Assembly (NCBI GenBank): GCA_002722245.1
Contig: PBLA01000033.1
Span: forward strand, 229,178-293,177
DNA from: Flavobacteriales bacterium
GTDB lineage: Bacteria; Bacteroidota; Bacteroidia; Flavobacteriales_C; GCA-002722245
Length of the DNA stretch: 64,000 bases
Direction: 5' to 3'
This document shows, in pieces, positions 1 to 64,000 of the stretch. The notes beneath the pieces were generated by a model. That model ran no database searches. It was given only the letters and a program-made list of their open reading frames with translations, and was not told where the DNA came from. A program made the position numbers and the translations under genes. Numbering within the stretch: position 1 is the first letter of the stretch; each line of letters opens with the position of its first letter.

Positions 1-2753
1 GGAAAGGCGATAACTTAACCATTAATAAAATCATTGAAACCCCTGATGCCAAAATCTACATTGCAACAGATATGGGATTGGCTGAAATCTTTAATGGAAA
101 TGTAGCTACCTACACCACCAAAAATGGATTAATTGGCTCATACATTTATGACTTACAAGAAGATGTGAATGGCGATATCTGGATTGCAACCTCTTCAGGT
201 CTTTCTCTTTTCTCAGACGGTATTTTTAAAAGCTTTACGAAAGAAAATGGATTTCCTTTTAATGAAATTTTCACATTGGAGGAAGATAAAAACGATAACA
301 TTTGGATTGGAACACGAAACGGTGTGTTAAAATTAAACATTAACACCTATGACTACGAAATATTTAATTCGGACAAGGGATTGAGTGAAGATATTGTTAA
401 AACAATATTAGAAGATAAACATGATAATATCTGGGTAGGAACCAGTGGTGGTGGCGTAAACAAATTTACAGGAATTTCATTCACCTACTTTGGTGAAAAG
501 GAAGGCCTAAAAAATGAAAAGATAAATGGAATCATCCAAGATAGAAATAACCATTTTTGGTTCGCAACAAGAGGAGGATTAATCAAATATGATGAAAATG
601 GTTCAATTACACTTTTCGATAAGGAAAAAGGCCTACCAGAAGATTATATTGCCACAGTTTTTGAAGACTCGAAAGGCAATATATGGGCAAGCACGCTGAA
701 AGGAATTGTACAAATTAAAGATGATAAACTTCTAAATGTTTATGATCGATCCAAAGGTGTAATTACACCAGCTAATTGCTTTTATGAAGACAATGAAGGA
801 GTTCTTTGGGCGGGGACCTCGTTAGGTCTGCTACGAATCAAAAATGGAATAATCACTTCATACAGTATGCTCCAGGGTCTTAACAATCCATCCATTACTG
901 CAATATGTCAAGATCAATCAGGAAAACTATGGATTGGAACGAAAGGCGGAGGAATTAATTGGTTTAATGGAATTGAATTTGGTTATTTAACCGAAGAAGA
1001 CGAATTAATCCCTTCCAACTACATAAATAGCATTGTAAAAGGACCAAGAGAGTCCTTATATATTGGAACAAACGCAGGAATCACAAAGTTTGATGAAAAT
1101 AAAAATACGTATTACACATTCAATACAAAAAATTCAAAACTTGTCTCGGATAAGATTAAAATGATGATTTTTGACGAAGATAACCAGCTTTGGGTCGCTT
1201 CAGATCAAAGCTTAGACCGGATATCTTTCAATCCACCACAGGTTACTCGTCAAACTGGAGAGCATATTTCTGAAATAAAACACTTTGGTGAATCTGATGG
1301 TGTAGAAGGAGGTGAAATCAATGGTAATGCCGTATGTGAAGATATTAACGGGAATTTATGGTTCGGCACAAATAAAGGTGCTGTAAAACATGATAGAAGC
1401 GTATATCACACGAATGACATTGCCCCTCAAACCTTCTTTACAGGCCTCGATTTAAATAATAAACAAATTGATTGGAAATCGAGGAAATACGGAACTGAAC
1501 CATGGAGTGGTATGCCAAAAAACTTGATTTTACCTTATGATTCATCTACTGTCACCTTCCATTTTGTAGGTATTAATCATGACAACTCTGATGGAACCAT
1601 GTATTATTCTTATTTGAAACGAAACGATGAATTTTATTCAGAACCTGAGTATTCAACCTCTAGAACTTCTGCATTTAAAAAATTATCACCAGGAGAATAT
1701 ACGTTTACCGTTTATGCCTGCAACAAGGATGAGGTTTGTAGTGAAAAAACTCCTTCCACGTTTTCATTTAAAATTACCCCTCCTTTTTGGTTAGAATTCT
1801 GGTTCATCCTTTTAATGATTATCATTGTGATTTCCTCGATTGTTCTTTTTATTAAATACAGAGAGCGAAAACTTCGAGCTGAGCGAGAATTACTTGAAAA
1901 AAAGGTTCAGGAACGAACACAGGAAGTAGTTGAGAAAAATAAGGAACTTGAATTAATCAATCTTGAAATCGCGAATAAAAATGAAGTGATTGAACAAAAA
2001 AATGCAGATCTTAATTCAAGTATTCGTTATGCTTTGACGATTCAAAAAGCATCCTTTCCCTCTATTCAGGAACTAAGAGAAGCGATACCAGATTCCTTCG
2101 TTTACCATCTTCCTCGAGATATTGTATCAGGAGATTTTTACTGGTATAGGCAAGTTGGATCTAAGTTTATCATTTCATGTGCTGATTGTACAGGACATGG
2201 GGTACCAGGAGCACTTACAAGTATGATAGGGATAGCACTATTGAATGAAATTGTGGGTGGGAATAAAATTACCGATCCATCAGAAATATTAAAATTATTA
2301 GACCAAGGTGTATTAAAGGCGTTCGAGAATAGTGAGTCGGAAACAAATGATGGAATGGATGTAAGTTTAATTACAATCGATACAGATAAAAAGATAATCG
2401 AGTATGCAGGGGCTTATCGACCTTTAATTCGAATACGAAACGGCGAACTAACGGAATACAAATCAACTAAGATGTCCATAGGCTTTAAGGATGTTATCAA
2501 TAAAACATTTGAAAAAACAACTTTAAGCATTGAAGATGGAGATTGTTTCTATATGTTCTCAGATGGTTATCCTGATCAATTCGGAGGCGAGAAAAGCAAA
2601 AAATTTAAAACTAAAGTAATGAAGGAAATGTTAGTCGAAAACCATCAATTATCCATGTCTGATCAAATGATTAATGTAGATGAGCGTTTGAAATTATGGA
2701 TGGGTGATGAAGAACAAGTAGACGATATTCTCGTTTTAGGTCTTAAGCTTTAA
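1..2753 (+). CDS. Sensor-like protein: beta-propeller (two-component-regulator propeller / Y_Y_Y-type) repeats, one TM helix, coiled coil, C-terminal PP2C/SpoIIE-family phosphatase; 5' end truncated by the window edge
   Basis: The frame is open from nt 3 to the listed ATG at 72. Recurring NIWIGT/GNLWFGT/GKLWIGT propeller motifs; hydrophobic stretch FWFILLMIIIVISSIVLFI; GDFYW..CADCTGHGVPGAL and FSDGY PP2C-like motifs. Confidence 0.75.
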   Translation, partial: KGDNLTINKIIETPDAKIYIATDMGLAEIFNGNVATYTTKNGLIGSYIYDLQEDVNGDIWIATSSGLSLFSDGIFKSFTKENGFPFNEIFTLEEDKNDNIWIGTRNGVLKLNINTYDYEIFNSDKGLSEDIVKTILEDKHDNIWVGTSGGGVNKFTGISFTYFGEKEGLKNEKINGIIQDRNNHFWFATRGGLIKYDENGSITLFDKEKGLPEDYIATVFEDSKGNIWASTLKGIVQIKDDKLLNVYDRSKGVITPANCFYEDNEGVLWAGTSLGLLRIKNGIITSYSMLQGLNNPSITAICQDQSGKLWIGTKGGGINWFNGIEFGYLTEEDELIPSNYINSIVKGPRESLYIGTNAGITKFDENKNTYYTFNTKNSKLVSDKIKMMIFDEDNQLWVASDQSLDRISFNPPQVTRQTGEHISEIKHFGESDGVEGGEINGNAVCEDINGNLWFGTNKGAVKHDRSVYHTNDIAPQTFFTGLDLNNKQIDWKSRKYGTEPWSGMPKNLILPYDSSTVTFHFVGINHDNSDGTMYYSYLKRNDEFYSEPEYSTSRTSAFKKLSPGEYTFTVYACNKDEVCSEKTPSTFSFKITPPFWLEFWFILLMIIIVISSIVLFIKYRERKLRAERELLEKKVQERTQEVVEKNKELELINLEIANKNEVIEQKNADLNSSIRYALTIQKASFPSIQELREAIPDSFVYHLPRDIVSGDFYWYRQVGSKFIISCADCTGHGVPGALTSMIGIALLNEIVGGNKITDPSEILKLLDQGVLKAFENSESETNDGMDVSLITIDTDKKIIEYAGAYRPLIRIRNGELTEYKSTKMSIGFKDVINKTFEKTTLSIEDGDCFYMFSDGYPDQFGGEKSKKFKTKVMKEMLVENHQLSMSDQMINVDERLKLWMGDEEQVDDILVLGLKL

Positions 2754-3073
2754 ACTGTAATCAGTTCGTTAATTTCCATTTTCAAAAATGCAAATTCAAT
2801 CAAATCTATACTTTGCTCCAGTTCAACATCATTAAGAGCAAGCATTAAATTACTAACAGGAGTTTTTAAAAATATTTTATTGGAATGTCTATTTTTTATT
2901 TGTGTATATTCTCTATGACTGGCTTGTAGCGACTTTAAAAATAAATGAGATTGATCCTTCTTAAACTTTAGAATAAATGTTCCTATTCCAATAATTAAGT
3001 CTTTACACTCACAACAGTATAACACATTACCAACTTTATTAGAAGCCAACAATTTAAAATTACAATTTTCCAT
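2750..3073 (-). CDS. Hypothetical small Cys-containing protein (107 aa)
   Basis: Six-frame ORF with a CCECK motif; no family recognised. Its start codon lies inside an 18-bp inverted repeat. Confidence 0.35.
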   Translation of the reverse strand: MENCNFKLLASNKVGNVLYCCECKDLIIGIGTFILKFKKDQSHLFLKSLQASHREYTQIKNRHSNKIFLKTPVSNLMLALNDVELEQSIDLIEFAFLKMEINELITV

Positions 3074-3109
3074 ATTTGTTATTTAGAAATATTCTAAATA
3101 ACAAATATG
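3071..3109. promoter_or_regulatory. Perfect 18-bp inverted repeat with a 3-nt spacer (catatttgttatttagaa / ttctaaataacaaatatg), overlapping the start codon of ORF 2750-3073
   Basis: Read directly from the sequence: arms at 3071-3088 and 3092-3109 are exact reverse complements. Confidence 0.55.
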
Positions 3110-3155
3110 ATCAAAAGAAGAACATTCTACAATAGCTTAAAAGGGTTATTTAGAA

Positions 3156-3189
3156 TAAAAAAGGCCTCTTTCTGAGGCCTTTTTTATTC
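3156..3189 (-). terminator. Rho-independent terminator downstream of the Rne/Rng ribonuclease gene (stem aggcctc/gaggcct flanked by A- and T-runs; could act in both directions)
   Basis: GC stem 3162-3168/3174-3180, A-run before it and T-run 3181-3189 after it. Confidence 0.6.
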
Positions 3190-4737
3190 TACATCTAATT
3201 CTTTTCCTTCGTGGTCATAAAAATGATATTCTAGAATTTCATTATCAAACATAGGCATCAACTCTACTTTAACACCTATTCTCCTTTGAAGCTTCTTCTT
3301 TTCATTTGTAAATACTCCCTTCGTTAAATACGATTCTACGTAAGGATGAAGTGAAATTTTAATTTTAGACAGTTTATTCGCTTTTACTAGAGCATTCGCT
3401 TGTCCTTCCAGAGCCTGAACTAAGTTAATGCTTGCATCTACCTTTCCTGTTCCTAAACATGTAGGGCAAACCTCTGTAGTTACAACATTAGTCACAGGAC
3501 GAACGCGCTGTCGTGTTATTTCGATCAATCCAAATTTACTTGGAGGAGTAAGACTGTGTTTTGCCCGATCATTTTTCATCACATCTTTCATGTGTTGATA
3601 AAGTCGTTTTCTATTTGCGGGCTTTTTCATATCAATGAAATCCACAACAATAATACCCCCCATGTCTCTTAAACGAAGCTGTCTGGCTACTTCCTCTGCA
3701 GCTTCTAAATTAACGGCCAATGCATTTTCCTCTTGATTCGCATTTTCATGGGAACGATTTCCTGAGTTAACATCAATCACATGACAAGCCTCAGTATGCT
3801 CAATTACAAGATAAACGCCGCTTTTAGATGTTACAGTTTGCCCAAAAGACTGCTTGATCTCTTTTGAAATTTTAAAATGCTCAAAAATAGGTAGCTTACC
3901 TTTGAAGTGATGGACAACACCTTTTTTCTTCGGTGATTTTTCCTCAATATAATCTCTAACTTCATTAAACAACAACTCATTGTCTACATGAATTGCTTCA
4001 AAATCACTATTGAATACATCACGCAAAATAGCAGATGTCCGACTAAGTTCACCAAGTACCCGATCAGTAACTTTTGCGTCCTTCAAATTCGTGTGTATAT
4101 CATTCCATTTTGCAAGTAAATCCTCTAAATCTTTTTGAAGTTCAGCAACTCTTTTATCTTTCGCATTTGTCCGAACAATCACACCAAAATTCTTTGGTTT
4201 TATGCTTTTGATTAATTTTTTTAATCGATCTTTCTCTTTTCGATTTCCTATCTTTTGTGATACTGATACACGTTCAGAAAAAGGGACTAATACTAGATAT
4301 CTTCCTGGAATTGAAAGTTCAGAACCAATTCTTGGCCCTTTGGTGCTTATGGGTTCTTTGGCTACCTGAACAAGAACTTCTTGTCCCGGATCAAGTACCT
4401 CACCCATTGCACCTGTTTTTTCGATATCTACTTCATTTTTAAAATAAAGTAGATTACTGGTTTTCTCCTTACCCTCTCTCGTTCTTTTTACAAACTTATT
4501 AAGAGATAATACTTGTGGTCCTAAATCAAAATAATGAAGGAAAGCATCCTTTTCATATCCAACGTCAACAAATGCGGCATTTAAACTGGGAAGAACTTTT
4601 CTTACTTTTCCCAAATAAATATCCCCTACAGCAAATTTTGTGTTTTTAGGTTCTTTATGCAGTTCCACCAACTGCTTATCCTTAAGTAATGCAATTAAAA
4701 CTTCAGAAGGTGTAGAACTTAAAACTAATTCGTACAC
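3184..4737 (-). CDS. rng: Rne/Rng-family ribonuclease (RNase G-like, S1 domain plus catalytic core)
   Basis: 517 aa; S1-domain region GQEVLVQVAKEPISTKGPRI and the catalytic-core DxxxGN-type conservation typical of RNase E/G. Confidence 0.8.
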   Translation of the reverse strand: MYELVLSSTPSEVLIALLKDKQLVELHKEPKNTKFAVGDIYLGKVRKVLPSLNAAFVDVGYEKDAFLHYFDLGPQVLSLNKFVKRTREGKEKTSNLLYFKNEVDIEKTGAMGEVLDPGQEVLVQVAKEPISTKGPRIGSELSIPGRYLVLVPFSERVSVSQKIGNRKEKDRLKKLIKSIKPKNFGVIVRTNAKDKRVAELQKDLEDLLAKWNDIHTNLKDAKVTDRVLGELSRTSAILRDVFNSDFEAIHVDNELLFNEVRDYIEEKSPKKKGVVHHFKGKLPIFEHFKISKEIKQSFGQTVTSKSGVYLVIEHTEACHVIDVNSGNRSHENANQEENALAVNLEAAEEVARQLRLRDMGGIIVVDFIDMKKPANRKRLYQHMKDVMKNDRAKHSLTPPSKFGLIEITRQRVRPVTNVVTTEVCPTCLGTGKVDASINLVQALEGQANALVKANKLSKIKISLHPYVESYLTKGVFTNEKKKLQRRIGVKVELMPMFDNEILEYHFYDHEGKELDVE

Positions 4738-4765
4738 TTTTATATGTTTTTGTATATATAGATAT

Positions 4766-4795
4766 TGCTAGTCCCTTCTAGGAACTAGCAACAAA
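4766..4795. promoter_or_regulatory. Imperfect hairpin (ttgctagtcc...ggaactagcaa) between bS22 and the rng start; either a bS22 terminator or a structure in the rng 5' leader
   Basis: Inverted repeat read from the sequence. Confidence 0.3.
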
Positions 4796-4825
4796 AATTT
4801 AAGGAAAGGTATAAGAAGAAGTAAT

Positions 4826-4915
4826 TTACTTCTTCTTATGCCTGTTTTTTCTTAATCTCTTTTTACGCTTGTGCGTAGCCATCTTATGTCTTTTTCTTTT
4901 CTTTCCGCTTGGCAT
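4826..4915 (-). CDS. Ribosomal protein bS22 (AURKAIP1/COX24/mS38-like), 29 aa, not in the ORF track
   Basis: The reverse strand translates to MPSGKKRKRHKMATHKRKKRLRKNRHKKK, an extremely basic peptide resembling bS22 of Bacteroidota/mycobacteria. Confidence 0.55.
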   Translation of the reverse strand: MPSGKKRKRHKMATHKRKKRLRKNRHKKK

Positions 4916-4960
4916 AATTTTTTAATTTAAAGTTTTTAAAATATTATTACAGTTAAATAC

Positions 4961-5251
4961 CTATTTAACCGACGTTTCATTCTTCACTTTGTCCACAAAA
5001 ACCTTTGCTGGTTTAAAAGCTGGAACAAAATGTTCTGGAATGATGATAGTTGTATTTTTAGAGATGTTTCTTCCTGTTTTTTGAGCTCTTTTCTTAACAA
5101 TAAAACTCCCAAAACCTCGAAGGTAAACGTTTTCTCCTTCCGTTAAAGAAGTTTTTACTGATTTCATAAAAGCTTCAACAGTTGCTTGAACTGCTACTTT
5201 CTCAATTCCTGTCTTCTCCGAAATTTCATTCACGATATCCGCCTTGGTCAT
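4961..5251 (-). CDS. hup: HU-family DNA-binding protein
   Basis: 96 aa; RGFGSF...RNISKNTTIIIP arm motif of HU/IHF. Confidence 0.85.
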   Translation of the reverse strand: MTKADIVNEISEKTGIEKVAVQATVEAFMKSVKTSLTEGENVYLRGFGSFIVKKRAQKTGRNISKNTTIIIPEHFVPAFKPAKVFVDKVKNETSVK

Positions 5252-5382
5252 CTCTACTCAGTTTAAATATTTATAATTTATTTTTGGTTTTCCTTTTTTA
5301 AATGGGGGTGCAAATTTACATGACTTTTTTCAGTTTTGGAAGGAAAAAAAACTTTTTTTTCTCTTAACTGTTTCAAAACGAA

Positions 5383-6381
5383 TTGTTTGACATGAATGAT
5401 TTTAGCGATAAAATACGAAACTGGTATCGACAAAACCAACGTGATTTACCTTGGAGAAACACCTCAAACCCCTTTAAAATATGGCTCTCTGAAATCATTC
5501 TCCAACAAACCAGAGTGGATCAAGGGTTACAGTATTATACAAAATTTATTAGGCGTTTTAATCATGTGAAGGAACTAGCTGAGGCCTCAGAGGATGAGGT
5601 TCTTACTATGTGGCAAGGCTTAGGCTATTACAGTAGAGGTAGAAACTTGAGAAAAGCGGCAATTCAGGTCATGGAGGAATTTAACGGTGAGTTTCCTAAA
5701 GATTCTAAAGAACTAAAAAAATTAAAAGGCATTGGCGATTATAGTGCAGCTGCAATTGCTAGCTTTTCAAACAACGAAAAGATTGCCGTTGTTGATGGTA
5801 ATGTTTATAGAGTTTTAGCACGAATTTTTGGTATTGACACTCCTATTGATACCTCTCTCGGAAAAAAGAAATTTAACGAACTCGCAAACCTCCTCATTTC
5901 ATCTAGGTTTCCAGCCGAACATAATCAGGCTATCATGGAGTTTGGAGCGCTTAATTGCACGCCTAAAAAACCACTTTGTACAACATGTATTTTTAATAGT
6001 TCATGTGAGGCGCTAAATAATAATCTTGTTCAACAGCTTCCTGTAAAGCGAAGAAAAAATCCTAAAAAAATTCGATATTTCCATTTTCACTTAATCCTAA
6101 AGAATCAAAAAATTCTTTTAGAAAAAAGATCGGAAAACGGTATATGGGCAAACATGTATCAATTGCCTTTATTAGAATTTGATCAGCCTTCCCCTTCACG
6201 CTTTAAGCTGCTTCATGAAACCAAACATATTTTATCCCATCAGGATTTATTTTGCTCATTTTATTTAGTTCGTGATCAGTTTACATCAAACGGAATATGG
6301 GTCTCATTGTCGGACTTAAATAAATATGCGCTTCCGGTTGTTATCAATAATTTTTTAACCCAATACTTAAATAAACATTGA
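5383..6381 (+). CDS. mutY: A/G-specific adenine DNA glycosylase MutY
   Basis: HhH-GPD region (ILQQTRV, GIGDYSAAAIASF), 4Fe-4S Cys cluster (CTPKKPLCTTCIFNSSC) and a C-terminal NUDIX-like domain. Confidence 0.85.
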   Translation: MFDMNDFSDKIRNWYRQNQRDLPWRNTSNPFKIWLSEIILQQTRVDQGLQYYTKFIRRFNHVKELAEASEDEVLTMWQGLGYYSRGRNLRKAAIQVMEEFNGEFPKDSKELKKLKGIGDYSAAAIASFSNNEKIAVVDGNVYRVLARIFGIDTPIDTSLGKKKFNELANLLISSRFPAEHNQAIMEFGALNCTPKKPLCTTCIFNSSCEALNNNLVQQLPVKRRKNPKKIRYFHFHLILKNQKILLEKRSENGIWANMYQLPLLEFDQPSPSRFKLLHETKHILSHQDLFCSFYLVRDQFTSNGIWVSLSDLNKYALPVVINNFLTQYLNKH

Positions 6382-6418
6382 GCATTTACTATCTTCGTAA
6401 TCTAAAGAATAAGAGAAT

Positions 6419-6862
6419 ATGGCTGGTGTTAATAAAGTAATTTTGGTTGGTAATCTAGGGAAAGATCCTGAAGTAAGACATTTAGAAAATGGAACTGCAG
6501 TTGCTAATTTTCCCATAGCAACGAGTGAAAGTTATAAAGACAGAGATGGTAATCGAGTTGATCAAACTGAATGGCACAATATTGTTGTTTGGAGAAAACT
6601 CGCAGAAATTGCAGAAAATTATTTACGAAAAGGCAGTCAAATATATCTTGAAGGAAAATTAAGAACTCGATCTTGGGATGATCCGCAAGGCAATAAAAGG
6701 TATACTACAGAAGTTGTTGCAGACACCTTTACTATGCTCGGAAGAAGAGAGGAAAACCAGTCAGTACAAGGGGGGGCAAATTTAAGTTCTCAGCCCAACC
6801 AACAACCACTGCAGGAAGGAGCAAATACGGCTCCTGATGATGAAGATGATTTACCATTTTAA
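6419..6862 (+). CDS. ssb: Single-stranded DNA-binding protein
   Basis: OB-fold N-terminus; Gln/Pro-rich linker; acidic C-terminal tail DDEDDLPF. Confidence 0.9.
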
Positions 6863-8211
6863 TGATTACTTATTTGGTTAATCCTGAGCATTTAAATCTC
6901 GGTTATAGTACACTTAATCAAATAAGTACCATTCCTCTTTCGGATTGGATATATTTGTTATGCCTCACTTTAGGCATGATATTGCTTTTATCTGCCTCAG
7001 CTTTTATTTCGGCCTCTGAAACTGCATTCTTTTCATTGGATAAAATAGACTTAAAAAAAATTGCAGATTCCGACAAATCAACAGCTGACCAAATCCAAAA
7101 ACTATTAGAAGAACCTGACAGACTTCTAGCAACTATATTAATTGTAAACAACACTGTAAATATTGGTATGATATTATTATCTACCCTTGTGGTTGATGTT
7201 TTCCAAAATAAAGCAAGTGCTCCTGATTGGTTGATGTTTTTGATTCAAGTAGTAGGTATCACCGCCCTAATATTGTTGTTTGGTGAAATAATCCCAAAGG
7301 TATATGCTACTCAGCGGAATAAATTTCTTGCAGTGATTATGGTAAAAGCAATTACGCTATTTGGTAAATTGTTTTACTTACCTGCAAAAGGACTTGTTAA
7401 AATTTCTAAAGGGTTTGATAATAAGTTAGGATCAAAAAATAAAAACTTAAGTCTTGACGAATTATCAGAGGTGCATGAGATTGTTCAAAACAAAGCAAAC
7501 AAACAGGAACAAAAAATGCTGGATGGTATTTTGGAAATTGGGAATACCGAGGCAAAACAGATTATGATCCCTCGAACAGACATGATTGCAATCTCACAAA
7601 AAATGAGTTATCAAGATGTTTTGGAAAAAATTGTGCAAGAAGGGATCTCTCGGATTCCAGTGTATCATGAAACCATAGACAATATTAAAGGGATATTATA
7701 CATAAAAGATCTTATTGGATCATTGAATGACAAAAAAAGTGATTTTAATTGGATGAAATTAGTTCGTCAACCTTATTTTGTTCCTGAAACCAAAAAATTA
7801 GATGACTTACTGGAAGAATTTCAAACAAAAAAAATTCACTTAGCAATTGTTGTTGATGAATACGGAGGAGTTGAGGGTTTAATTACACTGGAAGATATCA
7901 TTGAAGAGATTGTGGGAGATATAAAAGATGAATTTGACGATGATGAAAATGATGATTATACGATATTGGGAGATGGTAAATATATCTTTGATGGTAAAAT
8001 ACCCCTACTAGATATGTACAGAATACTCGATGTAGAAGGTGAAGACTTTGAGGAAATTAAAGGTGAAGCAGAAACTATTGCGGGTTTAATTTTAGAAATA
8101 AAAGGAGGATTTCCTAGAAAAGGTGAAATCATCACATTAAAAAACTATGAATTTACCGTTGAGCATATCGATCGAAGAAGAATTCATCGAATAAAATTAG
8201 AAGTGAAATGA
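6862..8211 (+). CDS. gldE: CNNM/DUF21 transmembrane + CBS pair + CorC/HlyC domain protein (gliding-motility GldE-like)
   Basis: Domain order matches GldE. The ssb-gldE-gldD arrangement with 1-nt (TAATG) and 4-nt (ATGA) overlaps mirrors the Flavobacterium johnsoniae locus. Confidence 0.6.
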   Translation: MITYLVNPEHLNLGYSTLNQISTIPLSDWIYLLCLTLGMILLLSASAFISASETAFFSLDKIDLKKIADSDKSTADQIQKLLEEPDRLLATILIVNNTVNIGMILLSTLVVDVFQNKASAPDWLMFLIQVVGITALILLFGEIIPKVYATQRNKFLAVIMVKAITLFGKLFYLPAKGLVKISKGFDNKLGSKNKNLSLDELSEVHEIVQNKANKQEQKMLDGILEIGNTEAKQIMIPRTDMIAISQKMSYQDVLEKIVQEGISRIPVYHETIDNIKGILYIKDLIGSLNDKKSDFNWMKLVRQPYFVPETKKLDDLLEEFQTKKIHLAIVVDEYGGVEGLITLEDIIEEIVGDIKDEFDDDENDDYTILGDGKYIFDGKIPLLDMYRILDVEGEDFEEIKGEAETIAGLILEIKGGFPRKGEIITLKNYEFTVEHIDRRRIHRIKLEVK

Positions 8212-8774
8212 TAAAGTTTTTTGTTTGGGCGTTTATAGCGTCTGTGCTTCTTACAAATTGCACTGATCCACCCTATCCTAAACCTCATGGATACCCACGT
8301 TTAAATCTTCCTGAAAAAGGATATACTAAATGGAGTAGCAATTGCTATTTCAACTTTAAAAGGGGGATTGCCACAGAAATTGAATTTGTGAACCAAAAAG
8401 ATTCATGCTATTTTAACATTTCCTACCCTACATTAAATGGTAAAATTCATTGTTCTTACCTTTCTGTAAATGGGCACTTAAAAGAAATTATTGATCAGGA
8501 ATACAAGCTAAGAGAGAAACACAACCAATTTTCAACAAGCGTTCAAGAGCGTGTATATCATGATGATAATAAAAAAGTTAACGCCTTGATTTTTAATATC
8601 TCTGGGACTCAAGCGGCTACACCTCTTCAATTTTTTATTACCGATAGTACTGATCATTTCTTCAGAGGAACACTCTATTTTAACACTACACCAAACAACG
8701 ATTCTTTGGCAACAGCTATTGAATTTATTAAAGCAGATGTAGACACCATCATAGAATCCTTTGAATGGAAATGA
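8208..8774 (+). CDS. gldD: Small lipoprotein, gliding-motility GldD-like
   Basis: Signal peptide with lipobox (LLTNC); 188 aa; immediately downstream of gldE and translationally coupled to it. Confidence 0.55.
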   Translation: MIKFFVWAFIASVLLTNCTDPPYPKPHGYPRLNLPEKGYTKWSSNCYFNFKRGIATEIEFVNQKDSCYFNISYPTLNGKIHCSYLSVNGHLKEIIDQEYKLREKHNQFSTSVQERVYHDDNKKVNALIFNISGTQAATPLQFFITDSTDHFFRGTLYFNTTPNNDSLATAIEFIKADVDTIIESFEWK

Positions 8775-8781
8775 AAGTCCA

Positions 8782-9828
8782 TTAATTAAAGGGATTACTT
8801 AAATTCGTATTGTTTATATACGCTGTATCCGACAATGTTTTAAGAAATGCAATTAATTGAAGCTTTTCAATATCCGTCCAATGAAAACCTCCGTTATCAT
8901 TTGGCATCAGCGGATCAACAGTGGGAGAACTACGAATAGAGTCGCTGTAAAAATCAATTACTTCCTCTAAGGTTTGAAAACGACCATCATGCATATAAGG
9001 AGCTGTAAATTCAATATTTCTTAATGTTGGACTTCTAAACTTTCCACGATCAGCAATATCTCCGGAAACGCCTTCATAACCAATATCTGGATAAATGTCT
9101 AATCCATTATTGTGGAGCTCATCATCGGTAAACAATGGGCGACCATGACAATGAAAACATTCTGCCTTTTCACTTAAAAACAGGTTATACCCTGCCAGTT
9201 CCAGTGGGCTAAATGTTGCCTCTCCTGCTAAGAACAAATCAAACTTGGACTGATTAGATATCAGTGTGCGTTCAAATTGAGCAATGGCCTTTACAACTAA
9301 ATCTTTGGTAATCAACCCATCACCAAAAGCCACCTTAAATTCTAGCGGATAGGTCGGATGATTATTTATTCTATCCAATGCGTTGTCCCAGTTTAAATGC
9401 ATTTCGATCGGGTTACTTACTGGTGCCTCTGCTTGTTTTTCCAAGCTTGAAGCCCTTCCATTCCAAAAAAAGGAGGATTGCCATCCTGGATTAATTAGTG
9501 CCGATGCATTGATATTTCCCTCAATTCCTTCAACACCTACACTAAATCTTTTATTATCTGAAAAGGCTCTACTCTGTTGATGACAAGAAGAGCAAGACAT
9601 GGTTTGATCTTTCGATAAAATAGGATCGTAAAATAATTTTCTGCCTAATGCAACCCCTTCCTTAGAGGTTTCATTATCCGATGGAATTGTCATTGTTGGA
9701 AAACCTACCGCATTAACATCCATGTGGGTGTGTTCATGTCCATCTCCTTGATTAGATTCAATAATTAATGGTTTCCTACACGCAAGGAAACTAACTAAAA
9801 ATAATATGTGAAAAATCCACCTCTTCAT
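8782..9828 (-). CDS. Di-haem cytochrome c peroxidase family protein (MbnH/MauG-like)
   Basis: Two CXXCH motifs (CSSCH, CFHCH) and conserved CCP-family spacing. Confidence 0.8.
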   Translation of the reverse strand: MKRWIFHILFLVSFLACRKPLIIESNQGDGHEHTHMDVNAVGFPTMTIPSDNETSKEGVALGRKLFYDPILSKDQTMSCSSCHQQSRAFSDNKRFSVGVEGIEGNINASALINPGWQSSFFWNGRASSLEKQAEAPVSNPIEMHLNWDNALDRINNHPTYPLEFKVAFGDGLITKDLVVKAIAQFERTLISNQSKFDLFLAGEATFSPLELAGYNLFLSEKAECFHCHGRPLFTDDELHNNGLDIYPDIGYEGVSGDIADRGKFRSPTLRNIEFTAPYMHDGRFQTLEEVIDFYSDSIRSSPTVDPLMPNDNGGFHWTDIEKLQLIAFLKTLSDTAYINNTNLSNPFN

Positions 9829-9855
9829 TCATTAAATTGCGCTTCCTTTCTTTCA

Positions 9856-10614
9856 TTATTTTACATCAATTGAAAATACAGAGTTCCCATTTTCTTTTAG
9901 CTTTTTCTGGGCTTCCGCATTCATCATAATCATCTGCCCATAATTACAAAAATTATAATTTTCATCATTCGACGAACCCGTAAACCATTCATTTATATCC
10001 ATGGTTATTTCAAAACTTAATCCCTCTTCATTCATGGTGAAAGCAGAATTATTAAAAGTAACATGAAAGTCATAGGGCTTCCCCATTGAAGGACCAGTAT
10101 GGAGAGCATAGCTTTTTGTAATGGAATCGACTCCTAAAGAGTCATATGTGCCCTCTAGTTTCATATAATGATACCCCCCAGAGCCCATTCCCCATGCCAT
10201 GGCGGCCTCTTCAACGGTTTGGAGCGTATCAGATACATTCATCAATGAGTCTATTCCAAATGAAAAACCGATTGATGAATATGTCCCAAAAGGTAATTCT
10301 AAAATCTCTTTCTTAATTAATGAAGAGATATCATCTGCATTCACATACAAGGGGCTTTTAATTATAATTGCATCACCAGAAATTGGCGTGAAGGTGAGAT
10401 TACTTATGAAATACTTTAATGTTCGTACATCATATTGATGTCCAACTACATTGATATATTTTTTCTCATTAAAGGAGAGATGCTCAGCACCTACTTTATG
10501 ATTAAATTCTACTGTAACTTTTCCACGTTCTTGCGATTCATTTAGTTCCTTTTTACATGAAATAAAAAACACAATGCTAGACAAGACTACTATTAAAATA
10601 GATTTTTGAAACAT
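9856..10614 (-). CDS. Periplasmic lipoprotein, probably MbnP-family partner of the adjacent di-haem peroxidase
   Basis: Signal peptide/lipobox (FFISC); 252 aa; adjacent and co-directional with the CCP/MbnH-like gene, a pairing typical of mbnP-mbnH. Confidence 0.4.
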   Translation of the reverse strand: MFQKSILIVVLSSIVFFISCKKELNESQERGKVTVEFNHKVGAEHLSFNEKKYINVVGHQYDVRTLKYFISNLTFTPISGDAIIIKSPLYVNADDISSLIKKEILELPFGTYSSIGFSFGIDSLMNVSDTLQTVEEAAMAWGMGSGGYHYMKLEGTYDSLGVDSITKSYALHTGPSMGKPYDFHVTFNNSAFTMNEEGLSFEITMDINEWFTGSSNDENYNFCNYGQMIMMNAEAQKKLKENGNSVFSIDVK

Positions 10615-10672
10615 ACCTTTAATTTTATAAAATTTTATGGATTATAACATCTTTCTTATCACAAAAGACGGC

Positions 10673-11761
10673 TTATGCTTTTCCGAGATGCTTCAACATT
10701 TTCATATGCGTCCATATCGCAGACCTGAATGTTGGAAGATTATGATAAGGAAGATTAAATTCTCTAGCTGTTTCCCTTACTATATGGCTAAGCTTCGTAT
10801 AATGCACATGACATATACTCGGAAACAAGTGATGCTCAACCTGATGGTTCAACCCTCCAGCAAACCATGTGAGTAATTTATTTTTAGTGGCAAAATTTAC
10901 CGTATTCATGAGTTGATGACTAGCCCAATCTCTAGGTACCTGCTCTCCCGATTTTGCATTTGAAAATTTCGAAATTTCCATCACATGAGCAGGTTGAAAT
11001 ATACAACTTAAGATAAATCCTGCCACGAAATGCATAAGTAAGAAATTAAAAAGAATCACAAGAAATGATACTTCTGTTAACCACATTGGAAGGATTAGAA
11101 TATAGGTAAAATAAGCTAATCGAAGCAAAGTCGTTTTTAAAAAATGAAATGCAAAGGAACGCTTAGAAATCGTTTTGATCAATCCCTTTTTGCGATATCG
11201 AATTAAGGAATCAAAATCAGCGAAAAATGCCCAATTAAACGTTAAAAGTCCGTAAAAGAACCATGCATAGATATACTGAAATCTATGAATACCCATTCTC
11301 TTTTTATTGGGTGAGAATCTCAAAAAGAAAGGCGCATTAATATCTTCATCAAATTCTTCAATATTCGTGTAGGTATGATGCAATACATTGTGCTGTATTT
11401 TCCAATTAATTGATGCGCCTCCAACAAGATTAATAACCTCTCCCAAAATCAAATTAACGGTTTTATTCTTGGAGTAAGCCCCATGTATAGCATCATGCAT
11501 TATACTTAAACCAATACCGGACATAAAAATCCCCATCAAAAGCCATAAAGAAGAATAAAGCCAACTGTTTTGAATATCTCCGAAAAGAATTAAAAAATAG
11601 GGTGTAAGATAACATGTTATCATGAAACATGTTTTGAAATACATTTTTCCATTACCTGTTTTTTGGATATCATTTTCCTTGAAATATTCATCAATTCTAC
11701 GTTTCAGTGTTTTGAAGAAATCGTTGGATTTTAAATCGTATTTTGGAGGTACAAAAGGCAC
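10673..11761 (-). CDS. Membrane fatty-acid desaturase family protein
   Basis: Three histidine boxes (HDAIHG, HNVLHH, HQVEHHLFP) plus TM segments. Confidence 0.8.
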   Translation of the reverse strand: MPFVPPKYDLKSNDFFKTLKRRIDEYFKENDIQKTGNGKMYFKTCFMITCYLTPYFLILFGDIQNSWLYSSLWLLMGIFMSGIGLSIMHDAIHGAYSKNKTVNLILGEVINLVGGASINWKIQHNVLHHTYTNIEEFDEDINAPFFLRFSPNKKRMGIHRFQYIYAWFFYGLLTFNWAFFADFDSLIRYRKKGLIKTISKRSFAFHFLKTTLLRLAYFTYILILPMWLTEVSFLVILFNFLLMHFVAGFILSCIFQPAHVMEISKFSNAKSGEQVPRDWASHQLMNTVNFATKNKLLTWFAGGLNHQVEHHLFPSICHVHYTKLSHIVRETAREFNLPYHNLPTFRSAIWTHMKMLKHLGKA

Positions 11762-11918
11762 AAAGTCGTTTTTTTACAATATACACAATTAAAACATCCA
11801 CCCCCCAAATTCTAATAAAGAAAATATAATTCAATTATTTATTTTTCTAATATTAATCGTTGAATATCGAAACTTATTTTAATAATTCAAGTTTAAGGAG
11901 TCTCCAATACTATCTTGC

Positions 11919-13733
11919 ATGAAAATATTTAGACTTTTATACACCCTTTTATTGATCAGTTTTATTGCCAATGCCCAACATTCAGAAAGATGCGCCTCAG
12001 AAACACTACTTGCGAACTACCTTAAAAATAATCCAAATGAAATAGAAAAATTTAAAAAAAATGAAGCGAACCTTCAACAGTTAATCAATCGAAATTTTCG
12101 TTTCAAAAGCACAGAAGAAATATATCGTGTTCCAGTAGTGGTGCATATCATGCATGTTGGAGAATCTATTGGCACGGGTTCGAATATTTCCGAAGCTCAA
12201 ATTTTAAGCGGTATTCAACAGCTAAATGATGCATTTAGAAATGAGAATGGACTAGGAATTGATATGGGAATCGAATTTCACTTAGCCATACAGGATCCTA
12301 ATGGTGCTTCCACCAATGGAATTATTCGCTATGATGCTTCAGGAATTCCTGGATACGCTAGTGATGGAGTTGCTATAGGGACTGATCCTGGAGCAGATGA
12401 AGCAGACGTAAAAGCGGCGAGTAAATGGCCTAATGGCCAATATTACAATATTTGGATTGTATCCGAAATAGGAGGTAATGATGGCGGCTTTGGAACACAA
12501 GGTTTTGCTTACTTTCCTGGAACAAGTGCAGCATATGACGGAACAATTATTCAACATACATCTTGGGGAGATGAAAATGGTACAGCTAATTTTTGGAACA
12601 ACTTGGGAGTTACCTTGGTCCACGAAATGGGGCATGCCTTAGGGTTATACCACACGTTCCATCTTCAATCGAGTGGAGACACAACCGTAAATGGTTGTCC
12701 ACAAAATAGTGATTGTTCTCTACAAGGGGATTTATGTTGTGATACTGATCCTCACTTTGAAAGTGAAAGTTTCACATGCGACACCTCAGAGATTAACCCT
12801 TGTACAGGAACACCATTAGGGAATGTTGTTAGAAACTACATGGATTACTCGTCTCAAGAATGTCAAATTATGTTCACACAAGACCAAAAAGACAGAATGA
12901 GAGCAGCTCTTGAAGGAACCCGAAAAGGCTTACTATTATCTAGAGGATTAGACGAGCCTATTGCCGCATGCGAAGCAGTGGATCCTGCGGGATGTACCCC
13001 TCAAACAGATGAAACTGGCTTAGAAGGAAATTATGCCGGGGTGGGGATTGTTGAATTGGAAGGGGAATTACATCACATAAGCTATACAGCATTTATTGAT
13101 GGTGGATACGTTGATAATACAAACGAGTGCGCAATAACTTCTTTTTTAAAAATTGATTCAAACTATGTGCTAAATGTTACACCAGATAATGCACCAACAA
13201 ACCCTACTTACCTAAAAGCTTGGATTGATTATAATAACGATGGTTCCTTTGATGTTTCAGAACTTGTTCTAAATGAAAGTGGAATAGGCGAAAATATATT
13301 GTCTGACTCGTTAACCATTCCGAATGATGCCTCACAAAATGAGTTTATTCGAATGAGGGTATTGTTGGATTTAATTCCGATATCAGATGCTTGCAGTAGT
13401 CCAACATATGGCCAAGCTGAAGACTATTCATTATATCTATATATTCCTGGTCAAATCACCTCAGGAATAAAAGAAAATATGGGAATCCATACACTCACAG
13501 TATTCCCAAATCCTGCAAATAATATTATTCATGTAAACTTTGATTACTCAAAAAATGAAGAAGTTCTTTTACACATTCGAGATGTTCAAGGAAAGTTAGT
13601 GAAAAGTAAAACCATTAACTCATCAAGTAAAATCCTATCTCAATTAGATGTAAGTTCTTTTGGAATGGGACTTTACACTTTATCCATGAGCAATTCATAT
13701 GGAATGCATACAACTACTTTTCTAGTAAAATAG
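11919..13733 (+). CDS. Secreted zinc metalloprotease (M43 cytophagalysin/pappalysin-like, HEMGHALGLYH) with a C-terminal T9SS sorting domain
   Basis: Signal peptide; HExxHxxGxxH zinc motif; C-terminus ...VFPNPANNIIHVNF...GLYTLSMSNSYGMHTTTFLVK is typical of a T9SS sorting domain (CTD). Confidence 0.75.
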   Translation: MKIFRLLYTLLLISFIANAQHSERCASETLLANYLKNNPNEIEKFKKNEANLQQLINRNFRFKSTEEIYRVPVVVHIMHVGESIGTGSNISEAQILSGIQQLNDAFRNENGLGIDMGIEFHLAIQDPNGASTNGIIRYDASGIPGYASDGVAIGTDPGADEADVKAASKWPNGQYYNIWIVSEIGGNDGGFGTQGFAYFPGTSAAYDGTIIQHTSWGDENGTANFWNNLGVTLVHEMGHALGLYHTFHLQSSGDTTVNGCPQNSDCSLQGDLCCDTDPHFESESFTCDTSEINPCTGTPLGNVVRNYMDYSSQECQIMFTQDQKDRMRAALEGTRKGLLLSRGLDEPIAACEAVDPAGCTPQTDETGLEGNYAGVGIVELEGELHHISYTAFIDGGYVDNTNECAITSFLKIDSNYVLNVTPDNAPTNPTYLKAWIDYNNDGSFDVSELVLNESGIGENILSDSLTIPNDASQNEFIRMRVLLDLIPISDACSSPTYGQAEDYSLYLYIPGQITSGIKENMGIHTLTVFPNPANNIIHVNFDYSKNEEVLLHIRDVQGKLVKSKTINSSSKILSQLDVSSFGMGLYTLSMSNSYGMHTTTFLVK

Positions 13734-13796
13734 AGTGAATAGACTAAGATTTCTTTTAGAGGAATTCATTTTCAGGAATTCCTTTTCAATGGATTT

Positions 13797-14174
13797 TTAG
13801 CCTATTAGGTTTTTATATTCCTCCGCAGACAATAACGATTCAAACTGATCAGCATCGGATACTTTCACCTTAATCATCCAGCCTGCACCATACGGATCTT
13901 CATTCACAATTTCAGGAGTATCCTCAATAGCATCATTTAAATCAAGTACCTCACCTGATAACGGCAAGAACAAATCTGATACAGTTTTTACAGCCTCAAC
14001 TGTTCCAAAAACCTCCTCGGCTTCCAGTGTTTCTCCAACAGTTTCCACTTCAACATAAACAATATCACCCAATTCTCCTTGTGCAAAATCAGTAATGCCA
14101 ATTACAGCAACATCACCTTCTAATTTAACCCATTCGTGATCTTTTGTATACCTTAACTCGGTTGGAATATTCAT
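13797..14174 (-). CDS. gcvH: Glycine cleavage system H protein
   Basis: Lipoyl-lysine motif region EAVKTVSDLFLPLSGEV. Confidence 0.9.
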   Translation of the reverse strand: MNIPTELRYTKDHEWVKLEGDVAVIGITDFAQGELGDIVYVEVETVGETLEAEEVFGTVEAVKTVSDLFLPLSGEVLDLNDAIEDTPEIVNEDPYGAGWMIKVKVSDADQFESLLSAEEYKNLIG

Positions 14175-14274
14175 TTCTATAGATTTAGAATGTAAAGATA
14201 AAAAATTGATTCATCCTACTCTCTTTTTAAATTAAGATTCCAATAAAATTTAATAAAAACTATTCGTTGTATTT

Positions 14275-15135
14275 TTGCTTAGTATGAGATTCCTTTTGAT
14301 ACCCTTTATAACTATTTTCTCTTTTTTTACATTTGGACAAAATGATTTAGTTCCTTCCTCTAAGTTTAGGTTAGATACATCCAAGTCAAATAGTTTTAAT
14401 AAGGGTAAACTTCATATTAACTGGGGATACAATAGAGCGTGGTATTCAAAATCCGACATTCAGTTTGAAGGAGATCATTTTAATTTTATTTTATACGATG
14501 CTGTTGCAAAAGATCGACCTACTCCTTTTAATTGGGCCACTTATTTTGCTCCTAAAAACTTAACAATACCACAAACAAACCTAAGAGTAGGATATTTTAT
14601 TACAAATAACTGGTCCATTTCTTTGGGCCTTGACCATATGAAATATGTGATGGAGATATTACGACATAATACGATTAGTGGAGACATTAATATGGAAACA
14701 CCCTACGATGGAAATTATGTAAATAATCCCATTTTTTTGGATAGTACATTTCTCAATTTTGAACATACCGACGGCTTAAATTATGTAAATATAGAGAGTG
14801 ATTACTATTACCCATTTTTATCCTGGAAAGATAAAATTATCACTCAAGCAGTTGTAGGGTTTGGTGCGGGTTTTCTTTTACCTAAGACACGCACAGTTAT
14901 GTTTAAAAGAACCTATCGCGATGATTTTAATATAGCTGGCTTTGGTACAAATGGTAAATTAGGATGCAATGTTCGGTTTTGGAATTACTTTTTCATTCAA
15001 ACTAACCTAAAAGGCGGATTCATTAATATGCCTAATATTCGAATCACAAGTAATCCCTCAGAGAATGGAAAACAACATTTTTGGTTCACCCAATTTAATT
15101 GGTTAATAGGCTTAAATTTTAATCTCATTCGATAG
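14275..15135 (+). CDS. Hypothetical outer-membrane (beta-barrel-like) protein
   Basis: Signal peptide; alternating aromatic/hydrophilic pattern; C-terminal F/aromatic residue. Confidence 0.4.
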   Translation: MLSMRFLLIPFITIFSFFTFGQNDLVPSSKFRLDTSKSNSFNKGKLHINWGYNRAWYSKSDIQFEGDHFNFILYDAVAKDRPTPFNWATYFAPKNLTIPQTNLRVGYFITNNWSISLGLDHMKYVMEILRHNTISGDINMETPYDGNYVNNPIFLDSTFLNFEHTDGLNYVNIESDYYYPFLSWKDKIITQAVVGFGAGFLLPKTRTVMFKRTYRDDFNIAGFGTNGKLGCNVRFWNYFFIQTNLKGGFINMPNIRITSNPSENGKQHFWFTQFNWLIGLNFNLIR

Positions 15136-15201
15136 ATTAATACTATGGACTAAATCATTCGTGAGAAGATTTCTCTCTTGATAAACAAATGATCTGATGC
15201 A

Positions 15202-16596
15202 TTACTTATTGGACACTTGTTCCCAACAATCCACTTTTGAAGGTGTTGAATCATCAGAGAACCATCCTCTGAACACATCATTCCCATTCGCATAAAGCAT
15301 TAATCCCAATAGCAAAATCATACCTGTCATTTGAGCATACTCTAAAAATTTCTCCCCCGGTTTTCTTCTGAAAATCATTTCATACAATAAAAACATGACA
15401 TGGCCGCCATCTAATGCAGGTATGGGAAGTAAATTCATAAACGCTAAAATAATTGATAATAACGCCGTAATATTCCAGAACTTTTGCCAATAATTTGAGT
15501 CCGAAAAAGATTCTGGAAACAAACTTCCAAGTGCGCCAAACCCTCCTAAACTATCAGCGTGCCTTGTTACTTTTTTAAACTGACGAATATAACTTGATAA
15601 AACGTCTACAGCCTTGTTAAATCCAGCAGGAAAAGACTCAACGAATGAATAATTGTAATGGACTGTATCTAAAAAATTAAATGTGTTTTTTCGAGCCACA
15701 CCTAATAACCGATTACATTCTATTTTCATGGGAACTTTTATTGAATCCCCTCTTCTCAATACTGTAAGTTCAATGTGAGGTTGATTTATGGCTTTAATAG
15801 CTCGTTGAAAATCAACATAAAATGGAGTTGGTGTATTATTTAACGCTATAATCTGATCATCCTTTTCCAATTTTCCAAAAGCAGCGGTTGTATCTCCTTT
15901 TGCATTAATTGCCAGCACAGAATCAAGTATAAACGGGATTCTAGGACTCACTACTCTTTGAATACCTGAATCAATTGCATGATCACCAAATTCATCATAA
16001 ACCGTAAAACTTATCTCTTTCCCCTCTCGTAAAACGACAACTACTTTCTCCTGATCATTCAGGAGAAGTTCTTTCGTAAAATCAGAGAAAAAACTGAATT
16101 GCTCACCATTAATTGAAAGTGGAATATCTCCATCCTTGAACCCATGATCTTTTGCAATTTCTGTGGTAGCAATACCATACTTTAAATTGGTATTTGGCAA
16201 TCGATCTTCTCCCCACGTTAAAAGAGACATACTATAAATAAACCATGCCAATAGCGCATTTACAGTTACTCCTCCAACCATAATAATTAACCTTTGCCAT
16301 GTTTTCTTTGAACGAAATTCCCATGGTTTTGGTGGTTGCTTCATTTGCTCTTTATCCATGGACTCGTCAACCATGCCGGCAATCTTAACATAACCTCCAA
16401 GCGGTAACCATCCAATACCATACACGGTGTCTCCAACTTTCTTTTTTACCAATGAAAACCAAGGATCAAAGAACAAATAAAACTTTTCTACTTTTGTTTT
16501 AAATAATTTAGCAGGTATGAAATGCCCTAATTCATGGAGCACAACGAGAATTGAAAGGCTAAATATTAAGCTTACTGCTTTTGTAAAAAATTCCAT
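15202..16596 (-). CDS. rseP: RIP site-2 metalloprotease RseP
   Basis: HELGH motif in the first TM segment; PDZ region; LDGG motif. Confidence 0.85.
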   Translation of the reverse strand: MEFFTKAVSLIFSLSILVVLHELGHFIPAKLFKTKVEKFYLFFDPWFSLVKKKVGDTVYGIGWLPLGGYVKIAGMVDESMDKEQMKQPPKPWEFRSKKTWQRLIIMVGGVTVNALLAWFIYSMSLLTWGEDRLPNTNLKYGIATTEIAKDHGFKDGDIPLSINGEQFSFFSDFTKELLLNDQEKVVVVLREGKEISFTVYDEFGDHAIDSGIQRVVSPRIPFILDSVLAINAKGDTTAAFGKLEKDDQIIALNNTPTPFYVDFQRAIKAINQPHIELTVLRRGDSIKVPMKIECNRLLGVARKNTFNFLDTVHYNYSFVESFPAGFNKAVDVLSSYIRQFKKVTRHADSLGGFGALGSLFPESFSDSNYWQKFWNITALLSIILAFMNLLPIPALDGGHVMFLLYEMIFRRKPGEKFLEYAQMTGMILLLGLMLYANGNDVFRGWFSDDSTPSKVDCWEQVSNK

Positions 16597-17762
16597 TATA
16601 CTGATTCAATAATTCTTTGAGCAACTGTTCTGGCCTGTTTATCTGACTGAATATAATCCTCTAATTCAGGCTTTTCCACAAATGGAATTTCATCCATACA
16701 ACGTTCAATCACTTCACTCATTTCTAAAAAGCCTATTTTATCCTCTAAAAAAGCGGCCACAACAACCTCATTGGCCGCATTCATTACACAAGGCACATTC
16801 CCTCCTTTTTTAAGGGCACTAAAGGCTAATGCAAGATTACGAAAAGTTTTCGTATCCGGCGCCTCAAAGCCAAGTTGAGGGTAATCTAAAAAGTTAAATC
16901 TTGTGAAATCGTTTTTTAACCGTTCTGGAAAGCCCATGGCATATTGTATAGGTAATTTCATATCTGGTAAACCTAATTGAGCTTTTATGCTCCCATCTTC
17001 AAACTGCACGAGTGAATGAATTATACTTTGAGGATGTACAACCACTTCAATTTGCTCTGGATTTAAATTAAATAACCATTTTGCTTCAATAACTTCAAGG
17101 CCCTTATTCATTAAACTAGCAGAATCAATAGTAATCTTAGCTCCCATATCCCAATTCGGATGCTTTAAAGCTTGAACTTTGGTTACTGCTTTTAATTCTT
17201 CGGCTGTTTTACCACGGAAAGGTCCACCACTTGCGGTTAGTATAATTTTTTCAATGGGATTCATATACTCCCCTGTCAAACACTGAAAAATAGCTGAATG
17301 CTCACTATCAACTGGTAAAATATTCACCCCCTTCTCTCGAGCTAATCGGGTAATTAACTCCCCTGCAACCACTAAAGTCTCTTTGTTTGCTAATGCAATT
17401 GTTTTCCCCGCATTGATAGCAGAAATTGTTGGTTGTAAACCGGCATAACCCACAAGTGCAGTAAGTACAATATCAACTTCATTAAAAGTCACCACCTGTT
17501 CCAATGCCTCGGCTCCAGTATACACTTTTATGTCATAGTCAAATAAAGCATTATTTACTTGATTGTAAAATGCTTGATCTACAATCACTACTGCATTAGG
17601 TCTAAATTTTTTCGCTTGTTCAATGAGCAGATCAGCACTTTTGTTCACCGTTAATATTTCAACTTCAAATAAATGTGATTGTTCTTCAATCACCTCTAAA
17701 GCTTGAGTACCTATTGAACCAGATGAACCTAAAATGGCAATTTTTTTCTTTTTTTCTTGCAC
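16596..17762 (-). CDS. dxr: 1-deoxy-D-xylulose-5-phosphate reductoisomerase
   Basis: N-terminal GSTGSIG NADPH-binding motif and the conserved Dxr core. Confidence 0.9.
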   Translation of the reverse strand: MQEKKKKIAILGSSGSIGTQALEVIEEQSHLFEVEILTVNKSADLLIEQAKKFRPNAVVIVDQAFYNQVNNALFDYDIKVYTGAEALEQVVTFNEVDIVLTALVGYAGLQPTISAINAGKTIALANKETLVVAGELITRLAREKGVNILPVDSEHSAIFQCLTGEYMNPIEKIILTASGGPFRGKTAEELKAVTKVQALKHPNWDMGAKITIDSASLMNKGLEVIEAKWLFNLNPEQIEVVVHPQSIIHSLVQFEDGSIKAQLGLPDMKLPIQYAMGFPERLKNDFTRFNFLDYPQLGFEAPDTKTFRNLALAFSALKKGGNVPCVMNAANEVVVAAFLEDKIGFLEMSEVIERCMDEIPFVEKPELEDYIQSDKQARTVAQRIIESV

Positions 17763-17786
17763 GAGTGTGAGTGAGTATTTTTCGAT

Positions 17787-19283
17787 TTATATTTTGTAAA
17801 GTGATAGCTGTTCCGCAATTTTCCGATCGTTACTCAATCGTGGTACTTTATTTTGCCCTCCCAACTTACCGATGGATTTCATATACTCTACAAAAGCCTC
17901 GCGTTTTAAGTGTGTCAACACAGCAGGACGAAGAATATTTCCTTTTATCAAATCCTGATAATAAACATTTTGTTTTTGCATTTCTTCGTCAATTATTCTG
18001 ATAAAATCTTCAAAGGAATTAGGTTCTTTTGAAAATTCAACAAACCATTCATGATGCGGCAAACTCTGATCACCACCGTCTACTTGAGGCGCAACAGTAA
18101 ACTCAACAACATCGGCCTCTGTTTGACGAGCTGCTTTAATCATTGCAGCCTCTACCTCTTTCCCAATAACATGCTCTCCAAAGGCAGAAATAAAATGCTT
18201 GATTCTCCCAGTCACAACAATTCTAAAAGGATCTATAGAAACGAACTCAACGGTGTCACCTATGTTATACCCCCAAAGGCCAGCGTTTGTGTTCAATATA
18301 ATCACATAATTCACACCCAACTCAACATCCTTTAGGCTTAATCTTGGCGGATTTTCATCAAAAAATTTATCTGCTGGTATGAATTCAAAAAATATCCCCG
18401 CATTCACATTCAATAACAATCCTTCTCTGCTTTGTGAATCTTGAAAAGCGATGAATCCTTCTGATGCTGGATAAACCTCTATTGTAGGGACTCTCTTACC
18501 AACAAGTTTATCAAAGATAGGTTGATAAGGTTTATAATTCACCCCTCCTTGAACAAACAAGGAAAAGTTTGGAAACACGTCCTTAATTTCTTTTCCGGTC
18601 CTTGCTTCTATGCGTTCAAAATACATTTGAACCCACGGCGGAATACCTGAAATTAGACGCATATCCTCATGAATGGTCTCGTCAATAATTTTCTCCAATT
18701 TTGTCTCCCAATCTTCGATGCAATTTGTCTCCCATGAGGGCATTCTATTTTTTTGAAGATAATTTGGAACATAATGGGCAACTATTCCACTCAAGCGACC
18801 AAAGGGTACTTTTCCTTTCTTATCTAACTCAGGTGAACCTTGAAGGAAGATCATTTTTCCTTCCGTAAATTCAGCGCGCTCTGTTTCATCCATGTACATC
18901 AACAGGGCATTTTTTGCAGCATCAATGTGATGCTGCATAGATTCTTTTGAAATAGGAATATATTTAACTCCAGATGTTGTCCCTGATGTTTTACAAAAAT
19001 AGAGTGGTAATCCAGGCCACAAAACATCCGATTCTCCAACAACAACTTTTTCAACATATTCTTTTAATCCTTCATAATCATTTAGTGGTACATTTCTCTT
19101 GAAATCTTCATACGTTTTTATAGACGAAAAATTATGATCTTTTCCAAACTCCGTGTTAGACGCTTTAGCGATTAATTTTTTCATCGTCTTCTGTTGGAGT
19201 TCAATTGCATTGTCCATCCAATACCTAACCTTCTTGGCTTGTCTTTTTGCGTAAAGTTGAGCGATTTTAGACTTAAGTCCCAT
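17787..19283 (-). CDS. GH3 (auxin-responsive promoter) family adenylating-enzyme-like protein
   Basis: 498 aa; the GH3-family conservation seen in Bacteroidota homologues. Confidence 0.65.
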   Translation of the reverse strand: MGLKSKIAQLYAKRQAKKVRYWMDNAIELQQKTMKKLIAKASNTEFGKDHNFSSIKTYEDFKRNVPLNDYEGLKEYVEKVVVGESDVLWPGLPLYFCKTSGTTSGVKYIPISKESMQHHIDAAKNALLMYMDETERAEFTEGKMIFLQGSPELDKKGKVPFGRLSGIVAHYVPNYLQKNRMPSWETNCIEDWETKLEKIIDETIHEDMRLISGIPPWVQMYFERIEARTGKEIKDVFPNFSLFVQGGVNYKPYQPIFDKLVGKRVPTIEVYPASEGFIAFQDSQSREGLLLNVNAGIFFEFIPADKFFDENPPRLSLKDVELGVNYVIILNTNAGLWGYNIGDTVEFVSIDPFRIVVTGRIKHFISAFGEHVIGKEVEAAMIKAARQTEADVVEFTVAPQVDGGDQSLPHHEWFVEFSKEPNSFEDFIRIIDEEMQKQNVYYQDLIKGNILRPAVLTHLKREAFVEYMKSIGKLGGQNKVPRLSNDRKIAEQLSLYKI

Positions 19284-19432
19284 TGACTAACGAATTTCAG
19301 GTAAAAATAACCATTAATTTCCTAAAAAAGCTATAAGATCAATGTCCTTTCGTGGGGAAAATGAAGAGACAAAAAAGTTGGTGTATTTATTGAAATATTG
19401 TGATTAAATAGATTGCTTAACCAAAAAGAACA

Positions 19433-20089
19433 TTAAATGAGTTCTCGGGACTTTTCCTCTTCAGATGGTTCCCGAGGTTGTGAAACAGGTGCTTTACTTT
19501 TATTAAAAAATTCAGTTTGAAAGGACCCTCTTTGAAAGACAATAATGATACCAACACCCACAGATATTGCTACATCAGCCAAATTGAAAATTGGAGAAAA
19601 AAAGCTTAAACTAAACATATCAACAACCTTACCTGTTAAGAAGTTAGCATATCCTTCTCCAAATGGCACTGTTTCCGCTGTAATGGATAAATGACGGGGA
19701 CTGTCACTAAAAACCAATCCATAGAGTAAACTATCCACAATATTACCTAAGGCTCCAGAAAAGATAAGGGCGATACTAACTATTAAGCCAAAAGATCCTT
19801 TTTTCCTAATTAAACCAATTAGGTAATAGAAAATGACACCAACAGCAATAATTCGAAAAATACTCAACAAAATTTTTGCACCTTGATCACCTAAAAAAGG
19901 GATTTCCCATCCAAAGGCCATGCCTGGATTTTCAACAAAATGTAATTGGAACCAATCACCAATTAATTCAAAACTTTCGCCGTAGTAAAAATTTAACTTA
20001 ACCCATACTTTTATCAACTGATCAAAAAACAGCGTTAAAAGAATGGTGATGATCGCAACAATATATCTATTCCTTATAGCGGTAGTCAT
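19433..20089 (-). CDS. lspA: Lipoprotein signal peptidase II
   Basis: Four TM segments with the conserved Asp-containing motifs (NPGMAFG, NIVDS) and a C-terminal tail. Confidence 0.8.
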   Translation of the reverse strand: MTTAIRNRYIVAIITILLTLFFDQLIKVWVKLNFYYGESFELIGDWFQLHFVENPGMAFGWEIPFLGDQGAKILLSIFRIIAVGVIFYYLIGLIRKKGSFGLIVSIALIFSGALGNIVDSLLYGLVFSDSPRHLSITAETVPFGEGYANFLTGKVVDMFSLSFFSPIFNLADVAISVGVGIIIVFQRGSFQTEFFNKSKAPVSQPREPSEEEKSRELI

Positions 20090-20148
20090 ATTTCAAAGCA
20101 AATATAGGATAAAACGATTTTAAATTTTGCCCGTTAAGTTAAATTAAG

Positions 20149-21111
20149 ATGCGGGATACACATAAAATAAAATTCATCAAGATCTGTTCAGAGCTAGGTG
20201 CTGGAGTAAGAGGTTCCTCCAAGGCATTTGAAGGATTGAAAAAAGCCGCTCATAAAAAAAACAGTTCCTTATTTGATCATTTCGAAATTATTTCCATCAA
20301 GGATGAAAATGAATCACTTTTGAAAAATATAAGTTTCCCGAATGCAAAACGAATTAAACATGTCCACACCGTTTTAAACCGTGTTTATCGTGAAGTATAC
20401 AATCAACTAAATAAGGAAGTCTTTCCAATTTTATTATCAGGAGACCATTCCATTGCTGCTGGAACTCTTGCAGGAATCAAATCAGCCTTTCCAAGTGAAA
20501 CTCTCGGAGTTGTATGGATTGATGCCCATGCCGATCTTCACACGCCTTACACTACTCCATCAGGAAATATGCACGGTATGCCACTAGCCGCATCCTTGGG
20601 TTTAGACCAATTACAACATGCTCAAAACAATCCTAAGTCAGAAGTTTTAACCCTATGGGATAATATAAAATCCTTGGGGAATATCTCTCCAAAAATACAC
20701 TCTGAGAACTTAATTTATGTGGGGTTAAGAGATACAGAATGGCAGGAGGAGCATTTAATTAAAACAATGAATATTCAAAATTACACTGTGGATTTTATTC
20801 GGAAAAACGGAGGCGTATCAACCGCTGAATCCATTCTAAACCAACTTGTGAATTGTCATCGTATCTATATCTCATTTGACGTAGATGTGTTTGATGATTC
20901 CCTAAGCCTGGGCACAGGAACTCCATCACCAAAAGGTTTATTTCTTCGTGAGGTCATCAACCTTATTAACCGATTAGTAAAGAGTGAAAAAATATGTTGT
21001 TTTGAAATTGTTGAAATAAATCCCCTTATTGACAATAAAGGAAATACAATGGCTGAGATGGGCTTTGATGTCTTGAATACCTTTGTGCACACGCTAAGCA
21101 CATTAAAATAA
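20149..21111 (+). CDS. Arginase/ureohydrolase family protein (arginase or formimidoylglutamase-like)
   Basis: Mn-binding motifs GGDHS, DAHAD, SFDVDVFD. Confidence 0.75.
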   Translation: MRDTHKIKFIKICSELGAGVRGSSKAFEGLKKAAHKKNSSLFDHFEIISIKDENESLLKNISFPNAKRIKHVHTVLNRVYREVYNQLNKEVFPILLSGDHSIAAGTLAGIKSAFPSETLGVVWIDAHADLHTPYTTPSGNMHGMPLAASLGLDQLQHAQNNPKSEVLTLWDNIKSLGNISPKIHSENLIYVGLRDTEWQEEHLIKTMNIQNYTVDFIRKNGGVSTAESILNQLVNCHRIYISFDVDVFDDSLSLGTGTPSPKGLFLREVINLINRLVKSEKICCFEIVEINPLIDNKGNTMAEMGFDVLNTFVHTLSTLK

Positions 21112-21133
21112 AAAAATTGTATGTCCTAAACAC

Positions 21134-22774
21134 CTAACGTTTAACTACTTTTATTACCTCTAGGACACGTCCATCTGAAGCTATTTTTAAAGTATAATTT
21201 CCAGGCGAGAGTGCAGATAATTCTAACCGCACGTTTCCATTTGAATAATTTGTATTAATTACTTTGACGAGCTGACCGCTTTGATTATACACATACACTA
21301 TAATCTTATGAACATCATTTTCATTTCTTAACGTCAACTCGTTACTAAAAGGATTTGGAGAAGCAAACCATGTGCAGCTTTCATTTGAATTGAAGACATT
21401 TTTTTCTATCCCTGAAGAACATCCCTCATCGATTTTATATGATGATTTAACAAGATGATCAATTGTGGAATCATTAAAACTTGTGTTTGTGGTATGATTG
21501 TAAAATGTTTTATCCAAGACTTCAGCATCTCCGCCCATCCAATCTTTTAATAACGTACCAAAAACAGATCGATAATCATGTTGAATCGTTTCTATTTGCC
21601 AGTTATTATCTTCAATTGCTTCATTCAAATCAGGATTAATTCCTGTCATCCCTCCTTCAATTGTATTTCCAAAAATAAATATTGGAGCTATTTCACCATG
21701 ATCTGTTCCTAAATTTCCGTTTTCAGCAACTTTTCTTCCAAACTCTGAATAGGTAATCGCCATAACGTCTTCTTCCAAACCAATCGACGAAATATCATTC
21801 ATAAATGCTCCAATTGCACCAGAAAGCTCTTCAAGCAGAAGATAATGTCTTCCTAAAACATCATTTCCACCTGTTTCTAACTGCATAGCATGCGTATCAA
21901 ACCCTTTTAATCGAACCATGAAAATTTTTGACTTAAGCCCTCCCTTAATCATTCTTGCAACGGTTTTCAACTGATTGGACAAGTCTGTATCTGGATAAGA
22001 AGCTTCATTTGAACCTAAATTGAATGCATTTGAAATTGAACCAGCATAAATATTAGCCAACTTGTCCGTCTCAACAATGTAATCTAATTCAATTCCAAAA
22101 TCAGAATCTTTAGAAATTTCTTTTGGCGCCTCACCTCCTAAACCATTGATTATTGAATAAAAACCAGAAGCATCTTGATTAGTTATATTCATATTCATTC
22201 CGTGCTCATGTTCACCAAAGAACCCAAGGGAGTTCTTAACGTTTCCCATCTGAACAGCAAAAGGGTAATCTTTCCCTAATTCGCTCGCATACATATTTTC
22301 CATATATCTTCCTATCCATCCTGAATCCTTTCCATTTCCCCATCCATTCCCATCATTCCCTGTCATCATCATATCACTAGAAGTAAAGTGACTTTTATTG
22401 GCTGAAGGATAACCAACACCTTGAATTATCTGCATTTTACCTTCATCGTACAACCTTTTAAAATCAGTAAGAATCGGATGTAATCCGACAAGTTGATTTT
22501 CTGCTAACCCAGAATCCAGCGAAATATATTTATTCAATCCAGACTCTGGAACTCTAATGGTGGGACGCAGATTTGAATAAATATCATATTGATTTACAGG
22601 CACTATTGTATTCAGTCCATCATTGCCTCCGTCTAAATTGATTAAAATCAATTTTCTATTTGAAAAGTCGCAGTTTTTCAACTCATCAGATTCGAACATA
22701 GCATTCAAATCAAAAGGCATTAATGCGGCGGCAGAGGCAGTGGTACTAAGCTTTATAAAATCCCTTCTTTTCAT
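21134..22774 (-). CDS. DUF1501 family protein with an N-terminal twin-arginine signal and a C-terminal T9SS sorting domain
   Basis: MKRRDFIKL...AAALMPF Tat-like signal; DUF1501 core; C-terminal ...GNYTLKIASDGRVLEVIKVVKR CTD-like. Confidence 0.65.
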   Translation of the reverse strand: MKRRDFIKLSTTASAAALMPFDLNAMFESDELKNCDFSNRKLILINLDGGNDGLNTIVPVNQYDIYSNLRPTIRVPESGLNKYISLDSGLAENQLVGLHPILTDFKRLYDEGKMQIIQGVGYPSANKSHFTSSDMMMTGNDGNGWGNGKDSGWIGRYMENMYASELGKDYPFAVQMGNVKNSLGFFGEHEHGMNMNITNQDASGFYSIINGLGGEAPKEISKDSDFGIELDYIVETDKLANIYAGSISNAFNLGSNEASYPDTDLSNQLKTVARMIKGGLKSKIFMVRLKGFDTHAMQLETGGNDVLGRHYLLLEELSGAIGAFMNDISSIGLEEDVMAITYSEFGRKVAENGNLGTDHGEIAPIFIFGNTIEGGMTGINPDLNEAIEDNNWQIETIQHDYRSVFGTLLKDWMGGDAEVLDKTFYNHTTNTSFNDSTIDHLVKSSYKIDEGCSSGIEKNVFNSNESCTWFASPNPFSNELTLRNENDVHKIIVYVYNQSGQLVKVINTNYSNGNVRLELSALSPGNYTLKIASDGRVLEVIKVVKR

Positions 22775-22777
22775 AAC

Positions 22778-24427
22778 CTACATTAATTGAAATTCTGCTG
22801 CGTTAACCATAGCAATTAATAACTGATCTAACCTTATTCTCGTTGTAGTATCATCCCCACCAATATAATCACTCCAAGCGCCTGTCCAATACTCATCTCC
22901 CAATGAGTTTGATAGAAGATCTTTGAAATAATCTATTCGATCTTGATCAATCGATTCTGGATATAAATATTCTGCAATTTCTCTCACTACAGTTTCTGCG
23001 TCATATGGATTGGAAATTGTTGTCTCCACATATTTAACAGAATCTACAACCGAGGAAAACCTACCCCAACCTGCGATTAGATCCCTTCCATATAAAAAAG
23101 ATTCAATGAACTTATACCTACTAACAATTGTTGCTGATGTAAACCATTGCCTATCATAATCTGGACCTTGGTAATCGGCAGGGTATCCTGCCACCGAATC
23201 CGGAGCAAACATATTAAATCCAGAACCCGAAAAACTTGAATTATGCCCGAAATTCCTAAAAAACAAGTGATAATATTCGTCCTGATTGTCTAACACTAAA
23301 GGATTTATAATATCAACTTTAAATGCTGATGTAATTTCCGTCCAAAGTTGCATTGGATGCTTAATAATACTCCCAATGATTTGATCCGTATTGTCACTAT
23401 CACATTCATCATAAAAGTGTTTTGATTCAAGCAACCTCTTTAAAACGGGTAACAATTGATATCCATTTGCCCTTAAATCAGTTGCCAAGGGTTCGATTAT
23501 ATTCGTTTCAACAACAGAATCCCATTCACTTTTCACAAAAAACCTGTAGAGCTTTCTAACATATGCTAATGCTGTAGCATCTTGATCAAAAACCATGTCT
23601 ACGAACTCTTCATATTCTGCTAGTATTGATGCCTCATCAACACCGCCTTGTATTATTTTATTTCCGAATGCAGCACTAAATGTCTTATCCCCTTTATCAT
23701 GAGCATTTACATTAACATATCCTTGAGGAATAGAGGTGTCAGGATCTTGAATTGAACGATCATTTTTATTTCTAAACCCCGTTAAAACTCTTGCTGCCTC
23801 AATCACATCGGACTCTGTATAATTTGTGTAATCGCCGGGACCCCTTTGTTCTCCTTTAAGAATCGTAAATAATTCTAAATACTCTCTTGAATAATTTTCA
23901 TTCGGCTTCCATCTACTATTTAAATTATTATCTAAATAAAGAACCATCGCATTGTTGAGTGTGATTTTTTTCGCCAAAATTTTAACACTCCCAAATGCAT
24001 ATTTTTGCAACAAACGTAAATAGTCAAAAAAATGAGTTGCTGGACCTGTGCCTGCGTCTTTAGATGTGGTAAAACACGTATGTAAGAATAAGGTTAACTT
24101 ATGCTCCAATGAAATTTCATTTTGAGCGTTGTACCACCACCAACCACAAATATATGTCCGTTTAGCACCTTGTCTACTAAATTCAGCGGGGTCTTTTGGA
24201 GAACTGGTCCAATGCTGTTCTTCCCAATCCTCTCCCCTCGGGTCAATTGGTTCAGAAAGCTTAGGGATAGACGGTGCGCTCAAAGCCCAAAGAGCCTGAG
24301 CAGGAGTAAAACTCGCAAATTGATCAATTTTTTCAGGAGTGAAATTAAAACAAGATCTTCTCAGTAAGTGTTTCGCTTTACGTTTTCCTAAAGTTTGAGT
24401 AAATGGTGATAAAGAGGACATAACCAA
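22778..24427 (-). CDS. DUF1800 family protein (usual partner of DUF1501)
   Basis: 549 aa; adjacent to and upstream of the DUF1501 gene with a 3-nt gap. Confidence 0.55.
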   Translation of the reverse strand: MVMSSLSPFTQTLGKRKAKHLLRRSCFNFTPEKIDQFASFTPAQALWALSAPSIPKLSEPIDPRGEDWEEQHWTSSPKDPAEFSRQGAKRTYICGWWWYNAQNEISLEHKLTLFLHTCFTTSKDAGTGPATHFFDYLRLLQKYAFGSVKILAKKITLNNAMVLYLDNNLNSRWKPNENYSREYLELFTILKGEQRGPGDYTNYTESDVIEAARVLTGFRNKNDRSIQDPDTSIPQGYVNVNAHDKGDKTFSAAFGNKIIQGGVDEASILAEYEEFVDMVFDQDATALAYVRKLYRFFVKSEWDSVVETNIIEPLATDLRANGYQLLPVLKRLLESKHFYDECDSDNTDQIIGSIIKHPMQLWTEITSAFKVDIINPLVLDNQDEYYHLFFRNFGHNSSFSGSGFNMFAPDSVAGYPADYQGPDYDRQWFTSATIVSRYKFIESFLYGRDLIAGWGRFSSVVDSVKYVETTISNPYDAETVVREIAEYLYPESIDQDRIDYFKDLLSNSLGDEYWTGAWSDYIGGDDTTTRIRLDQLLIAMVNAAEFQLM

Positions 24428-24820
24428 AGGTTGAATTCCCTTAAATTACTATTTTATTAATTCAATTCAAAAACCAATAATTCAACGTATTATCATTCAT
24501 TAAATACTTCCGATGCCCATTTTATAAAATACTCACTTCAATTCTTAATACTCTTGGAGAATACCTCAAAGGAAGACTTAACTTTTCCAAAGTTTTTTTT
24601 TCTCGGCCTTGTTAATGATTTCGACACTATTCAAATTACCCATATGATTGAATTTTACCAAAAGCATTCAAAAAACATATCATTATTTCGTTTAAATAGG
24701 AAATAGATTGGTTTATGTATTCACTGAACCACTATGCCTTGATGTGAAATATGAACACCCTTATTATTAAATTTAACAAGGAATTATTGTTACTTCATCT
24801 CCCTCGATGTAAATTTAAAT

Positions 24821-25774
24821 GTGTTTAAAAGAATAGCCATATTTATAGTCTTATTCCTCTTTCAAATATGTAAAGGCGGGAATATTAATTCAGCTATTAC
24901 CTTTGGCACACATTTTATTTTTGGTTCGCAACTCCAATCCATCAATCTTAGTTTAGATGGTAATTTAGCGCTACACGAATCAGCATTTGGATTTAAAAAT
25001 GGGAGTTCTGTGTTCATCAACGGATCATGCAGTTATGAAGTATATAGGACGAAATTTGGAGTGAAAAACTATGGATCAGGAATTAATTACTCCGTTAAGG
25101 GAATATTGGGTTGGGGAAATGGATTAAATCTAGCAGGAAGCTTAATCTCAACTACTTCGAATAATTTTTTTTACGATCAATCCCACCCTACTTCGTTCAA
25201 TGGATTTGGAATAGGTGTTGACGTTAATTTACAATTTGGAACTTTGAAAAAGTTCAGTAATAAAAGAGGTAATTTTTTAGGTTTATTTTCACAAAAACAA
25301 ACAATGATTCACTTTAATTTCTCAAATGATTTTAAATCTGGATTTTTTCGAGGAAAAGGAGGTGACATGGGAGAAACAGGAAGCTTAATGCTAAAAATTG
25401 CTCAATTACAAAGCAATTATATTGATATATATGGCGTTGGATTAGCATTATTTACACCTGAACCCGACTACTCGAAAAACCCCACACAACAAAAAAATTC
25501 TGATGATGAATCTGCGATTGTATTGCCCTCAACAACACCTTTTGAAAACCTCTACCACGGAAATATTTTTGGTTCATTTAGTCGCACATCAAATTACTAT
25601 TCCATTGCCCTAAAACTTGGAGTCGATTCAAAAAAAACTGGTGCTAATATCCAAAATTGGCTCCATGATACGTTTGGACTATACCCAAGATTTGAGTGGC
25701 CTGTTGATGAGAAGAACAAACTCTTATTTGAATGTGCTACAGGTGTACTAAAAAAAGTTCAATCCATAAATTGA
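24821..25774 (+). CDS. Hypothetical secreted G/N/S/F-rich protein
   Basis: Signal peptide; low-complexity Gly/Asn/Ser/Phe-rich composition; no family recognised. Confidence 0.35.
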   Translation: MFKRIAIFIVLFLFQICKGGNINSAITFGTHFIFGSQLQSINLSLDGNLALHESAFGFKNGSSVFINGSCSYEVYRTKFGVKNYGSGINYSVKGILGWGNGLNLAGSLISTTSNNFFYDQSHPTSFNGFGIGVDVNLQFGTLKKFSNKRGNFLGLFSQKQTMIHFNFSNDFKSGFFRGKGGDMGETGSLMLKIAQLQSNYIDIYGVGLALFTPEPDYSKNPTQQKNSDDESAIVLPSTTPFENLYHGNIFGSFSRTSNYYSIALKLGVDSKKTGANIQNWLHDTFGLYPRFEWPVDEKNKLLFECATGVLKKVQSIN

Positions 25775-26601
25775 AATACATCACTTCCATACTAATCAAT
25801 TTAATGCTCTTGAGTTGTGTGAATGTTTACCAGCAAGAGATTGTTGATTCCTCTAGTATAAGAGAAGGAAAGTCCAAGCACGTGAAAATCACTAATCAGA
25901 AAGAATTACGTAATGTAATAGCTAACAATCCTCAAATTGAAATTCTTTTACTTGATTCATTACAACTTGATTCACTACCTAGTATCCTCTATAATCTTCA
26001 ACATCTCAAACACCTCTCATTAAAAAATAATCCCAACCTTAATCTTGACCCTGTATTTAAAGGCCTTGTACAATTAAAGCGTTTGAAATTCATTAATCTC
26101 TCAAATAATCAATTGCATAAACTCCCTGATTCTTTCACATTGAACACTCAAATTCGAGCTATTAAACTAAGTAATAACCATATTGATTTTGACCATTTCT
26201 CAAATCAATTATCTCAATTATCCAATGTGAATAAAGTTTGGTTGGACAATAACAACTTAAGCGAATTCCCAAGAGATTTAACTGATCTGAATGCGCTTCG
26301 ATACCTCTACATTTTCAATAATAATATTTCAGAAATTCCCCCAGAATTTTATGAATTGAAAAAACTTTGGGAGATTCACCTCGGGAGTAATAATTTTAAA
26401 ATTCTACCACCAAATATTAGAAAAGCACCTCAACTGAAAATGGTGTTCTTCAATAACAATGACATTACTTTTATTCCCAATGAGTTCTCTAAAAGAGAAG
26501 GAAGATTAGCCGCTATGACCTTACTTAATAATCCACTTTCAGATCCCGAAAAACAAAAAGCCAATAACTATTTCAAACATTTTTGGCTTCTTAAACTTTA
26601 A
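25732..26601 (+). CDS. Leucine-rich-repeat lipoprotein
   Basis: N-terminal lipobox (LLSC); about 8 LRR units (LxxLxLxxNxL). Confidence 0.6.
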   Translation: MCYRCTKKSSIHKLKYITSILINLMLLSCVNVYQQEIVDSSSIREGKSKHVKITNQKELRNVIANNPQIEILLLDSLQLDSLPSILYNLQHLKHLSLKNNPNLNLDPVFKGLVQLKRLKFINLSNNQLHKLPDSFTLNTQIRAIKLSNNHIDFDHFSNQLSQLSNVNKVWLDNNNLSEFPRDLTDLNALRYLYIFNNNISEIPPEFYELKKLWEIHLGSNNFKILPPNIRKAPQLKMVFFNNNDITFIPNEFSKREGRLAAMTLLNNPLSDPEKQKANNYFKHFWLLKL

Positions 26602-26624
26602 TTTATGAAATCTTATTTTGCACG

Positions 26625-27185
26625 GTGTTTGAGCGCGCATTCCAATTCATCACATGCAATCTTGGCTCTTTTTATTTGATTCAATTTCTCGTATATTTAA
26701 TCCAAATAGTTGTTTTGAAAATCCGAACTTTATTTATCGTACTTTTTCTTTGGATTCCTCTAGTATACTCAAATAATTCTCTAAAGGAAGTGAGGACATC
26801 TTACTTTAAAGTCAATTCAGATGAAATAAGTTTAGATGAATTTGAAGAGCTTCTCAACCAGACATCAAATACCAATATTGAAATCCAAGGCTATAAAACA
26901 ATGCTTTGGTTTTTAAAGGCTAAAGATTACTACAATCCTTTAAATAAATTAGAAGCCTTTAATAAAGGAAGACAATTACTTGAAAAATTATTGATTCAAT
27001 ATCCAGATAATTTAGAACTCCATTTCTTACGATTAACCATACAAGATCATGCCCCTTCCTTTTTAGGATACAATGACCACATCAAAAAAGATGAACAATT
27101 TATTACACTCAACATCAACCAACTTAGCGATTCAGATTTAAAAAACAGAGTATTGCTATACCTTAAAGAAGGACGAAACCAGTGA
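26625..27185 (+). CDS. Hypothetical protein (true start may be a downstream TTG near 26716)
   Basis: ORF only; hydrophobic N-terminus. Confidence 0.3.
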   Translation: MFERAFQFITCNLGSFYLIQFLVYLIQIVVLKIRTLFIVLFLWIPLVYSNNSLKEVRTSYFKVNSDEISLDEFEELLNQTSNTNIEIQGYKTMLWFLKAKDYYNPLNKLEAFNKGRQLLEKLLIQYPDNLELHFLRLTIQDHAPSFLGYNDHIKKDEQFITLNINQLSDSDLKNRVLLYLKEGRNQ

Positions 27186-27323
27186 AAAGTTCACTGCTCT
27201 TATGCTTAAACATACTATTCTGCTATTTTGAATAGCATGTCATAAGAGCGCGTACCATTTTCATTATTGTGAATTACGATATAAAATACTACATTAAAAC
27301 CTGTCGTCCTTAACCCTAAAAAA

Positions 27324-28118
27324 ATGCAAGTATTTAAACAGTTCTATTTCTCCACTGGATTCATTGGTCTTTTAATCTCCTCTTACATTACATTTTCATC
27401 TTATTCATTGTTTGCACCATCGAATAAATCAGGTTCACCCGGAGATGGGTCGGACTGCTCATCTTGTCATTCAACGTTTCCAAAAGAAAATATTGAAAAT
27501 GTCATTGAAACAACCATACCCAACGCGGGGTATAGTGAAGGAGAAAATTACACCATTACAGTTTCAGGAATTGAAGCCGAAGGATTTCCTTTATATGGCT
27601 TTTCAATGACAGCTGAAGACGCATTTGGTCAAAAAGTGGGAACGTTTACAGCAGGAATAAACTCAACTGTAACCAATAATCATATTGGCCACTCCCCTGC
27701 ACTAAATAGTTCTAGTCCATCTTGGACCTTTGAGTGGAAAGCACCACCAAGCGGAACAGGAAAAGTAACATTTTATGGCGCATTCGTACAAGCAAACAAT
27801 AAAGACAGAAACTTTGGTGACAAAGTAAAACTCAGTAATTACTCAGTAAACGAGAACACGATATCTTCAACAACAAAGATATTTCCCTCTGACGTAGATA
27901 TTCATCTAACCAACGAACAAATATGGATAAGTACAATAAAACCTGTGGAATGGAAAACTATTACTGCATTTGACTTAAATGGTCGAAAGATGATGGAAAA
28001 ATCTATTCAAACAACAAACAAAAAGTTTTCAATTGACGTGCATCTTCTTCCTACCGGTATATACTTTATTACTCTTTTCTCCGACAAGGGAATAGTTACC
28101 AAACAAATCATGAAATAA
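27324..28118 (+). CDS. Secreted protein with T9SS C-terminal sorting domain and one CXXCH motif
   Basis: Signal peptide; DCSSCH; C-terminal ...GIYFITLFSDKGIVTKQIMK CTD-like. Confidence 0.5.
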   Translation: MQVFKQFYFSTGFIGLLISSYITFSSYSLFAPSNKSGSPGDGSDCSSCHSTFPKENIENVIETTIPNAGYSEGENYTITVSGIEAEGFPLYGFSMTAEDAFGQKVGTFTAGINSTVTNNHIGHSPALNSSSPSWTFEWKAPPSGTGKVTFYGAFVQANNKDRNFGDKVKLSNYSVNENTISSTTKIFPSDVDIHLTNEQIWISTIKPVEWKTITAFDLNGRKMMEKSIQTTNKKFSIDVHLLPTGIYFITLFSDKGIVTKQIMK

Positions 28119-28141
28119 AAAAACGCGTCCTGTAAAATTTA

Positions 28142-28828
28142 CTATAAACGTTTGGCCTCAAGATTTATAATCCGTAATTCTAATTCAGAAAGCTTTTCAT
28201 GAACTGGATTTTTATTTTCAATGCTAAAGGAATTCGAAATTAATCCCGTTACAGTAAAAATTACGCCCTCTCCTTTTTGAGGTTCATGTCCTTGCCAAAA
28301 AATTTGGCTATCACGTAAAACAAGATATCCAAAAGCTGATTTCGCCAAAATTTTCTTACAAAATAAAAGATCTCCCTTTTTAGCAAATAATCCATCCAAT
28401 AGAATCGTATCATCCAGAGGTAAACTAAACTCTGCTTTAGAGGATAAAGACGTTTTAAAAAAAGTGTTTTGTCCAATTAATTCGTAATCTCCATGTTTCT
28501 CCTTCAACAATTTAGGAAGAATAGAAGGAAGATTAAACCCTTCGGAATCTTGTTTACTCTTTCCTATAATATTCTCTGGAGAAAAACCAGAGAGTTGATT
28601 AACAGTCAACTCTGTTGTGATAATATGATCTAACGAAATGCTAAATTTATTAGCAATTAGTTTCAATGTTTCAATCTTTGGTTCTGCTCTTCCTTCTTCA
28701 TATGATCCGATAGAACCTCGAGTTAAATTAAATATCTTACCAAACTCCGTCTGATTCAACCCCTTAGTAGTTCTTATTTTTTTTATATTTTTTCCGATTA
28801 ACGACATTTTAGCTAATTTTTTTTGCAA
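28142..28828 (-). CDS. XRE-family HTH transcriptional regulator with a C-terminal LexA/S24-like fold that apparently lacks the Ser nucleophile
   Basis: N-terminal HTH (LNQTEFGKIFNLTRGSIGSYEEGRAEP); C-terminal GDLLFCKK...GYLVLRD resembles the S24 beta-strands, but the GxSM Ser position reads DDT. Confidence 0.6.
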   Translation of the reverse strand: MQKKLAKMSLIGKNIKKIRTTKGLNQTEFGKIFNLTRGSIGSYEEGRAEPKIETLKLIANKFSISLDHIITTELTVNQLSGFSPENIIGKSKQDSEGFNLPSILPKLLKEKHGDYELIGQNTFFKTSLSSKAEFSLPLDDTILLDGLFAKKGDLLFCKKILAKSAFGYLVLRDSQIFWQGHEPQKGEGVIFTVTGLISNSFSIENKNPVHEKLSELELRIINLEAKRL

Positions 28829-28866
28829 TTAATGCTAATTTTATTTGTTTTTACAGTTTTTATTTA

Positions 28867-28878
28867 GTACAATTGTAC
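28867..28878. promoter_or_regulatory. Perfect 12-bp palindrome gtacaattgtac in the divergent promoter region between the XRE regulator and the YbjN-PspA cluster; candidate operator
   Basis: Read directly from the sequence. Confidence 0.4.
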
Positions 28879-29023
28879 AGATATGTTAGCAAACCACCAA
28901 AATAAACATCCTCCCTGGATAATTATTCCAGATAATTTAACCTAAAAAAGGCAAAAAAAACCAATAAAATGGTTTGAGTTAACAAAGAATAATTTACATT
29001 TAAAAAAAATTAAAAAAAGCAAA

Positions 29024-29419
29024 ATGGAGAACAACTTTGACAAAATCAAAAACTACATAATGGAGTTAGGTTTTGATATTTCAGTTGAAAACAAAGACGA
29101 TCAAGTTTTTGTTATTCAAGACGAAAATTTAGGAATCAAAAACCTAGTTATAGGGTGCGCAGACCCAATTTTAATTATGGAACAATTCATATTGGATGTA
29201 CAACATTCCAGTAAAGAAATGTTTCAGGAATTATTGCAAAAAAACCGTGACATTGTTCATGGTGCATTTGTTCTAGATGAAACGGGAGGAAAAGTGATTT
29301 TTAGAGATACTTTACAACTCGAAAACCTAGATAAAAATGAGTTAGAAGGATCAATCAACTCGCTAACGCTTCTTCTTTCAGAATATGGAGGACGATTAAT
29401 AGAATTTTCAAAAAACTAA
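29024..29419 (+). CDS. YbjN-like (putative sensory-transduction regulator / T3SS-chaperone-like fold) protein
   Basis: 131 aa; hydrophobic/charge pattern consistent with YbjN-domain proteins that commonly precede PspA/IM30 in Bacteroidota. Confidence 0.4.
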   Translation: MENNFDKIKNYIMELGFDISVENKDDQVFVIQDENLGIKNLVIGCADPILIMEQFILDVQHSSKEMFQELLQKNRDIVHGAFVLDETGGKVIFRDTLQLENLDKNELEGSINSLTLLLSEYGGRLIEFSKN

Positions 29420-29434
29420 AAAAAAACACAAACA

Positions 29435-30148
29435 ATGAATTTTTTCAAACGATTATTTAAAATAGGACAAGCTGAAGCACACAGTGCTTTAGATAAATTA
29501 GAAGACCCTATCAAATTAACTGAGCAAGGGATTAGAGATCTTAAACAAGACTTAAACAAGAGCTTACAAGCAGTTGCTGAAGTAAAAGCGTTGGCTATAC
29601 GAGCAAAAAATGATGTTGAAACATACTCAGAAAAAGCAAAAGACTACGAACGAAAAGCAATGCTATTACTTCAAAAAGCTCAAAAAGGAGAATTAGATGT
29701 AGCTGAGGCTGAACGATTGGCGACTGAAGCGCTTGCCAGAAAAGAAGAGCAAACAGTATTGCTAAATCAATCTCAATCCAATAAGGAAAACTTTGAAGGA
29801 AAAGTAGAGCAGTTGAACAAAAATGTAGCGACAATAAAATCAAACATTTCCAAATGGGAAAACGAATTAAAAACCCTAAAAGCACGTGTTAAGGTAAGTG
29901 AGGCTACTAAAAAGCTAAACAAGCAAATGTCGAATATTGATTCTACTGGAACAGTCTCTATGTTGGAAAAAATGAAAGACAAAGTTGCTCAGGAGGAAGC
30001 TTTAGCAGAATCTTATGGAGAAATTGCAAATGAAAGCAAAAGTCTTGACGACGATATTGAAGCAGCCATTGGTGATTCATCTCAAACAAAAGCTGCATCA
30101 GATTTAGAAGCTTTAAAAGCTAAAATGGGATTGAACAATCCCGAATAA
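29435..30148 (+). CDS. pspA: PspA/IM30 (phage shock protein A / Vipp1, ESCRT-III superfamily) protein
   Basis: 237 aa, all-helical, coiled-coil; the N-terminal FKRLFKIGQAEAHSALDKLEDPIKLTEQGIRDLKQDL matches the PspA N-terminus. Confidence 0.85.
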   Translation: MNFFKRLFKIGQAEAHSALDKLEDPIKLTEQGIRDLKQDLNKSLQAVAEVKALAIRAKNDVETYSEKAKDYERKAMLLLQKAQKGELDVAEAERLATEALARKEEQTVLLNQSQSNKENFEGKVEQLNKNVATIKSNISKWENELKTLKARVKVSEATKKLNKQMSNIDSTGTVSMLEKMKDKVAQEEALAESYGEIANESKSLDDDIEAAIGDSSQTKAASDLEALKAKMGLNNPE

Positions 30149-30224
30149 AGTATGATTTACCAAGGAAGTTAAATGTTAACTTCCTTGCTTTGACTCTTTA
30201 AATCAAAAACTAACACAATAAACA

Positions 30225-30902
30225 ATGTTTTTAGTATATCTATCGGGGATTGTAGACATTTTGTTTTCTCCCCCCAACATAATACCTACTCTTATTTTTG
30301 GGTTCGTAATGAGTTACTGGCTTTTAGTTATACTCGGAGCACTAGATATGAGTTCTCTAGATATTGATTTAGAGTTTGATGTAGAGGCAGATATTGAGAT
30401 AGATTATGATGCCGATCTAGCTTCAACGGGAGAACACGATGTTTCCTTTTTAAATAATGTATTGCGATTTTTCAATCTAAAGGATATTCCGCTAATGTTT
30501 TTTATTACATTTTGGATATTTCCTACACTCTTCGCCAATGCATTGATTAACAACATTATTGGAATAGAAACTTTTTTACCCTCTTTGGTCATCTTTATTC
30601 CAATTTCATTTATCTCCCTATTCATCGCTAAATATGCTACTATGCCTTTTGTTAAAATGTTTAAAGCGTTAGAAGATGAATCAGAATCAGCAATTGATTT
30701 ATTGGGTAGAATAGTTACCATAAAATTCCCAATTTCAGATTCAAAAATTGGTCAGGCTGAATCCTATGAAAACGGATCAAGCTTATTATTAAATGTAAAA
30801 ACAAAAAACGGGGAAATGCAAAAAGGAGATCAGGCTATGCTTGTAAAATACATCTCAAAAGATGATTGCTATTTAGTAGAACCCCATCACTCAATCGATT
30901 AA
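30225..30902 (+). CDS. YqiJ/DUF1449-like (NfeD-like) inner-membrane protein with a C-terminal OB-fold-like domain
   Basis: TM helices, acidic linker (DIDLEFDVEADIEIDYDAD), beta-rich C-terminus; immediately upstream of the flotillin gene, as in the E. coli yqiJK pair. Confidence 0.45.
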   Translation: MFLVYLSGIVDILFSPPNIIPTLIFGFVMSYWLLVILGALDMSSLDIDLEFDVEADIEIDYDADLASTGEHDVSFLNNVLRFFNLKDIPLMFFITFWIFPTLFANALINNIIGIETFLPSLVIFIPISFISLFIAKYATMPFVKMFKALEDESESAIDLLGRIVTIKFPISDSKIGQAESYENGSSLLLNVKTKNGEMQKGDQAMLVKYISKDDCYLVEPHHSID

Positions 30903-30911
30903 ATTATAATT

Positions 30912-33089
30912 ATGGAAATTTTTAACAACTTACTTTTCACGTTAGGTGGTGGATTCATCATCGTTGTGCTTGGAATATTGGCAATGGTTGCCAAGTGGTA
31001 CCGTAAAGCTGCTCAAGGGCAAGCATTAGTAAAAACAGGTGTTGGAGGAACTAAAGTCTCCTTTAATGGCAAACTAATTGTTCCTGTATTACACCGATTA
31101 GAGATCATGGATATCTCTTTAAAAAACATCACCATTGCGCGTCATGGAAACGACGGATTGGTTTGTAAAGACAATTTAAGAGCTGATATTAAGGTTGTTT
31201 TCTTCGTAAGGGTAAATAAAACCGCCGACTCGGTAATAAAGGTAGCTCAATCTGTTGGATGCAAAAGAGCATCCGATCAAGAAGCATTAGTTGGATTATT
31301 TGATTCCAAATTTTCCGAGGCCTTGAAAACCGTTGGTAAGCAATTTGATTTTGTTGATTTATATAACAAGCGTGATGAATTCCGTCAAGAAATTCTTAAG
31401 GTAATAGGGACAGACTTAAATGGTTACATTCTTGACGATGCAGCTATTGATTACCTGGAACAAACTCCAATTGAACAATTAAGTGAATCGAACATTTTAG
31501 ATGCAGAAGGGATTAAAAAAATTATTGATATTACCTCTCGTGAGAAAATCTCTGCTAACCTCATTCAACGAGAAAAAGAGAAAGTTATCACAAAACAAAA
31601 TGTTGAAGCTAGAGAAGCTATTCTTGAATTAGAAAAACAGCTTGCGGAAAAAGAGGAGCAACAAAAAAGAGAAGTAGCCAACATTAAATCACGTGAGGAA
31701 GCTGAAATTGCAAAAGTAGCGGAAGAGGAAAGACTGAAAGCAGAAAACACAAGGATTGCCGTTGAAGAACAATTATCAATTGCTGAGGAAAATAAAGATA
31801 GAGAAGTGATTGTTGCTTCTAAAAATAAAGAAAGAACTGCTGCCGTAGAAACGGAACGAGTAGAGAAAGACAGGATGCTTGAATTAACGGAAAGAGAGCG
31901 AATTGTAACACTTGCTCAAATTGAGAAAGAAAAAGCCGTTGAAGAGGAAAAAAAGAACATTCAGGAAGTTATTCGCGAAAGAGTCGCTATTGAAAAAACG
32001 GTTGTTGTTGAAGAGGAAAGTATAAAAGACACTAAAGCTCAAGCAGAGGCCGATAGAGAAAAATTAGTAGCCATTACGAAAGCAGAGGAAGAAGCAGAAG
32101 CAGCATTAGTGCAGCAAATTAAAAAAGCAGAAGCCACCAAGCAGGCTGCTGAACATTATGCAAAACAAAAATTGATTGATGCACAAGCCAATCAAGAGGC
32201 CTCTATTCAGCAAGCTCAGGCTATTAAAACTCTGGCAGATGCAAAAGCTGCCGAAGAAGCTGCGATAGGAATTTCTGAAGCTCAAGTAATGGAAGCAAAA
32301 GCTGCTGCCCACGAAAAAGAAGGAGATGCAAATGCTGCTGTAATTGAAGCTGAAGCATTAGCAGAGGCCAAAGGAATCCAGGCTAAATCTCATGCCCAAG
32401 CCATTGCAGATTTAGAAATTGGTGAAGCCGCTGCAAAAGTTGCTAAAGAAAAAGGACTTGCTGAAAGTGAGGTAATTGCAGCATTGGCAGCAGCAGAAAA
32501 AGATAAAGGATTAGCAGAGGCTGCTGTAACTTCAGAAAAATATCATGTTGAGGCGGTTGGAATTGATGAAAAAGCCGTTGCAATGAAAAAGTTTGATGAA
32601 GTTGGTAGAGAGCATGAAGAGTTCAAATTAAAGTTAGAAAAAGACAAAGAAATTGAACTTGCTGGAATAAACATTCAAAAGGACATTGCCGAGGCTCAGG
32701 CCTCTGTTCTAGGGACTGCTCTTGAATCTGCTAAAATCGATATTGTTGGTGGTGAGCAAGTATTTTTTGACAAAATTGTTAATGCAATATCAAACGGAAA
32801 ATACGTTGAGCGTGCGCTCGATAATTCATCGGCTTTAACAGAGGTAAAAGACCACCTTTTAGATAATATGAATGGGGAACACATGGGAGAACGAATAAAA
32901 TCATTAATCAATCAATTTGGCGTAACCGCTGAAGATTTGAAAAACCTAAGTGTCGCCAACTTATTGATTAAAATGAATTCTGAAGCATCCGATGCAAAAA
33001 CTAAAGGGATCCTTGCCCAGTTGCTAGAAACTGTTAATAAAGCGGGAATTGGCAACCTCACCCCTGAAAGTTTAGGAATAAGAAAATAA
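30912..33089 (+). CDS. Flotillin / SPFH (band 7) family protein, YqiK-like, with an extended Glu/Ala/Lys-rich coiled coil
   Basis: N-terminal TM segment; SPFH domain; about 300 aa of EA-rich coiled coil; flotillin C-terminal region. Confidence 0.8.
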   Translation: MEIFNNLLFTLGGGFIIVVLGILAMVAKWYRKAAQGQALVKTGVGGTKVSFNGKLIVPVLHRLEIMDISLKNITIARHGNDGLVCKDNLRADIKVVFFVRVNKTADSVIKVAQSVGCKRASDQEALVGLFDSKFSEALKTVGKQFDFVDLYNKRDEFRQEILKVIGTDLNGYILDDAAIDYLEQTPIEQLSESNILDAEGIKKIIDITSREKISANLIQREKEKVITKQNVEAREAILELEKQLAEKEEQQKREVANIKSREEAEIAKVAEEERLKAENTRIAVEEQLSIAEENKDREVIVASKNKERTAAVETERVEKDRMLELTERERIVTLAQIEKEKAVEEEKKNIQEVIRERVAIEKTVVVEEESIKDTKAQAEADREKLVAITKAEEEAEAALVQQIKKAEATKQAAEHYAKQKLIDAQANQEASIQQAQAIKTLADAKAAEEAAIGISEAQVMEAKAAAHEKEGDANAAVIEAEALAEAKGIQAKSHAQAIADLEIGEAAAKVAKEKGLAESEVIAALAAAEKDKGLAEAAVTSEKYHVEAVGIDEKAVAMKKFDEVGREHEEFKLKLEKDKEIELAGINIQKDIAEAQASVLGTALESAKIDIVGGEQVFFDKIVNAISNGKYVERALDNSSALTEVKDHLLDNMNGEHMGERIKSLINQFGVTAEDLKNLSVANLLIKMNSEASDAKTKGILAQLLETVNKAGIGNLTPESLGIRK

Positions 33090-33137
33090 TCATCCTACTA
33101 TTACTTCATGGTTCACCGTTAGTTTTAACGGTGGGCT

Positions 33138-36100
33138 ATGATTAAAATCAATCAATTCGGAAAAAGATTAATGTCAGCGCGTAAGAAGGAAAATAAAACA
33201 TCATCCAACGGCTCGCTTGAGCAAGGAACCTATGAGATTATTAAAGGTCGATTGCAAAAAGGGGCTGACGATTTAAAGCAGCGATTAGAGAAATTAAATA
33301 ATTTGCGTAAAGAGGTATTTGGTTCTGTTGAAACAGAATTAATTGCCAATGAAAGAATCACTACAGAAAATAAGTGTATTCCACGTGACATGATTTCTTT
33401 TGGTAACTCCTTTATATTTGGGTACAACGTCCACATAGGTTTAAGGACAACTACTACTGTTGCCGATGTTTTTACAGTAGCCGATTTTAAAGATCGCCGA
33501 TTCCAAGCAAGTTCTTCCCAAATTTTAACGGATAAGCGATTTGTTGCTGAATTTGAAAACTTATACCAATACTACCGTGAAACCCAATTTTCTAAATTTG
33601 CAGAGATTGGACCTTTCTTGTACATGATTTTTCAAATCGGTAAAAAGATTGACGACATTAAAGTGTTTAAATGGCAAAAGGACAATGATCGATTAACCTA
33701 CATTGATAATAGAAGTGCCCATGAAGTCGTTTATCCAGACCAACATGAATTTAAATGGAAACGAACGAATCGTGATATGTATCGCCATGGTGATCATTCT
33801 CACATTTCTTTAGAGGATAAAATATTTGTTGAAACCATTGGTGGAGATTTAACTATTAAAATTGAGGACAATACGGATACAGGAAAAGGAATTTATGCTG
33901 AGCCTGTGGAATATCGGGAGCAGGTATTAGAAGATGCTGATATAAATTATGCTATTGTAGACAATCTAGTCTTTTTAAAAATGCGTCCTTACAAGGAAGA
34001 GACGACGCGGTTTATTATTTATAATGATAAAATTAAGGAAGCCACACGCGTAGACGCTATTGAAAAATGTTGTGCATTATTACCCGATGATCACGGTGTA
34101 ATCTTTCCTCAAGGAATGTATTTACAAACAGGTGAAGTACGATTATTTAACCTAGAGTTAAATGATATGCTTTTTGAAAAACGAATAGCCTCTCCTAATG
34201 GAGAAGACTTTATGTACGTTTTTTATAATCAAATCGCCGGTATATACCTCCTGTTATCATACAATCTAATTGAACAAACCATCAGTAAGCCAATTGTTTG
34301 TCACGGTTATTCATTATTTGACAATGGCGAATTATGTTTCTTCAAATCGGAAGATGAAGCACAAGCTCATCACGCGATTCAAATTTGGGCAACACCTTAT
34401 ATCTCTAATGGGTTTACTTCAGTAAATGAATCTGAAAACTTTTTGAGTAAAGTTGGAAACAAGGAGGTGGTAAGGGCAATGGCCGAGTGTAAAGAGGTTA
34501 TAAAGCTCGTAGAGAAAGAAGATTCCTACGAAGGTCTGTATGTAGATTTAGTAAGAAAAACAACAGATGTGCTGGATTCATATTATTGGCTAAACAAAAA
34601 AGAAACCTATCTTCTTGAAGTACCGCTTTCCGATATTCAAAAGTCATCCAACAATGCGATTGAGGAGTTTGAAAAAGTAGTAAAATTAAAAAAAGCGAGT
34701 GCCGAAGCCCTCACGGAAGTTGAAAAGGCATATAATGAATTAATAAAAGGCATAAAACGATCAACAAACGATAACATCGATAAGTTTGTGGAGCTTTTAG
34801 TCCAGTTGAGAACAATTCGAGGAAATGTCATCTCATTAAAAGACAAACGTTATATCAATTTATTGAGAATTGAAGAAATAGACAAAGACCTCGAACTTCA
34901 AGGGAATAAATTGAGTGAAAATTGTGTTAAATTTCTACTCAAAGCAGAAGCTTTACAACCCTATGCATTTAAAGTAGAGCAAGTAAAGAGCGAGGTTCAA
35001 AGCCTCAAAAAAGTAGTTGATGCTCATACTGCAGAGGAAAACATCGAAAAGATTTCTTCTGAACTAGAAATGTTAATCGACATTGTTAGCAATTTAAAAA
35101 TTGAAGACCCAACAAAAACAACCAAAATAATTGATGGGATCTCAGAAATCTATTCCCAATTTAACCTTATCAACGCGACGCTTAAAAAGAAACGTAAAGA
35201 GCTGCAAAGCAATGAAGGAAAGGCCGAATTTAACGCTCAAATTAAATTAATCTCTCAAGGGATAATAAACTATTTGGATTTATGTGACGAACCCGATAAA
35301 TGTGATGAATACTTATCTAAATTAATGATTCAGCTGGAGGAACTTGGTGGTAAATTCTCTGAGTTCGACGAATTCATTGAAGTCCTAACTAATAAAAGAG
35401 AGGAAATTTATAATGCTTTTGAAGCAAAAAAAGTACAACTCATTGAAAAACGAAACAAGAAATCTACTTCTCTTAAATCCTCAGCAGATAGAATAATTTC
35501 CGGAATCACGAATCGCCTAAAAGGAATGAAATCCGAGAGTGAAATTAATGGTTACATGGTTTCGGACTTAATGGTTGATAAAGTAAGGGATGTTATTAAA
35601 GAATTAATCCATCTTGGTGATACTGTAAAAGCGGATGAAATTCAAAGTCGTTTAAAACGTATTCAAGAGGATGCTTTAAGACAATTAAAAGATAAAAATG
35701 AACTCTTTGAAAGTGAAAATGTCATTTCTTTTGGAAAACATAAATTCCTCGTTAACAAACAAAATATAGATCTAACAATTGTTCCGAAGGAAAATGAACA
35801 ATATTACCACATCACTGGGACAAACTTCTTTGAAAAAATTGACCATGAAGAATTCGATCACACAAAGGCGGTTTGGGATCAATCGGTAATCTCTGAATCA
35901 AATGAAGTTTATAGAGGTGAATACCTTGCTTGGTTATTATTTCAAAGAACAATCGCTGAAGGGCCGAAAGCCCAACATGAGTTAATTAATCTGTCCGATC
36001 ACGAACTGATCGATTTTGTAGGCAAGTTTATGTCAAATCGTTATCAGGAAAGTTATGCAAAAGGAATACATGATAAAGATGGAGCGATCATTCTAAAAAG

Positions 36101-38063
36101 ATTAATGGAAATGTACCTCAACGGAGGAGTACTAAAATTTTCTCCATTTGTTAGAGCCTGTGGAATTTTCGCCTGGCAATTTGAATTAACTGAAGATACG
36201 CGCGCGCAGTATCAAAAAAGGATTCATGCTGTTGGGGTTTTGAAGCAGGCTTTTCCAAATACGAGTGAATCTGCAGATTTAGAGAATGATTTAGCCAACT
36301 CCATTCATCCATTTATAGAGGCCAATTCCATCGAAGTAAATGTTCACGCATGTGCACAATACCTTATTGAGGAACTAAATAGTGATGATAAGTTTTCGAT
36401 AGGAAAAGAAGCATTTGAATTAGGTGATTATTTCAATAAACATCTAAAAGATAATAAACTTACTGAAGCATTTAACAAATCAATTGATCAAATTGATGAT
36501 CCTTTCTCAAAATTTAAACTCATTGTTAGCTGGATAAAAGCGTTCTCAGTTGATTTAAAACTTGATTATAGTGCGTTCATTGAGGAAACATCTGCATTCT
36601 TCCTGATCGAAAAAAGTAGAATTAATCTAATAAACTTTTCTCTTTTCTCGGATTTAAAAGGATTGATTGGTGACCATGCAAATATTGTAAAAGGGAAATA
36701 CCACTTAAACTATCACTCGTACTACCAAAAACTAGTTAAATACACCAAAGAAACCGTCCCATTATTTAATATATACACTACACTAAAAAAAGAGCTTATT
36801 AATCAATTTAAGGACGATTTAAAACTAAATGAATTAAAACCAAAGGTGATGTCATCCTTTGTAAGAAACAAACTCATCAATCAAGTATACCTTCCTTTAA
36901 TTGGAGACAACCTTGCGAAGCAAATTGGTTCTGCAGGAGATACTAAACGAACTGATTTAATGGGAATGTTACTTTTGATTTCTCCACCTGGATATGGAAA
37001 AACTACCTTAATGGAATACATTGCCTCACGATTAGGAATTGTATTTTTAAAGGTGAATGGACCTGCTCTCGGTCATAATGTTGTTTCTTTAGACCCTTCA
37101 GATGCACCTAATATGAGTGCAAGAGAAGAGATTGAGAAATTAAACCTCGGATTAGAAATGGGTGATAACGTTATGATCTATCTAGATGATATACAGCACT
37201 GTAATCCTGAATTTTTACAGAAATTCATTTCGCTATGTGATGCACAAAGGAAAATCGAAGGGGTGTATAAAGGAAAGTCAAAAACGTATGATCTTCGAGG
37301 TAAAAAAGTATGTGTAGTAATGGCTGGAAACCCATTTACTGAGAGTGGAGAAAAATTTCAAATCCCTGATATGCTTTCCAATCGAGCAGATATTTATAAC
37401 CTTGGAGATATCATTGGTGATCAATCGGATGCGTTCAATTTAAGCTACATTGAAAACGCCTTAACATCAAATGTTATTCTAAGAAATTTAGTAGGAAAGT
37501 CTCAAAACGATTTATACAGTTTAATTAAAATAGCCGAATCTGGAAGTACCGAAGGAATCGAATTTGAATCAAACCACACTTCAGAGGAGATTAAGGACTA
37601 CGTAAGTGTACTCCAAAAAATGTTAAAAGTAAGGGACATCATTTTGGAAGTCAATAAGGAGTACATAAAATCGGCTGCCATGGATGATCAATACCGAACA
37701 GAGCCCCCTTTTAAACTACAAGGATCTTACCGAAATATGAATAGAATGGCCGAGAAAATTTTAGCCATTATGAATGAGGACGAGTTGAAGACTTTAGTGA
37801 TGAGTTATTACGAAAATGAAAGCCAAACATTAACAACAAGTGCAGAGGCTAATCTTCTTAAATTTAAAGGCCTCAAAAATTGGCGGAACGACTCGGAAAA
37901 TGTTCGATGGAAAGAAATTTTAGCCGTCTTCCAAAAGGCGCAAAAAATGAAAGGTTTTGGCGCCAATGCTCAAATGGGAGCATTATTAGATAAAGTAGAA
38001 TTATTAACACAAGGAATATTTGGAATTCGGGATAATTTAAACAATGAAAATATTGAGCATTAA
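33138..38063 (+). CDS. Giant (1641 aa) uncharacterised protein: long N-terminal region with coiled coils (family not recognised), C-terminal MoxR/AAA_5-type ATPase module and tail
   Basis: Walker A LLLISPPGYGKTTL, Walker B MIYLDDIQHCNPEFLQKF, sensor VCVVMAGNP, arginine-containing IPDMLSNRADIYNL; this is the MoxR/McrB/dynein-type AAA pattern. Confidence 0.6.
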   Translation: MIKINQFGKRLMSARKKENKTSSNGSLEQGTYEIIKGRLQKGADDLKQRLEKLNNLRKEVFGSVETELIANERITTENKCIPRDMISFGNSFIFGYNVHIGLRTTTTVADVFTVADFKDRRFQASSSQILTDKRFVAEFENLYQYYRETQFSKFAEIGPFLYMIFQIGKKIDDIKVFKWQKDNDRLTYIDNRSAHEVVYPDQHEFKWKRTNRDMYRHGDHSHISLEDKIFVETIGGDLTIKIEDNTDTGKGIYAEPVEYREQVLEDADINYAIVDNLVFLKMRPYKEETTRFIIYNDKIKEATRVDAIEKCCALLPDDHGVIFPQGMYLQTGEVRLFNLELNDMLFEKRIASPNGEDFMYVFYNQIAGIYLLLSYNLIEQTISKPIVCHGYSLFDNGELCFFKSEDEAQAHHAIQIWATPYISNGFTSVNESENFLSKVGNKEVVRAMAECKEVIKLVEKEDSYEGLYVDLVRKTTDVLDSYYWLNKKETYLLEVPLSDIQKSSNNAIEEFEKVVKLKKASAEALTEVEKAYNELIKGIKRSTNDNIDKFVELLVQLRTIRGNVISLKDKRYINLLRIEEIDKDLELQGNKLSENCVKFLLKAEALQPYAFKVEQVKSEVQSLKKVVDAHTAEENIEKISSELEMLIDIVSNLKIEDPTKTTKIIDGISEIYSQFNLINATLKKKRKELQSNEGKAEFNAQIKLISQGIINYLDLCDEPDKCDEYLSKLMIQLEELGGKFSEFDEFIEVLTNKREEIYNAFEAKKVQLIEKRNKKSTSLKSSADRIISGITNRLKGMKSESEINGYMVSDLMVDKVRDVIKELIHLGDTVKADEIQSRLKRIQEDALRQLKDKNELFESENVISFGKHKFLVNKQNIDLTIVPKENEQYYHITGTNFFEKIDHEEFDHTKAVWDQSVISESNEVYRGEYLAWLLFQRTIAEGPKAQHELINLSDHELIDFVGKFMSNRYQESYAKGIHDKDGAIILKRLMEMYLNGGVLKFSPFVRACGIFAWQFELTEDTRAQYQKRIHAVGVLKQAFPNTSESADLENDLANSIHPFIEANSIEVNVHACAQYLIEELNSDDKFSIGKEAFELGDYFNKHLKDNKLTEAFNKSIDQIDDPFSKFKLIVSWIKAFSVDLKLDYSAFIEETSAFFLIEKSRINLINFSLFSDLKGLIGDHANIVKGKYHLNYHSYYQKLVKYTKETVPLFNIYTTLKKELINQFKDDLKLNELKPKVMSSFVRNKLINQVYLPLIGDNLAKQIGSAGDTKRTDLMGMLLLISPPGYGKTTLMEYIASRLGIVFLKVNGPALGHNVVSLDPSDAPNMSAREEIEKLNLGLEMGDNVMIYLDDIQHCNPEFLQKFISLCDAQRKIEGVYKGKSKTYDLRGKKVCVVMAGNPFTESGEKFQIPDMLSNRADIYNLGDIIGDQSDAFNLSYIENALTSNVILRNLVGKSQNDLYSLIKIAESGSTEGIEFESNHTSEEIKDYVSVLQKMLKVRDIILEVNKEYIKSAAMDDQYRTEPPFKLQGSYRNMNRMAEKILAIMNEDELKTLVMSYYENESQTLTTSAEANLLKFKGLKNWRNDSENVRWKEILAVFQKAQKMKGFGANAQMGALLDKVELLTQGIFGIRDNLNNENIEH

Positions 38064-38128
38064 CACAATATATTAAAAAAAGGATTAGAAATTATTCCAC
38101 AAAAAACAACAACTTAAACAATTACATT

Positions 38129-38533
38129 ATGTTAGGATTAGATGAAAAAAGCAGTCAACTCGCGAACTTATTAAAAGTAGCTTACGCCGATGGATCGGTG
38201 AATTATTTTGAAGACATGTTCATAAAATTAATTGTAGGTAAAATGGGAATTAAACCACAAGAATTTAAATATGTTATTGACAACCTTGATAAGATCTCAT
38301 TCACTGCTCCAAAAACAGATGAGCAAAAAGTGAGCTATTTCTGGCAAGTTCTTCAAGTAATGAAAATGGACATGGTTGCGGATGAAAAAGAATTGGAACT
38401 TTGTAAAGAAATTGGTCAACGAATTGGTTTTTCAAACGCACAAGTTGAAAAGGTAGTTGATTATATGGCTTCTAATTTAAGAACAGTCGTTCAATTAGAA
38501 GATTTTAAAAAACTTATAGCAGAACCTGCTTAA
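38129..38533 (+). CDS. TerB-like (tellurite-resistance TerB / DjlA-N-like) domain protein
   Basis: 134 aa, helical; ANLLKVAYADGSVNYFEDMFI...KMDMVADEKELEL is typical of the TerB fold. Confidence 0.5.
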   Translation: MLGLDEKSSQLANLLKVAYADGSVNYFEDMFIKLIVGKMGIKPQEFKYVIDNLDKISFTAPKTDEQKVSYFWQVLQVMKMDMVADEKELELCKEIGQRIGFSNAQVEKVVDYMASNLRTVVQLEDFKKLIAEPA

Positions 38534-38543
38534 TTGCTATTTA

Positions 38544-38580
38544 ATCGAAAGCCAGGAGTTTTTTCCCGGCTTTCGATTTT
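38544..38580 (+). terminator. Rho-independent terminator after the TerB-like gene (stem atcgaaagcc/ggctttcgat followed by tttt)
   Basis: Stem 38544-38553/38568-38577 and trailing T-run. Confidence 0.65.
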
Positions 38581-38595
38581 AAGATAAAAATAATC

Positions 38596-39093
38596 TTATT
38601 TTTTCTTTCCCCTTTTGAGTTTTTTATCAACTCTTTTGAGTTGGTTTTCAAGTACTTCAAGCGTGTGATTATACACACAATTCTGTATGGCATCCTTTAA
38701 TATTTTTTGTGCCTTTTTTAGCTTTCCATTCTGTTCATAGGCTTGTGCTAATATTCCTTTAAAATAATAGATGTTTGCCTCCTTTAACGTGCAAACATAC
38801 TTTACTACGTTTTTCAATTCGATAATATCTCCCGAGTGCATTAAAATCTCTGCTAATGCTCCAAAAGCTGGAACACATAGAGGATCACTTCCTATTGCCT
38901 TATGAGCGTACTCTTTTGCTAACTCAAACTTAGGTACCTCATAAGTATAAAACTTAGCCATCAGCGTATTCGCCTCCGCATGCTGATCATCATAACTTAG
39001 CGCATAGTTAATGTTCTCTAACATTTCCTCGAGGTTATATGGATAATTATCCAATGCTTTGATGTAATATGTATCTGCTAATGTTATAGCCAT
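38596..39093 (-). CDS. TPR-like helical repeat protein (hypothetical)
   Basis: 165 aa; repeated A/Y-rich helical hairpins; basic C-terminal tail. Confidence 0.4.
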   Translation of the reverse strand: MAITLADTYYIKALDNYPYNLEEMLENINYALSYDDQHAEANTLMAKFYTYEVPKFELAKEYAHKAIGSDPLCVPAFGALAEILMHSGDIIELKNVVKYVCTLKEANIYYFKGILAQAYEQNGKLKKAQKILKDAIQNCVYNHTLEVLENQLKRVDKKLKRGKKK

Positions 39094-39110
39094 TTTGTGT
39101 TGTATTTAAA

Positions 39111-39132
39111 CCACCAACCTAATAGTTGGTGG
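39111..39132. terminator. Hairpin ccaccaac-ctaata-gttggtgg between prfH and the TPR gene; probable terminator
   Basis: Inverted repeat followed by attttattt. Confidence 0.35.
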
Positions 39133-39139
39133 ATTTTAT

Positions 39140-39844
39140 TTAACCTATTCTATTGACTAGATCCTTCAAAGTCAATTTTAATTTCAGTCGTCCATCGCGA
39201 TATTTCGTTTTTTGATGATTTGGCTTAAAATCTTTTCCTTCAAAAGATTTAACGGGATTCCCTCGTTCTACCTCTGTATGTTGGGTCCATGTTTGCTTTT
39301 GCATATCAATTATCGAGTTCATTTCACTTTGTTTTAATGCGATGAGCAATTTACGTTTTGCCTCTCGCTTGTTTTGTAATTGAGACGCTGAGCCTCTTGA
39401 TACTGCGGTTACTCCAGTTGGGCCATGTACTGCCCTTACAGCAGTTTCCACTTTGTTTACATGTTGTCCACCTGGACCGCCAGCGCGAAAGGTTTGATAA
39501 TAGATTTCACCTTCACTAATTTGGAATTGATTTCTATTGAATGTCACTTCATTCACTCCAACAAACCAGTTTTTACGTTTATGAAATCTTCTGTACGGGC
39601 TTTTACCAATCCACTGAATGGTGCCAATCCATCCAAATAAAAAAGAATTAATTTGTTCTCCTTCCACCTGAATCGTAGCCGATAAAAGCGTATTCTTTTC
39701 ATTACCTTCTTCGCGCGTAACTACTTTGGCGACGACGCCTTTATCTCTGGCCGATTTCAAAAACTGTTTTAAAACTTGGGCTACAACCCAAGCACATTCT
39801 AAAGGTCCTCTTCCTGCTGTTATATGTATAATTTTCATTTCCAT
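39140..39844 (-). CDS. prfH: Peptide chain release factor homologue RF-H
   Basis: GGQ motif (GGPGGQHVNKVETAVR); short class-I RF lacking domain 1; immediately downstream of rtcB. Confidence 0.8.
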   Translation of the reverse strand: MEMKIIHITAGRGPLECAWVVAQVLKQFLKSARDKGVVAKVVTREEGNEKNTLLSATIQVEGEQINSFLFGWIGTIQWIGKSPYRRFHKRKNWFVGVNEVTFNRNQFQISEGEIYYQTFRAGGPGGQHVNKVETAVRAVHGPTGVTAVSRGSASQLQNKREAKRKLLIALKQSEMNSIIDMQKQTWTQHTEVERGNPVKSFEGKDFKPNHQKTKYRDGRLKLKLTLKDLVNRIG

Positions 39845-39864
39845 GATTTAATCATTTAAAACTT

Positions 39865-41340
39865 TTATCGTTCTTTATCCATTCTTACAATCCGTGGATA
39901 AAACTTTCCTTCAATATTTATTAAGTTCTTCTGCGCCTTAATTACATTATCAATATTCTTGTAAGCAATTGGAGCTTCGTCAACCCCTCCTCCGATTAGT
40001 GTTACTTTTTCGCGTTTTAATATTTTTTTAAGTTCACTTCTCGTTATTGCATTTTTGGCTTTAGTTCTGCTTAACTCTCTTCCTGCTCCATGTGAAGCTG
40101 AATTCAAACTAGCCACCTCTCCTTTCCCACTTACAATATATCCCGGATGGATCATTGATCCGGGAATGACCCCCAACTCACCCTTGTGAGCCGGGGTTGC
40201 TCCTTTTCGATGCACAATCAATTCCTGATCTTCAATTTTCTCCTTCCAAGCAAAATTGTGGTGGTTTTCAATTTTTGCAATTGGTTTCCCTCCCACTAAT
40301 TTCCCTAATCTGTAATGTATATGATCATGACATGCCTTGGCGTAATCGCCAGCTAAATTCATAGCCATCCAGTACTCAGCTCCAGCCTCAGAATGTATAT
40401 CCAACCAAGCTAAATGCTGTACTTCGCGGGGAAGCAAACAAGACTCTTTAGCTAATCTTGTATAATACTGAGCAATTCCTGCTCCAAATCCTCGAGAACC
40501 AGAGTGAGAAAGAATGCCGACATATTCCCCATTTGGAATGTTAAAGCCTTTTTGTTCGTTTTGAAAATCCTGCTCAAATACCACTTTTCCGAACTCCACA
40601 AAATGATTCCCGCTTCCAGAGCTCCCAATTTGCTGAATAGCTTTATTCATTAAGCTTTTCACAATTGGAATTTCTTTAAACTCTGGACGATCGAATAAAT
40701 CATCTGAACGAGGATTTTCTATGGCATTTCCACTTCCAAATGCAGTATTACCTATTAACCCTTCAGAGAGTTGGTACTCATATCTATCCAAATAAGCAGG
40801 ACGAACATCGTAAATACTTAAACTCATTCGGCACCCTATATCTACACCCACACCATATGGAATAATATGGTTTTTACTTGCCAATACGCCGCCGATTGGC
40901 AATCCATATCCCACATGAGCATCAGGCATTAACGCACCCTTTTCTGCAATAGGCAAACGCATTGCTGTACTCATTTGCTGTATTGTATTTGATGTAACAT
41001 GCTCCCTCCCAAAAACATTGAAATCGCCGCTTTCTTTATTGATATCAATAATCTGTTTGGGAGCAATGTCATTTACTATAATAAATTCCGCTGCCAACTT
41101 CCCAAGGGTGTCATGATCTTTATATTTTTCAGCATTTAAAAGAACGTCTTCTAATAAGCTAATCTTCTCTTTTTTAGTAGAGTGTTTAGCTATTCTATTA
41201 CAATAATCTAATGCTATACTTTTAGATTTTGGTGTAGTATATCCAAGTTTGCTAAGGTCTTTTCCTCTTAATTTATTATTTGCCATTATTATTTGGTTTG
41301 ATTGTTTTTCATAAGGAATAGTTATCCCATTCAAAGACAT
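39865..41340 (-). CDS. rtcB: RtcB-family RNA ligase (RtcB2 partner of PrfH)
   Basis: 491 aa; conserved RtcB metal-binding His/Cys/Asp motifs (HxGxG, GSGNHF, NHHNF). Confidence 0.85.
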   Translation of the reverse strand: MSLNGITIPYEKQSNQIIMANNKLRGKDLSKLGYTTPKSKSIALDYCNRIAKHSTKKEKISLLEDVLLNAEKYKDHDTLGKLAAEFIIVNDIAPKQIIDINKESGDFNVFGREHVTSNTIQQMSTAMRLPIAEKGALMPDAHVGYGLPIGGVLASKNHIIPYGVGVDIGCRMSLSIYDVRPAYLDRYEYQLSEGLIGNTAFGSGNAIENPRSDDLFDRPEFKEIPIVKSLMNKAIQQIGSSGSGNHFVEFGKVVFEQDFQNEQKGFNIPNGEYVGILSHSGSRGFGAGIAQYYTRLAKESCLLPREVQHLAWLDIHSEAGAEYWMAMNLAGDYAKACHDHIHYRLGKLVGGKPIAKIENHHNFAWKEKIEDQELIVHRKGATPAHKGELGVIPGSMIHPGYIVSGKGEVASLNSASHGAGRELSRTKAKNAITRSELKKILKREKVTLIGGGVDEAPIAYKNIDNVIKAQKNLINIEGKFYPRIVRMDKER

Positions 41341-41377
41341 GATGTCTTTGTTTACAATTCATACAATTTACCTGAGC

Positions 41378-41405
41378 AAAAAAAAGCCCGATCGGCTGAT
41401 CGGGC
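41378..41405 (-). terminator. Rho-independent terminator on the minus strand (stem gcccgatc/gatcgggc, T-run on the minus strand) between the PLD-like gene and rtcB
   Basis: Stem 41386-41393/41398-41405; A-run 41378-41385 on plus, which is a T-run on minus. Confidence 0.6.
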
Positions 41406-41713
41406 ATAAGATATATCTTAAAAGATAGAAGTTATTTAAAACTTCCTCCCGACCAATTTTTGTATTTGACTAATTTCATAATCATAAGCTCTTCGTTTTT
41501 TTGTGAACTAAAACGCGGCATAAGACAAATGTAATTACATTTTTTTAAATTGCAAATAATCAGAATAAAATTTTGATATTTTTTTTCACGCAAAATAAAA
41601 AACATATAATTTTCAATTTAAGAGTATATAAGAACATATGATCTAACTATATATCCTAGTCCCTTTACTCACGAAAACAATAAGGCATACCCAATTTAAG
41701 TTCAATATGATTG

Positions 41714-42397
41714 TTAAAAATCCACAAACACATCCCACAATTTTTCAAACTCCTTTAAATACGCCTTCACCATCTTAGGATCTTCCGTAACCAATAAATT
41801 TTCTTGATTTCTGTCAGCAGCACTTTTAGTCCAGTTATAACTACCTGTTAAAAGTATTTCTCTATCCACTATGCAAAACTTGTGGTGCATGTGACTACTG
41901 GATTCATCTATTCTAATTCTCACTTCTTCATCTGCTAGCCACCTGATGTCACTTCCTTTATCGTTCAATTTATCATTGTCTGTAATTATAGTAACCGATA
42001 CCCCTCTCTTTTTAGCCGCTATAATCTCATTTGTAATGACATTTTCACTAATGGTAAAAACACAAATTTTTATACTGTGTTTTGCATTTCTAATACACGA
42101 AACAATTGCATTTTCACAATCGTCTCCTGGACTAAAATAACATCGGTTTTCAACCTCATTTTTATCCTTTACTGGAAGTAAGCACTTATTTATCTCCTCC
42201 AACCAAGTTACGAGTCTGATGGTTTCAGCATCACTCGAATCGTTTTGTGCCAACTCAAAAAATTGACTTCGGAGAACATTTAATTCATGATTTGAAGGTT
42301 TTTTAGCCTTTATAAGATTCTTTAATGTTTGCTTGTCCCTACTATAAAATTCTTTCGTTTTAAAGGAGGATTTTAAAAATTCTATGATTTCATCCAT
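41714..42397 (-). CDS. PLD-family single-HKD protein (Nuc-like endonuclease/phosphodiesterase) with a ~95-aa N-terminal helical extension
   Basis: HKD motif HHKFCIVD...GSYNWTKSA. Confidence 0.7.
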   Translation of the reverse strand: MDEIIEFLKSSFKTKEFYSRDKQTLKNLIKAKKPSNHELNVLRSQFFELAQNDSSDAETIRLVTWLEEINKCLLPVKDKNEVENRCYFSPGDDCENAIVSCIRNAKHSIKICVFTISENVITNEIIAAKKRGVSVTIITDNDKLNDKGSDIRWLADEEVRIRIDESSSHMHHKFCIVDREILLTGSYNWTKSAADRNQENLLVTEDPKMVKAYLKEFEKLWDVFVDF

Positions 42398-42424
42398 AGA
42401 TTAAAAGTAAAAAAGGAACGCGAA

Positions 42425-43270
42425 TTAAGTGGACTCAAAATACAAAAGCTCCCATGCTTTTTTTATGTTATTCTCCATTAACATTTTTTTCACCGCTCTA
42501 TACGTTTTAGGATCACTGGTAATCTTCATTTTCTTTAAATCAAATGGAATTGACTTCACATTCGCTAATTTGGAAATTTCATTTCCAGTAAGGAATGTAC
42601 TTTCCTTTATCTCAAGAGGAAGGTTATCCCAACCAATAGCGATTTCTGTACTTTCTTTCTTCACACGAAACAAAGAACCCTCATTCACTTTGGTATAAAA
42701 GTCCTGACCTAAACGTGCAATCAAATCTAATTTTTCAATGTTAATCTGAAAATCCTCACCAATAATGCCCTTCTTAAAATGAGAGGTTAACACTTCACAG
42801 AGCACTAAATTTCCAGCCCCCCCTTTTTCACCTAATGCCAGTGTTGAAATCACTTTACATTCAAAACTAGCAAGAGCCTCGGATACACGAGGTGGTTGAA
42901 CTGTAGTTGACTTTAACGATGTAAAACCAGATTTCTCAAACTCATTTATTGAAGCATCGTAATCATTCCCTGCAATGGACATTTGCTCAACATGATTTAA
43001 ACCTATGATGTTAATCACAACTTCTGCCACTTGATGCACATTATTAAGAGTATCTTTTGTTGTATTCTTCCTAAGTCTTCTTAACGGCGAGAAAACCAAA
43101 ATGGGTGGATCGATACTCATTACATTAAAAAAACTAAATGGTGCCAGATTTATCATTCCTGCATCATTACAAGAACTCACTAGGGCAATAGGTCTTGGAC
43201 CGATTATTCCAGAAAGTAATCGATAATACATTCTTGGTTCAATATCTTTTGGGCTAATATTATCCATCAT
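42425..43270 (-). CDS. Flavin reductase-like domain protein
   Basis: N-terminal YRLLSGIIGPRPIALVSS matches the flavin-reductase/FMN-binding split-barrel family. Confidence 0.55.
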   Translation of the reverse strand: MMDNISPKDIEPRMYYRLLSGIIGPRPIALVSSCNDAGMINLAPFSFFNVMSIDPPILVFSPLRRLRKNTTKDTLNNVHQVAEVVINIIGLNHVEQMSIAGNDYDASINEFEKSGFTSLKSTTVQPPRVSEALASFECKVISTLALGEKGGAGNLVLCEVLTSHFKKGIIGEDFQINIEKLDLIARLGQDFYTKVNEGSLFRVKKESTEIAIGWDNLPLEIKESTFLTGNEISKLANVKSIPFDLKKMKITSDPKTYRAVKKMLMENNIKKAWELLYFEST

Positions 43271-44331
43271 AACTCATTTGTAAGTATACCAGCTGCTTTT
43301 CCAAAACCAACTTTTAATCCTTTTTTACTTGCAAAACCACGCAATACAACTTCATCTCCTTTTTTGAGAAACGTTATTTTTTTACTGTTCACCACAATAG
43401 GTTTTTCTCCATTGTAAGTAAGCTCGAGCAAACTTCCTTTCTCCTGTTCATCACTTATGGTTCCCGATCCAAGAATATCTCCTACGCGAAGATTACAACC
43501 ATTGATTGTATGATGCGCAATTTGTTGACTAAGTGTCCAATATAATTTGGAAAAATTTGTCCGAGTGACTACTTTACCATTAAGGGATACCGATAAATTG
43601 ATATTGTAGGTTGTTGGACAGGCTGCTCTTAAGTAAGGTAAAATTCCTTCCTGTTTTAACGCCTTGGTTTTAAAGGGTTGTAAGGCCTCAATTGTAATAA
43701 TCCATGGAGAAATCGTTGTGGCAAAGTTTTTTCCTAAAAATGGCCCTAGAGGCTTATATTCCCAACTTTGTATATCTCTTGCCGACCAGTCATTGAGAAG
43801 ACAAAATCCAAAAATATAATCCTCAGCTCGATTAATGTCAATGGGTTTTCCCAATAGGTTGCTTTTACCAATTACAGTCGCAAATTCTAACTCAAAATCA
43901 ACTTTGTCTGATGACTTGTATACAATCGCATTTTCACTTGCAACTTGTCCTGAAGGAATTTTTATTGGCGTTTCTGAAACAACAATCGAAGACGACCTAC
44001 CGTGATAAGCGATCGGCATATGAAGCCAGTTTTCAAGTAAGGCATCCTCTTCTGACCGAAAGAGTTTACCCACATTCTCAGCATGAAATTTACTGGAGTA
44101 AAAATCGGTATAATCTCCAACATTGACCGGTAGATGCATCGATACATCACGAACAAGATATGAGTACTTTGAAAAGTCCGTTTCTAACATACTTCCTTTA
44201 GTTGTTAATTCCCTTTGAATTACTAAACGCACACGAGTTGTATCCTGTTTCCCTAACCCGATAAACGCATTTAAATCCTCTGATTCAAACACATCGCTTT
44301 TTATAAAAGGGAAACACCCACTATCATACAT
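43267..44331 (-). CDS. fahA: Fumarylacetoacetase (coordinates from the first ATG; homology continues upstream to about 44463, see findings)
   Basis: DYTDFYSS...HMPIAYHGRSSS and a conserved FAH core similar to eukaryotic/bacterial fumarylacetoacetase. Confidence 0.8.
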   Translation of the reverse strand: MYDSGCFPFIKSDVFESEDLNAFIGLGKQDTTRVRLVIQRELTTKGSMLETDFSKYSYLVRDVSMHLPVNVGDYTDFYSSKFHAENVGKLFRSEEDALLENWLHMPIAYHGRSSSIVVSETPIKIPSGQVASENAIVYKSSDKVDFELEFATVIGKSNLLGKPIDINRAEDYIFGFCLLNDWSARDIQSWEYKPLGPFLGKNFATTISPWIITIEALQPFKTKALKQEGILPYLRAACPTTYNINLSVSLNGKVVTRTNFSKLYWTLSQQIAHHTINGCNLRVGDILGSGTISDEQEKGSLLELTYNGEKPIVVNSKKITFLKKGDEVVLRGFASKKGLKVGFGKAAGILTNEL

Positions 44332-44459
44332 TGACTTTAAATCAATAATATAATCTCCTATTCTACTGGCTATTCTTTTCGACTTCCCTTTAGAAAAAAC
44401 ACCAAAAGGAATATTATATATCGAAAAATCAGATTCTGAAGATATGTTTAACCAAGTTT

Positions 44460-45575
44460 CTATAATGTTCCTCTTTTTGATTGTTCTAATTCAATCGCCT
44501 CAAACAGCGCTTTAAAATTTCCTTTTCCAAAAGATTTAGCTCCTTTTCTCTGTATAATTTCATAAAACACAGTAGGCCTTGGCCCAATAGGTTTAGTGAA
44601 AATTTGCAACAAATATCCTTCATCATCTCGATCAATCAAGATGCGTAAATCTTTTAACGGCTCAAGTTCTTCATCTATTTCGCCCACACGATCCATCACA
44701 GTGTCATAATATTCATTGGGTACATGTAAAAATTCAACACCTCGGTTTTTCAACTTTGTCACCGTTTCAATAATATTAGAAGTTGCAAGCGCAATATGCT
44801 GAACTCCTGCTCCTTCGTAAAAATTTAAATATTCCTCAATTTGAGATTTCTTTTTTCCTTCTGCAGGTTCATTAATCGGAAATTTAATCCTACCATTGTT
44901 ATTGGACATTACTTTACTCATTAGGGCTGTGTAATCCGTAGAGATATCTTTGTCATCAAAAGAAATCAACTGCGTAAACCCCATTACTTTTGCATAAAAT
45001 TCAGCCCAATTATTCATGTCATTCCATCCCACATTACCTACCATATGGTCAACATATTTTAATCCTAACTCAGAGGGCTTATATTCCGTCTCCCACGCTA
45101 CAAAACCGGGCATAAAAACGCCTTTGTAATTTGATCGATCAACAAATAAATGTATTGTATCACCATATGTCTTTATCCCACTAATATGAATACTTCCATC
45201 CTGATCTTCCAACGATTCAAAATTATGTGCAATTTCTGCACCTCTAGAAACTGTTTCTTTTAGGGCTTTTTCCGCATTATCAACCATTAGAGCAATCACT
45301 TTCACACCATCACCATGTTGATCGATATGTTTTCCAATTGGTGTTCCTGAAATCAACGGGGAACTAAATACTAATCTAATTTTACCTTGTTGAACAACGT
45401 ACGATTCAATTGATTTATGTCCAGTGGACAATCCAGAATACGCAAGCGGTTGAAAACCAAAAGCGGATTGATAATACCGAGCAGCTTGCAAGGAATTACT
45501 GACATAAAATTCTATAAAATCCGTCCCGTTTAAGGGTAAAAAATCCTTATTATCCATACCATTTAGGTTAACCAA
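44460..45575 (-). CDS. hppD: 4-hydroxyphenylpyruvate dioxygenase
   Basis: Two VOC/glyoxalase-fold halves; conserved HPPD C-terminal motifs (QIFTKP, FFEIIQRKG, GFGKGNFKALFE). Confidence 0.9.
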   Translation of the reverse strand: MVNLNGMDNKDFLPLNGTDFIEFYVSNSLQAARYYQSAFGFQPLAYSGLSTGHKSIESYVVQQGKIRLVFSSPLISGTPIGKHIDQHGDGVKVIALMVDNAEKALKETVSRGAEIAHNFESLEDQDGSIHISGIKTYGDTIHLFVDRSNYKGVFMPGFVAWETEYKPSELGLKYVDHMVGNVGWNDMNNWAEFYAKVMGFTQLISFDDKDISTDYTALMSKVMSNNNGRIKFPINEPAEGKKKSQIEEYLNFYEGAGVQHIALATSNIIETVTKLKNRGVEFLHVPNEYYDTVMDRVGEIDEELEPLKDLRILIDRDDEGYLLQIFTKPIGPRPTVFYEIIQRKGAKSFGKGNFKALFEAIELEQSKRGTL

Positions 45576-46714
45576 GATTTAAAATAATGTGCATCTTCAA
45601 TTGCTAATGCTTGTTTCGTTAATTGTAAAGGCTTAAATGTATCAACCATTACTGCAAGCTCCTCCGTTTTTACTTCACCGATACTTTTTTCTATTGTTCC
45701 TGGATGCGGTCCATGAGGAATTCCGGCAGGATGTAACGTGATATCTCCACATTCAATATTATCCCTACTCATAAAATTACCTTCAACATAATACAATACC
45801 TCATCAGAATCAATATTACTATGATTGTAAGGTGCCGGAATAGCCAATGGATGATAATCAAAAAGGCGAGGACAAAATGAACAAACTACAAAATTATGGC
45901 CTTGAAAAATTTGATGAACAGGAGGGGGTTGATGAATCATTCCGGTTATAGGTTCAAAACTATGGATTGAAAGTGCAAATGGGTAACAATAACCATCCCA
46001 ACCTACCACATCAAATGGATGAGATGCATAGGTAACTTCATGGACTTTATAGCCTTTATTTATTCTAATTTTAAATGTCCCTTTTTCATCATACCATTTT
46101 AAATTTTTGGGTAATCGAATATCTCTTTCACAAATTGGTGCACCTTCAAGAAATTGTCCTTTTTTACTCAAATAACGTTTGGGAAAATTTATAGAACTAT
46201 TTGATTCCAGATAGAGCACCTTATTTTTCTTTGAAGTGAAACAAAATTGATAGATTACGCCTTTTGGAATAATAATATAATCTCCAGAACCAAAATTAAT
46301 TTCTCCTAAAAACGTTTTTAAGACTCCTTTGCCATGATGAATGAAAACCAACTCATCAAAAGAAGAATTTTTATAAAATATAGAATCATTAATCTCTGAA
46401 GGACATGCCACACCAATAGCTACATCATTATTAAATAAAAGGGGGATTTTAGATTCATTGTAAAAGTTAGAACTAGGAAAAGTATTTGCTTTTAATTTTC
46501 GAGATTTAATGTTGTGTGTAACTCCAGCAACGGGTGCAACATCGGCTAAATCTTTCACATCTTTTACTTGGGTAGGCGGATGGAGGTGGTAAAGTAAGGA
46601 GGAATCACTTGAAAATCCTTCTGTCCCAAATAACTCTTCATAAAATAAGCTGCCATCCTCTTTTCTGAATTGGATATGTCTCTTTGGTGGTATTTTTCCT
46701 AGTTTATGATACAT
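45563..46714 (-). CDS. hmgA: Homogentisate 1,2-dioxygenase
   Basis: 383 aa; cupin HGD conservation (hmgA family). Confidence 0.85.
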   Translation of the reverse strand: MYHKLGKIPPKRHIQFRKEDGSLFYEELFGTEGFSSDSSLLYHLHPPTQVKDVKDLADVAPVAGVTHNIKSRKLKANTFPSSNFYNESKIPLLFNNDVAIGVACPSEINDSIFYKNSSFDELVFIHHGKGVLKTFLGEINFGSGDYIIIPKGVIYQFCFTSKKNKVLYLESNSSINFPKRYLSKKGQFLEGAPICERDIRLPKNLKWYDEKGTFKIRINKGYKVHEVTYASHPFDVVGWDGYCYPFALSIHSFEPITGMIHQPPPVHQIFQGHNFVVCSFCPRLFDYHPLAIPAPYNHSNIDSDEVLYYVEGNFMSRDNIECGDITLHPAGIPHGPHPGTIEKSIGEVKTEELAVMVDTFKPLQLTKQALAIEDAHYFKSWLT

Positions 46715-46715
46715 A

Positions 46716-47951
46716 CTACAATAACTTTTTTAATGCTAAGGTTAACGCTGTTTCACTTATAAGTACCCGTTGTGGATTTACGAGTTTAATATCCTTTAAC
46801 GCATTTAATAGTATCGTTGCCACATCTTCAAATATTGCAGAGGAGGTGATTTCTGAGTCCTCACTCATACAATATGCAAAGGTTCTCGCCATTCCACAAT
46901 TCGCTATAAAATCAGGAATTACAGAAATTTTTTTATCCGCATATTGCATAACATCTCCGTATAAAATTTCTGGATTATCAAAAGGAACATTAGCACCACA
47001 TGAAATAAGCTCGCACCCATTTTCAATTAAATGATCAATTTGCGCCTTATTCACCAATCTTGAACCTGCACAGGGTAAAAAAACTGTAGCTTTTTGCTTC
47101 CAAAATGCAATTTTATCTTCTGAGATAATCTTTTGTGGACTCTCAATTCTATTTCCCTTTCTAGTGGTAAACAGCGTAATAATTTCTTCCATCGAAAACC
47201 CTTCTTTTGAAAGTATGTACCCTTCTTTATCCATTATTCCCTTAATCTTGTAGCCCGCTTTGGAGAGAAAAAATCCAGCTGAAGCCCCCACATTACCCCA
47301 TCCTTGAATTAATACTGCTTTTTCATCCTCCCCTCCATTCTTCCATAATGTATAATAATGAATGACAGATTGAGCAACTCCATAACCTGTTATCATGTCT
47401 GAAATAGTAAACTTTTCAGCAAAATCAGGAGTGAAATCTCTATTTGCTATAATCATTGGAACACCAAGGCGAAGTTGTCCAATTTTAGATATTTTAATTG
47501 ATTTGTTAGGCCTAAAATGTCCTTCAACGATTCCTTCTTGAGGGTGCCATAAGCCAAAACTCTCCGTAATGGGAACCACATCTTTCGCTTCATCAATATT
47601 CATATCTCCGCCCGTTCCATAATAGGACCTTAACAAGGGACTTACTACCTTAAACCATCGCTGAAGCACTTCTTTTTTCCGTGGGTCATTCGGATTAAAA
47701 TCAATTCCCGATTTTGCCCCTCCAATTTGTGGACCACTTACTGTAAATTTCACTTCCATTGTTTTGGCTAAAGAAGTCACTTCATGCAACGTTAAGCCTT
47801 TTCTCATTCGCGTTCCTCCTCCCGATGCGCCTCCTCTCATAGAATTAATGACTACCCAACCTCTCGCTGATGTTTGAGAATCATTCCACTCAAAAGTAAT
47901 TTCGGGAGATTTAGATTCGTACTCATGAATTAATTCCTTGATGTGTGACAT
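46716..47951 (-). CDS. Glu/Leu/Phe/Val-dehydrogenase-superfamily amino-acid dehydrogenase (divergent)
   Basis: N-terminal substrate-domain motif GGxR (GGASGGGTRM) and C-terminal Rossmann GxGxxG (GWGNVG). Confidence 0.5.
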   Translation of the reverse strand: MSHIKELIHEYESKSPEITFEWNDSQTSARGWVVINSMRGGASGGGTRMRKGLTLHEVTSLAKTMEVKFTVSGPQIGGAKSGIDFNPNDPRKKEVLQRWFKVVSPLLRSYYGTGGDMNIDEAKDVVPITESFGLWHPQEGIVEGHFRPNKSIKISKIGQLRLGVPMIIANRDFTPDFAEKFTISDMITGYGVAQSVIHYYTLWKNGGEDEKAVLIQGWGNVGASAGFFLSKAGYKIKGIMDKEGYILSKEGFSMEEIITLFTTRKGNRIESPQKIISEDKIAFWKQKATVFLPCAGSRLVNKAQIDHLIENGCELISCGANVPFDNPEILYGDVMQYADKKISVIPDFIANCGMARTFAYCMSEDSEITSSAIFEDVATILLNALKDIKLVNPQRVLISETALTLALKKLL

Positions 47952-48087
47952 ACGTTGTTAACGAAAGAAAATTTAAAACGGATACACTTCTTTCCAGACA
48001 TTGTTTTAGCTGAGTGTTGATTTACAGAAACTTATGTATTCAAAATGCTCAAAAAAGCAGGATATAATTTGACAAGTATCAATAAAA

Positions 48088-48822
48088 GTGCGATTATTTA
48101 TTATGGTTCAGGATATGTCAAAATATACGGAAGAAGATCTTGAAATTTGGAATTACCTATTTGATAATCAATATCATAACATTCAAGGGAAAGTTTGTTG
48201 GGAATATTTAGATTGCGTCCAACAACTCTCTTCCGCCTTAAATCCTCACGAAATCCCAAACTTTAATAAACTGAACGCTTTATTACATCTTAAAACAGGG
48301 TGGTCTATCCATATTGTTCCAGGTTTAATTGAACCCGATGAGTTTTTTAATCACTTAAAAAACAGAAGGTTTTGTTCATCCACCTGGCTAAGAAGTAAGG
48401 ATAAACTTCACTACATACAAGAACCCGATATGTTCCACGATATTTTTGGTCATATTCCTCTATTTGCCAATCAAGATTATGCCGACTTTGCACAAAAAAT
48501 AGGTGAGATGGCGCATCACTGGAAACACGATGAAGATAAAATTGCTCAAATACAAAGACTTTATTGGTTTACCATTGAATTTGGTGTCATAAGACGAAAA
48601 GGGGAACTTAAAAGTTATGGCGCGGGTATTATTTCCTCCATTGAGGAGGTGGATAAAGTACATAATCAGATAGGAGAATTCAGAGAATATGATACCATTG
48701 AAATACTAAACCGACCATTTAATATTGACACCGTTCAACCTACTTACTATGTAATAGACTCATTCTCTGATCTTTACGAATCACTCAATCAAGTTGAGCT
48801 TATTTTCTCAAACGCTGCTTAA
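48088..48822 (+). CDS. phhA: Phenylalanine 4-monooxygenase (start may be the second ATG at 48103)
   Basis: Strong similarity to bacterial PAH: GWSIHIVPGLIEPDEFF, EPDMFHDIFGHIPLF, YWFTIEFG. Confidence 0.85.
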   Translation: MRLFIMVQDMSKYTEEDLEIWNYLFDNQYHNIQGKVCWEYLDCVQQLSSALNPHEIPNFNKLNALLHLKTGWSIHIVPGLIEPDEFFNHLKNRRFCSSTWLRSKDKLHYIQEPDMFHDIFGHIPLFANQDYADFAQKIGEMAHHWKHDEDKIAQIQRLYWFTIEFGVIRRKGELKSYGAGIISSIEEVDKVHNQIGEFREYDTIEILNRPFNIDTVQPTYYVIDSFSDLYESLNQVELIFSNAA

Positions 48823-48837
48823 TCAAAAAAACGCTAT

Positions 48838-51018
48838 TTGTTAACCAATCAACGATTATCGTTCGCGGTACAAAGAATTAAATTGACTGATAATCAATGT
48901 TTTACTATTATAAAATTAGTAACGTGTAAAATTCTTGATATGGAAACTAATGATAACATTAACCCTGTTACGCATCTCGATAATCACGTAAAGGAAGTTA
49001 TTTCGGGAACTCGTAAATTCGAAAACATATACCAATCATTAACTAGACTTATTCTCGGCTCCAAGGATGAATTGAAGAAGGTTAATATCAATGGTAAATC
49101 AACCTTCGATTTTCAGGTGTTTCGTAATGGTGACAAACACATTGTAGGAATGCATGACGAATTAAATAGTTTTGTCTCCTACATTAAAGATGCGGCTGAG
49201 GGAGGCTCATCAAAAGAGATGTCATTTGTGCTCATTGGAGAACCCGGTAACGGAAAAACTTTTTTTGTTGATTATTTAAGTGCCTTATATCGTAAGTTCA
49301 TTGCAATCCCTGAAAATAACCGGTTTACATTTCAATTTAAAAATTTAGACAAACTTGGAAAGTATGGTCAATTGAATAGGATTGAATCTCAAACTTTTGA
49401 GGACCCGATGATTTTAGCAATGAATTTATTTGAGTCCAAATCAGATAACATTGATTATTTGCAAAAACTGGGAGCATCTGATGAGAACATTACAACGTTT
49501 TATACCAATTACAGACCTCTTGGGGCATGTTCCGATTATATTTTACAAGAAATAAAAGAGCACACGAATAATGATGTAGGTGTGATATTAGATCACTACA
49601 TCGACATCACAAAAGTACCTATCAGTGAGTCCAGAGGAACGCTTACAGGTAAGTATGCAGCTAAAGACAAAATCACCTCTTCGGCCGTTGATTTATTAGG
49701 TGAGGAATCAATATCAAGATTGTTACACATTACCGATACCAATAATCCCTATAGGTTTGACTTAAGAAGGGGTGCTTTAGCACGTGTTGCAGGTGGAGGA
49801 ATCCATTTTGCAGATGAAATCTTTAAAAATAAAAAAGATTTGGTTCAAGTTTATTTGGGAGTCATACAAAACCGAACCATTGAAATGGAAGGGTTTAAAT
49901 GGCCTTTAGATACCCTTATTGTCGCAACAAGTAATAATGCTGAGTTTGGTCGTTTCCTTGCAGAAAAAGAAGAAGCTCCAATCGTGGACAGATGTAGAAT
50001 TACCTATATGTCACACAACACCAACTATATACTTCAAAAAAAATTAACCGAATATGCATTGGGGAATCAGAATAAAACGAACTTTTTAAATGAAAAAATG
50101 CACGTAGATCCCAATTTGAATTATGCAATATCTACTGCAATTGTATTATCTCGAATGCCCAAATCCAATAAATTAACCCCTGTTGAGATGATGAAATTGG
50201 CTGCGGGAGAAACAGCAGGAGAAAAAAGTATTAAAACATTAAGTGAAGTTATTAATGAATTAAATAAAGATCCTGACATTACTAAACGCTTTGGCCAAAA
50301 AGGACTTGGGCATAGAAACCTTGGTAGGACACTACAAATTCTCTTGGAAAGATCAGAAACTCAAGAAGGCAAGTGTATGTACGCTGGTGATGTATTTATT
50401 GCCTTAGAGAGTGTTATTCTAGATTATGTAACGACTCCTGAAGACCGAACAAAATTCTTGAATGATTTAAAAATAGCGAAAGGTCTGCATCGAAAAAACA
50501 TAATGACCACCATTTTTAATGCCTATATGGATGAACCGCATGCGATAGAAAAAGATGTGATCAATTATGTGAACATGGTAATAGGAATTGATGCCAAAAA
50601 TTTGGGACCTGATAAAATATGGACCTATCACGATCCTCAGTCTGGAAAATTAGTGCCAATCAAAATAGATGAGGCCTTTATTGATAGTGTAGAATCAAGA
50701 TTAGGATTAGGTAATAAAGAACAAAAGCAAAGCTTCAGAACGACGATATCTAAAATTTACGGTCAAAAAATAGTGAAAGATCCAAACTATAATTTTATGG
50801 ATAATAACGACTTAGTAAAAGCGGTGACAGAAGTCCGATTAAAATCAGATATTGCTGGAGCGGGAAGTTTAGTTGGTGCGCTATCCAATCGAACCAATGA
50901 AGAAAACCAAAAATTATATAATCGGGTGTTAAATACAATGAGTAATAAACTAGGATATTGTAAAACATGTGCTTTAAAAACAATTGAATACTTCTGTACA
51001 CATGATGATGAAAACTAA
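48838..51018 (+). CDS. PrkA-family P-loop ATPase / Ser-kinase-like protein (YeaG homologue), copy 1
   Basis: Walker A VLIGEPGNGKTFF preceded by a PrkA-like N-domain; VAGGGIHFADEIFK and IVATSNNAEF mirror the PrkA ANRGF..VGTTNP region. Confidence 0.6.
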   Translation: MLTNQRLSFAVQRIKLTDNQCFTIIKLVTCKILDMETNDNINPVTHLDNHVKEVISGTRKFENIYQSLTRLILGSKDELKKVNINGKSTFDFQVFRNGDKHIVGMHDELNSFVSYIKDAAEGGSSKEMSFVLIGEPGNGKTFFVDYLSALYRKFIAIPENNRFTFQFKNLDKLGKYGQLNRIESQTFEDPMILAMNLFESKSDNIDYLQKLGASDENITTFYTNYRPLGACSDYILQEIKEHTNNDVGVILDHYIDITKVPISESRGTLTGKYAAKDKITSSAVDLLGEESISRLLHITDTNNPYRFDLRRGALARVAGGGIHFADEIFKNKKDLVQVYLGVIQNRTIEMEGFKWPLDTLIVATSNNAEFGRFLAEKEEAPIVDRCRITYMSHNTNYILQKKLTEYALGNQNKTNFLNEKMHVDPNLNYAISTAIVLSRMPKSNKLTPVEMMKLAAGETAGEKSIKTLSEVINELNKDPDITKRFGQKGLGHRNLGRTLQILLERSETQEGKCMYAGDVFIALESVILDYVTTPEDRTKFLNDLKIAKGLHRKNIMTTIFNAYMDEPHAIEKDVINYVNMVIGIDAKNLGPDKIWTYHDPQSGKLVPIKIDEAFIDSVESRLGLGNKEQKQSFRTTISKIYGQKIVKDPNYNFMDNNDLVKAVTEVRLKSDIAGAGSLVGALSNRTNEENQKLYNRVLNTMSNKLGYCKTCALKTIEYFCTHDDEN

Positions 51019-51020
51019 AC

Positions 51021-52280
51021 ATGAATCAGCATCAGAAAAGTCATATCAACCCTTTTATTGGGAAATCTTCCAATTTACGATTGGAGGAAATTGTATGGAA
51101 GAACCATTCGTACAACCCCGTTATTTCCCTTCAAACACTGGATGAATTATTAGAAAGGGATAACCAGAGGGAAGAAGATGGTTTTGAGCGGAAAATAAAA
51201 CTGGGTAAAATTGTTAAACCTAGCGAGAACGGTTCTAATGAAATTGTGATAGTTCCAACAACCATTGAAACAAAATTTTATCACGACAACTCAGTTACCA
51301 ATGAGGATGAAATGGTTGGGGGAACCGGAACAGAGGAAGAAGGAACCATTTTAGGGGAACAAAGAAATCAACCCGATGGAGAGGAAGGCGATGGAATGGG
51401 GCCTGGAAATGGAGAAGAAAAAGGCCATGATTTAAACTCAGATGCCTACAATCTTGGTAAGGTATTAACTAACCATTTTAACCTTCCTAATCTTCAGCAA
51501 AAAGGCATAAAAAAAAGTCTTACCCAGTATTCCTATGACCTCACAGATTTAAATAAAGGATTTGGACAGTTAATTGATAAAAAGCAAACCCTAAAAAGAG
51601 TCATTAAAACAAATATACTTTTGGGTAATATTAGTATTAATAAAGAACCTGATCTTTCTAAACTGATTAATTCTCCTCAGGACACGATATATAAAATTCT
51701 TTCCAGGGAGAAGAGTTATGAAACAGAGGCATTGGTTTTCTTTGTCCGAGATTATTCAGGATCCATGCAAGGAGCAGCTTCTGAAGCGGTGCTTACCCAA
51801 CACTTATTTTTATATAGTTGGTTAATGTACCAATACAACAAAAAAGTAAAAACCAAATTTATCCTGCATGATACAGAAGCCAAAGAGGTTCACGACTTTA
51901 ACACCTACTACCGGTCAAACGTGGCAGGAGGAACACAAATACATCCTGCTTTCAATTTAGTAAACACACTTATCGAAAACGAACAACTTCACCTTTCCAA
52001 TAATATTTATGTTTTTTATGGTTCCGACGGTGACGACTGGAAAGACAATAACAACACGTTAATTAAAGAATTAAAAAAACTCGCCGGATTCGTGAACCGA
52101 ATTGGAATTTTGGTTGCTCGAAATGCAAGTAGCAGTTTGCCCACAACGTTAGAAACAAACATTGAAGAATCAAATATATTAAGTGAATTACGCGATAAAC
52201 TCAAATTAAGTAGAGTAAACGCAAATGATTTTACCGAGGAACAAATAATTGATTCTATAAAATTCTTTCTTACGGTATGA
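51021..52280 (+). CDS. YhbH/YeaH (DUF444) family protein with a C-terminal vWA domain
   Basis: 419 aa; acidic/Gly-rich middle; vWA MIDAS-like DYSGSM. Confidence 0.6.
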   Translation: MNQHQKSHINPFIGKSSNLRLEEIVWKNHSYNPVISLQTLDELLERDNQREEDGFERKIKLGKIVKPSENGSNEIVIVPTTIETKFYHDNSVTNEDEMVGGTGTEEEGTILGEQRNQPDGEEGDGMGPGNGEEKGHDLNSDAYNLGKVLTNHFNLPNLQQKGIKKSLTQYSYDLTDLNKGFGQLIDKKQTLKRVIKTNILLGNISINKEPDLSKLINSPQDTIYKILSREKSYETEALVFFVRDYSGSMQGAASEAVLTQHLFLYSWLMYQYNKKVKTKFILHDTEAKEVHDFNTYYRSNVAGGTQIHPAFNLVNTLIENEQLHLSNNIYVFYGSDGDDWKDNNNTLIKELKKLAGFVNRIGILVARNASSSLPTTLETNIEESNILSELRDKLKLSRVNANDFTEEQIIDSIKFFLTV

Positions 52281-53866
52281 AATTAATTAATCAACATACC
52301 AAAAAAATTATGGAAGGGTGTAAAGAAAGAGCCCTCGATGCAGGACTAAGTTTCGACCGAGAAAGCCTTGAATACGTTGTTACTAATACAGACCTTATTG
52401 AGCTTCAGCCCAAAGTAATGATCCCAACAATGTACGATTTTTGGGTCAACGATATTCAAGTCATTCAAGGGAAAGAAAAATATAAAGTATATCCTCATAA
52501 CCCCTATGAAACCGTTATAAATTCACGACCAGCTATTTCATTTTATAATGATAATAATCCCGATTGGTTAAATGTGATGATTTTTTATCATGTGTTGGCA
52601 CACATTGATTTCTTCCAAAACAACCAACTCTTCTCCAACACTTGGAATGAAGATTTTGTTGGGAAGGCATTAGCCGACAAAAGACAAATATCCTCGCTTA
52701 GAAATAGACATGGTCGTTGGGTGGATTATATTATAGAATTTTCGCGAAGTATTGATAACCTCATTGGTTTTTTTCCCAATTTACAAGAAAGCATTACACC
52801 AACAGTTGGGAATGACATGGCCAGTTACTATTTCAATATTTTTTGTCAAAAAAACCTAAAACTCAACGAGCACTTTGTGTTCAATCAAATTGAACGCTAC
52901 AATAGTTTAATCAACAAAAACCCTCAGGTAGGTGAGGTACTTTTTTTCAATGAAATCATCAAAAAACATCCTGAATTTGAAATTGAATTTCAAAAGCACT
53001 TAACCTCAAGCAATACTGTGAAAAAAGATGTGATTGAATTCATTAGAGACCACTCTCCTTTTTTAAATAAAGAAGAGAACAAGTGGATGAAAACAGTCAT
53101 TAATATTATTCGCGACGCATCGCTTTATTTCAGCCCACAGATGAGAACAAAAATTATCAACGAAGGATGGGCCTCTTTTTGGCATGATCGGCTTTTTCGA
53201 TCAGATGACCGTATAAACGGGAACGAAATTCAATACGCAAAAATTAATGCTGCGGTAACCTCAATTAGCAGAGTGGGATTAAACCCATATGCAATAGGTC
53301 TTAGACTCATTCAAGAAGTAGAAGAACTTGGAAACAGAGGCATGCTTAGTCATGAATTCGACAAACTCAAAAATATTGAACAGCGCGAGCGCTTCAATAC
53401 GAATACAAACAAAGGACTCGATGCCATTTTTCATCTTAGAAAAAACTACTCTGATTTCACATTAATTAATGCCTTTGTCAATCAGGATTTTGTTACCAAA
53501 CACCAGCTCATGGTTATTGGAAAAAGAATCAATGAAGATCGTAACACTACAGAATACTATGTAAAAAGTAAAAAAGCATCTGATTATAAGAAAATGCTGT
53601 TAGACAGTTTATATCATCCTCCTTCAATCAAAATTGATGAAGTAAAAACGAACGATAAATGTCTTTATCTCATTCATGAATTTGAAGGGAAACAACTCTT
53701 AAAAAGCCACATAAAAAGTACCATGATGGGAATTGCATTTTTATGGGGGGGACATGTTGAATTAATCACAAATGAAATACGGCAAAATAAATCTGACGGA
53801 ACGAGCTGGCATAAAAAAATCATTTACAGTTACAAAAAAGGCACCTTATCAAAAGAAGAACTTTAA
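52277..53866 (+). CDS. SpoVR/YcgB family protein
   Basis: Signature MIFYHVLAHIDFFQNN matches the SpoVR AHVLAHxDFFKNN motif; 529 aa. Confidence 0.65.
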   Translation: MKLINQHTKKIMEGCKERALDAGLSFDRESLEYVVTNTDLIELQPKVMIPTMYDFWVNDIQVIQGKEKYKVYPHNPYETVINSRPAISFYNDNNPDWLNVMIFYHVLAHIDFFQNNQLFSNTWNEDFVGKALADKRQISSLRNRHGRWVDYIIEFSRSIDNLIGFFPNLQESITPTVGNDMASYYFNIFCQKNLKLNEHFVFNQIERYNSLINKNPQVGEVLFFNEIIKKHPEFEIEFQKHLTSSNTVKKDVIEFIRDHSPFLNKEENKWMKTVINIIRDASLYFSPQMRTKIINEGWASFWHDRLFRSDDRINGNEIQYAKINAAVTSISRVGLNPYAIGLRLIQEVEELGNRGMLSHEFDKLKNIEQRERFNTNTNKGLDAIFHLRKNYSDFTLINAFVNQDFVTKHQLMVIGKRINEDRNTTEYYVKSKKASDYKKMLLDSLYHPPSIKIDEVKTNDKCLYLIHEFEGKQLLKSHIKSTMMGIAFLWGGHVELITNEIRQNKSDGTSWHKKIIYSYKKGTLSKEEL

Positions 53867-56118
53867 TGAAAAAATCAAATGAAAATAATCAATCTGAAAA
53901 TCTACACGAGGCTTTAGAGCAACTCAGTAAGCATTTGGTAGAAAAGGAACGACTAAAACCTATTCCCTTTAGGAACTTTTTGGAATTAATCGTTGAAAAC
54001 CCTTACTCTACATTTCGAGATATTTTTCAGGTTTTTCATGATATGGTACATTTTTATGTAAAAGAACATAAAGAGAGAAGTAAAAATCTTTTTGCCGAAT
54101 CTTATTTTAAAAATTACAACTGTTATCCATTACTTCAAGACGGCTGCGACAATCCTTTTTTTGCTGATCGACTTTTCGCCAATCGTTTTATGAACCTAGT
54201 AAATGGGTTTAAAGATGGAACACGAACCAATCAAATTGTTCTTTTTGATGGTCCTCCAGGAAGTGGAAAAAGTACCTTTTTAAATAACCTTTTACACAAA
54301 TTGGAAGATTACACAAAAACGAATAATGGATCCATGTATTCTACCTACTGGAAATTAGATGTAGAAAAACTGGGAGGATTATCTCAAAGTGCACAAGAGA
54401 TTATTTCTACGATAAAAAAAGAAAAAACAAAAGTATATAATGAAAAATACCTGGAGTTCCTTTGTCCTAGCCATGATCATCCTATCTTACTCATACCCAA
54501 AGAATATCGAAAAACATTTTTAAGCAACTTAATTGATGATAAAGATGTTCTCAAAAGACTATTTAAAGAGAAACAATTTGAGTGGATTTTTAATGATGTA
54601 CCATGCAGTATTTGTAAGTCCTTATATAATGCTTTATTGGATAAGTTGGAAAATGCACAAGCCGTTTATAATATGGTTAATGCCAAAAAAGTTCGATTTA
54701 ATAGACAATTCGGCGATGGAATAAGCTTGTATAATCCAGGTGATCAAATCTATAAAAAGCCCATCACAAATAAACTACTTGAAGAAAAAATTAATAACCT
54801 CGTTAAAGGTGAGCATATTCATTTCATCTATTCCATTTTAGCAAAAACAAATAATGGCGTTTTCGCTTTAATGGATATCAAAGAAGAAAACATTAAACGA
54901 TTAATTCAACTTCATGGTGTTATTAGTGACGGTATTCATAAAGTAGAATTAATTGAAGAACGAATAAAGTCGTTATTTTTTGGACTTGTTAATCCCGGTG
55001 ATAAAGTACACTACTCGGATATTCCCTCTTTTAATGACCGAGTTGTTGAAGTTAAAATCCCTTATATTCTAGACTATAATATAGAGGTGTCAATTTATAA
55101 AAATCAACTTGGCGAGGGTATTGAAGAAGCCTTTCTCCCAGGAGTTCTTCAAAACTTTGCCAAAATAATGGTAAGTTCACGATTATCAGAGGAATCCAAA
55201 ACAATTAAAAATTGGATTCGAAAAGCAAGTGACTATAAAAATTATGTTGATAATGATTTTCATTTATTAAAAATGGAACTCTATTCAGGAACCATACCTT
55301 TCTGGTTAAAAGAGTCGGATATAAAAGCATTTGACTCCAATGTAAAAAGAGGACTTTTGAGAGAGTCCGAATCTGAAGGGAATTCAGGATTCACAGGAAG
55401 ACAAAGCATTAACATTTTCCGCAACTTTTTATCGCAATATAAAAAGCCAAATCACTTAATCACCATGGCGGAAGTGGAATCTTTTTTCGTGAAAAGTAAA
55501 ACGAAACTCTTTAAAGAACATATTGCAAGAGATTTCATATCATTTATGAAGAAAATGTACGATTTCAATCTATTACAAGAAATCAAAGAATGTATTTACT
55601 ATTACAATAAATCTCAAATTTCAAAAGATATTTTGAATTATATCTACGCATTAAGTTTTGATAAAGGAGAAGAAATTTTCAATCCTTACACGAAAGAAGT
55701 CATCAAAATTGACGACAATTTTTTCAGCTTATTTGAATCCGTTATTCTCTCCCAGGATGAAGAAGAAATAAAGATCTATCGGAAAGACATTCAAACCACT
55801 TATATATCTCAAACCTTAGCTCAGGAAATTCAAATTGAAGGCTTACCAATTGAAGAAACGACACTTTATAAAAAAATCCTAGACAGATATACCCGAAGCC
55901 TCAAAAAAAATGCCTTAACACCATTTGTAGAAAATGAAAACTTTAGAAGGGCATTACTTGACTATGAATCGGAGTTATTCTCCAAATACGATATTCGTTT
56001 GAAAAATAGTGTAACCCACCTTATTACAAACCTAATCAATAAATATGGCTATACAATGGAAGGTGCTATTCAAGTCTCAATCTATCTGGTAGATAACAAA
56101 TTGTATTTATCCAACTAA
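53866..56118 (+). CDS. Second PrkA-family P-loop ATPase paralog
   Basis: FADRLFANRFMNLVNGF...IVLFDGPPGSGKSTF (PrkA N-domain plus Walker A); ILAKTNNGVFALMDIKEEN mirrors the PrkA ANRGF region. Confidence 0.55.
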   Translation: MKKSNENNQSENLHEALEQLSKHLVEKERLKPIPFRNFLELIVENPYSTFRDIFQVFHDMVHFYVKEHKERSKNLFAESYFKNYNCYPLLQDGCDNPFFADRLFANRFMNLVNGFKDGTRTNQIVLFDGPPGSGKSTFLNNLLHKLEDYTKTNNGSMYSTYWKLDVEKLGGLSQSAQEIISTIKKEKTKVYNEKYLEFLCPSHDHPILLIPKEYRKTFLSNLIDDKDVLKRLFKEKQFEWIFNDVPCSICKSLYNALLDKLENAQAVYNMVNAKKVRFNRQFGDGISLYNPGDQIYKKPITNKLLEEKINNLVKGEHIHFIYSILAKTNNGVFALMDIKEENIKRLIQLHGVISDGIHKVELIEERIKSLFFGLVNPGDKVHYSDIPSFNDRVVEVKIPYILDYNIEVSIYKNQLGEGIEEAFLPGVLQNFAKIMVSSRLSEESKTIKNWIRKASDYKNYVDNDFHLLKMELYSGTIPFWLKESDIKAFDSNVKRGLLRESESEGNSGFTGRQSINIFRNFLSQYKKPNHLITMAEVESFFVKSKTKLFKEHIARDFISFMKKMYDFNLLQEIKECIYYYNKSQISKDILNYIYALSFDKGEEIFNPYTKEVIKIDDNFFSLFESVILSQDEEEIKIYRKDIQTTYISQTLAQEIQIEGLPIEETTLYKKILDRYTRSLKKNALTPFVENENFRRALLDYESELFSKYDIRLKNSVTHLITNLINKYGYTMEGAIQVSIYLVDNKLYLSN

Positions 56119-56172
56119 AAACTTATTCAATAAAATTAAGGACATAGATAAATTCCGTATCTTAAATTTAGA

Positions 56173-58857
56173 ATGCAGAACAAGGTTAACCCTCACATTC
56201 AATTTTTCACCGACTGTTACAAAGCGGAAAACAACTCATTCTATATTCAAGATTTTCTCAACAATAAAATTGAACACAAACATTGGGAGAAAAACGAAGA
56301 ATTACTTAACCATAATTTACCCATTATTCCAATTCCTGAACAATATGCAAAAAAGATAATTGCATCAGAATTAATGTATGGACAAGAAAAGGAGTTACTT
56401 TATTGTTCCTTATTCTTAATTGGAAATGGACTTGGATTAGATGGAAAAAAACAAAGGATATGTTCTCCGCTATTAATTTTCAAAGCAAAATGCTTTAAAA
56501 AGGATGAATTCCATTATGTAAAATTGGATTATACCTCTGGTTTTTTTAATTCACAAGCTTTAAATGCAGCAGGTTCAAAAAATGGAGAGATAGATCTTGA
56601 ACAAATACTTTCTAAAATAGATTTATCACAACCGATCACAGTTGGAGAAATTGGAAGAATAGTTGATACTATTCAAATTGAATACTCTAATATAAATGCT
56701 GACGATTTACTTCTATACCCTCAATATATTGAACCTGCTAAAATTAAGACCAGAATTTCCAACCTTAAAAATGGAACTTTTGAACTAATAAATGCCGCCT
56801 CTCTGGCCATTGTATCAAAATCAAAAAATGCGCGAGAAATTTTATTTGAGTTAGAGGAACTATGCAAAAAAGGAAACTACTCAAATGTAATTAATGGATT
56901 AATTAATAGAACGAAGGAAGTTCCTAAATTAGATTCCAAACCATTAACCACTGCAACTTTAAGCCAAGCACAAACAAAATGTTTAATTAATGCAAACAGT
57001 TATACCAACAGTGTGATTGTGGGTCCACCTGGTACGGGTAAATCGTTCACAATAGCAAATATTGCGTTAGATCAAATGTCTAAAGGGAAGTCTGTTTTAA
57101 TCATATCTAAAACTTCAGAAGCTGTTGGAGTTCTAAAGCAAATTATCAAAAGCGAATTCAATGCTAATAACTCTATTATTGACTTAAGTCAATCCCTTCG
57201 GTTTATAAAAAATAGATTGGAAAAACTTGAATGGAATCTGTTAAAGTTGGAGAAAAAAAAGAGTTCATCAAAGATAAAAATGGATATAAATGATGCGAAT
57301 GATTTATTAAATAATTTAGCATCTAATTTTACAAAAAAATCAAAAAAAGAAATACATTGGTCATCCAAATATTTAAACAATCAAAAATCTGTTTTTATAA
57401 ATTTAAAAGAGAAATGGAAAAAACTTCTAAACAACCACTCTATTCCCTTTTGGAAAATTATCTACTCTATCCAAATCGTACAAGAACAAAGAGAGAATTA
57501 TGCCCGACAATATTTTAATGCACTCGGAATAGAGAAACTTCTTAAAGGAAGAAAAGCATATTATAATTCTTTAAAATTTTTCTCCAAAGTATTAAGTGCT
57601 AGAACAGGTAGAAAAAGAAAAGAATATTATCAAAACATTCGCATAAGCGAACTACAAGCAACATTTCCAATTTGGCTTTCCAAATTATCTGGACTCTCTA
57701 AATGTTTACCACTCGATGAAAATCAATTTGATTTAGTAATCATTGACGAAGCCTCCCAATGTGATATACCATCTTGTTTACCTGCTCTACAAAGGGCAAA
57801 AAGGGCAGTATTCGTTGGCGATCCTAAACAACTTCGATTTATATCGTTTATGCCCAAATTCAAAGAACATTCTCTTCAGGAAAAACATAATGTCTTTGCG
57901 GATTATAAAGGTAATTCCATTCTAGATTTTGCCATTGACAGTCTCCAAGAATCTGATCAGATTGTCATGCTAAACGAACACTTTAGATGTCACCCTTCCA
58001 TCATAAACTTTAGTAACGAAGAGTTTTACTTCAAAGGGCTAAATGTAATGAAACTGACCCCTTCTTCGCATCAAAATTCCAAACAACTCTTCCAAAGAAT
58101 AAATGGAAAAAGAACTAAAGCTGGAGTAAACAAAGAAGAAATTGATTACATCATTGAAGAAATCAAAAAGATTATTGAAGAAGAAGTTTTACTTGCCCGT
58201 AAGATGAAAACTAAAATTGGTATTATATCTCCATTTAGACATCAAGCAGATGCCATTGCGAAAGTATTGATAGATTCATTTACCTCAGAAGAAATAAACA
58301 AACACCAAATAAGATGCTCAACGCCCTACTCTTTCCAAGGTCAAGAACGAGATATAATTTTTATTTCTATTTCATTAGATGGTGATTCCCATGGATCGGC
58401 TTTTGCCTACATGAATAAAGAAGATGTATTTAATGTTTGTGTTACTCGAGCAAAACATAAGCAAGTAGTAGTTTATTCTTTTGATATGGAAACTTTAGCT
58501 AATCATCATTTAATAAAAAAAATGTACCAGCTCGAACTGAAAGAAGATCAAAAATGGATAAAACCAACAGAGGAAAAAGATGCCTTTTCAAAAGAAATCA
58601 TAAAAACATTGGAAAATATGAAGTTTGAAATTTTTCCTCGTTTTCAATTTTCCTCGTTAGATGTGGATCTATTAGTTAAACGAAATAATCGATTTATAGG
58701 AATTGACTTAATTGGCTATCCTGGGGAAATGGCTTCTGAATTTAAATTGGAACGATACAGCATGTTAAACAGAGCTGGATTTAAAACATATCCTCTGCCT
58801 TATTCTTATTGGAAGCTAAATAAAGAAAACGTGATAGATGAATTGAAAAGGCTTTAA
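56173..58857 (+). CDS. SF1 (Upf1/DNA2/NAM7-like, AAA_11/AAA_12) helicase fused to a C-terminal DUF559/Vsr-like PD-(D/E)xK endonuclease domain
   Basis: Walker A VIVGPPGTGKSF; Walker B/motif II LVIIDEASQCD; QR-finger region; C-terminal FQFSSLDVDLLVKRNNRFIGIDLIGYP... resembles DUF559. Confidence 0.65.
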   Translation: MQNKVNPHIQFFTDCYKAENNSFYIQDFLNNKIEHKHWEKNEELLNHNLPIIPIPEQYAKKIIASELMYGQEKELLYCSLFLIGNGLGLDGKKQRICSPLLIFKAKCFKKDEFHYVKLDYTSGFFNSQALNAAGSKNGEIDLEQILSKIDLSQPITVGEIGRIVDTIQIEYSNINADDLLLYPQYIEPAKIKTRISNLKNGTFELINAASLAIVSKSKNAREILFELEELCKKGNYSNVINGLINRTKEVPKLDSKPLTTATLSQAQTKCLINANSYTNSVIVGPPGTGKSFTIANIALDQMSKGKSVLIISKTSEAVGVLKQIIKSEFNANNSIIDLSQSLRFIKNRLEKLEWNLLKLEKKKSSSKIKMDINDANDLLNNLASNFTKKSKKEIHWSSKYLNNQKSVFINLKEKWKKLLNNHSIPFWKIIYSIQIVQEQRENYARQYFNALGIEKLLKGRKAYYNSLKFFSKVLSARTGRKRKEYYQNIRISELQATFPIWLSKLSGLSKCLPLDENQFDLVIIDEASQCDIPSCLPALQRAKRAVFVGDPKQLRFISFMPKFKEHSLQEKHNVFADYKGNSILDFAIDSLQESDQIVMLNEHFRCHPSIINFSNEEFYFKGLNVMKLTPSSHQNSKQLFQRINGKRTKAGVNKEEIDYIIEEIKKIIEEEVLLARKMKTKIGIISPFRHQADAIAKVLIDSFTSEEINKHQIRCSTPYSFQGQERDIIFISISLDGDSHGSAFAYMNKEDVFNVCVTRAKHKQVVVYSFDMETLANHHLIKKMYQLELKEDQKWIKPTEEKDAFSKEIIKTLENMKFEIFPRFQFSSLDVDLLVKRNNRFIGIDLIGYPGEMASEFKLERYSMLNRAGFKTYPLPYSYWKLNKENVIDELKRL

Positions 58858-59739
58858 TTAAAAATAAAATGGTCTAATTGTCAACTTTTTTTGAGACAAC
58901 TCCAAGGCAGGAAATGGCAGTTTAACAACCATCATGGCATCAAGCAACATTCTTACAGCTTTATATTTCGTGGGGATTTTCGTCCAATCAATGTCAAGGG
59001 AGATATAATACTGACGATATCGCTTATATTCTTCAAATTGATTCCGATTTTCAAATTCACTAAACATATTTTCCCCACTATATCCAATGGCTATGTTGAA
59101 CCAATCAGGGATTCGCTCATACGGTACCAATTTGTTAAAATTTGAGCTCAGCCAATAAGTATGTCCATTATAATCATAAAAAAAACTTTCAAACTGATTT
59201 GCTCCTAAATACCAGGGTTTTTGATTCGCCATTTCAGAACGCTGATAACTCATTTTAAGTTTAACGATCTGATCATTGTATGCTAATTCCTGTCCCACCA
59301 ACAACGCTGAACCCGCTGTATTTGCCCAAACGTCCCCCCAAGAAAAGCCCCATCCTTCATACATACCATCAAACACTTCAATTGGAAACTGCAAAAAGAA
59401 TCCTAAAGGTCCTCCGTAAATTAACGCCTTGTTCTTTTTCACTCCCGCTTTCCGTAAACCATAGTATCCAGAAAAACTTTCCTTGTAAGCCGTAAGTGCA
59501 TGACCATACTTATCAATTTGAAGCCATCCTTTATTATCGTTGTAATAGTGAAACGGAACCCTTTCTTTATCCGCGTACCATATGTACTGCAAATAACTCA
59601 ATCCACCAATGTAAAAACCACTTTCTACAGCAATTAAGCTGTTTACTTTTTTCCAGTTGATGGAATCGGGAAAATTGTTGATTTGACTTTTTCCAAACAG
59701 TGGATAAGTGATGATTAAGAGGATAAAAAATTTTTTCAT
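58858..59739 (-). CDS. Hypothetical secreted/lipoprotein (possibly DUF2279-like)
   Basis: Signal peptide; Trp/Tyr-rich; no confident family. Confidence 0.3.
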   Translation of the reverse strand: MKKFFILLIITYPLFGKSQINNFPDSINWKKVNSLIAVESGFYIGGLSYLQYIWYADKERVPFHYYNDNKGWLQIDKYGHALTAYKESFSGYYGLRKAGVKKNKALIYGGPLGFFLQFPIEVFDGMYEGWGFSWGDVWANTAGSALLVGQELAYNDQIVKLKMSYQRSEMANQKPWYLGANQFESFFYDYNGHTYWLSSNFNKLVPYERIPDWFNIAIGYSGENMFSEFENRNQFEEYKRYRQYYISLDIDWTKIPTKYKAVRMLLDAMMVVKLPFPALELSQKKLTIRPFYF

Positions 59740-59788
59740 TTCACCCTAAGAACGAGAGTAAAAAATGAAGGTTTCCCATTACTATAAT

Positions 59789-61285
59789 TTAATTTACTTT
59801 AACCATTTTCTTCGTTCCAATTATTTCGCCTTCTTCAACTAATGTCAGATAGTAAGCACCCAAAGGTAACGGGGCTGTATTAAATGATATTTCTTGATAA
59901 CCTGGATTTGGAACAATTAATTCCTGTACCAGTTTTCCATCCAAAGTGATAACTTTAACAACCGCGAAAGCATGGTTAGTAAACAAAGGTATTTTTGTAT
60001 CCGTTTTACATGGATTAGGATAGTTTTGAGAAATATTCGATTCTTCTAACTCAAAGAATTCTTGATATTCTTCTTGCTTTGATTTCTCCTCATCCCAATA
60101 ATCATCCAATCTTGGAATTAACATGGCTTCTACCCTTCTGTTTTTTGATTTACCTAAATCATAATTATTGTCACCAACAGGTTTAAAATCACCATAACCT
60201 TTTATGTAAATGTCCTCTTCCGGAATACCTTCATCTAGTAAATATTTAGCCACGGTTTTAGCTCTTTTCTTTGCCAAAAATTCATTATGTTTTTGATTTC
60301 CATCCGAATCGGCATGTCCTGAAACAAGGACTTTATAATCTGTATTGTCCCAATACCTTTCAATTAATGAATCAAGTGTATTTTTCTCCTCAAGATCAAC
60401 GGAGGAAGAGTTTTTTTGAAAGTTTACCTCGTAATTATAATTATAGCTTTTAATACTTTTATGCTCTATAAAAACTCCAGAATCCAAAGCATAATCTCCT
60501 ACGTCGGCAATTACCATTTTTAAGATATAAGTTTTACCTGGTTCAACTTTAGCAGTTACCGTTAGTAGCTTTGTAAATCCGTCGTATTGCATGTGATATG
60601 TTTCGCTATTTCGAACGTAAAAACTTTGGTTACTAGGCGCTACTCCCGATGGGTTTCCACCATTCACATTATTAATACTAACCGGAGTATTGGTTCGAGG
60701 AATAACGGCCAAATTTTCTTTTTCTTGAGCACCTTTTTCTGAGATATAAAATGCAAAACCGTCATTATATGGGGAACCTACGAATTCGTCATACTCTTCC
60801 GATCCAAAAACATAAGAAAATTCTATTGTATTTCCCTGAGGTATAATTTCAAGCTCAATAGAGGTGGCGTCAAAAATTCTATTTGTATTAATAGTTTTTG
60901 CTAAATCGTCATCTACAACATTGGAAAAGAAACTCTGATTTATATAGTGAGTTGGGTTGTTTTGGACAACCATTCCATCCTGAGTTGCTGTCATACCTTC
61001 CATGTTATTATCTCCAACAATTTGGTCTACGCTTCCTGTGCTTAAAACAATTCCTTTCTCTAAACCCAAAATTTTCTTTTCATCATAAAAAGACCCTACT
61101 GCCTTTGACGACAAAGGTTGATTGGATGTAAAGCTTCTTAAAACAACTCCATCTCCCATCATAGATTCCACTATGTCACCAAGCGTATTATCTTCTGACA
61201 TAGACTCGATTTGAAATTTACTTTGGCCTAACGCTAATGAGGATAGGAATACAAATAAAGCAAACATTAATTCTTTGAAATACAT
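59789..61285 (-). CDS. Secreted OmpA-C-like domain protein with a T9SS C-terminal sorting domain
   Basis: Signal peptide; OmpA-like peptidoglycan-binding motif (SGHADSDGNQKHNEFLAKKRAKTVAKYL); C-terminal PNPCKTDTKIPLF...YYLTLVEEGEIIGTKKMVKVN CTD. Confidence 0.65.
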   Translation of the reverse strand: MYFKELMFALFVFLSSLALGQSKFQIESMSEDNTLGDIVESMMGDGVVLRSFTSNQPLSSKAVGSFYDEKKILGLEKGIVLSTGSVDQIVGDNNMEGMTATQDGMVVQNNPTHYINQSFFSNVVDDDLAKTINTNRIFDATSIELEIIPQGNTIEFSYVFGSEEYDEFVGSPYNDGFAFYISEKGAQEKENLAVIPRTNTPVSINNVNGGNPSGVAPSNQSFYVRNSETYHMQYDGFTKLLTVTAKVEPGKTYILKMVIADVGDYALDSGVFIEHKSIKSYNYNYEVNFQKNSSSVDLEEKNTLDSLIERYWDNTDYKVLVSGHADSDGNQKHNEFLAKKRAKTVAKYLLDEGIPEEDIYIKGYGDFKPVGDNNYDLGKSKNRRVEAMLIPRLDDYWDEEKSKQEEYQEFFELEESNISQNYPNPCKTDTKIPLFTNHAFAVVKVITLDGKLVQELIVPNPGYQEISFNTAPLPLGAYYLTLVEEGEIIGTKKMVKVN

Positions 61286-61437
61286 AGCTTTTCGTTTTTA
61301 TAATGAATGCATAAAATCTAAAAAGGTAACCTCTTGAAGTACTCTTTTTTCATTTTTTAACATTCATTATGGGTTACCTTTTATTGTTTGTTGTATTACA
61401 CAGAATAGAAACACGAAAAAAGAAAACAGTAAAAGTC

Positions 61438-62994
61438 ATGAAAAAGCTAATTTTTAAAATTTCACTTCTATCCTTTCTAATTTTTGAGAACGCCTACGGA
61501 GGGAATATCTCAACTCAACAAATTAATAAGCACACTATTCAGCAAGAAAACACTTTAAAATTTGAATTTGATTACGCTGGGAATAGCTTTATTAAAGAAG
61601 ATGATTTAAAAGCATTGAAAAATAATGAAGTCATTCAAATAGATTTGATTTACACTCAATTTCATCGAGCGGAAGACTTTGATCAAGCAGCTTTAAATAA
61701 TAAAAGAATTGAAGCTTTAAAATCAAAATATCCAAAATTAAATAAGGAATCGATAAAATGGAATTTGATAGAACAAACTGGAGCTACGAATTTCAATGAA
61801 GCTCAGGATTATTTTCATGGATTCGTAATTCATTTTGGAAAGAGTTTAGAATACAATCAATTGAGTAAATCTTTAGTTGGTATTCAAAGGGAATTTAACA
61901 CCTATAAAATGGATGAAAATGGGGGTGAAATAACTTATTCATCGGGAAGTAAAATCACGATTCAACCTAACTCGGTAACTTACCCTGACGGTACGCCAGT
62001 TAAAGGGGATTTTACTATTAAATATCGCGAATTTAGAAATCAAGCGGAAATAGCTCTATCCGGTATTCCAATGACTTTTGAAGGACAAAATTTCAATTCA
62101 GTTGGAATGTATGAATTAAGAGGTGAGCAAGATGGAAAAGAGCTTAAATTAAATAAACCTGCTAATGTGGATTTTCAATGCACAAAGGGAGATGCTGGTG
62201 TTGGGTTTTATCAGCTAAACGAAAATGATAGCGAATGGGAAAAAGTAAAAGAGATTACTCCTGTATTGCCCCATAACTTGGTGAAAAAGGAAGTTGCAAG
62301 ACCTATTAATCATGGGAATTGGACATCTTATACAACTGGTATTTTCGTTAAGCCACACGACTCAATATTCTCTGTTGAGTTTGATCAATATAGATGGAAC
62401 TGTTTAAATAAAGCAATGGATACGGACTCTGCAATTAACATTGTAAAAAAAATAAGAAAATCCAGAACAATTTTAGTCGACTCTATAAATATTGAATCTA
62501 TAAACAAAAGCATCGCTGGAGTTAAAATCCCTTTGCCATATCATTTATTGGGTGGACCAAATAACAGAGTAGATGGATCTTTATTAGCAGAAGGAGCAGA
62601 TAAAGGCCATACTTACCCTTCCATCGTAAAAGGTTTGAACTCTAGTTCTTTTGGAGTTTATAATTGTGATCAGGTTTTTAGGATGAATAATAAAATTACT
62701 CTTATGGCTAATTATGTGGATGAGAATGGGAATGAAATTCCAAAGAAACACGTGATGTGTGTGATTGATTTAGATTACAACGGATCGTTTAGTTTCCATC
62801 CAAATTCGGTTACATTAAATGAAAAAGGTAATAATGTATTGTTATTATTCACAGAGGATAGAAAAGTATATGTACTATCAAAAGAAGCTTTTAAGAATTT
62901 AGATTTATCAAACCCACAACAACGTATTTTTATGGAAGACATGACTGATGAACTGTCTTCTCCTGAAGCTTTAAAAGCTTACTTAGAGATATAA
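61438..62994 (+). CDS. Hypothetical secreted protein; its N-terminal ~110-aa domain is paralogous to the next gene (track ORF starts at 61369; the signal-peptide start MKKLIFKISLL at 61438 is preferred)
   Basis: Signal peptide; shared motif block IDLIYTQFHRAEDF...IKWNLIEQTGATNFNEAQDYFHGFVIHF with the ORF at 63184. Confidence 0.5.
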   Translation: MKKLIFKISLLSFLIFENAYGGNISTQQINKHTIQQENTLKFEFDYAGNSFIKEDDLKALKNNEVIQIDLIYTQFHRAEDFDQAALNNKRIEALKSKYPKLNKESIKWNLIEQTGATNFNEAQDYFHGFVIHFGKSLEYNQLSKSLVGIQREFNTYKMDENGGEITYSSGSKITIQPNSVTYPDGTPVKGDFTIKYREFRNQAEIALSGIPMTFEGQNFNSVGMYELRGEQDGKELKLNKPANVDFQCTKGDAGVGFYQLNENDSEWEKVKEITPVLPHNLVKKEVARPINHGNWTSYTTGIFVKPHDSIFSVEFDQYRWNCLNKAMDTDSAINIVKKIRKSRTILVDSINIESINKSIAGVKIPLPYHLLGGPNNRVDGSLLAEGADKGHTYPSIVKGLNSSSFGVYNCDQVFRMNNKITLMANYVDENGNEIPKKHVMCVIDLDYNGSFSFHPNSVTLNEKGNNVLLLFTEDRKVYVLSKEAFKNLDLSNPQQRIFMEDMTDELSSPEALKAYLEI

Positions 62995-63183
62995 AAGCCA
63001 GTAAAGCAAATATCAATTCTTTTGTAAACATTTCAAACTGTTTTTTAATTAGATGCAGAAAACTCCAAAAAGTAACCTTTTGGAGGGGGTATTAACATTT
63101 ATTTTAAGATTTTTTAAGAATATTCTAATGATCAAGGAGGTTACCTTTTCGTGTTTACTGCATTTTACTACTAAACGAACAAG

Positions 63184-64000
63184 ATGAAAAAAATAACCTT
63201 CCTTTACCTATTCATTCAATTTGCAACCCTTTTAAGTAGTAGCGCCGCCCATATTCAACACATAGAAGTAGTTCAAGTTCCGAAATATGAAAACTTATCA
63301 GAGCATGCATTAGTCGTTCCGGTAAATTATGCAGGAGACATTATCTTATCGGACAAAGAGTTTGAAATTTTACTTGATCACGAACTAGTAAAAATTGAAC
63401 TGGTGTACACTCAGTTTAGAAGAAATATTCATTTTAACCAAGAAGAACTTAATGCAAATCGAATTGAAAAACTACAAAATCAATTTCCTTTTATAAATTT
63501 TGACCCCATTAAATGGAACTTAGTAGAGCAAACGCAAGCTCAAACTTATGAGGAAGCTCAAAAATGCTTTCATGGGTTCGTTTTCCATTTTAAACCTAAA
63601 ATGTCAGATGACGAATCAATCATGATGTTTGATGCCTTCATGGATATGGAAGTAAAGCTACCCACAGAAATTGATTACGCCGTTTTTAATAAAAAGTGTG
63701 TACAACAATTTTCCCGTCTTGCTCAAAAAACAGGAGGTGATGTTACTGTAGTTGCTAAAACGAGTGAAGTGACCAAAAGTATTGTTAATATCATTGATGA
63801 ATCAGCGACAGAAGGTTTAGATGTGATGATAATACTCGATAAAACCAGCAGTATGGCAGATGATTTTATCAATATAAAAAAAGGCCTTCATCAAATTATT
63901 TCCTCGCTAGAAAATATAAAGGATGTAAGGTTAGCCATCTCTTCCTTTGGTGATAAAAATGTAGATGGAAGGAAGTGGTATGATTTTAAAAATTTTGAAG
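63184..64000 (+). CDS. Secreted protein with the paralogous N-terminal domain plus a vWA domain; 3' end truncated by the window
   Basis: Start ATG at 63184, signal peptide MKKITFLYLFIQFATLLSSSAA; block IELVYTQFRRNIHF...IKWNLVEQTQAQTYEEAQKCFHGFVFHF; MIDAS-like DVMIILDKTSSMADD. Confidence 0.55.
   Translation, partial: MKKITFLYLFIQFATLLSSSAAHIQHIEVVQVPKYENLSEHALVVPVNYAGDIILSDKEFEILLDHELVKIELVYTQFRRNIHFNQEELNANRIEKLQNQFPFINFDPIKWNLVEQTQAQTYEEAQKCFHGFVFHFKPKMSDDESIMMFDAFMDMEVKLPTEIDYAVFNKKCVQQFSRLAQKTGGDVTVVAKTSEVTKSIVNIIDESATEGLDVMIILDKTSSMADDFINIKKGLHQIISSLENIKDVRLAISSFGDKNVDGRKWYDFKNFE

What the first reader, a model, noticed from the sequence alone, without database searches (positions are those of the whole stretch)
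33138..38063. 1641-aa protein: ~1200-aa unrecognised N-terminal region plus MoxR/AAA_5-type ATPase, with no vWA partner
The Walker A (SPPGYGKTT), Walker B (IYLDDIQHCNPEFLQKF) and sensor (VVMAGNP) spacing is characteristic of the MoxR/McrB/dynein AAA_5 clade rather than the classical Vps4-type AAA. That argues against a simple Vps4-like partner for the adjacent ESCRT-III-like PspA. MoxR ATPases normally pair with vWA proteins, and none is present in this cluster. The N-terminal two-thirds has long coiled coils and no motif I can place. Proteins of this kind are often auto-annotated as 'DNA repair ATPase' without evidence.
Basis: partly seen in the sequence, partly recalled or inferred. Interest (0 to 1): 0.7.

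Follow-up and report, generated by a model that had tools for sequence, protein, structure and literature searches.

The report
Flotillin-linked giant MoxR-like AAA+ ATPase
This 1641-residue protein belongs to a widespread bacterial family (beta-propeller, helical bundles, then a MoxR-like ATPase) that almost always sits beside a membrane flotillin gene; the family and its operon were already described by comparative genomics, but nobody has tested what it does.

Summary
The ORF is real: 33138-38063 (+), 1641 aa, with the quoted motifs at residues 1282, 1347 and 1393.

The N-terminus is not unrecognised. Pfam DUF3686 matches residues 45-483 (E=1e-182) and DUF7902 matches 604-688. The model shows a divergent beta-propeller followed by spectrin-like helical bundles.

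The family is large and keeps one architecture: at least 583 species genomes across many phyla, usually labelled "DNA repair ATPase" without evidence.

Its constant partner is flotillin, not PspA. Of 60 loci, 56 have an upstream flotillin, 51 the YqiJ/NfeD-like membrane protein and 24 PspA.

Ravi et al. 2024 already described this exact operon in Dokdonia. I also show that P. aeruginosa BacE (PA3728) of the bacABCDEF operon is a member.

Best guess: a cytoplasmic hexameric remodeller of flotillin/NfeD, and where present PspA, membrane assemblies. This rests on gene linkage and fold only.

Verdict: already known as an uncharacterised system; moderately interesting.

The parts
28142..28828 (-). 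Divergently transcribed XRE/cI-type HTH regulator (228 aa). It is the probable regulator of the PspA-containing version of the operon.
   Evidence: Pfam HTH_3 E=3e-11. A divergent homologue is present in 22 of 60 related loci, co-occurring with CesT-PspA. Ravi Table S3 lists '<-cHTH+Protease' at the same position in Dokdonia.
29024..29419 (+). CesT/Tir-like (YbjN-like) chaperone-fold protein, 131 aa.
   Evidence: Pfam CesT_Tir_1 E=9e-56 over the full length. Found upstream on the same strand in 20 of 60 loci.
29435..30148 (+). PspA/IM30 (ESCRT-III superfamily) protein, 237 aa.
   Evidence: Pfam PspA_IM30 E=5e-40. Found upstream on the same strand in 24 of 60 loci.
30225..30902 (+). YqiJ/YuaF-type short-NfeD membrane protein, 225 aa, about 3 TM segments.
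   Evidence: Hydrophobic segments at 18-43, 88-108 and 110-140. A homologue lies upstream of the flotillin in 51 of 60 loci. Ravi et al. name the Dokdonia counterpart YqiJ-YuaF. It gets no Pfam hit.
30912..33089 (+). Flotillin-type SPFH protein, 725 aa, with an N-terminal membrane anchor and a long Ala/Glu-rich coiled coil.
   Evidence: N-terminal TM-like segment 1-30. tblastn gives 43-58% identity to plasmid genes annotated 'flotillin family protein' or 'SPFH domain-containing protein'. It lies immediately upstream of the ATPase in 56 of 60 loci. It gets no Pfam, NCBIfam or PDB sequence hit.
33138..38063 (+). The 1641-aa ATPase (whole ORF, stop codon included); soluble, with no TM segment.
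   Evidence: More than 3461 full-length homologues.
33270..34586 (+). DUF3686 region (residues 45-483): an N-terminal helix plus a divergent beta-propeller (strands at about 67-418).
   Evidence: Pfam PF12458 E=1.1e-182. AF2 model pLDDT about 85-92 with about 27 strands. Foldseek hits to WD40 and other propellers: DCAF1 E=4e-6 with TM 0.43 normalised to the target, plus CyRPA, Vps18 and PON1.
34440..35705 (+). Helical-bundle / coiled-coil region (residues 435-856), which includes DUF7902 (604-688; nt 34947-35201).
35715..36617 (+). Small beta subdomain (862-900) plus a helical domain (926-1156). This is the least conserved part.
   Evidence: Model. Mean column identity 0.33 for residues 926-1160, against 0.87 for the AAA core.
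36948..37757 (+). AAA+ module (residues about 1271-1540). Walker A 1282-1290 (nt 36981-37007). Walker B YLDDIQH 1348-1354 (nt 37179-37199). Pre-sensor-1 hairpin 1372-1386. Sensor 1 MAGNP 1395-1399. Arg finger SNRAD 1414-1418. Putative sensor 2 QGSYR 1528-1532.
37758..38060 (+). C-terminal helical extension (residues 1541-1641).
   Evidence: Model helices. Moderately conserved, 0.56.
38129..38533 (+). TerB-like 134-aa protein downstream; a lineage-specific addition, not part of the conserved core.
   Evidence: Partial Pfam TerB match, E=3e-8. Present in the 88%-identical relative. Detected downstream in only 2 of 60 diverse loci.

Best explanation
The gene encodes a soluble cytoplasmic AAA+ machine of a distinct, deeply conserved lineage whose nearest structural relatives are the MoxR-family remodellers CbbQ and NorQ.

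Inferred model: the C-terminal ATPase modules form a ring, probably a hexamer. Each subunit carries a roughly 1200-residue arm made of a beta-propeller, spectrin-like helical bundles and a helical domain. In place of the separate vWA adaptor that MoxR proteins use, this built-in arm recruits the ring to the cytoplasmic face of the membrane cage formed by the co-encoded flotillin (SPFH) and YqiJ/NfeD proteins. ATP binding and hydrolysis then remodel that assembly: assembling, opening or dismantling it, or pulling on a tail. In the Bacteroidota and Pseudomonas versions, the target also includes the PspA (ESCRT-III-like) polymer delivered by the CesT-like chaperone, as part of a membrane-stress response.

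Shown here: the domain anatomy, the structural neighbourhood of the ATPase, the family-wide invariant motifs, and the gene linkage.

Inferred only: ring formation, physical contact with flotillin, the direction of remodelling, and the physiological role.

For: 2. The catalytic motifs are invariant from Bacteroidota to Planctomycetota, Verrucomicrobiota and Desulfobacterota. Walker A and Walker B also recur in the Gammaproteobacteria and Streptomyces homologues inspected. Column identity in the core is 0.87. This points to a functioning enzyme under strong constraint.

3. Gene linkage is strong. Flotillin lies immediately upstream on the same strand in 56 of 60 loci, the YqiJ/NfeD-like gene in 51, PspA in 24 and CesT in 20. 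The same triad is annotated or detected on replicons of Pseudomonas fluorescens, Proteus, Streptomyces, Deinococcus and Hymenobacter.

4. The protein has no TM segment, whereas flotillin and the NfeD-like protein are membrane anchored.

5. In P. aeruginosa the homologue BacE is co-transcribed with the PspA, NfeD and flotillin genes. It rises 8.9-fold together with them in a bacA mutant (PMC10948618; homology shown).

6. Precedents from established knowledge: SPFH cages partner with AAA+ machines (HflK/C with FtsH, prohibitin with the m-AAA protease). MoxR ATPases remodel specific complexes through an adaptor (CbbQ with CbbO, NorQ with NorD).

7. Ravi et al. independently proposed ATP-dependent membrane-associated assembly roles for these operons.
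Against: - No interaction, ATPase activity or phenotype has been measured for any member.
- Linkage does not say which partner is the substrate.
- The Walker B catalytic Glu is replaced by an invariant Asp (DDIQH). The protein may therefore be a slow nucleotide switch or scaffold rather than a processive remodeller.
- Four of 60 loci lack an adjacent flotillin.
- A paFlo3 (bacD) deletion in P. aeruginosa has only marginal phenotypes (PMC13086221).
Confidence: 0.5

Rival explanations
1. It is a nucleotide-gated scaffold or tether rather than a remodeller. The ring acts as a slow ATP switch, and its six propeller-tipped arms organise or cross-link flotillin cages or membrane patches, like a coat, without doing mechanical work on a substrate.
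For: Invariant Asp in place of the catalytic Glu of Walker B. From memory, DnaA carries a similar DDIQ motif and is a slow, regulated ATPase. The arms are very long, spectrin-like helical segments. Foldseek gives low-TM resemblances to proteins that combine a beta-propeller with helical regions, such as clathrin heavy chain, IFT-A, Vps18 and nucleoporins.
Against: Sensor 1, the Arg finger and the sensor-2-like motif are all invariant, which is what a hydrolysing AAA+ enzyme would show. The coat-protein matches have TM scores of about 0.1 normalised to the query, and they mostly reflect the propeller alone.
Confidence: 0.2
2. It is the bacterial Vps4 analogue dedicated to PspA. On this view it disassembles the ESCRT-III-like PspA polymer, and flotillin is only a membrane platform.
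For: It shares an operon with PspA here and in 24 of 60 loci, plus Pseudomonas. A 2025 review states that a Vps4-like ATPase appears absent in bacteria (PMC7619361), so the role is open.
Confidence: 0.12
3. It is a DNA repair or chromosome-maintenance ATPase, as the database names say.
For: The only support is the inherited name: the Pfam DUF3686 description and the NCBI 'DNA repair ATPase' label. There are weak coiled-coil-driven similarities, and one Desulfobacterales locus sits next to an MksE-like gene.
Against: There is a single AAA+ P-loop at residue 1282. An SMC, RecN or Rad50 ABC head would be split by a coiled coil. There is no SMC or Rad50 family hit for this protein, no recognisable DNA-binding domain, and the neighbours are consistently membrane proteins.
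Confidence: 0.03
4. It is an anti-phage or conflict system: a large NTPase with a repeat sensor domain, comparable to MoxR-vWA or STAND systems.
For: A large ATPase fused to a beta-propeller. One locus lies next to a TIR-domain gene. Copies occur on plasmids and megaplasmids.
Confidence: 0.05

Closest known systems
The 'beta-propeller + coiled-coil + AAA+ ATPase' of CesT/Tir-PspA-YqiJ-flotillin operons (Ravi et al. 2024, mSystems, PMC11237479; example locus Dokdonia donghaensis ANH61663.1). This is the Pfam DUF3686/DUF7902 family.
   Same: Same gene order, including the divergent cHTH regulator, and the same domain architecture. The window protein is a full-length member.
   Different: Nothing essential differs. 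This study adds four things: the structural placement next to CbbQ/NorQ, the invariant DD Walker B, counts showing that flotillin/NfeD is the constant partner, and a lineage-specific TerB-like gene downstream.
P. aeruginosa BacE (PA14_16190 / PA3728) of the sigma54-dependent bacABCDEF 'biofilm-associated cluster' (Wallart et al. 2024, PMC10948618).
   Same: A contig carrying the paper's bacD forward primer and giving its exact 557-bp amplicon encodes a DUF3686 N-terminus (38% identity over 472 aa, E=3e-112) directly after the flotillin. Related high-GC contigs show the order DUF2170, PspA, TM protein, flotillin, ATPase.
   Different: The first gene is a DUF2170/YjfI-type CesT-like protein rather than CesT_Tir_1. 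Regulation is by sigma54 rather than a divergent HTH. A sixth gene, bacF, follows. BacE itself has not been studied functionally.
MoxR-family AAA+ ATPases CbbQ (6l1q) and NorQ (9qh4).
   Same: They are the best structural matches for the ATPase module: about 230 aligned residues at rmsd about 3.5 A. They share the pre-sensor-1 hairpin and the NP sensor-1 and Arg-finger motif pattern.
   Different: Those proteins are about 260 aa and act with separate vWA/MIDAS partners (CbbO, NorD); both points are from established knowledge. This protein is 1641 aa with a built-in propeller and helical arm. It has no vWA partner, a DD rather than DE Walker B, 13-15% identity, and no Pfam AAA_3 or CbbQ_C match.
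SPFH cage plus AAA+ pairs (HflK/C with FtsH, prohibitin with the m-AAA protease).
   Same: The theme is the same: an SPFH-family membrane cage genetically or physically coupled to an AAA+ machine.
   Different: FtsH is membrane-anchored, belongs to the classical AAA clade and carries a protease domain. This ATPase is soluble, MoxR-like and has no protease.
Vps4 with ESCRT-III.
   Same: An AAA+ gene encoded beside an ESCRT-III superfamily gene (PspA).

Membership tests
DUF3686/DUF7902 AAA+ family (the 'DNA repair ATPase' / beta-propeller-CC-AAA+ protein of flotillin operons) | Full-length DUF3686 domain at the N-terminus | tested here: met
   PF12458 E=1.1e-182, profile positions 1-448 of 448
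DUF3686/DUF7902 AAA+ family (the 'DNA repair ATPase' / beta-propeller-CC-AAA+ protein of flotillin operons) | DUF7902 helical domain in the middle | tested here: met
   PF25472 E=3.2e-26, profile positions 1-85 of 85
DUF3686/DUF7902 AAA+ family (the 'DNA repair ATPase' / beta-propeller-CC-AAA+ protein of flotillin operons) | C-terminal AAA+ module with the family-invariant motifs SPPGYGKTT, DDIQH, MAGNP and NRAD | tested here: met
   All are invariant columns in the 68- and 32-sequence alignments
DUF3686/DUF7902 AAA+ family (the 'DNA repair ATPase' / beta-propeller-CC-AAA+ protein of flotillin operons) | Located directly downstream of the YqiJ/NfeD-like and flotillin genes | tested here: met
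   True in the window and in 51-56 of 60 loci
MoxR family (AAA+ pre-sensor-II insert clade) | AAA+ core structurally closest to MoxR members | tested here: met
MoxR family (AAA+ pre-sensor-II insert clade) | Sequence profile membership (Pfam AAA_5, AAA_3, CbbQ_C) | tested here: inconclusive
   AAA_5 scores 25.9 bits (cut-off 22) but classical AAA scores 28.8 bits. All 32 members tested match both, and none matches AAA_3 or CbbQ_C
MoxR family (AAA+ pre-sensor-II insert clade) | Pre-sensor-1 beta-hairpin | tested here: met
   Two strands in the model, positions 258-263 and 266-271 (residues 1372-1385), lie between helix 3 and strand 4
MoxR family (AAA+ pre-sensor-II insert clade) | Helix-2 insert beta-hairpin | tested here: inconclusive
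   DSSP shows only a short helix and a loop between strand 2 and helix 2 (model positions 194-211), with no hairpin.
MoxR family (AAA+ pre-sensor-II insert clade) | Pre-sensor-II helical insert | tested here: inconclusive
   About 110 residues and at least three helices lie between strand 5 and the GSYR sensor-2-like motif. This is compatible with an insert but was not superposed
MoxR family (AAA+ pre-sensor-II insert clade) | Adjacent vWA/MIDAS-domain partner gene | tested here: not met
   No vWA domain in the 15 flanking ORFs. The conserved neighbours are flotillin and NfeD-like genes. No vWA-like alpha/beta domain appears in either model
MoxR family (AAA+ pre-sensor-II insert clade) | Canonical hhhhDE Walker B | tested here: not met
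   Invariant DD (YLDDIQH) in all aligned homologues
Vps4 / classical AAA clade | N-terminal MIT domain, and a classical AAA core without a pre-sensor-1 hairpin | tested here: not met
SMC/RecN/Rad50-type DNA repair ATPases | ABC-type head split by a long coiled coil: N-terminal Walker A, C-terminal signature motif and Walker B | tested here: not met
   A single contiguous AAA+ module at 1271-1540. No SMC or Rad50 model hits this protein
Known anti-phage defence systems (PADLOC-DB 2.0) | Significant match of any operon protein to a defence-system model | tested here: not met
   Best ATPase hit is mad8, E=6e-4 at 17 bits. Only generic HTH hits were found for the regulator

The most novel reading that the evidence does not exclude
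The family may be the long-missing ATP-driven remodeller of bacterial flotillin (SPFH) cages, and, where PspA is co-encoded, of ESCRT-III-like polymers. That would make it a MoxR-derived machine that replaced the vWA adaptor with a built-in propeller and spectrin-like arm, and a functional analogue of Vps4 or NSF for bacterial membrane microdomains.
Probability: 0.3. Interest if true: 0.8.

Novelty: already known. Interest (0 to 1): 0.4.

Why it matters
How bacterial flotillin cages and PspA polymers are assembled, opened and recycled is unknown. A 2025 review states that a Vps4-like ATPase appears absent in bacteria (PMC7619361).

This ATPase is strictly flotillin-linked, extremely conserved and found in many phyla, so it is the obvious candidate energy source. 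It is present in tractable organisms, including P. aeruginosa (BacE/PA3728), Proteus mirabilis and Streptomyces.

Correcting the misleading 'DNA repair ATPase' label would also improve annotation of thousands of genomes.

The idea is not new, however. The operon and its 'novel AAA+ ATPase' were pointed out by Ravi et al. 2024.

Tried and rejected
- **Sequence searches against PDB.** With the single protein and with a family profile, only the Walker A to beta2 stretch matched (p97, RuvB). These searches could not assign a clade.
- **Pfam on 32 ATPase modules.** AAA and AAA_5 tied.
- **Flotillin identification.** Pfam, NCBIfam and PDB sequence searches gave nothing for the flotillin. Its identity rests on tblastn to annotated flotillin/SPFH genes and on the literature.
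- **Literature searches.** DUF3686, PF12458 and 'DNA repair ATPase' plus flotillin all returned no papers.
- **The printed P. aeruginosa reverse primer.** It gave no metagenome hit. Removing one A, which restores the family motif TENNC, gave four hits.
- **Promoter and terminator scan.** Uninformative: fewer sigma70-like sites than in shuffled sequence.
- **PLD as an operon member.** The PLD gene at 41714-42397 has homologues within 10 kb in 6 of 60 loci, but it is not syntenic in the 88%-identical relative. Rejected as a core part.
- **TerB-like gene as a core part.** Rejected: detected downstream in 2 of 60 loci.
- **DUF444/YeaH at 51021-52280 as a hidden vWA partner.** Rejected, because it belongs to the PrkA-YeaH-SpoVR module.
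Full report
**Observation**

The ORF at 33138-38063 (+) is real. It starts with ATG and encodes 1641 aa. The quoted motifs are at residues 1282-1290 (SPPGYGKTT), 1347-1363 (IYLDDIQHCNPEFLQKF) and 1393-1399 (VVMAGNP).

It is the fifth gene of a co-directional cluster:
- 29024-29419: CesT_Tir_1/YbjN-like protein (E=9e-56)
- 29435-30148: PspA/IM30 (E=5e-40)
- 30225-30902: a roughly 3-TM YqiJ/NfeD-like protein
- 30912-33089: a 725-aa flotillin-type protein with an N-terminal anchor
- 33138-38063: the ATPase
- 38129-38533: a TerB-like protein

An XRE/cI-type HTH gene lies upstream, divergently transcribed (28142-28828). None of the 15 flanking ORFs carries a vWA domain. T9SS sorting domains in neighbouring genes, together with the best named hits (Cryomorpha, Owenweeksia), place the window in Bacteroidota, probably Flavobacteriales.

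**The N-terminal region is not unrecognised**

Pfam DUF3686 covers residues 45-483 end to end (E=1.1e-182). Pfam DUF7902 covers 604-688 (E=3e-26).

An AlphaFold2 model of residues 1-1190 (68-sequence alignment, mean pLDDT 82.8) shows these elements in order:
- a disordered tail (1-26) and a long helix (29-61)
- a domain of about 27 strands (67-418)
- long helices (435-856)
- a small beta subdomain (862-900)
- a further helical domain (926-1156)

**The ATPase module**

A model of residues 1115-1641 (pLDDT 81.8) shows a canonical AAA+ alpha/beta core. It has a two-strand pre-sensor-1 hairpin (residues 1372-1385) and a helical lid. A QGSYR motif, which looks like sensor 2, lies about 110 residues after strand 5.

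Sequence alone is ambiguous:
- Pfam AAA scores 28.8 bits and AAA_5 scores 25.9 bits. All 32 family members tested match both, and none matches AAA_3 or CbbQ_C.
- A family profile hits only the Walker A to beta2 stretch of p97, Cdc48 and RuvB in the PDB.
- No helix-2 hairpin is visible in the model.

I therefore treat it as a distinct AAA+ lineage nearest to MoxR, not as a MoxR family member.

One feature is family-specific: Walker B is an invariant Asp-Asp (YLDDIQH) rather than Asp-Glu. The core is extraordinarily conserved, with mean column identity 0.87 against 0.33 for the 926-1160 domain.

**Family and distribution**

More than 3461 full-length homologues were scored. The best 120 are 52-100% identical over 97-100% of the query (all but one at 98% or more) and carry the same Pfam set. 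Named entries read 'DNA repair ATPase', 'AAA family ATPase' or 'MoxR-like ATPase'.

They include Bacteroidota, Planctomycetota, Verrucomicrobiota, Desulfobacterota, Kiritimatiellota and Hydrogenedentes.

tblastn against plasmid-collection records found full-length homologues (33-49% identity, 97-98% coverage) in Hymenobacter, Proteus mirabilis, Pseudomonas fluorescens pQBR103, Vibrio, Photobacterium, Halomonas, Streptomyces, Nonomuraea and Deinococcus.

An exhaustive phmmer search of 1.84 billion cluster representatives with the ATPase module gave 369 clusters at E<=1e-30 and only 865 at E<=1e-3. Full-length hits place the module at about 1150-1650 of proteins 1600-1930 aa long. The shorter hits are presumably gene fragments. 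I saw one architecture only.

**Gene context**

I ran tblastn of the window's operon proteins against the 80 fetched loci and counted the 60 with at least 5.5 kb upstream.

| Neighbour | Loci (of 60) |
|---|---|
| Flotillin, upstream, same strand | 56 |
| YqiJ/NfeD-like TM protein | 51 |
| PspA | 24 |
| CesT-like | 20 |
| Divergent HTH | 22 |
| TerB-like, downstream | 2 |
| PLD homologue within 10 kb | 6 |

In this set, the CesT-PspA-HTH add-on appears in the Bacteroidota loci plus one MAG without a phylum label. The other phyla carry the bare triad.

The triad is also seen in annotated or ORF-called records:
- Streptomyces: hypothetical, flotillin family protein, DNA repair ATPase
- Proteus: ORFs of 209, 731 and 1644 aa
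- pQBR103: a PspA and polyamine module fused upstream of hypothetical, SPFH and the ATPase

Four loci lack an adjacent flotillin, two of them from Desulfobacterales. Of the two examined, the Desulfobacterales locus L011 sits next to MksE-like and TIR genes. An 88%-identical relative keeps the whole six-gene cluster, including the TerB-like gene, but not the downstream genes.

**Literature**

Ravi et al. 2024 (PMC11237479) describe exactly this system. [quoted passage not shown] They also note that abbreviated flotillin-YqiJ(-ATPase) operons are more widespread. Their Table S3 entry for Dokdonia donghaensis has the same gene order, including the divergent cHTH regulator.

No paper mentions DUF3686 or PF12458.

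Wallart et al. 2024 (PMC10948618) showed that the P. aeruginosa bac cluster is a six-gene sigma54-dependent operon, bacABCDEF. BacE (PA14_16190) and BacF rise together with BacB, BacC and BacD in a bacA mutant. BacC is a short NfeD and BacD is the flotillin PaFlo3 (PMC13086221).

I tested whether BacE belongs to this family. The published reverse primer inside bacE gave no metagenome hit as printed. Removing one A gives a sequence that encodes T-E-N-N-C-I-A, which is the family's N-terminal motif, and that version hit four contigs. One of them (L086, GC 67%) also carries the paper's bacD forward primer and yields exactly the reported 557-bp amplicon. It encodes a DUF3686 N-terminus directly after the flotillin (38% identity over 472 aa, E=3e-112). 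Two related high-GC contigs show the order DUF2170, PspA, TM protein, flotillin, ATPase. BacE is therefore a family member.

PA3728 is listed as an 'ATPase' recurrently mutated in cystic-fibrosis isolates (PMC8190622). No functional study of BacE itself was found.

**Mechanism**

Shown here: a soluble protein with a MoxR-like AAA+ module whose catalytic motifs are under very strong constraint. It is fused to a propeller and spectrin-like arm, and it is almost always encoded after a membrane-anchored flotillin and its NfeD-like partner.

Inferred:
- It forms a ring, as AAA+ modules of this clade do.
- It docks through the arm onto the cytoplasmic flotillin/NfeD cage. The arm would take over the role of the vWA adaptor used by CbbQ (with CbbO) and NorQ (with NorD).
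- It uses ATP to remodel that assembly, and PspA polymers where they are co-encoded.

SPFH cages working with AAA+ machines have precedent in HflK/C with FtsH. The DD Walker B leaves open a slow switch or scaffold mode.

Other readings are less well supported:
- Dedicated PspA disassemblase: PspA is absent from most loci.
- DNA repair: no ABC or SMC head, no DNA-binding domain, and a membrane gene context.
- Phage defence: no PADLOC match, high conservation and stable synteny.

**Verdict**

The clade inference and the lack of a vWA partner are supported. The claim of an unrecognisable N-terminus is not.

The system is already known from comparative genomics and, as BacE, from an experimentally studied operon, but its function is untested. 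It is a good and accessible candidate for the energy-consuming component of bacterial flotillin and PspA membrane assemblies. Because it is not a new discovery, I rate interest at about 0.4.

Noticed in passing
window 48838-56118 (+): A cluster of PrkA (726 aa), DUF444/YeaH (419 aa), SpoVR (529 aa) and a second PrkA paralogue (750 aa). From memory, DUF444 is the only vWA-like candidate in the window. It belongs to the conserved PrkA/YeaG-YeaH-YcgB module and lies 10 kb from the ATPase, so it is not its partner. The duplicated PrkA is unusual.
   Followed up: partly
window 41714-42397 (-): A PLDc_2 (HKD phospholipase D-like) protein of 227 aa lies 3.6 kb downstream. Homologues lie within 10 kb of the ATPase in 6 of 60 loci, and Ravi et al. 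report a PLD in proteobacterial versions of the operon. It is not syntenic in the 88%-identical relative. This may be a loose accessory association or chance.
   Followed up: partly
window 28829-29023: The AT-rich intergenic region between the divergent HTH regulator and the CesT-like gene contains a near-palindrome, TGGATAATTATTCCA. It is a candidate operator for the regulator.
   Followed up: no
window 38129-38533 (+): A TerB-like 134-aa gene lies directly after the ATPase. It is conserved in the closest relative and in a few Flavobacteriales and Marinilabiliales loci, but it was detected downstream in only 2 of 60 loci overall.
   Followed up: partly
window 39140-41340 (-): An RtcB RNA ligase (491 aa) sits next to an RF-1-domain protein (234 aa). 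This resembles the RtcB-PrfH ribosome/RNA-repair pair.
   Followed up: no
window 43267-48822: An aromatic amino-acid catabolism block: FAA hydrolase, an HPPD-like dioxygenase, homogentisate dioxygenase, a Glu/Leu/Phe/Val dehydrogenase and a biopterin-dependent hydroxylase.
   Followed up: no
window 30912-33089 (+): The flotillin-type protein and its orthologues get no Pfam Band_7/Flot, NCBIfam or PDB sequence hit at E<0.1. They are nevertheless annotated as flotillin/SPFH elsewhere. Current profiles seem to miss this SPFH subgroup.
   Followed up: partly
L086 (metagenome contig OCJU01000003.1), positions 1759-1778: The reverse primer PA14_16180/90_R as printed in the supplement of Wallart et al. 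2024 has one more T than the matching genomic sequence. The corrected sequence gives the reported 557-bp amplicon.
   Followed up: yes
L011 1453-5993 and 13853-15622: In a Desulfococcaceae MAG the ATPase (1842 aa) has no adjacent flotillin. It is flanked instead by MksE-like and DUF3584 (condensin/Wadjet-like) genes and by a TIR-domain protein.
   Followed up: partly
L081 (P. fluorescens pQBR103) 1-12235: On this megaplasmid the hypothetical-SPFH-ATPase triad follows directly after a module of PspA, rhomboid, DUF2491, DUF350, DUF1190 and glutathionylspermidine synthase. Two of the PspA operon classes of Ravi et al. are thus joined in one array.
   Followed up: no

Follow-up and report, generated by a model that had tools for sequence, protein, structure and literature searches.

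Within the 64,000-nucleotide stretch of Flavobacteriales DNA that was analysed (hereafter the window), four open reading frames follow one another on the same (+) strand in the order PrkA-like, DUF444, SpoVR and second PrkA-like. The features of the locus, by their coordinates in the window, are:

48883..48911, + strand: promoter-like motif TTGACT-N17-TATTAT (consensus scan; within the spacer 5' of gene 1)
48940..51018, + strand: gene 1, PrkA-family AAA+ protein, 692 aa (Pfam and homolog alignment)
51021..52280, + strand: gene 2, DUF444 / YeaH-YhbH family, 419 aa (Pfam, NCBIfam)
52277..53866, + strand: gene 3, SpoVR / YcgB family, 529 aa (Pfam)
53866..56118, + strand: gene 4, second PrkA-family AAA+ protein of the long 'PrkA2' type, 750 aa (Pfam)

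Read directly from the sequence, all three junctions are as the original prediction had described them: the TAA stop of gene 1 (51016-51018) is followed by AC and the ATG of gene 2 at 51021, genes 2 and 3 overlap in ATGA (52277-52280), and genes 3 and 4 meet in TAATG, the A at 53866 being common to stop and start. The 5' end of the cluster had to be redrawn. The TTG at 48838 that was earlier taken as the start of gene 1 is merely the mechanical start of the longest open reading frame; the homologs are 690-695 aa long and their alignment begins with the ATG at 48940, and the gene 1 product is therefore a protein of 692 aa. Upstream of gene 1, beyond a spacer of 117 nt, lies a phenylalanine hydroxylase gene. 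The TTGAC and TA-TATA blocks of the promoter-like motif in this spacer are conserved in close relatives (L001, L002 and L004); the count of promoter-like matches in the region does not rise above that in shuffles, which makes the motif weak evidence for a promoter. The main promoter consensus of Bacteroidota differs from this type.

Family assignment of the gene products

Proteins of the DUF444 family are presumed to adopt a vWA fold. The product of gene 2 belongs to this family according to both Pfam (PF04285, 108.5 bits against a cutoff of 27) and NCBIfam (NF003712, 509.3 bits against 421), and its translation contains FFVRDYSGSM, with a MIDAS-like DYSGS (DxSxS) motif; no Pfam VWA model matched it even at E 10 and no relative was found in the PDB, the vWA assignment of the family being that of PMC3188799. 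The product of gene 3 matches Pfam SpoVR (PF04293) over residues 9-438 with 196.8 bits (cutoff 27) and, as predicted, carries the SpoVR signature HxxxHxDFF in the form YHVLAHIDFF (string MIFYHVLAHIDFFQNN found). It is not the YcgB equivalog (NF008737, 96.5 bits against 679), and its SpoVR_C match of 21.3 bits is under the cutoff of 27.6.

For both ATPases it is the Pfam PrkA C-terminal domain (PF06798) that gives the clearest match, at 118.1 bits for gene 1 and 116.8 bits for gene 4 (gathering cutoff 25), and in both cases profile positions 3 to 254/255 are covered. The Pfam AAA_PrkA domain (PF08298, cutoff 25) is matched partially, i.e. at 47.5 bits over profile positions 173-355 of 358 in gene 1 and at 29.7 bits over positions 118-356 in gene 4; gene 1 furthermore has an AAA_5 match of 26.2 bits. 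Relative to YeaG both proteins are very remote: against the YeaG equivalog model (NCBIfam NF011999 / PRK15455, cutoff 576 bits) gene 1 reaches 36.9 bits and gene 4 has no match. The Pfam scores thus bear out that genes 1-3 encode the PrkA / DUF444 / SpoVR triad and that gene 4 encodes a divergent member of the PrkA family and not of another ATPase family.

The two PrkA copies share some 15% identity (BLASTP E 0.038) and are therefore ancient paralogs. Each falls in a clade with 100% bootstrap support; the deep split, with gene 1 on the side of canonical PrkA and gene 4 on that of the long paralogs, has a neighbour-joining bootstrap of just 24-28%. The gene 1 family is the more constrained one, with homologs that are 73-96% identical, a mean column identity of 83% (62% for gene 4) and a median identity across the group of ~75% (~48% for gene 4). 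Invariant in its alignment are Walker A GEPGNGKT (K106), Walker B D292-E293, sensor-1 N332 and R351, and a C-terminal C674-x2-C677...C686 motif is conserved as well. Its Walker B motif is DE, whereas canonical PrkA has a single Glu. We consider gene 1 likely to be a strongly constrained, highly derived counterpart of canonical PrkA. Gene 4 represents a lineage of its own, the faster-evolving long 'PrkA2' type, with more than 2700 homologs, mostly from Bacteroidota and mostly named 'serine protein kinase PrkA'; it is 23-25% identical to other paralogs of 740-766 aa (P0384, P0386 and P0389). The Cys/His motifs of the two copies are complementary: gene 4 has the N-terminal site only (C200/H205/C247/C250, invariant in its family) and gene 1 the C-terminal site only (C674/C677/C686), while canonical PrkAs (that of Thermomicrobium, that of the archaeal contig L014 described below, and PDB 9xip) often have both the N-terminal C-x3-H...CxxC and the C-terminal CxxC site.

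Gene order, inheritance and alternative explanations

The order gene 1, DUF444, SpoVR, gene 4 recurs in Flavobacteriales (L001-L004) and, identically, in Cytophagales (Eisenibacter, L005), in Kapabacteria (L007) and in bins labelled Zixibacteria (L011) and Delongbacteria (L012). In a metagenome survey of 45 loci of the gene 4 type, each having at least 5.2 kb of upstream sequence, the fully collinear four-gene cluster was present in 30, and a further 6 had SpoVR, or DUF444 and SpoVR, adjacent to gene 4. In the window, in all loci of the FCB group and in archaeal contig L014, the PrkA genes come first and fourth and are never adjacent. In the remaining 9 of the 45 loci no gene of the triad lies within 8 kb, related long paralogs occur as lone genes in Planctomycetes and on another contig, and some gene 1 loci (L096, L097) have no gene 4 nearby; in terms of gene order the partnership is therefore not obligatory.

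The lone genes, together with the much faster evolution of gene 4, would fit the explanation that gene 4 encodes an independent AAA+ protein that happens to lie beside the triad and works alone, like its Planctomycetes relatives, and is no subunit of a machine. We judge this unlikely: gene 4 directly follows SpoVR in 36 of the 45 loci, in the window, L001, L007, L011, L012 and L014 the two genes overlap at stop and start or lie a few nucleotides apart, and the fourth position has been kept across the divide between bacteria and archaea.

A second alternative holds that gene 4 encodes a catalytically dead regulatory pseudo-ATPase that serves as a scaffold for gene 1, like the inactive AAA+ half of BchD. 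Its Walker B motif has a lone Asp (LMDIK) with no Glu after it, where gene 1 has the classical DE, and the AlphaFold models, which are poor in the AAA+ cores, have low confidence around Walker A and Walker B. However, a shallow alignment may explain the low pLDDT, and K135 (GPPGSGKS), D337, N376 and R392 are invariant in the gene 4 family. The Walker A Lys, the Walker B acidic residue, the sensor-1 Asn and the Arg are in fact kept in gene 1, gene 4, YeaG, Thermomicrobium PrkA and all other aligned clades, and canonical PrkA, a measured ATPase (PMC9512850), likewise has one acidic residue in Walker B. A dead gene 4 product is thus quite improbable.

The original prediction had read the locus as a triad atypical for Bacteroidota, acquired horizontally and carrying a duplicated PrkA, here taken to mean a recent duplication. 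The layout does depart from the canonical three-gene one of E. coli and Bacillus by its fourth gene, and differs likewise from the three-gene operons of Thermomicrobium and Rhizobium; also, the GC content of gene 4 (0.311) is slightly below that of genes 1-3. Nevertheless, this explanation is in effect refuted. The ~15% identity and the separate clades of the copies speak against a recent duplication. In GC, GC3 and codon usage (codon-usage distance 0.031-0.053) genes 1-4 fall within the spread of the window's other genes, relatives show synteny for the phenylalanine hydroxylase gene that precedes the cluster, and the gene order is found again in other orders, in sister phyla and in most of the metagenome loci, all of which argues against transfer. 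Nor is the triad atypical, since each PrkA paralog has thousands of homologs, most of them in named Bacteroidota. The arrangement itself, which had been held to be unusual, is common, and haloarchaea have a published cluster in which two PrkA genes occur (PMC3102087); that the arrangement might prove common and already described had been named beforehand as grounds for giving the claim up.

Least probable of all is an anti-phage defence island made up of genes 1-4 and the downstream helicase-nuclease gene 5 (56173-58857): gene 5 partly matches the helicase parts of the MkoA, MkoC, Hhe and ProA models, but all its matches are far under the family cutoffs and it lies beside the cluster in none of the relatives examined, and genes 1-4 gave just P-loop-length matches (~30 residues, E 4.5e-4 to 1.4e-3) to PADLOC models, none of them meaningful.

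We put at about three in four the joint probability of the explanation that we prefer, namely that genes 1-4 are one co-transcribed four-gene operon and constitute the ordinary, vertically inherited form that the PrkA / DUF444 / SpoVR module takes in Bacteroidota and related phyla (the FCB group).

A proposed function for the two-ATPase module

In other bacteria the module of PrkA (YeaG), DUF444 (YeaH, YhbH) and SpoVR (YcgB) is turned on in starvation and stationary phase. Sequence comparison makes it likely that genes 1-4, too, encode an AAA+ module for starvation or stationary phase, in which two ATPase subunits work with a vWA-type partner. The PrkA proteins would be MoxR-like AAA+ motors whose task in growth-arrested cells may be to remodel or process target proteins, with DUF444 (the vWA/MIDAS protein) and SpoVR as partners. 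The catalytic residues kept in both paralogs, the translational coupling and the usual co-occurrence suggest that the gene 1 and gene 4 proteins most likely act together, and they might do so either within a single mixed ring or in two rings that cooperate, with a division of functions between the two proteins. A modified stoichiometry or regulation through the second PrkA, as was originally proposed, is plausible.

A more far-reaching reading, which we regard as possible but on balance doubtful, is that an ancestral PrkA underwent subfunctionalisation and that the module of the FCB group thereby became an obligate AAA+ machine of two subunits, with gene 1 providing a strongly constrained catalytic core and gene 4 a faster-evolving adaptor or regulatory subunit. 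If this were true, the first-and-fourth order, common to an archaeon, would represent a second ancient architecture of the YeaG/YeaH/YcgB system. This reading draws on the complementary Cys/His sites and on gene 1 itself, which has gained the classical DE Walker B and, beyond a very long stem branch, has stayed ~75% identical between phyla.

PrkA/YeaG, YeaH and YcgB/SpoVR make up one of the most widespread bacterial clusters of disputed function, with descriptions that range from kinase to Lon-like protease to plain AAA+ ATPase. The four-gene cluster of the window is an ordinary member of this known, poorly understood system and not a new kind of system. What is documented here is that a whole superphylum has a two-ATPase version in a fixed gene order, that one of its PrkA paralogs is unusually constrained and that the Cys/His motifs of the paralogs are complementary. 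The role of the module is not answered by these features alone, but they could guide biochemistry.

Comparison with known systems

MoxR-type AAA+ ATPases pair with vWA proteins, as in RavA-ViaA and in BchI with BchD, and the latter pair sets a precedent for two diverged AAA+ subunits within one machine. The likeness is a functional analogy: gene 1, with its AAA_5 match (a dynein/MoxR-related family), is encoded beside the DxSxS protein of gene 2. In contrast, PrkA has a large family-specific C-terminal domain, and neither RavA-ViaA nor BchI/BchD has a counterpart of SpoVR. We know of no metal-insertion or chaperone role on record for PrkA proteins.

With the three-gene module of Proteobacteria, Firmicutes and Thermomicrobium, genes 1-3 have in common the three families, their order, their orientation and the tight packing; PrkA, DUF444 and SpoVR are co-directional and adjacent in that order in the window, Thermomicrobium and R. 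etli. E. coli yeaGH and ycgB, the Rhizobium etli prkA operon and the Thermomicrobium operon have no fourth gene, whereas the window adds a second PrkA-family gene. When growth stops, (p)ppGpp induces the three-gene operon, which also encodes a vWA protein and SpoVR (PMC3188799), and yeaG, yeaH and ycgB show conserved cofitness (bioRxiv 10.1101/072470). The activity of PrkA is disputed (kinase, protease or ATPase only): protease and ATPase activity were reported in PMC9512850, the latter requiring the Walker A Lys, whereas PMC13001217 describes PrkA as an AAA+ protein with negligible protease and kinase activity. The canonical-type structures PDB 9xip, 9xiq and 9xir ('Serine protein kinase', 692 aa) are matched at E 2.8e-11 by gene 1 and at 3e-13 by gene 4, and 9xip has the N-terminal CPxH...CxxC motif in common with gene 4; the similarity is remote, and sequence-based modelling of either PrkA of the window on 9xip is not confident.

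The haloarchaeal cluster described in 2011 (PMC3102087) also combines two PrkA-family genes with DUF444 and SpoVR and is conserved lineage-wide; as far as its description allows comparison, its PrkA genes are adjacent, whereas those of the window flank DUF444 and SpoVR. Metagenome contig L014 is archaeal by its aIF5B gene (676 bits against a cutoff of 555) and encodes PrkA (699 aa), DUF444, SpoVR and PrkA (766 aa) with 4-nt overlaps, followed by ClpP. The ClpP-family gene is a difference from the window, and so is the first PrkA, which in L014 is canonical (it matches PDB 9xip at E 4.5e-196 and shares 34% identity with the PrkA of Thermomicrobium) and in the window highly derived. Yet both have the same gene order, overlapping stops and starts, and in fourth position a long paralog, that of L014 matching gene 4 over its full length (116 bits).

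Gene layout and family assignment

The cluster is real but ordinary, being typical of a widespread and already annotated four-gene cluster. Reading of the open reading frames in this region of the window gives four genes on the plus strand, with the following Pfam matches:

48940-51018 (+), gene 1: PrkA C-terminal domain (118.1 bits) and AAA_PrkA (47.5 bits); its stop codon TAA ends at 51018
51021-52280 (+), gene 2: DUF444 (108.5 bits); its ATG is read from 51021
from 52277 (+), gene 3: SpoVR (196.8 bits); shares the ATGA at 52277-52280 with gene 2
up to 56118 (+), gene 4: PrkA C-terminal domain (116.8 bits) and AAA_PrkA (29.7 bits); shares the A of the TAATG at 53866 with the end of gene 3

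The original prediction, i.e. four genes with overlapping or abutting starts and stops that encode a PrkA, a DUF444 protein, SpoVR and a second PrkA, is borne out by these junctions and by the Pfam matches, and the SpoVR signature string that it named is found in the translation of gene 3. With respect to the predicted span of 48838-56118, the gene order and junctions stand and the start of gene 1 does not: the TTG at 48838 is merely the start of the longest open reading frame, and because the homologs of gene 1 (690-695 aa) align from the ATG at 48940, the gene encodes 692 aa from that codon. At the level of NCBIfam, gene 2 belongs to the YeaH subfamily NF003712 (509 bits, cutoff 421) and neither gene 1 nor gene 4 qualifies as a YeaG equivalog. 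The vWA label of DUF444 proteins comes from the literature (PMC3188799); gene 2 contains a DYSGS motif that resembles a MIDAS, and the Pfam VWA models gave no match to the protein.

Directly upstream lies a phenylalanine 4-monooxygenase gene (48088-48822, +; NF008877, 248.9 bits, cutoff 247), which ends 117 nt before gene 1 and shows conserved synteny with the cluster among close relatives in the Flavobacteriales (L001-L004, L017, L018 and L020). In the spacer ahead of gene 1, the motif TTGACT-N17-TATTAT (48883-48911, +) is kept in three close relatives and is closer to the sigma-70 consensus than to the usual Bacteroidota promoter. Promoter and terminator scans yielded motif counts no higher than in shuffled sequence, and no Rfam families were found in the window.

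Regarding function, the three-gene operon of R. etli is induced at growth arrest under the control of (p)ppGpp and sigma-54 (PMC3188799), and yeaG, yeaH and ycgB show a strong conserved cofitness (bioRxiv 10.1101/072470). The PrkA of B. subtilis hydrolyses ATP by means of the Walker A Lys and has been described as a slow protease of the Lon-like kind (PMC9512850), and that of B. anthracis has been described as an AAA+ ATPase whose protease and kinase activities are negligible (PMC13001217). The four-gene cluster is probably an AAA+ module operating at growth arrest that includes SpoVR and a vWA-type partner, and both ATPase paralogs (genes 1 and 4) would act together in it; alongside the observed operon structure, conservation and motif retention, we infer the physical partnership of the two proteins and the substrate.

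Distribution of the gene order

Homologs of gene 4 number at least 2700 and those of gene 1 at least 4300; the named ones belong mostly to Flavobacteriales, Bacteroidales, Marinilabiliales, Microscillaceae, Kapabacteria or generic Bacteroidota and carry the annotation 'serine protein kinase PrkA'. The few names from outside the FCB group (Desulfobulbaceae, Chloroflexia, Hyphomicrobiales) occur on short contigs at 75-78% identity and are likely binning errors. The order gene 1-DUF444-SpoVR-gene 4 is present in four marine Flavobacteriales MAGs, with the phenylalanine hydroxylase gene syntenic upstream (a scan of genome contigs with one protein as query yielded just four close Flavobacteriales MAGs), in Eisenibacter elegans, in a Kapabacteria genome and on contigs binned as Zixibacteria and Delongbacteria. 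A metagenome sample provided 79 gene-4-type loci, of which 45 extend 5.2 kb or more upstream; 30 of these 45 are fully collinear, 6 carry insertions and still have SpoVR, or both DUF444 and SpoVR, adjacent, and in 9 gene 4 is alone within 8 kb. Conversely, five of the seven gene-1-anchored loci are complete, one has genes 1 and 2 only and one has gene 1 alone. The four-gene arrangement is therefore common and normal in this group, and the expectation that it is unusual, and that the triad is atypical of Bacteroidota, is not supported. Because lone copies of gene 4 occur, a role of gene 4 independent of the triad is conceivable though less probable, the collinear majority of loci notwithstanding.

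Some lineages have small unrelated genes inserted inside the cluster, namely a periplasmic-type SBP_bac_3 gene that separates DUF444 from SpoVR in the Delongbacteria-labelled bin (L012:13399-14127) and, in Eisenibacter (L005:3704-4327), two small ORFs that separate gene 1 from DUF444. In Kapabacteria, three consecutive TPR + SpoIIE (PP2C phosphatase) genes directly follow the cluster (L007:10862-17735). The gene 4 homolog of one Flavobacteriales locus is recovered in two tblastn segments with a break near residue 297 (L004:8001-10239); the break reflects a frameshift or else an error of assembly. A fused DUF444-SpoVR protein, considered for a gene-1-type locus without gene 4 nearby (L096), was discarded, as the 904-aa protein there is unrelated.

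Conserved residues and divergence of the two PrkA copies

Every PrkA clade, with those of genes 1 and 4, retains four residues: the Walker A Lys (K106 in gene 1, K135 in gene 4), the Walker B acidic residue (D292, with E293 next to it, and D337), the sensor-1 Asn (N332 and N376) and a conserved Arg (R351 and R392). Since these catalytic residues are invariant, we do not favour the reading of gene 4 as a dead ATPase. At the Walker B position, canonical PrkA (the YeaG/Thermomicrobium type) has a single Glu, and the long paralogs, like gene 4, have a single Asp. Gene 1, which also matches Pfam AAA_5, has acquired the classical DE there. Gene 4 keeps an N-terminal C200-x4-H205...C247-x2-C250 site, as do several canonical PrkAs, and is without the C-terminal CxxC; gene 1 is without the N-terminal Cys/His site and keeps C674-x2-C677...C686. 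Judged from the sequences, such complementary retention would be the pattern expected of subfunctionalisation after duplication. Both proteins keep the G-x-x-G-x-x-x-R motif of the supposed kinase domain, for which, to our knowledge, no catalytic residues have been defined. The AlphaFold2 models are weak (pLDDT 73 for gene 4, with a disordered AAA+ core, and 51 for gene 1), and a Foldseek search of the PDB with the weak gene 4 model found no match (best E 0.4).

The evolutionary rates of the two families are very different: median identity to the window protein is 75% for gene 1, 53% for gene 2, 58% for gene 3 and 48% for gene 4, and the mean column identity of the family alignment is 83% for gene 1 and 62% for gene 4. 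The gene-1 clade has a very long stem followed by very short branches in a neighbour-joining tree. Its members share about 19% identity with canonical PrkA, but within the FCB group as a whole they are 73-78% identical. This pattern implies a burst of change in the gene 1 family, followed by very strong constraint.

Downstream, 54 nt after gene 4, lies a gene for an 894-aa SF1 helicase (56173-58857, +; AAA_11/AAA_12) with a C-terminal REase_MTES_1575-like nuclease domain, which shows partial, far sub-threshold matches to the helicase parts of the defence proteins MkoA, MkoC, Hhe and ProA. It is missing beside the cluster in every relative locus examined and is probably a variable insertion. 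That the cluster forms a defence island is not supported: this neighbour is syntenic in no relative examined, and genes 1-4 have no meaningful PADLOC matches.

The two PrkA copies are ancient paralogs. In a direct BLASTP comparison they match with an E of 0.038, and the trimmed multiple alignment puts them at about 15% identity to each other and about 19-20% to canonical PrkA. By bit score, gene 1 is closest to the Thermomicrobium PrkA (78 bits) and gene 4 to paralogs of 740-766 aa (P0384, P0386 and P0389; 100-115 bits). In the neighbour-joining tree, bootstrap support is 100% for the gene-1 clade and likewise for the gene-4 clade, 99-100% for the canonical clade, and just 24-28% for the deep order of the clades. 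An hhalign comparison of the two family alignments aligned the N-terminal P-loop region alone (94% probability) and is uninformative beyond it because of the low profile diversity (Neff 1.5). In composition, genes 1-4 match the rest of the window, their codon-usage distances being among the lowest:

Composition of genes 1-4 and of the rest of the window
GC: genes 1-4, 0.31-0.36; rest of window, 0.31-0.38
GC3: genes 1-4, 0.27-0.33; rest of window, 0.20-0.36
Codon-usage distance from the window mean: genes 1-4, 0.031-0.053; rest of window, 0.032-0.097

There is no sign of recent transfer in GC, GC3 or codon usage. A recent PrkA duplication combined with horizontal acquisition, as had been suggested, is thus rejected by the low identity of the copies, the tree, the widespread gene order and the host-like composition.

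Long paralogs and archaeal clusters

In a full-library search the gene-4 family proves compact, with 120 cluster representatives at an E of 1e-30 or better; beyond it lie the proteins of 740-766 aa, which are 23-25% identical and in Planctomycetes are lone genes. At L015:5167-10815 such a lone long paralog has a Hanks-type Ser/Thr kinase gene on one side and a diadenylate cyclase (DAC) gene on the other. The contig of P0389 (L014) has 29% GC and a neighbouring archaeal aIF5B gene (TIGR00491, 676 bits, cutoff 555). Searches of the available literature found no paper describing a Bacteroidota two-PrkA version, and nothing relevant on prkA1/prkA2 or on the PDB 9xip entries; tblastn against plasmids recovered canonical three-gene PrkA loci only and no haloarchaea. 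What remains of interest is the reading with two subunits, together with the complementary retention of motifs; both are testable.

The synteny survey for four-gene versions elsewhere showed that the arrangement is common, and its two-PrkA composition is already known from archaea. The archaeal metagenome contig of P0389 (L014) has the order PrkA (699 aa), DUF444, SpoVR, PrkA (766 aa) with 4-nt overlaps, then a ClpP-family gene. This protease gene (L014:11307-12011) begins 13 nt after the long PrkA paralog, a neighbour that is notable given the dispute over PrkA protease activity. The first PrkA of L014 is of the canonical type (34% identity to Thermomicrobium PrkA; E 4.5e-196 to PDB 9xip, 692 aa), and the long paralog comes fourth there. 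An order that opens with the copy on the canonical side and has the long paralog in fourth place is therefore old; in the window, the place of canonical PrkA is taken by gene 1. For all haloarchaea, a conserved cluster of two PrkA genes, DUF444 and SpoVR, in which the PrkA genes are adjacent, was reported in 2011 (PMC3102087).
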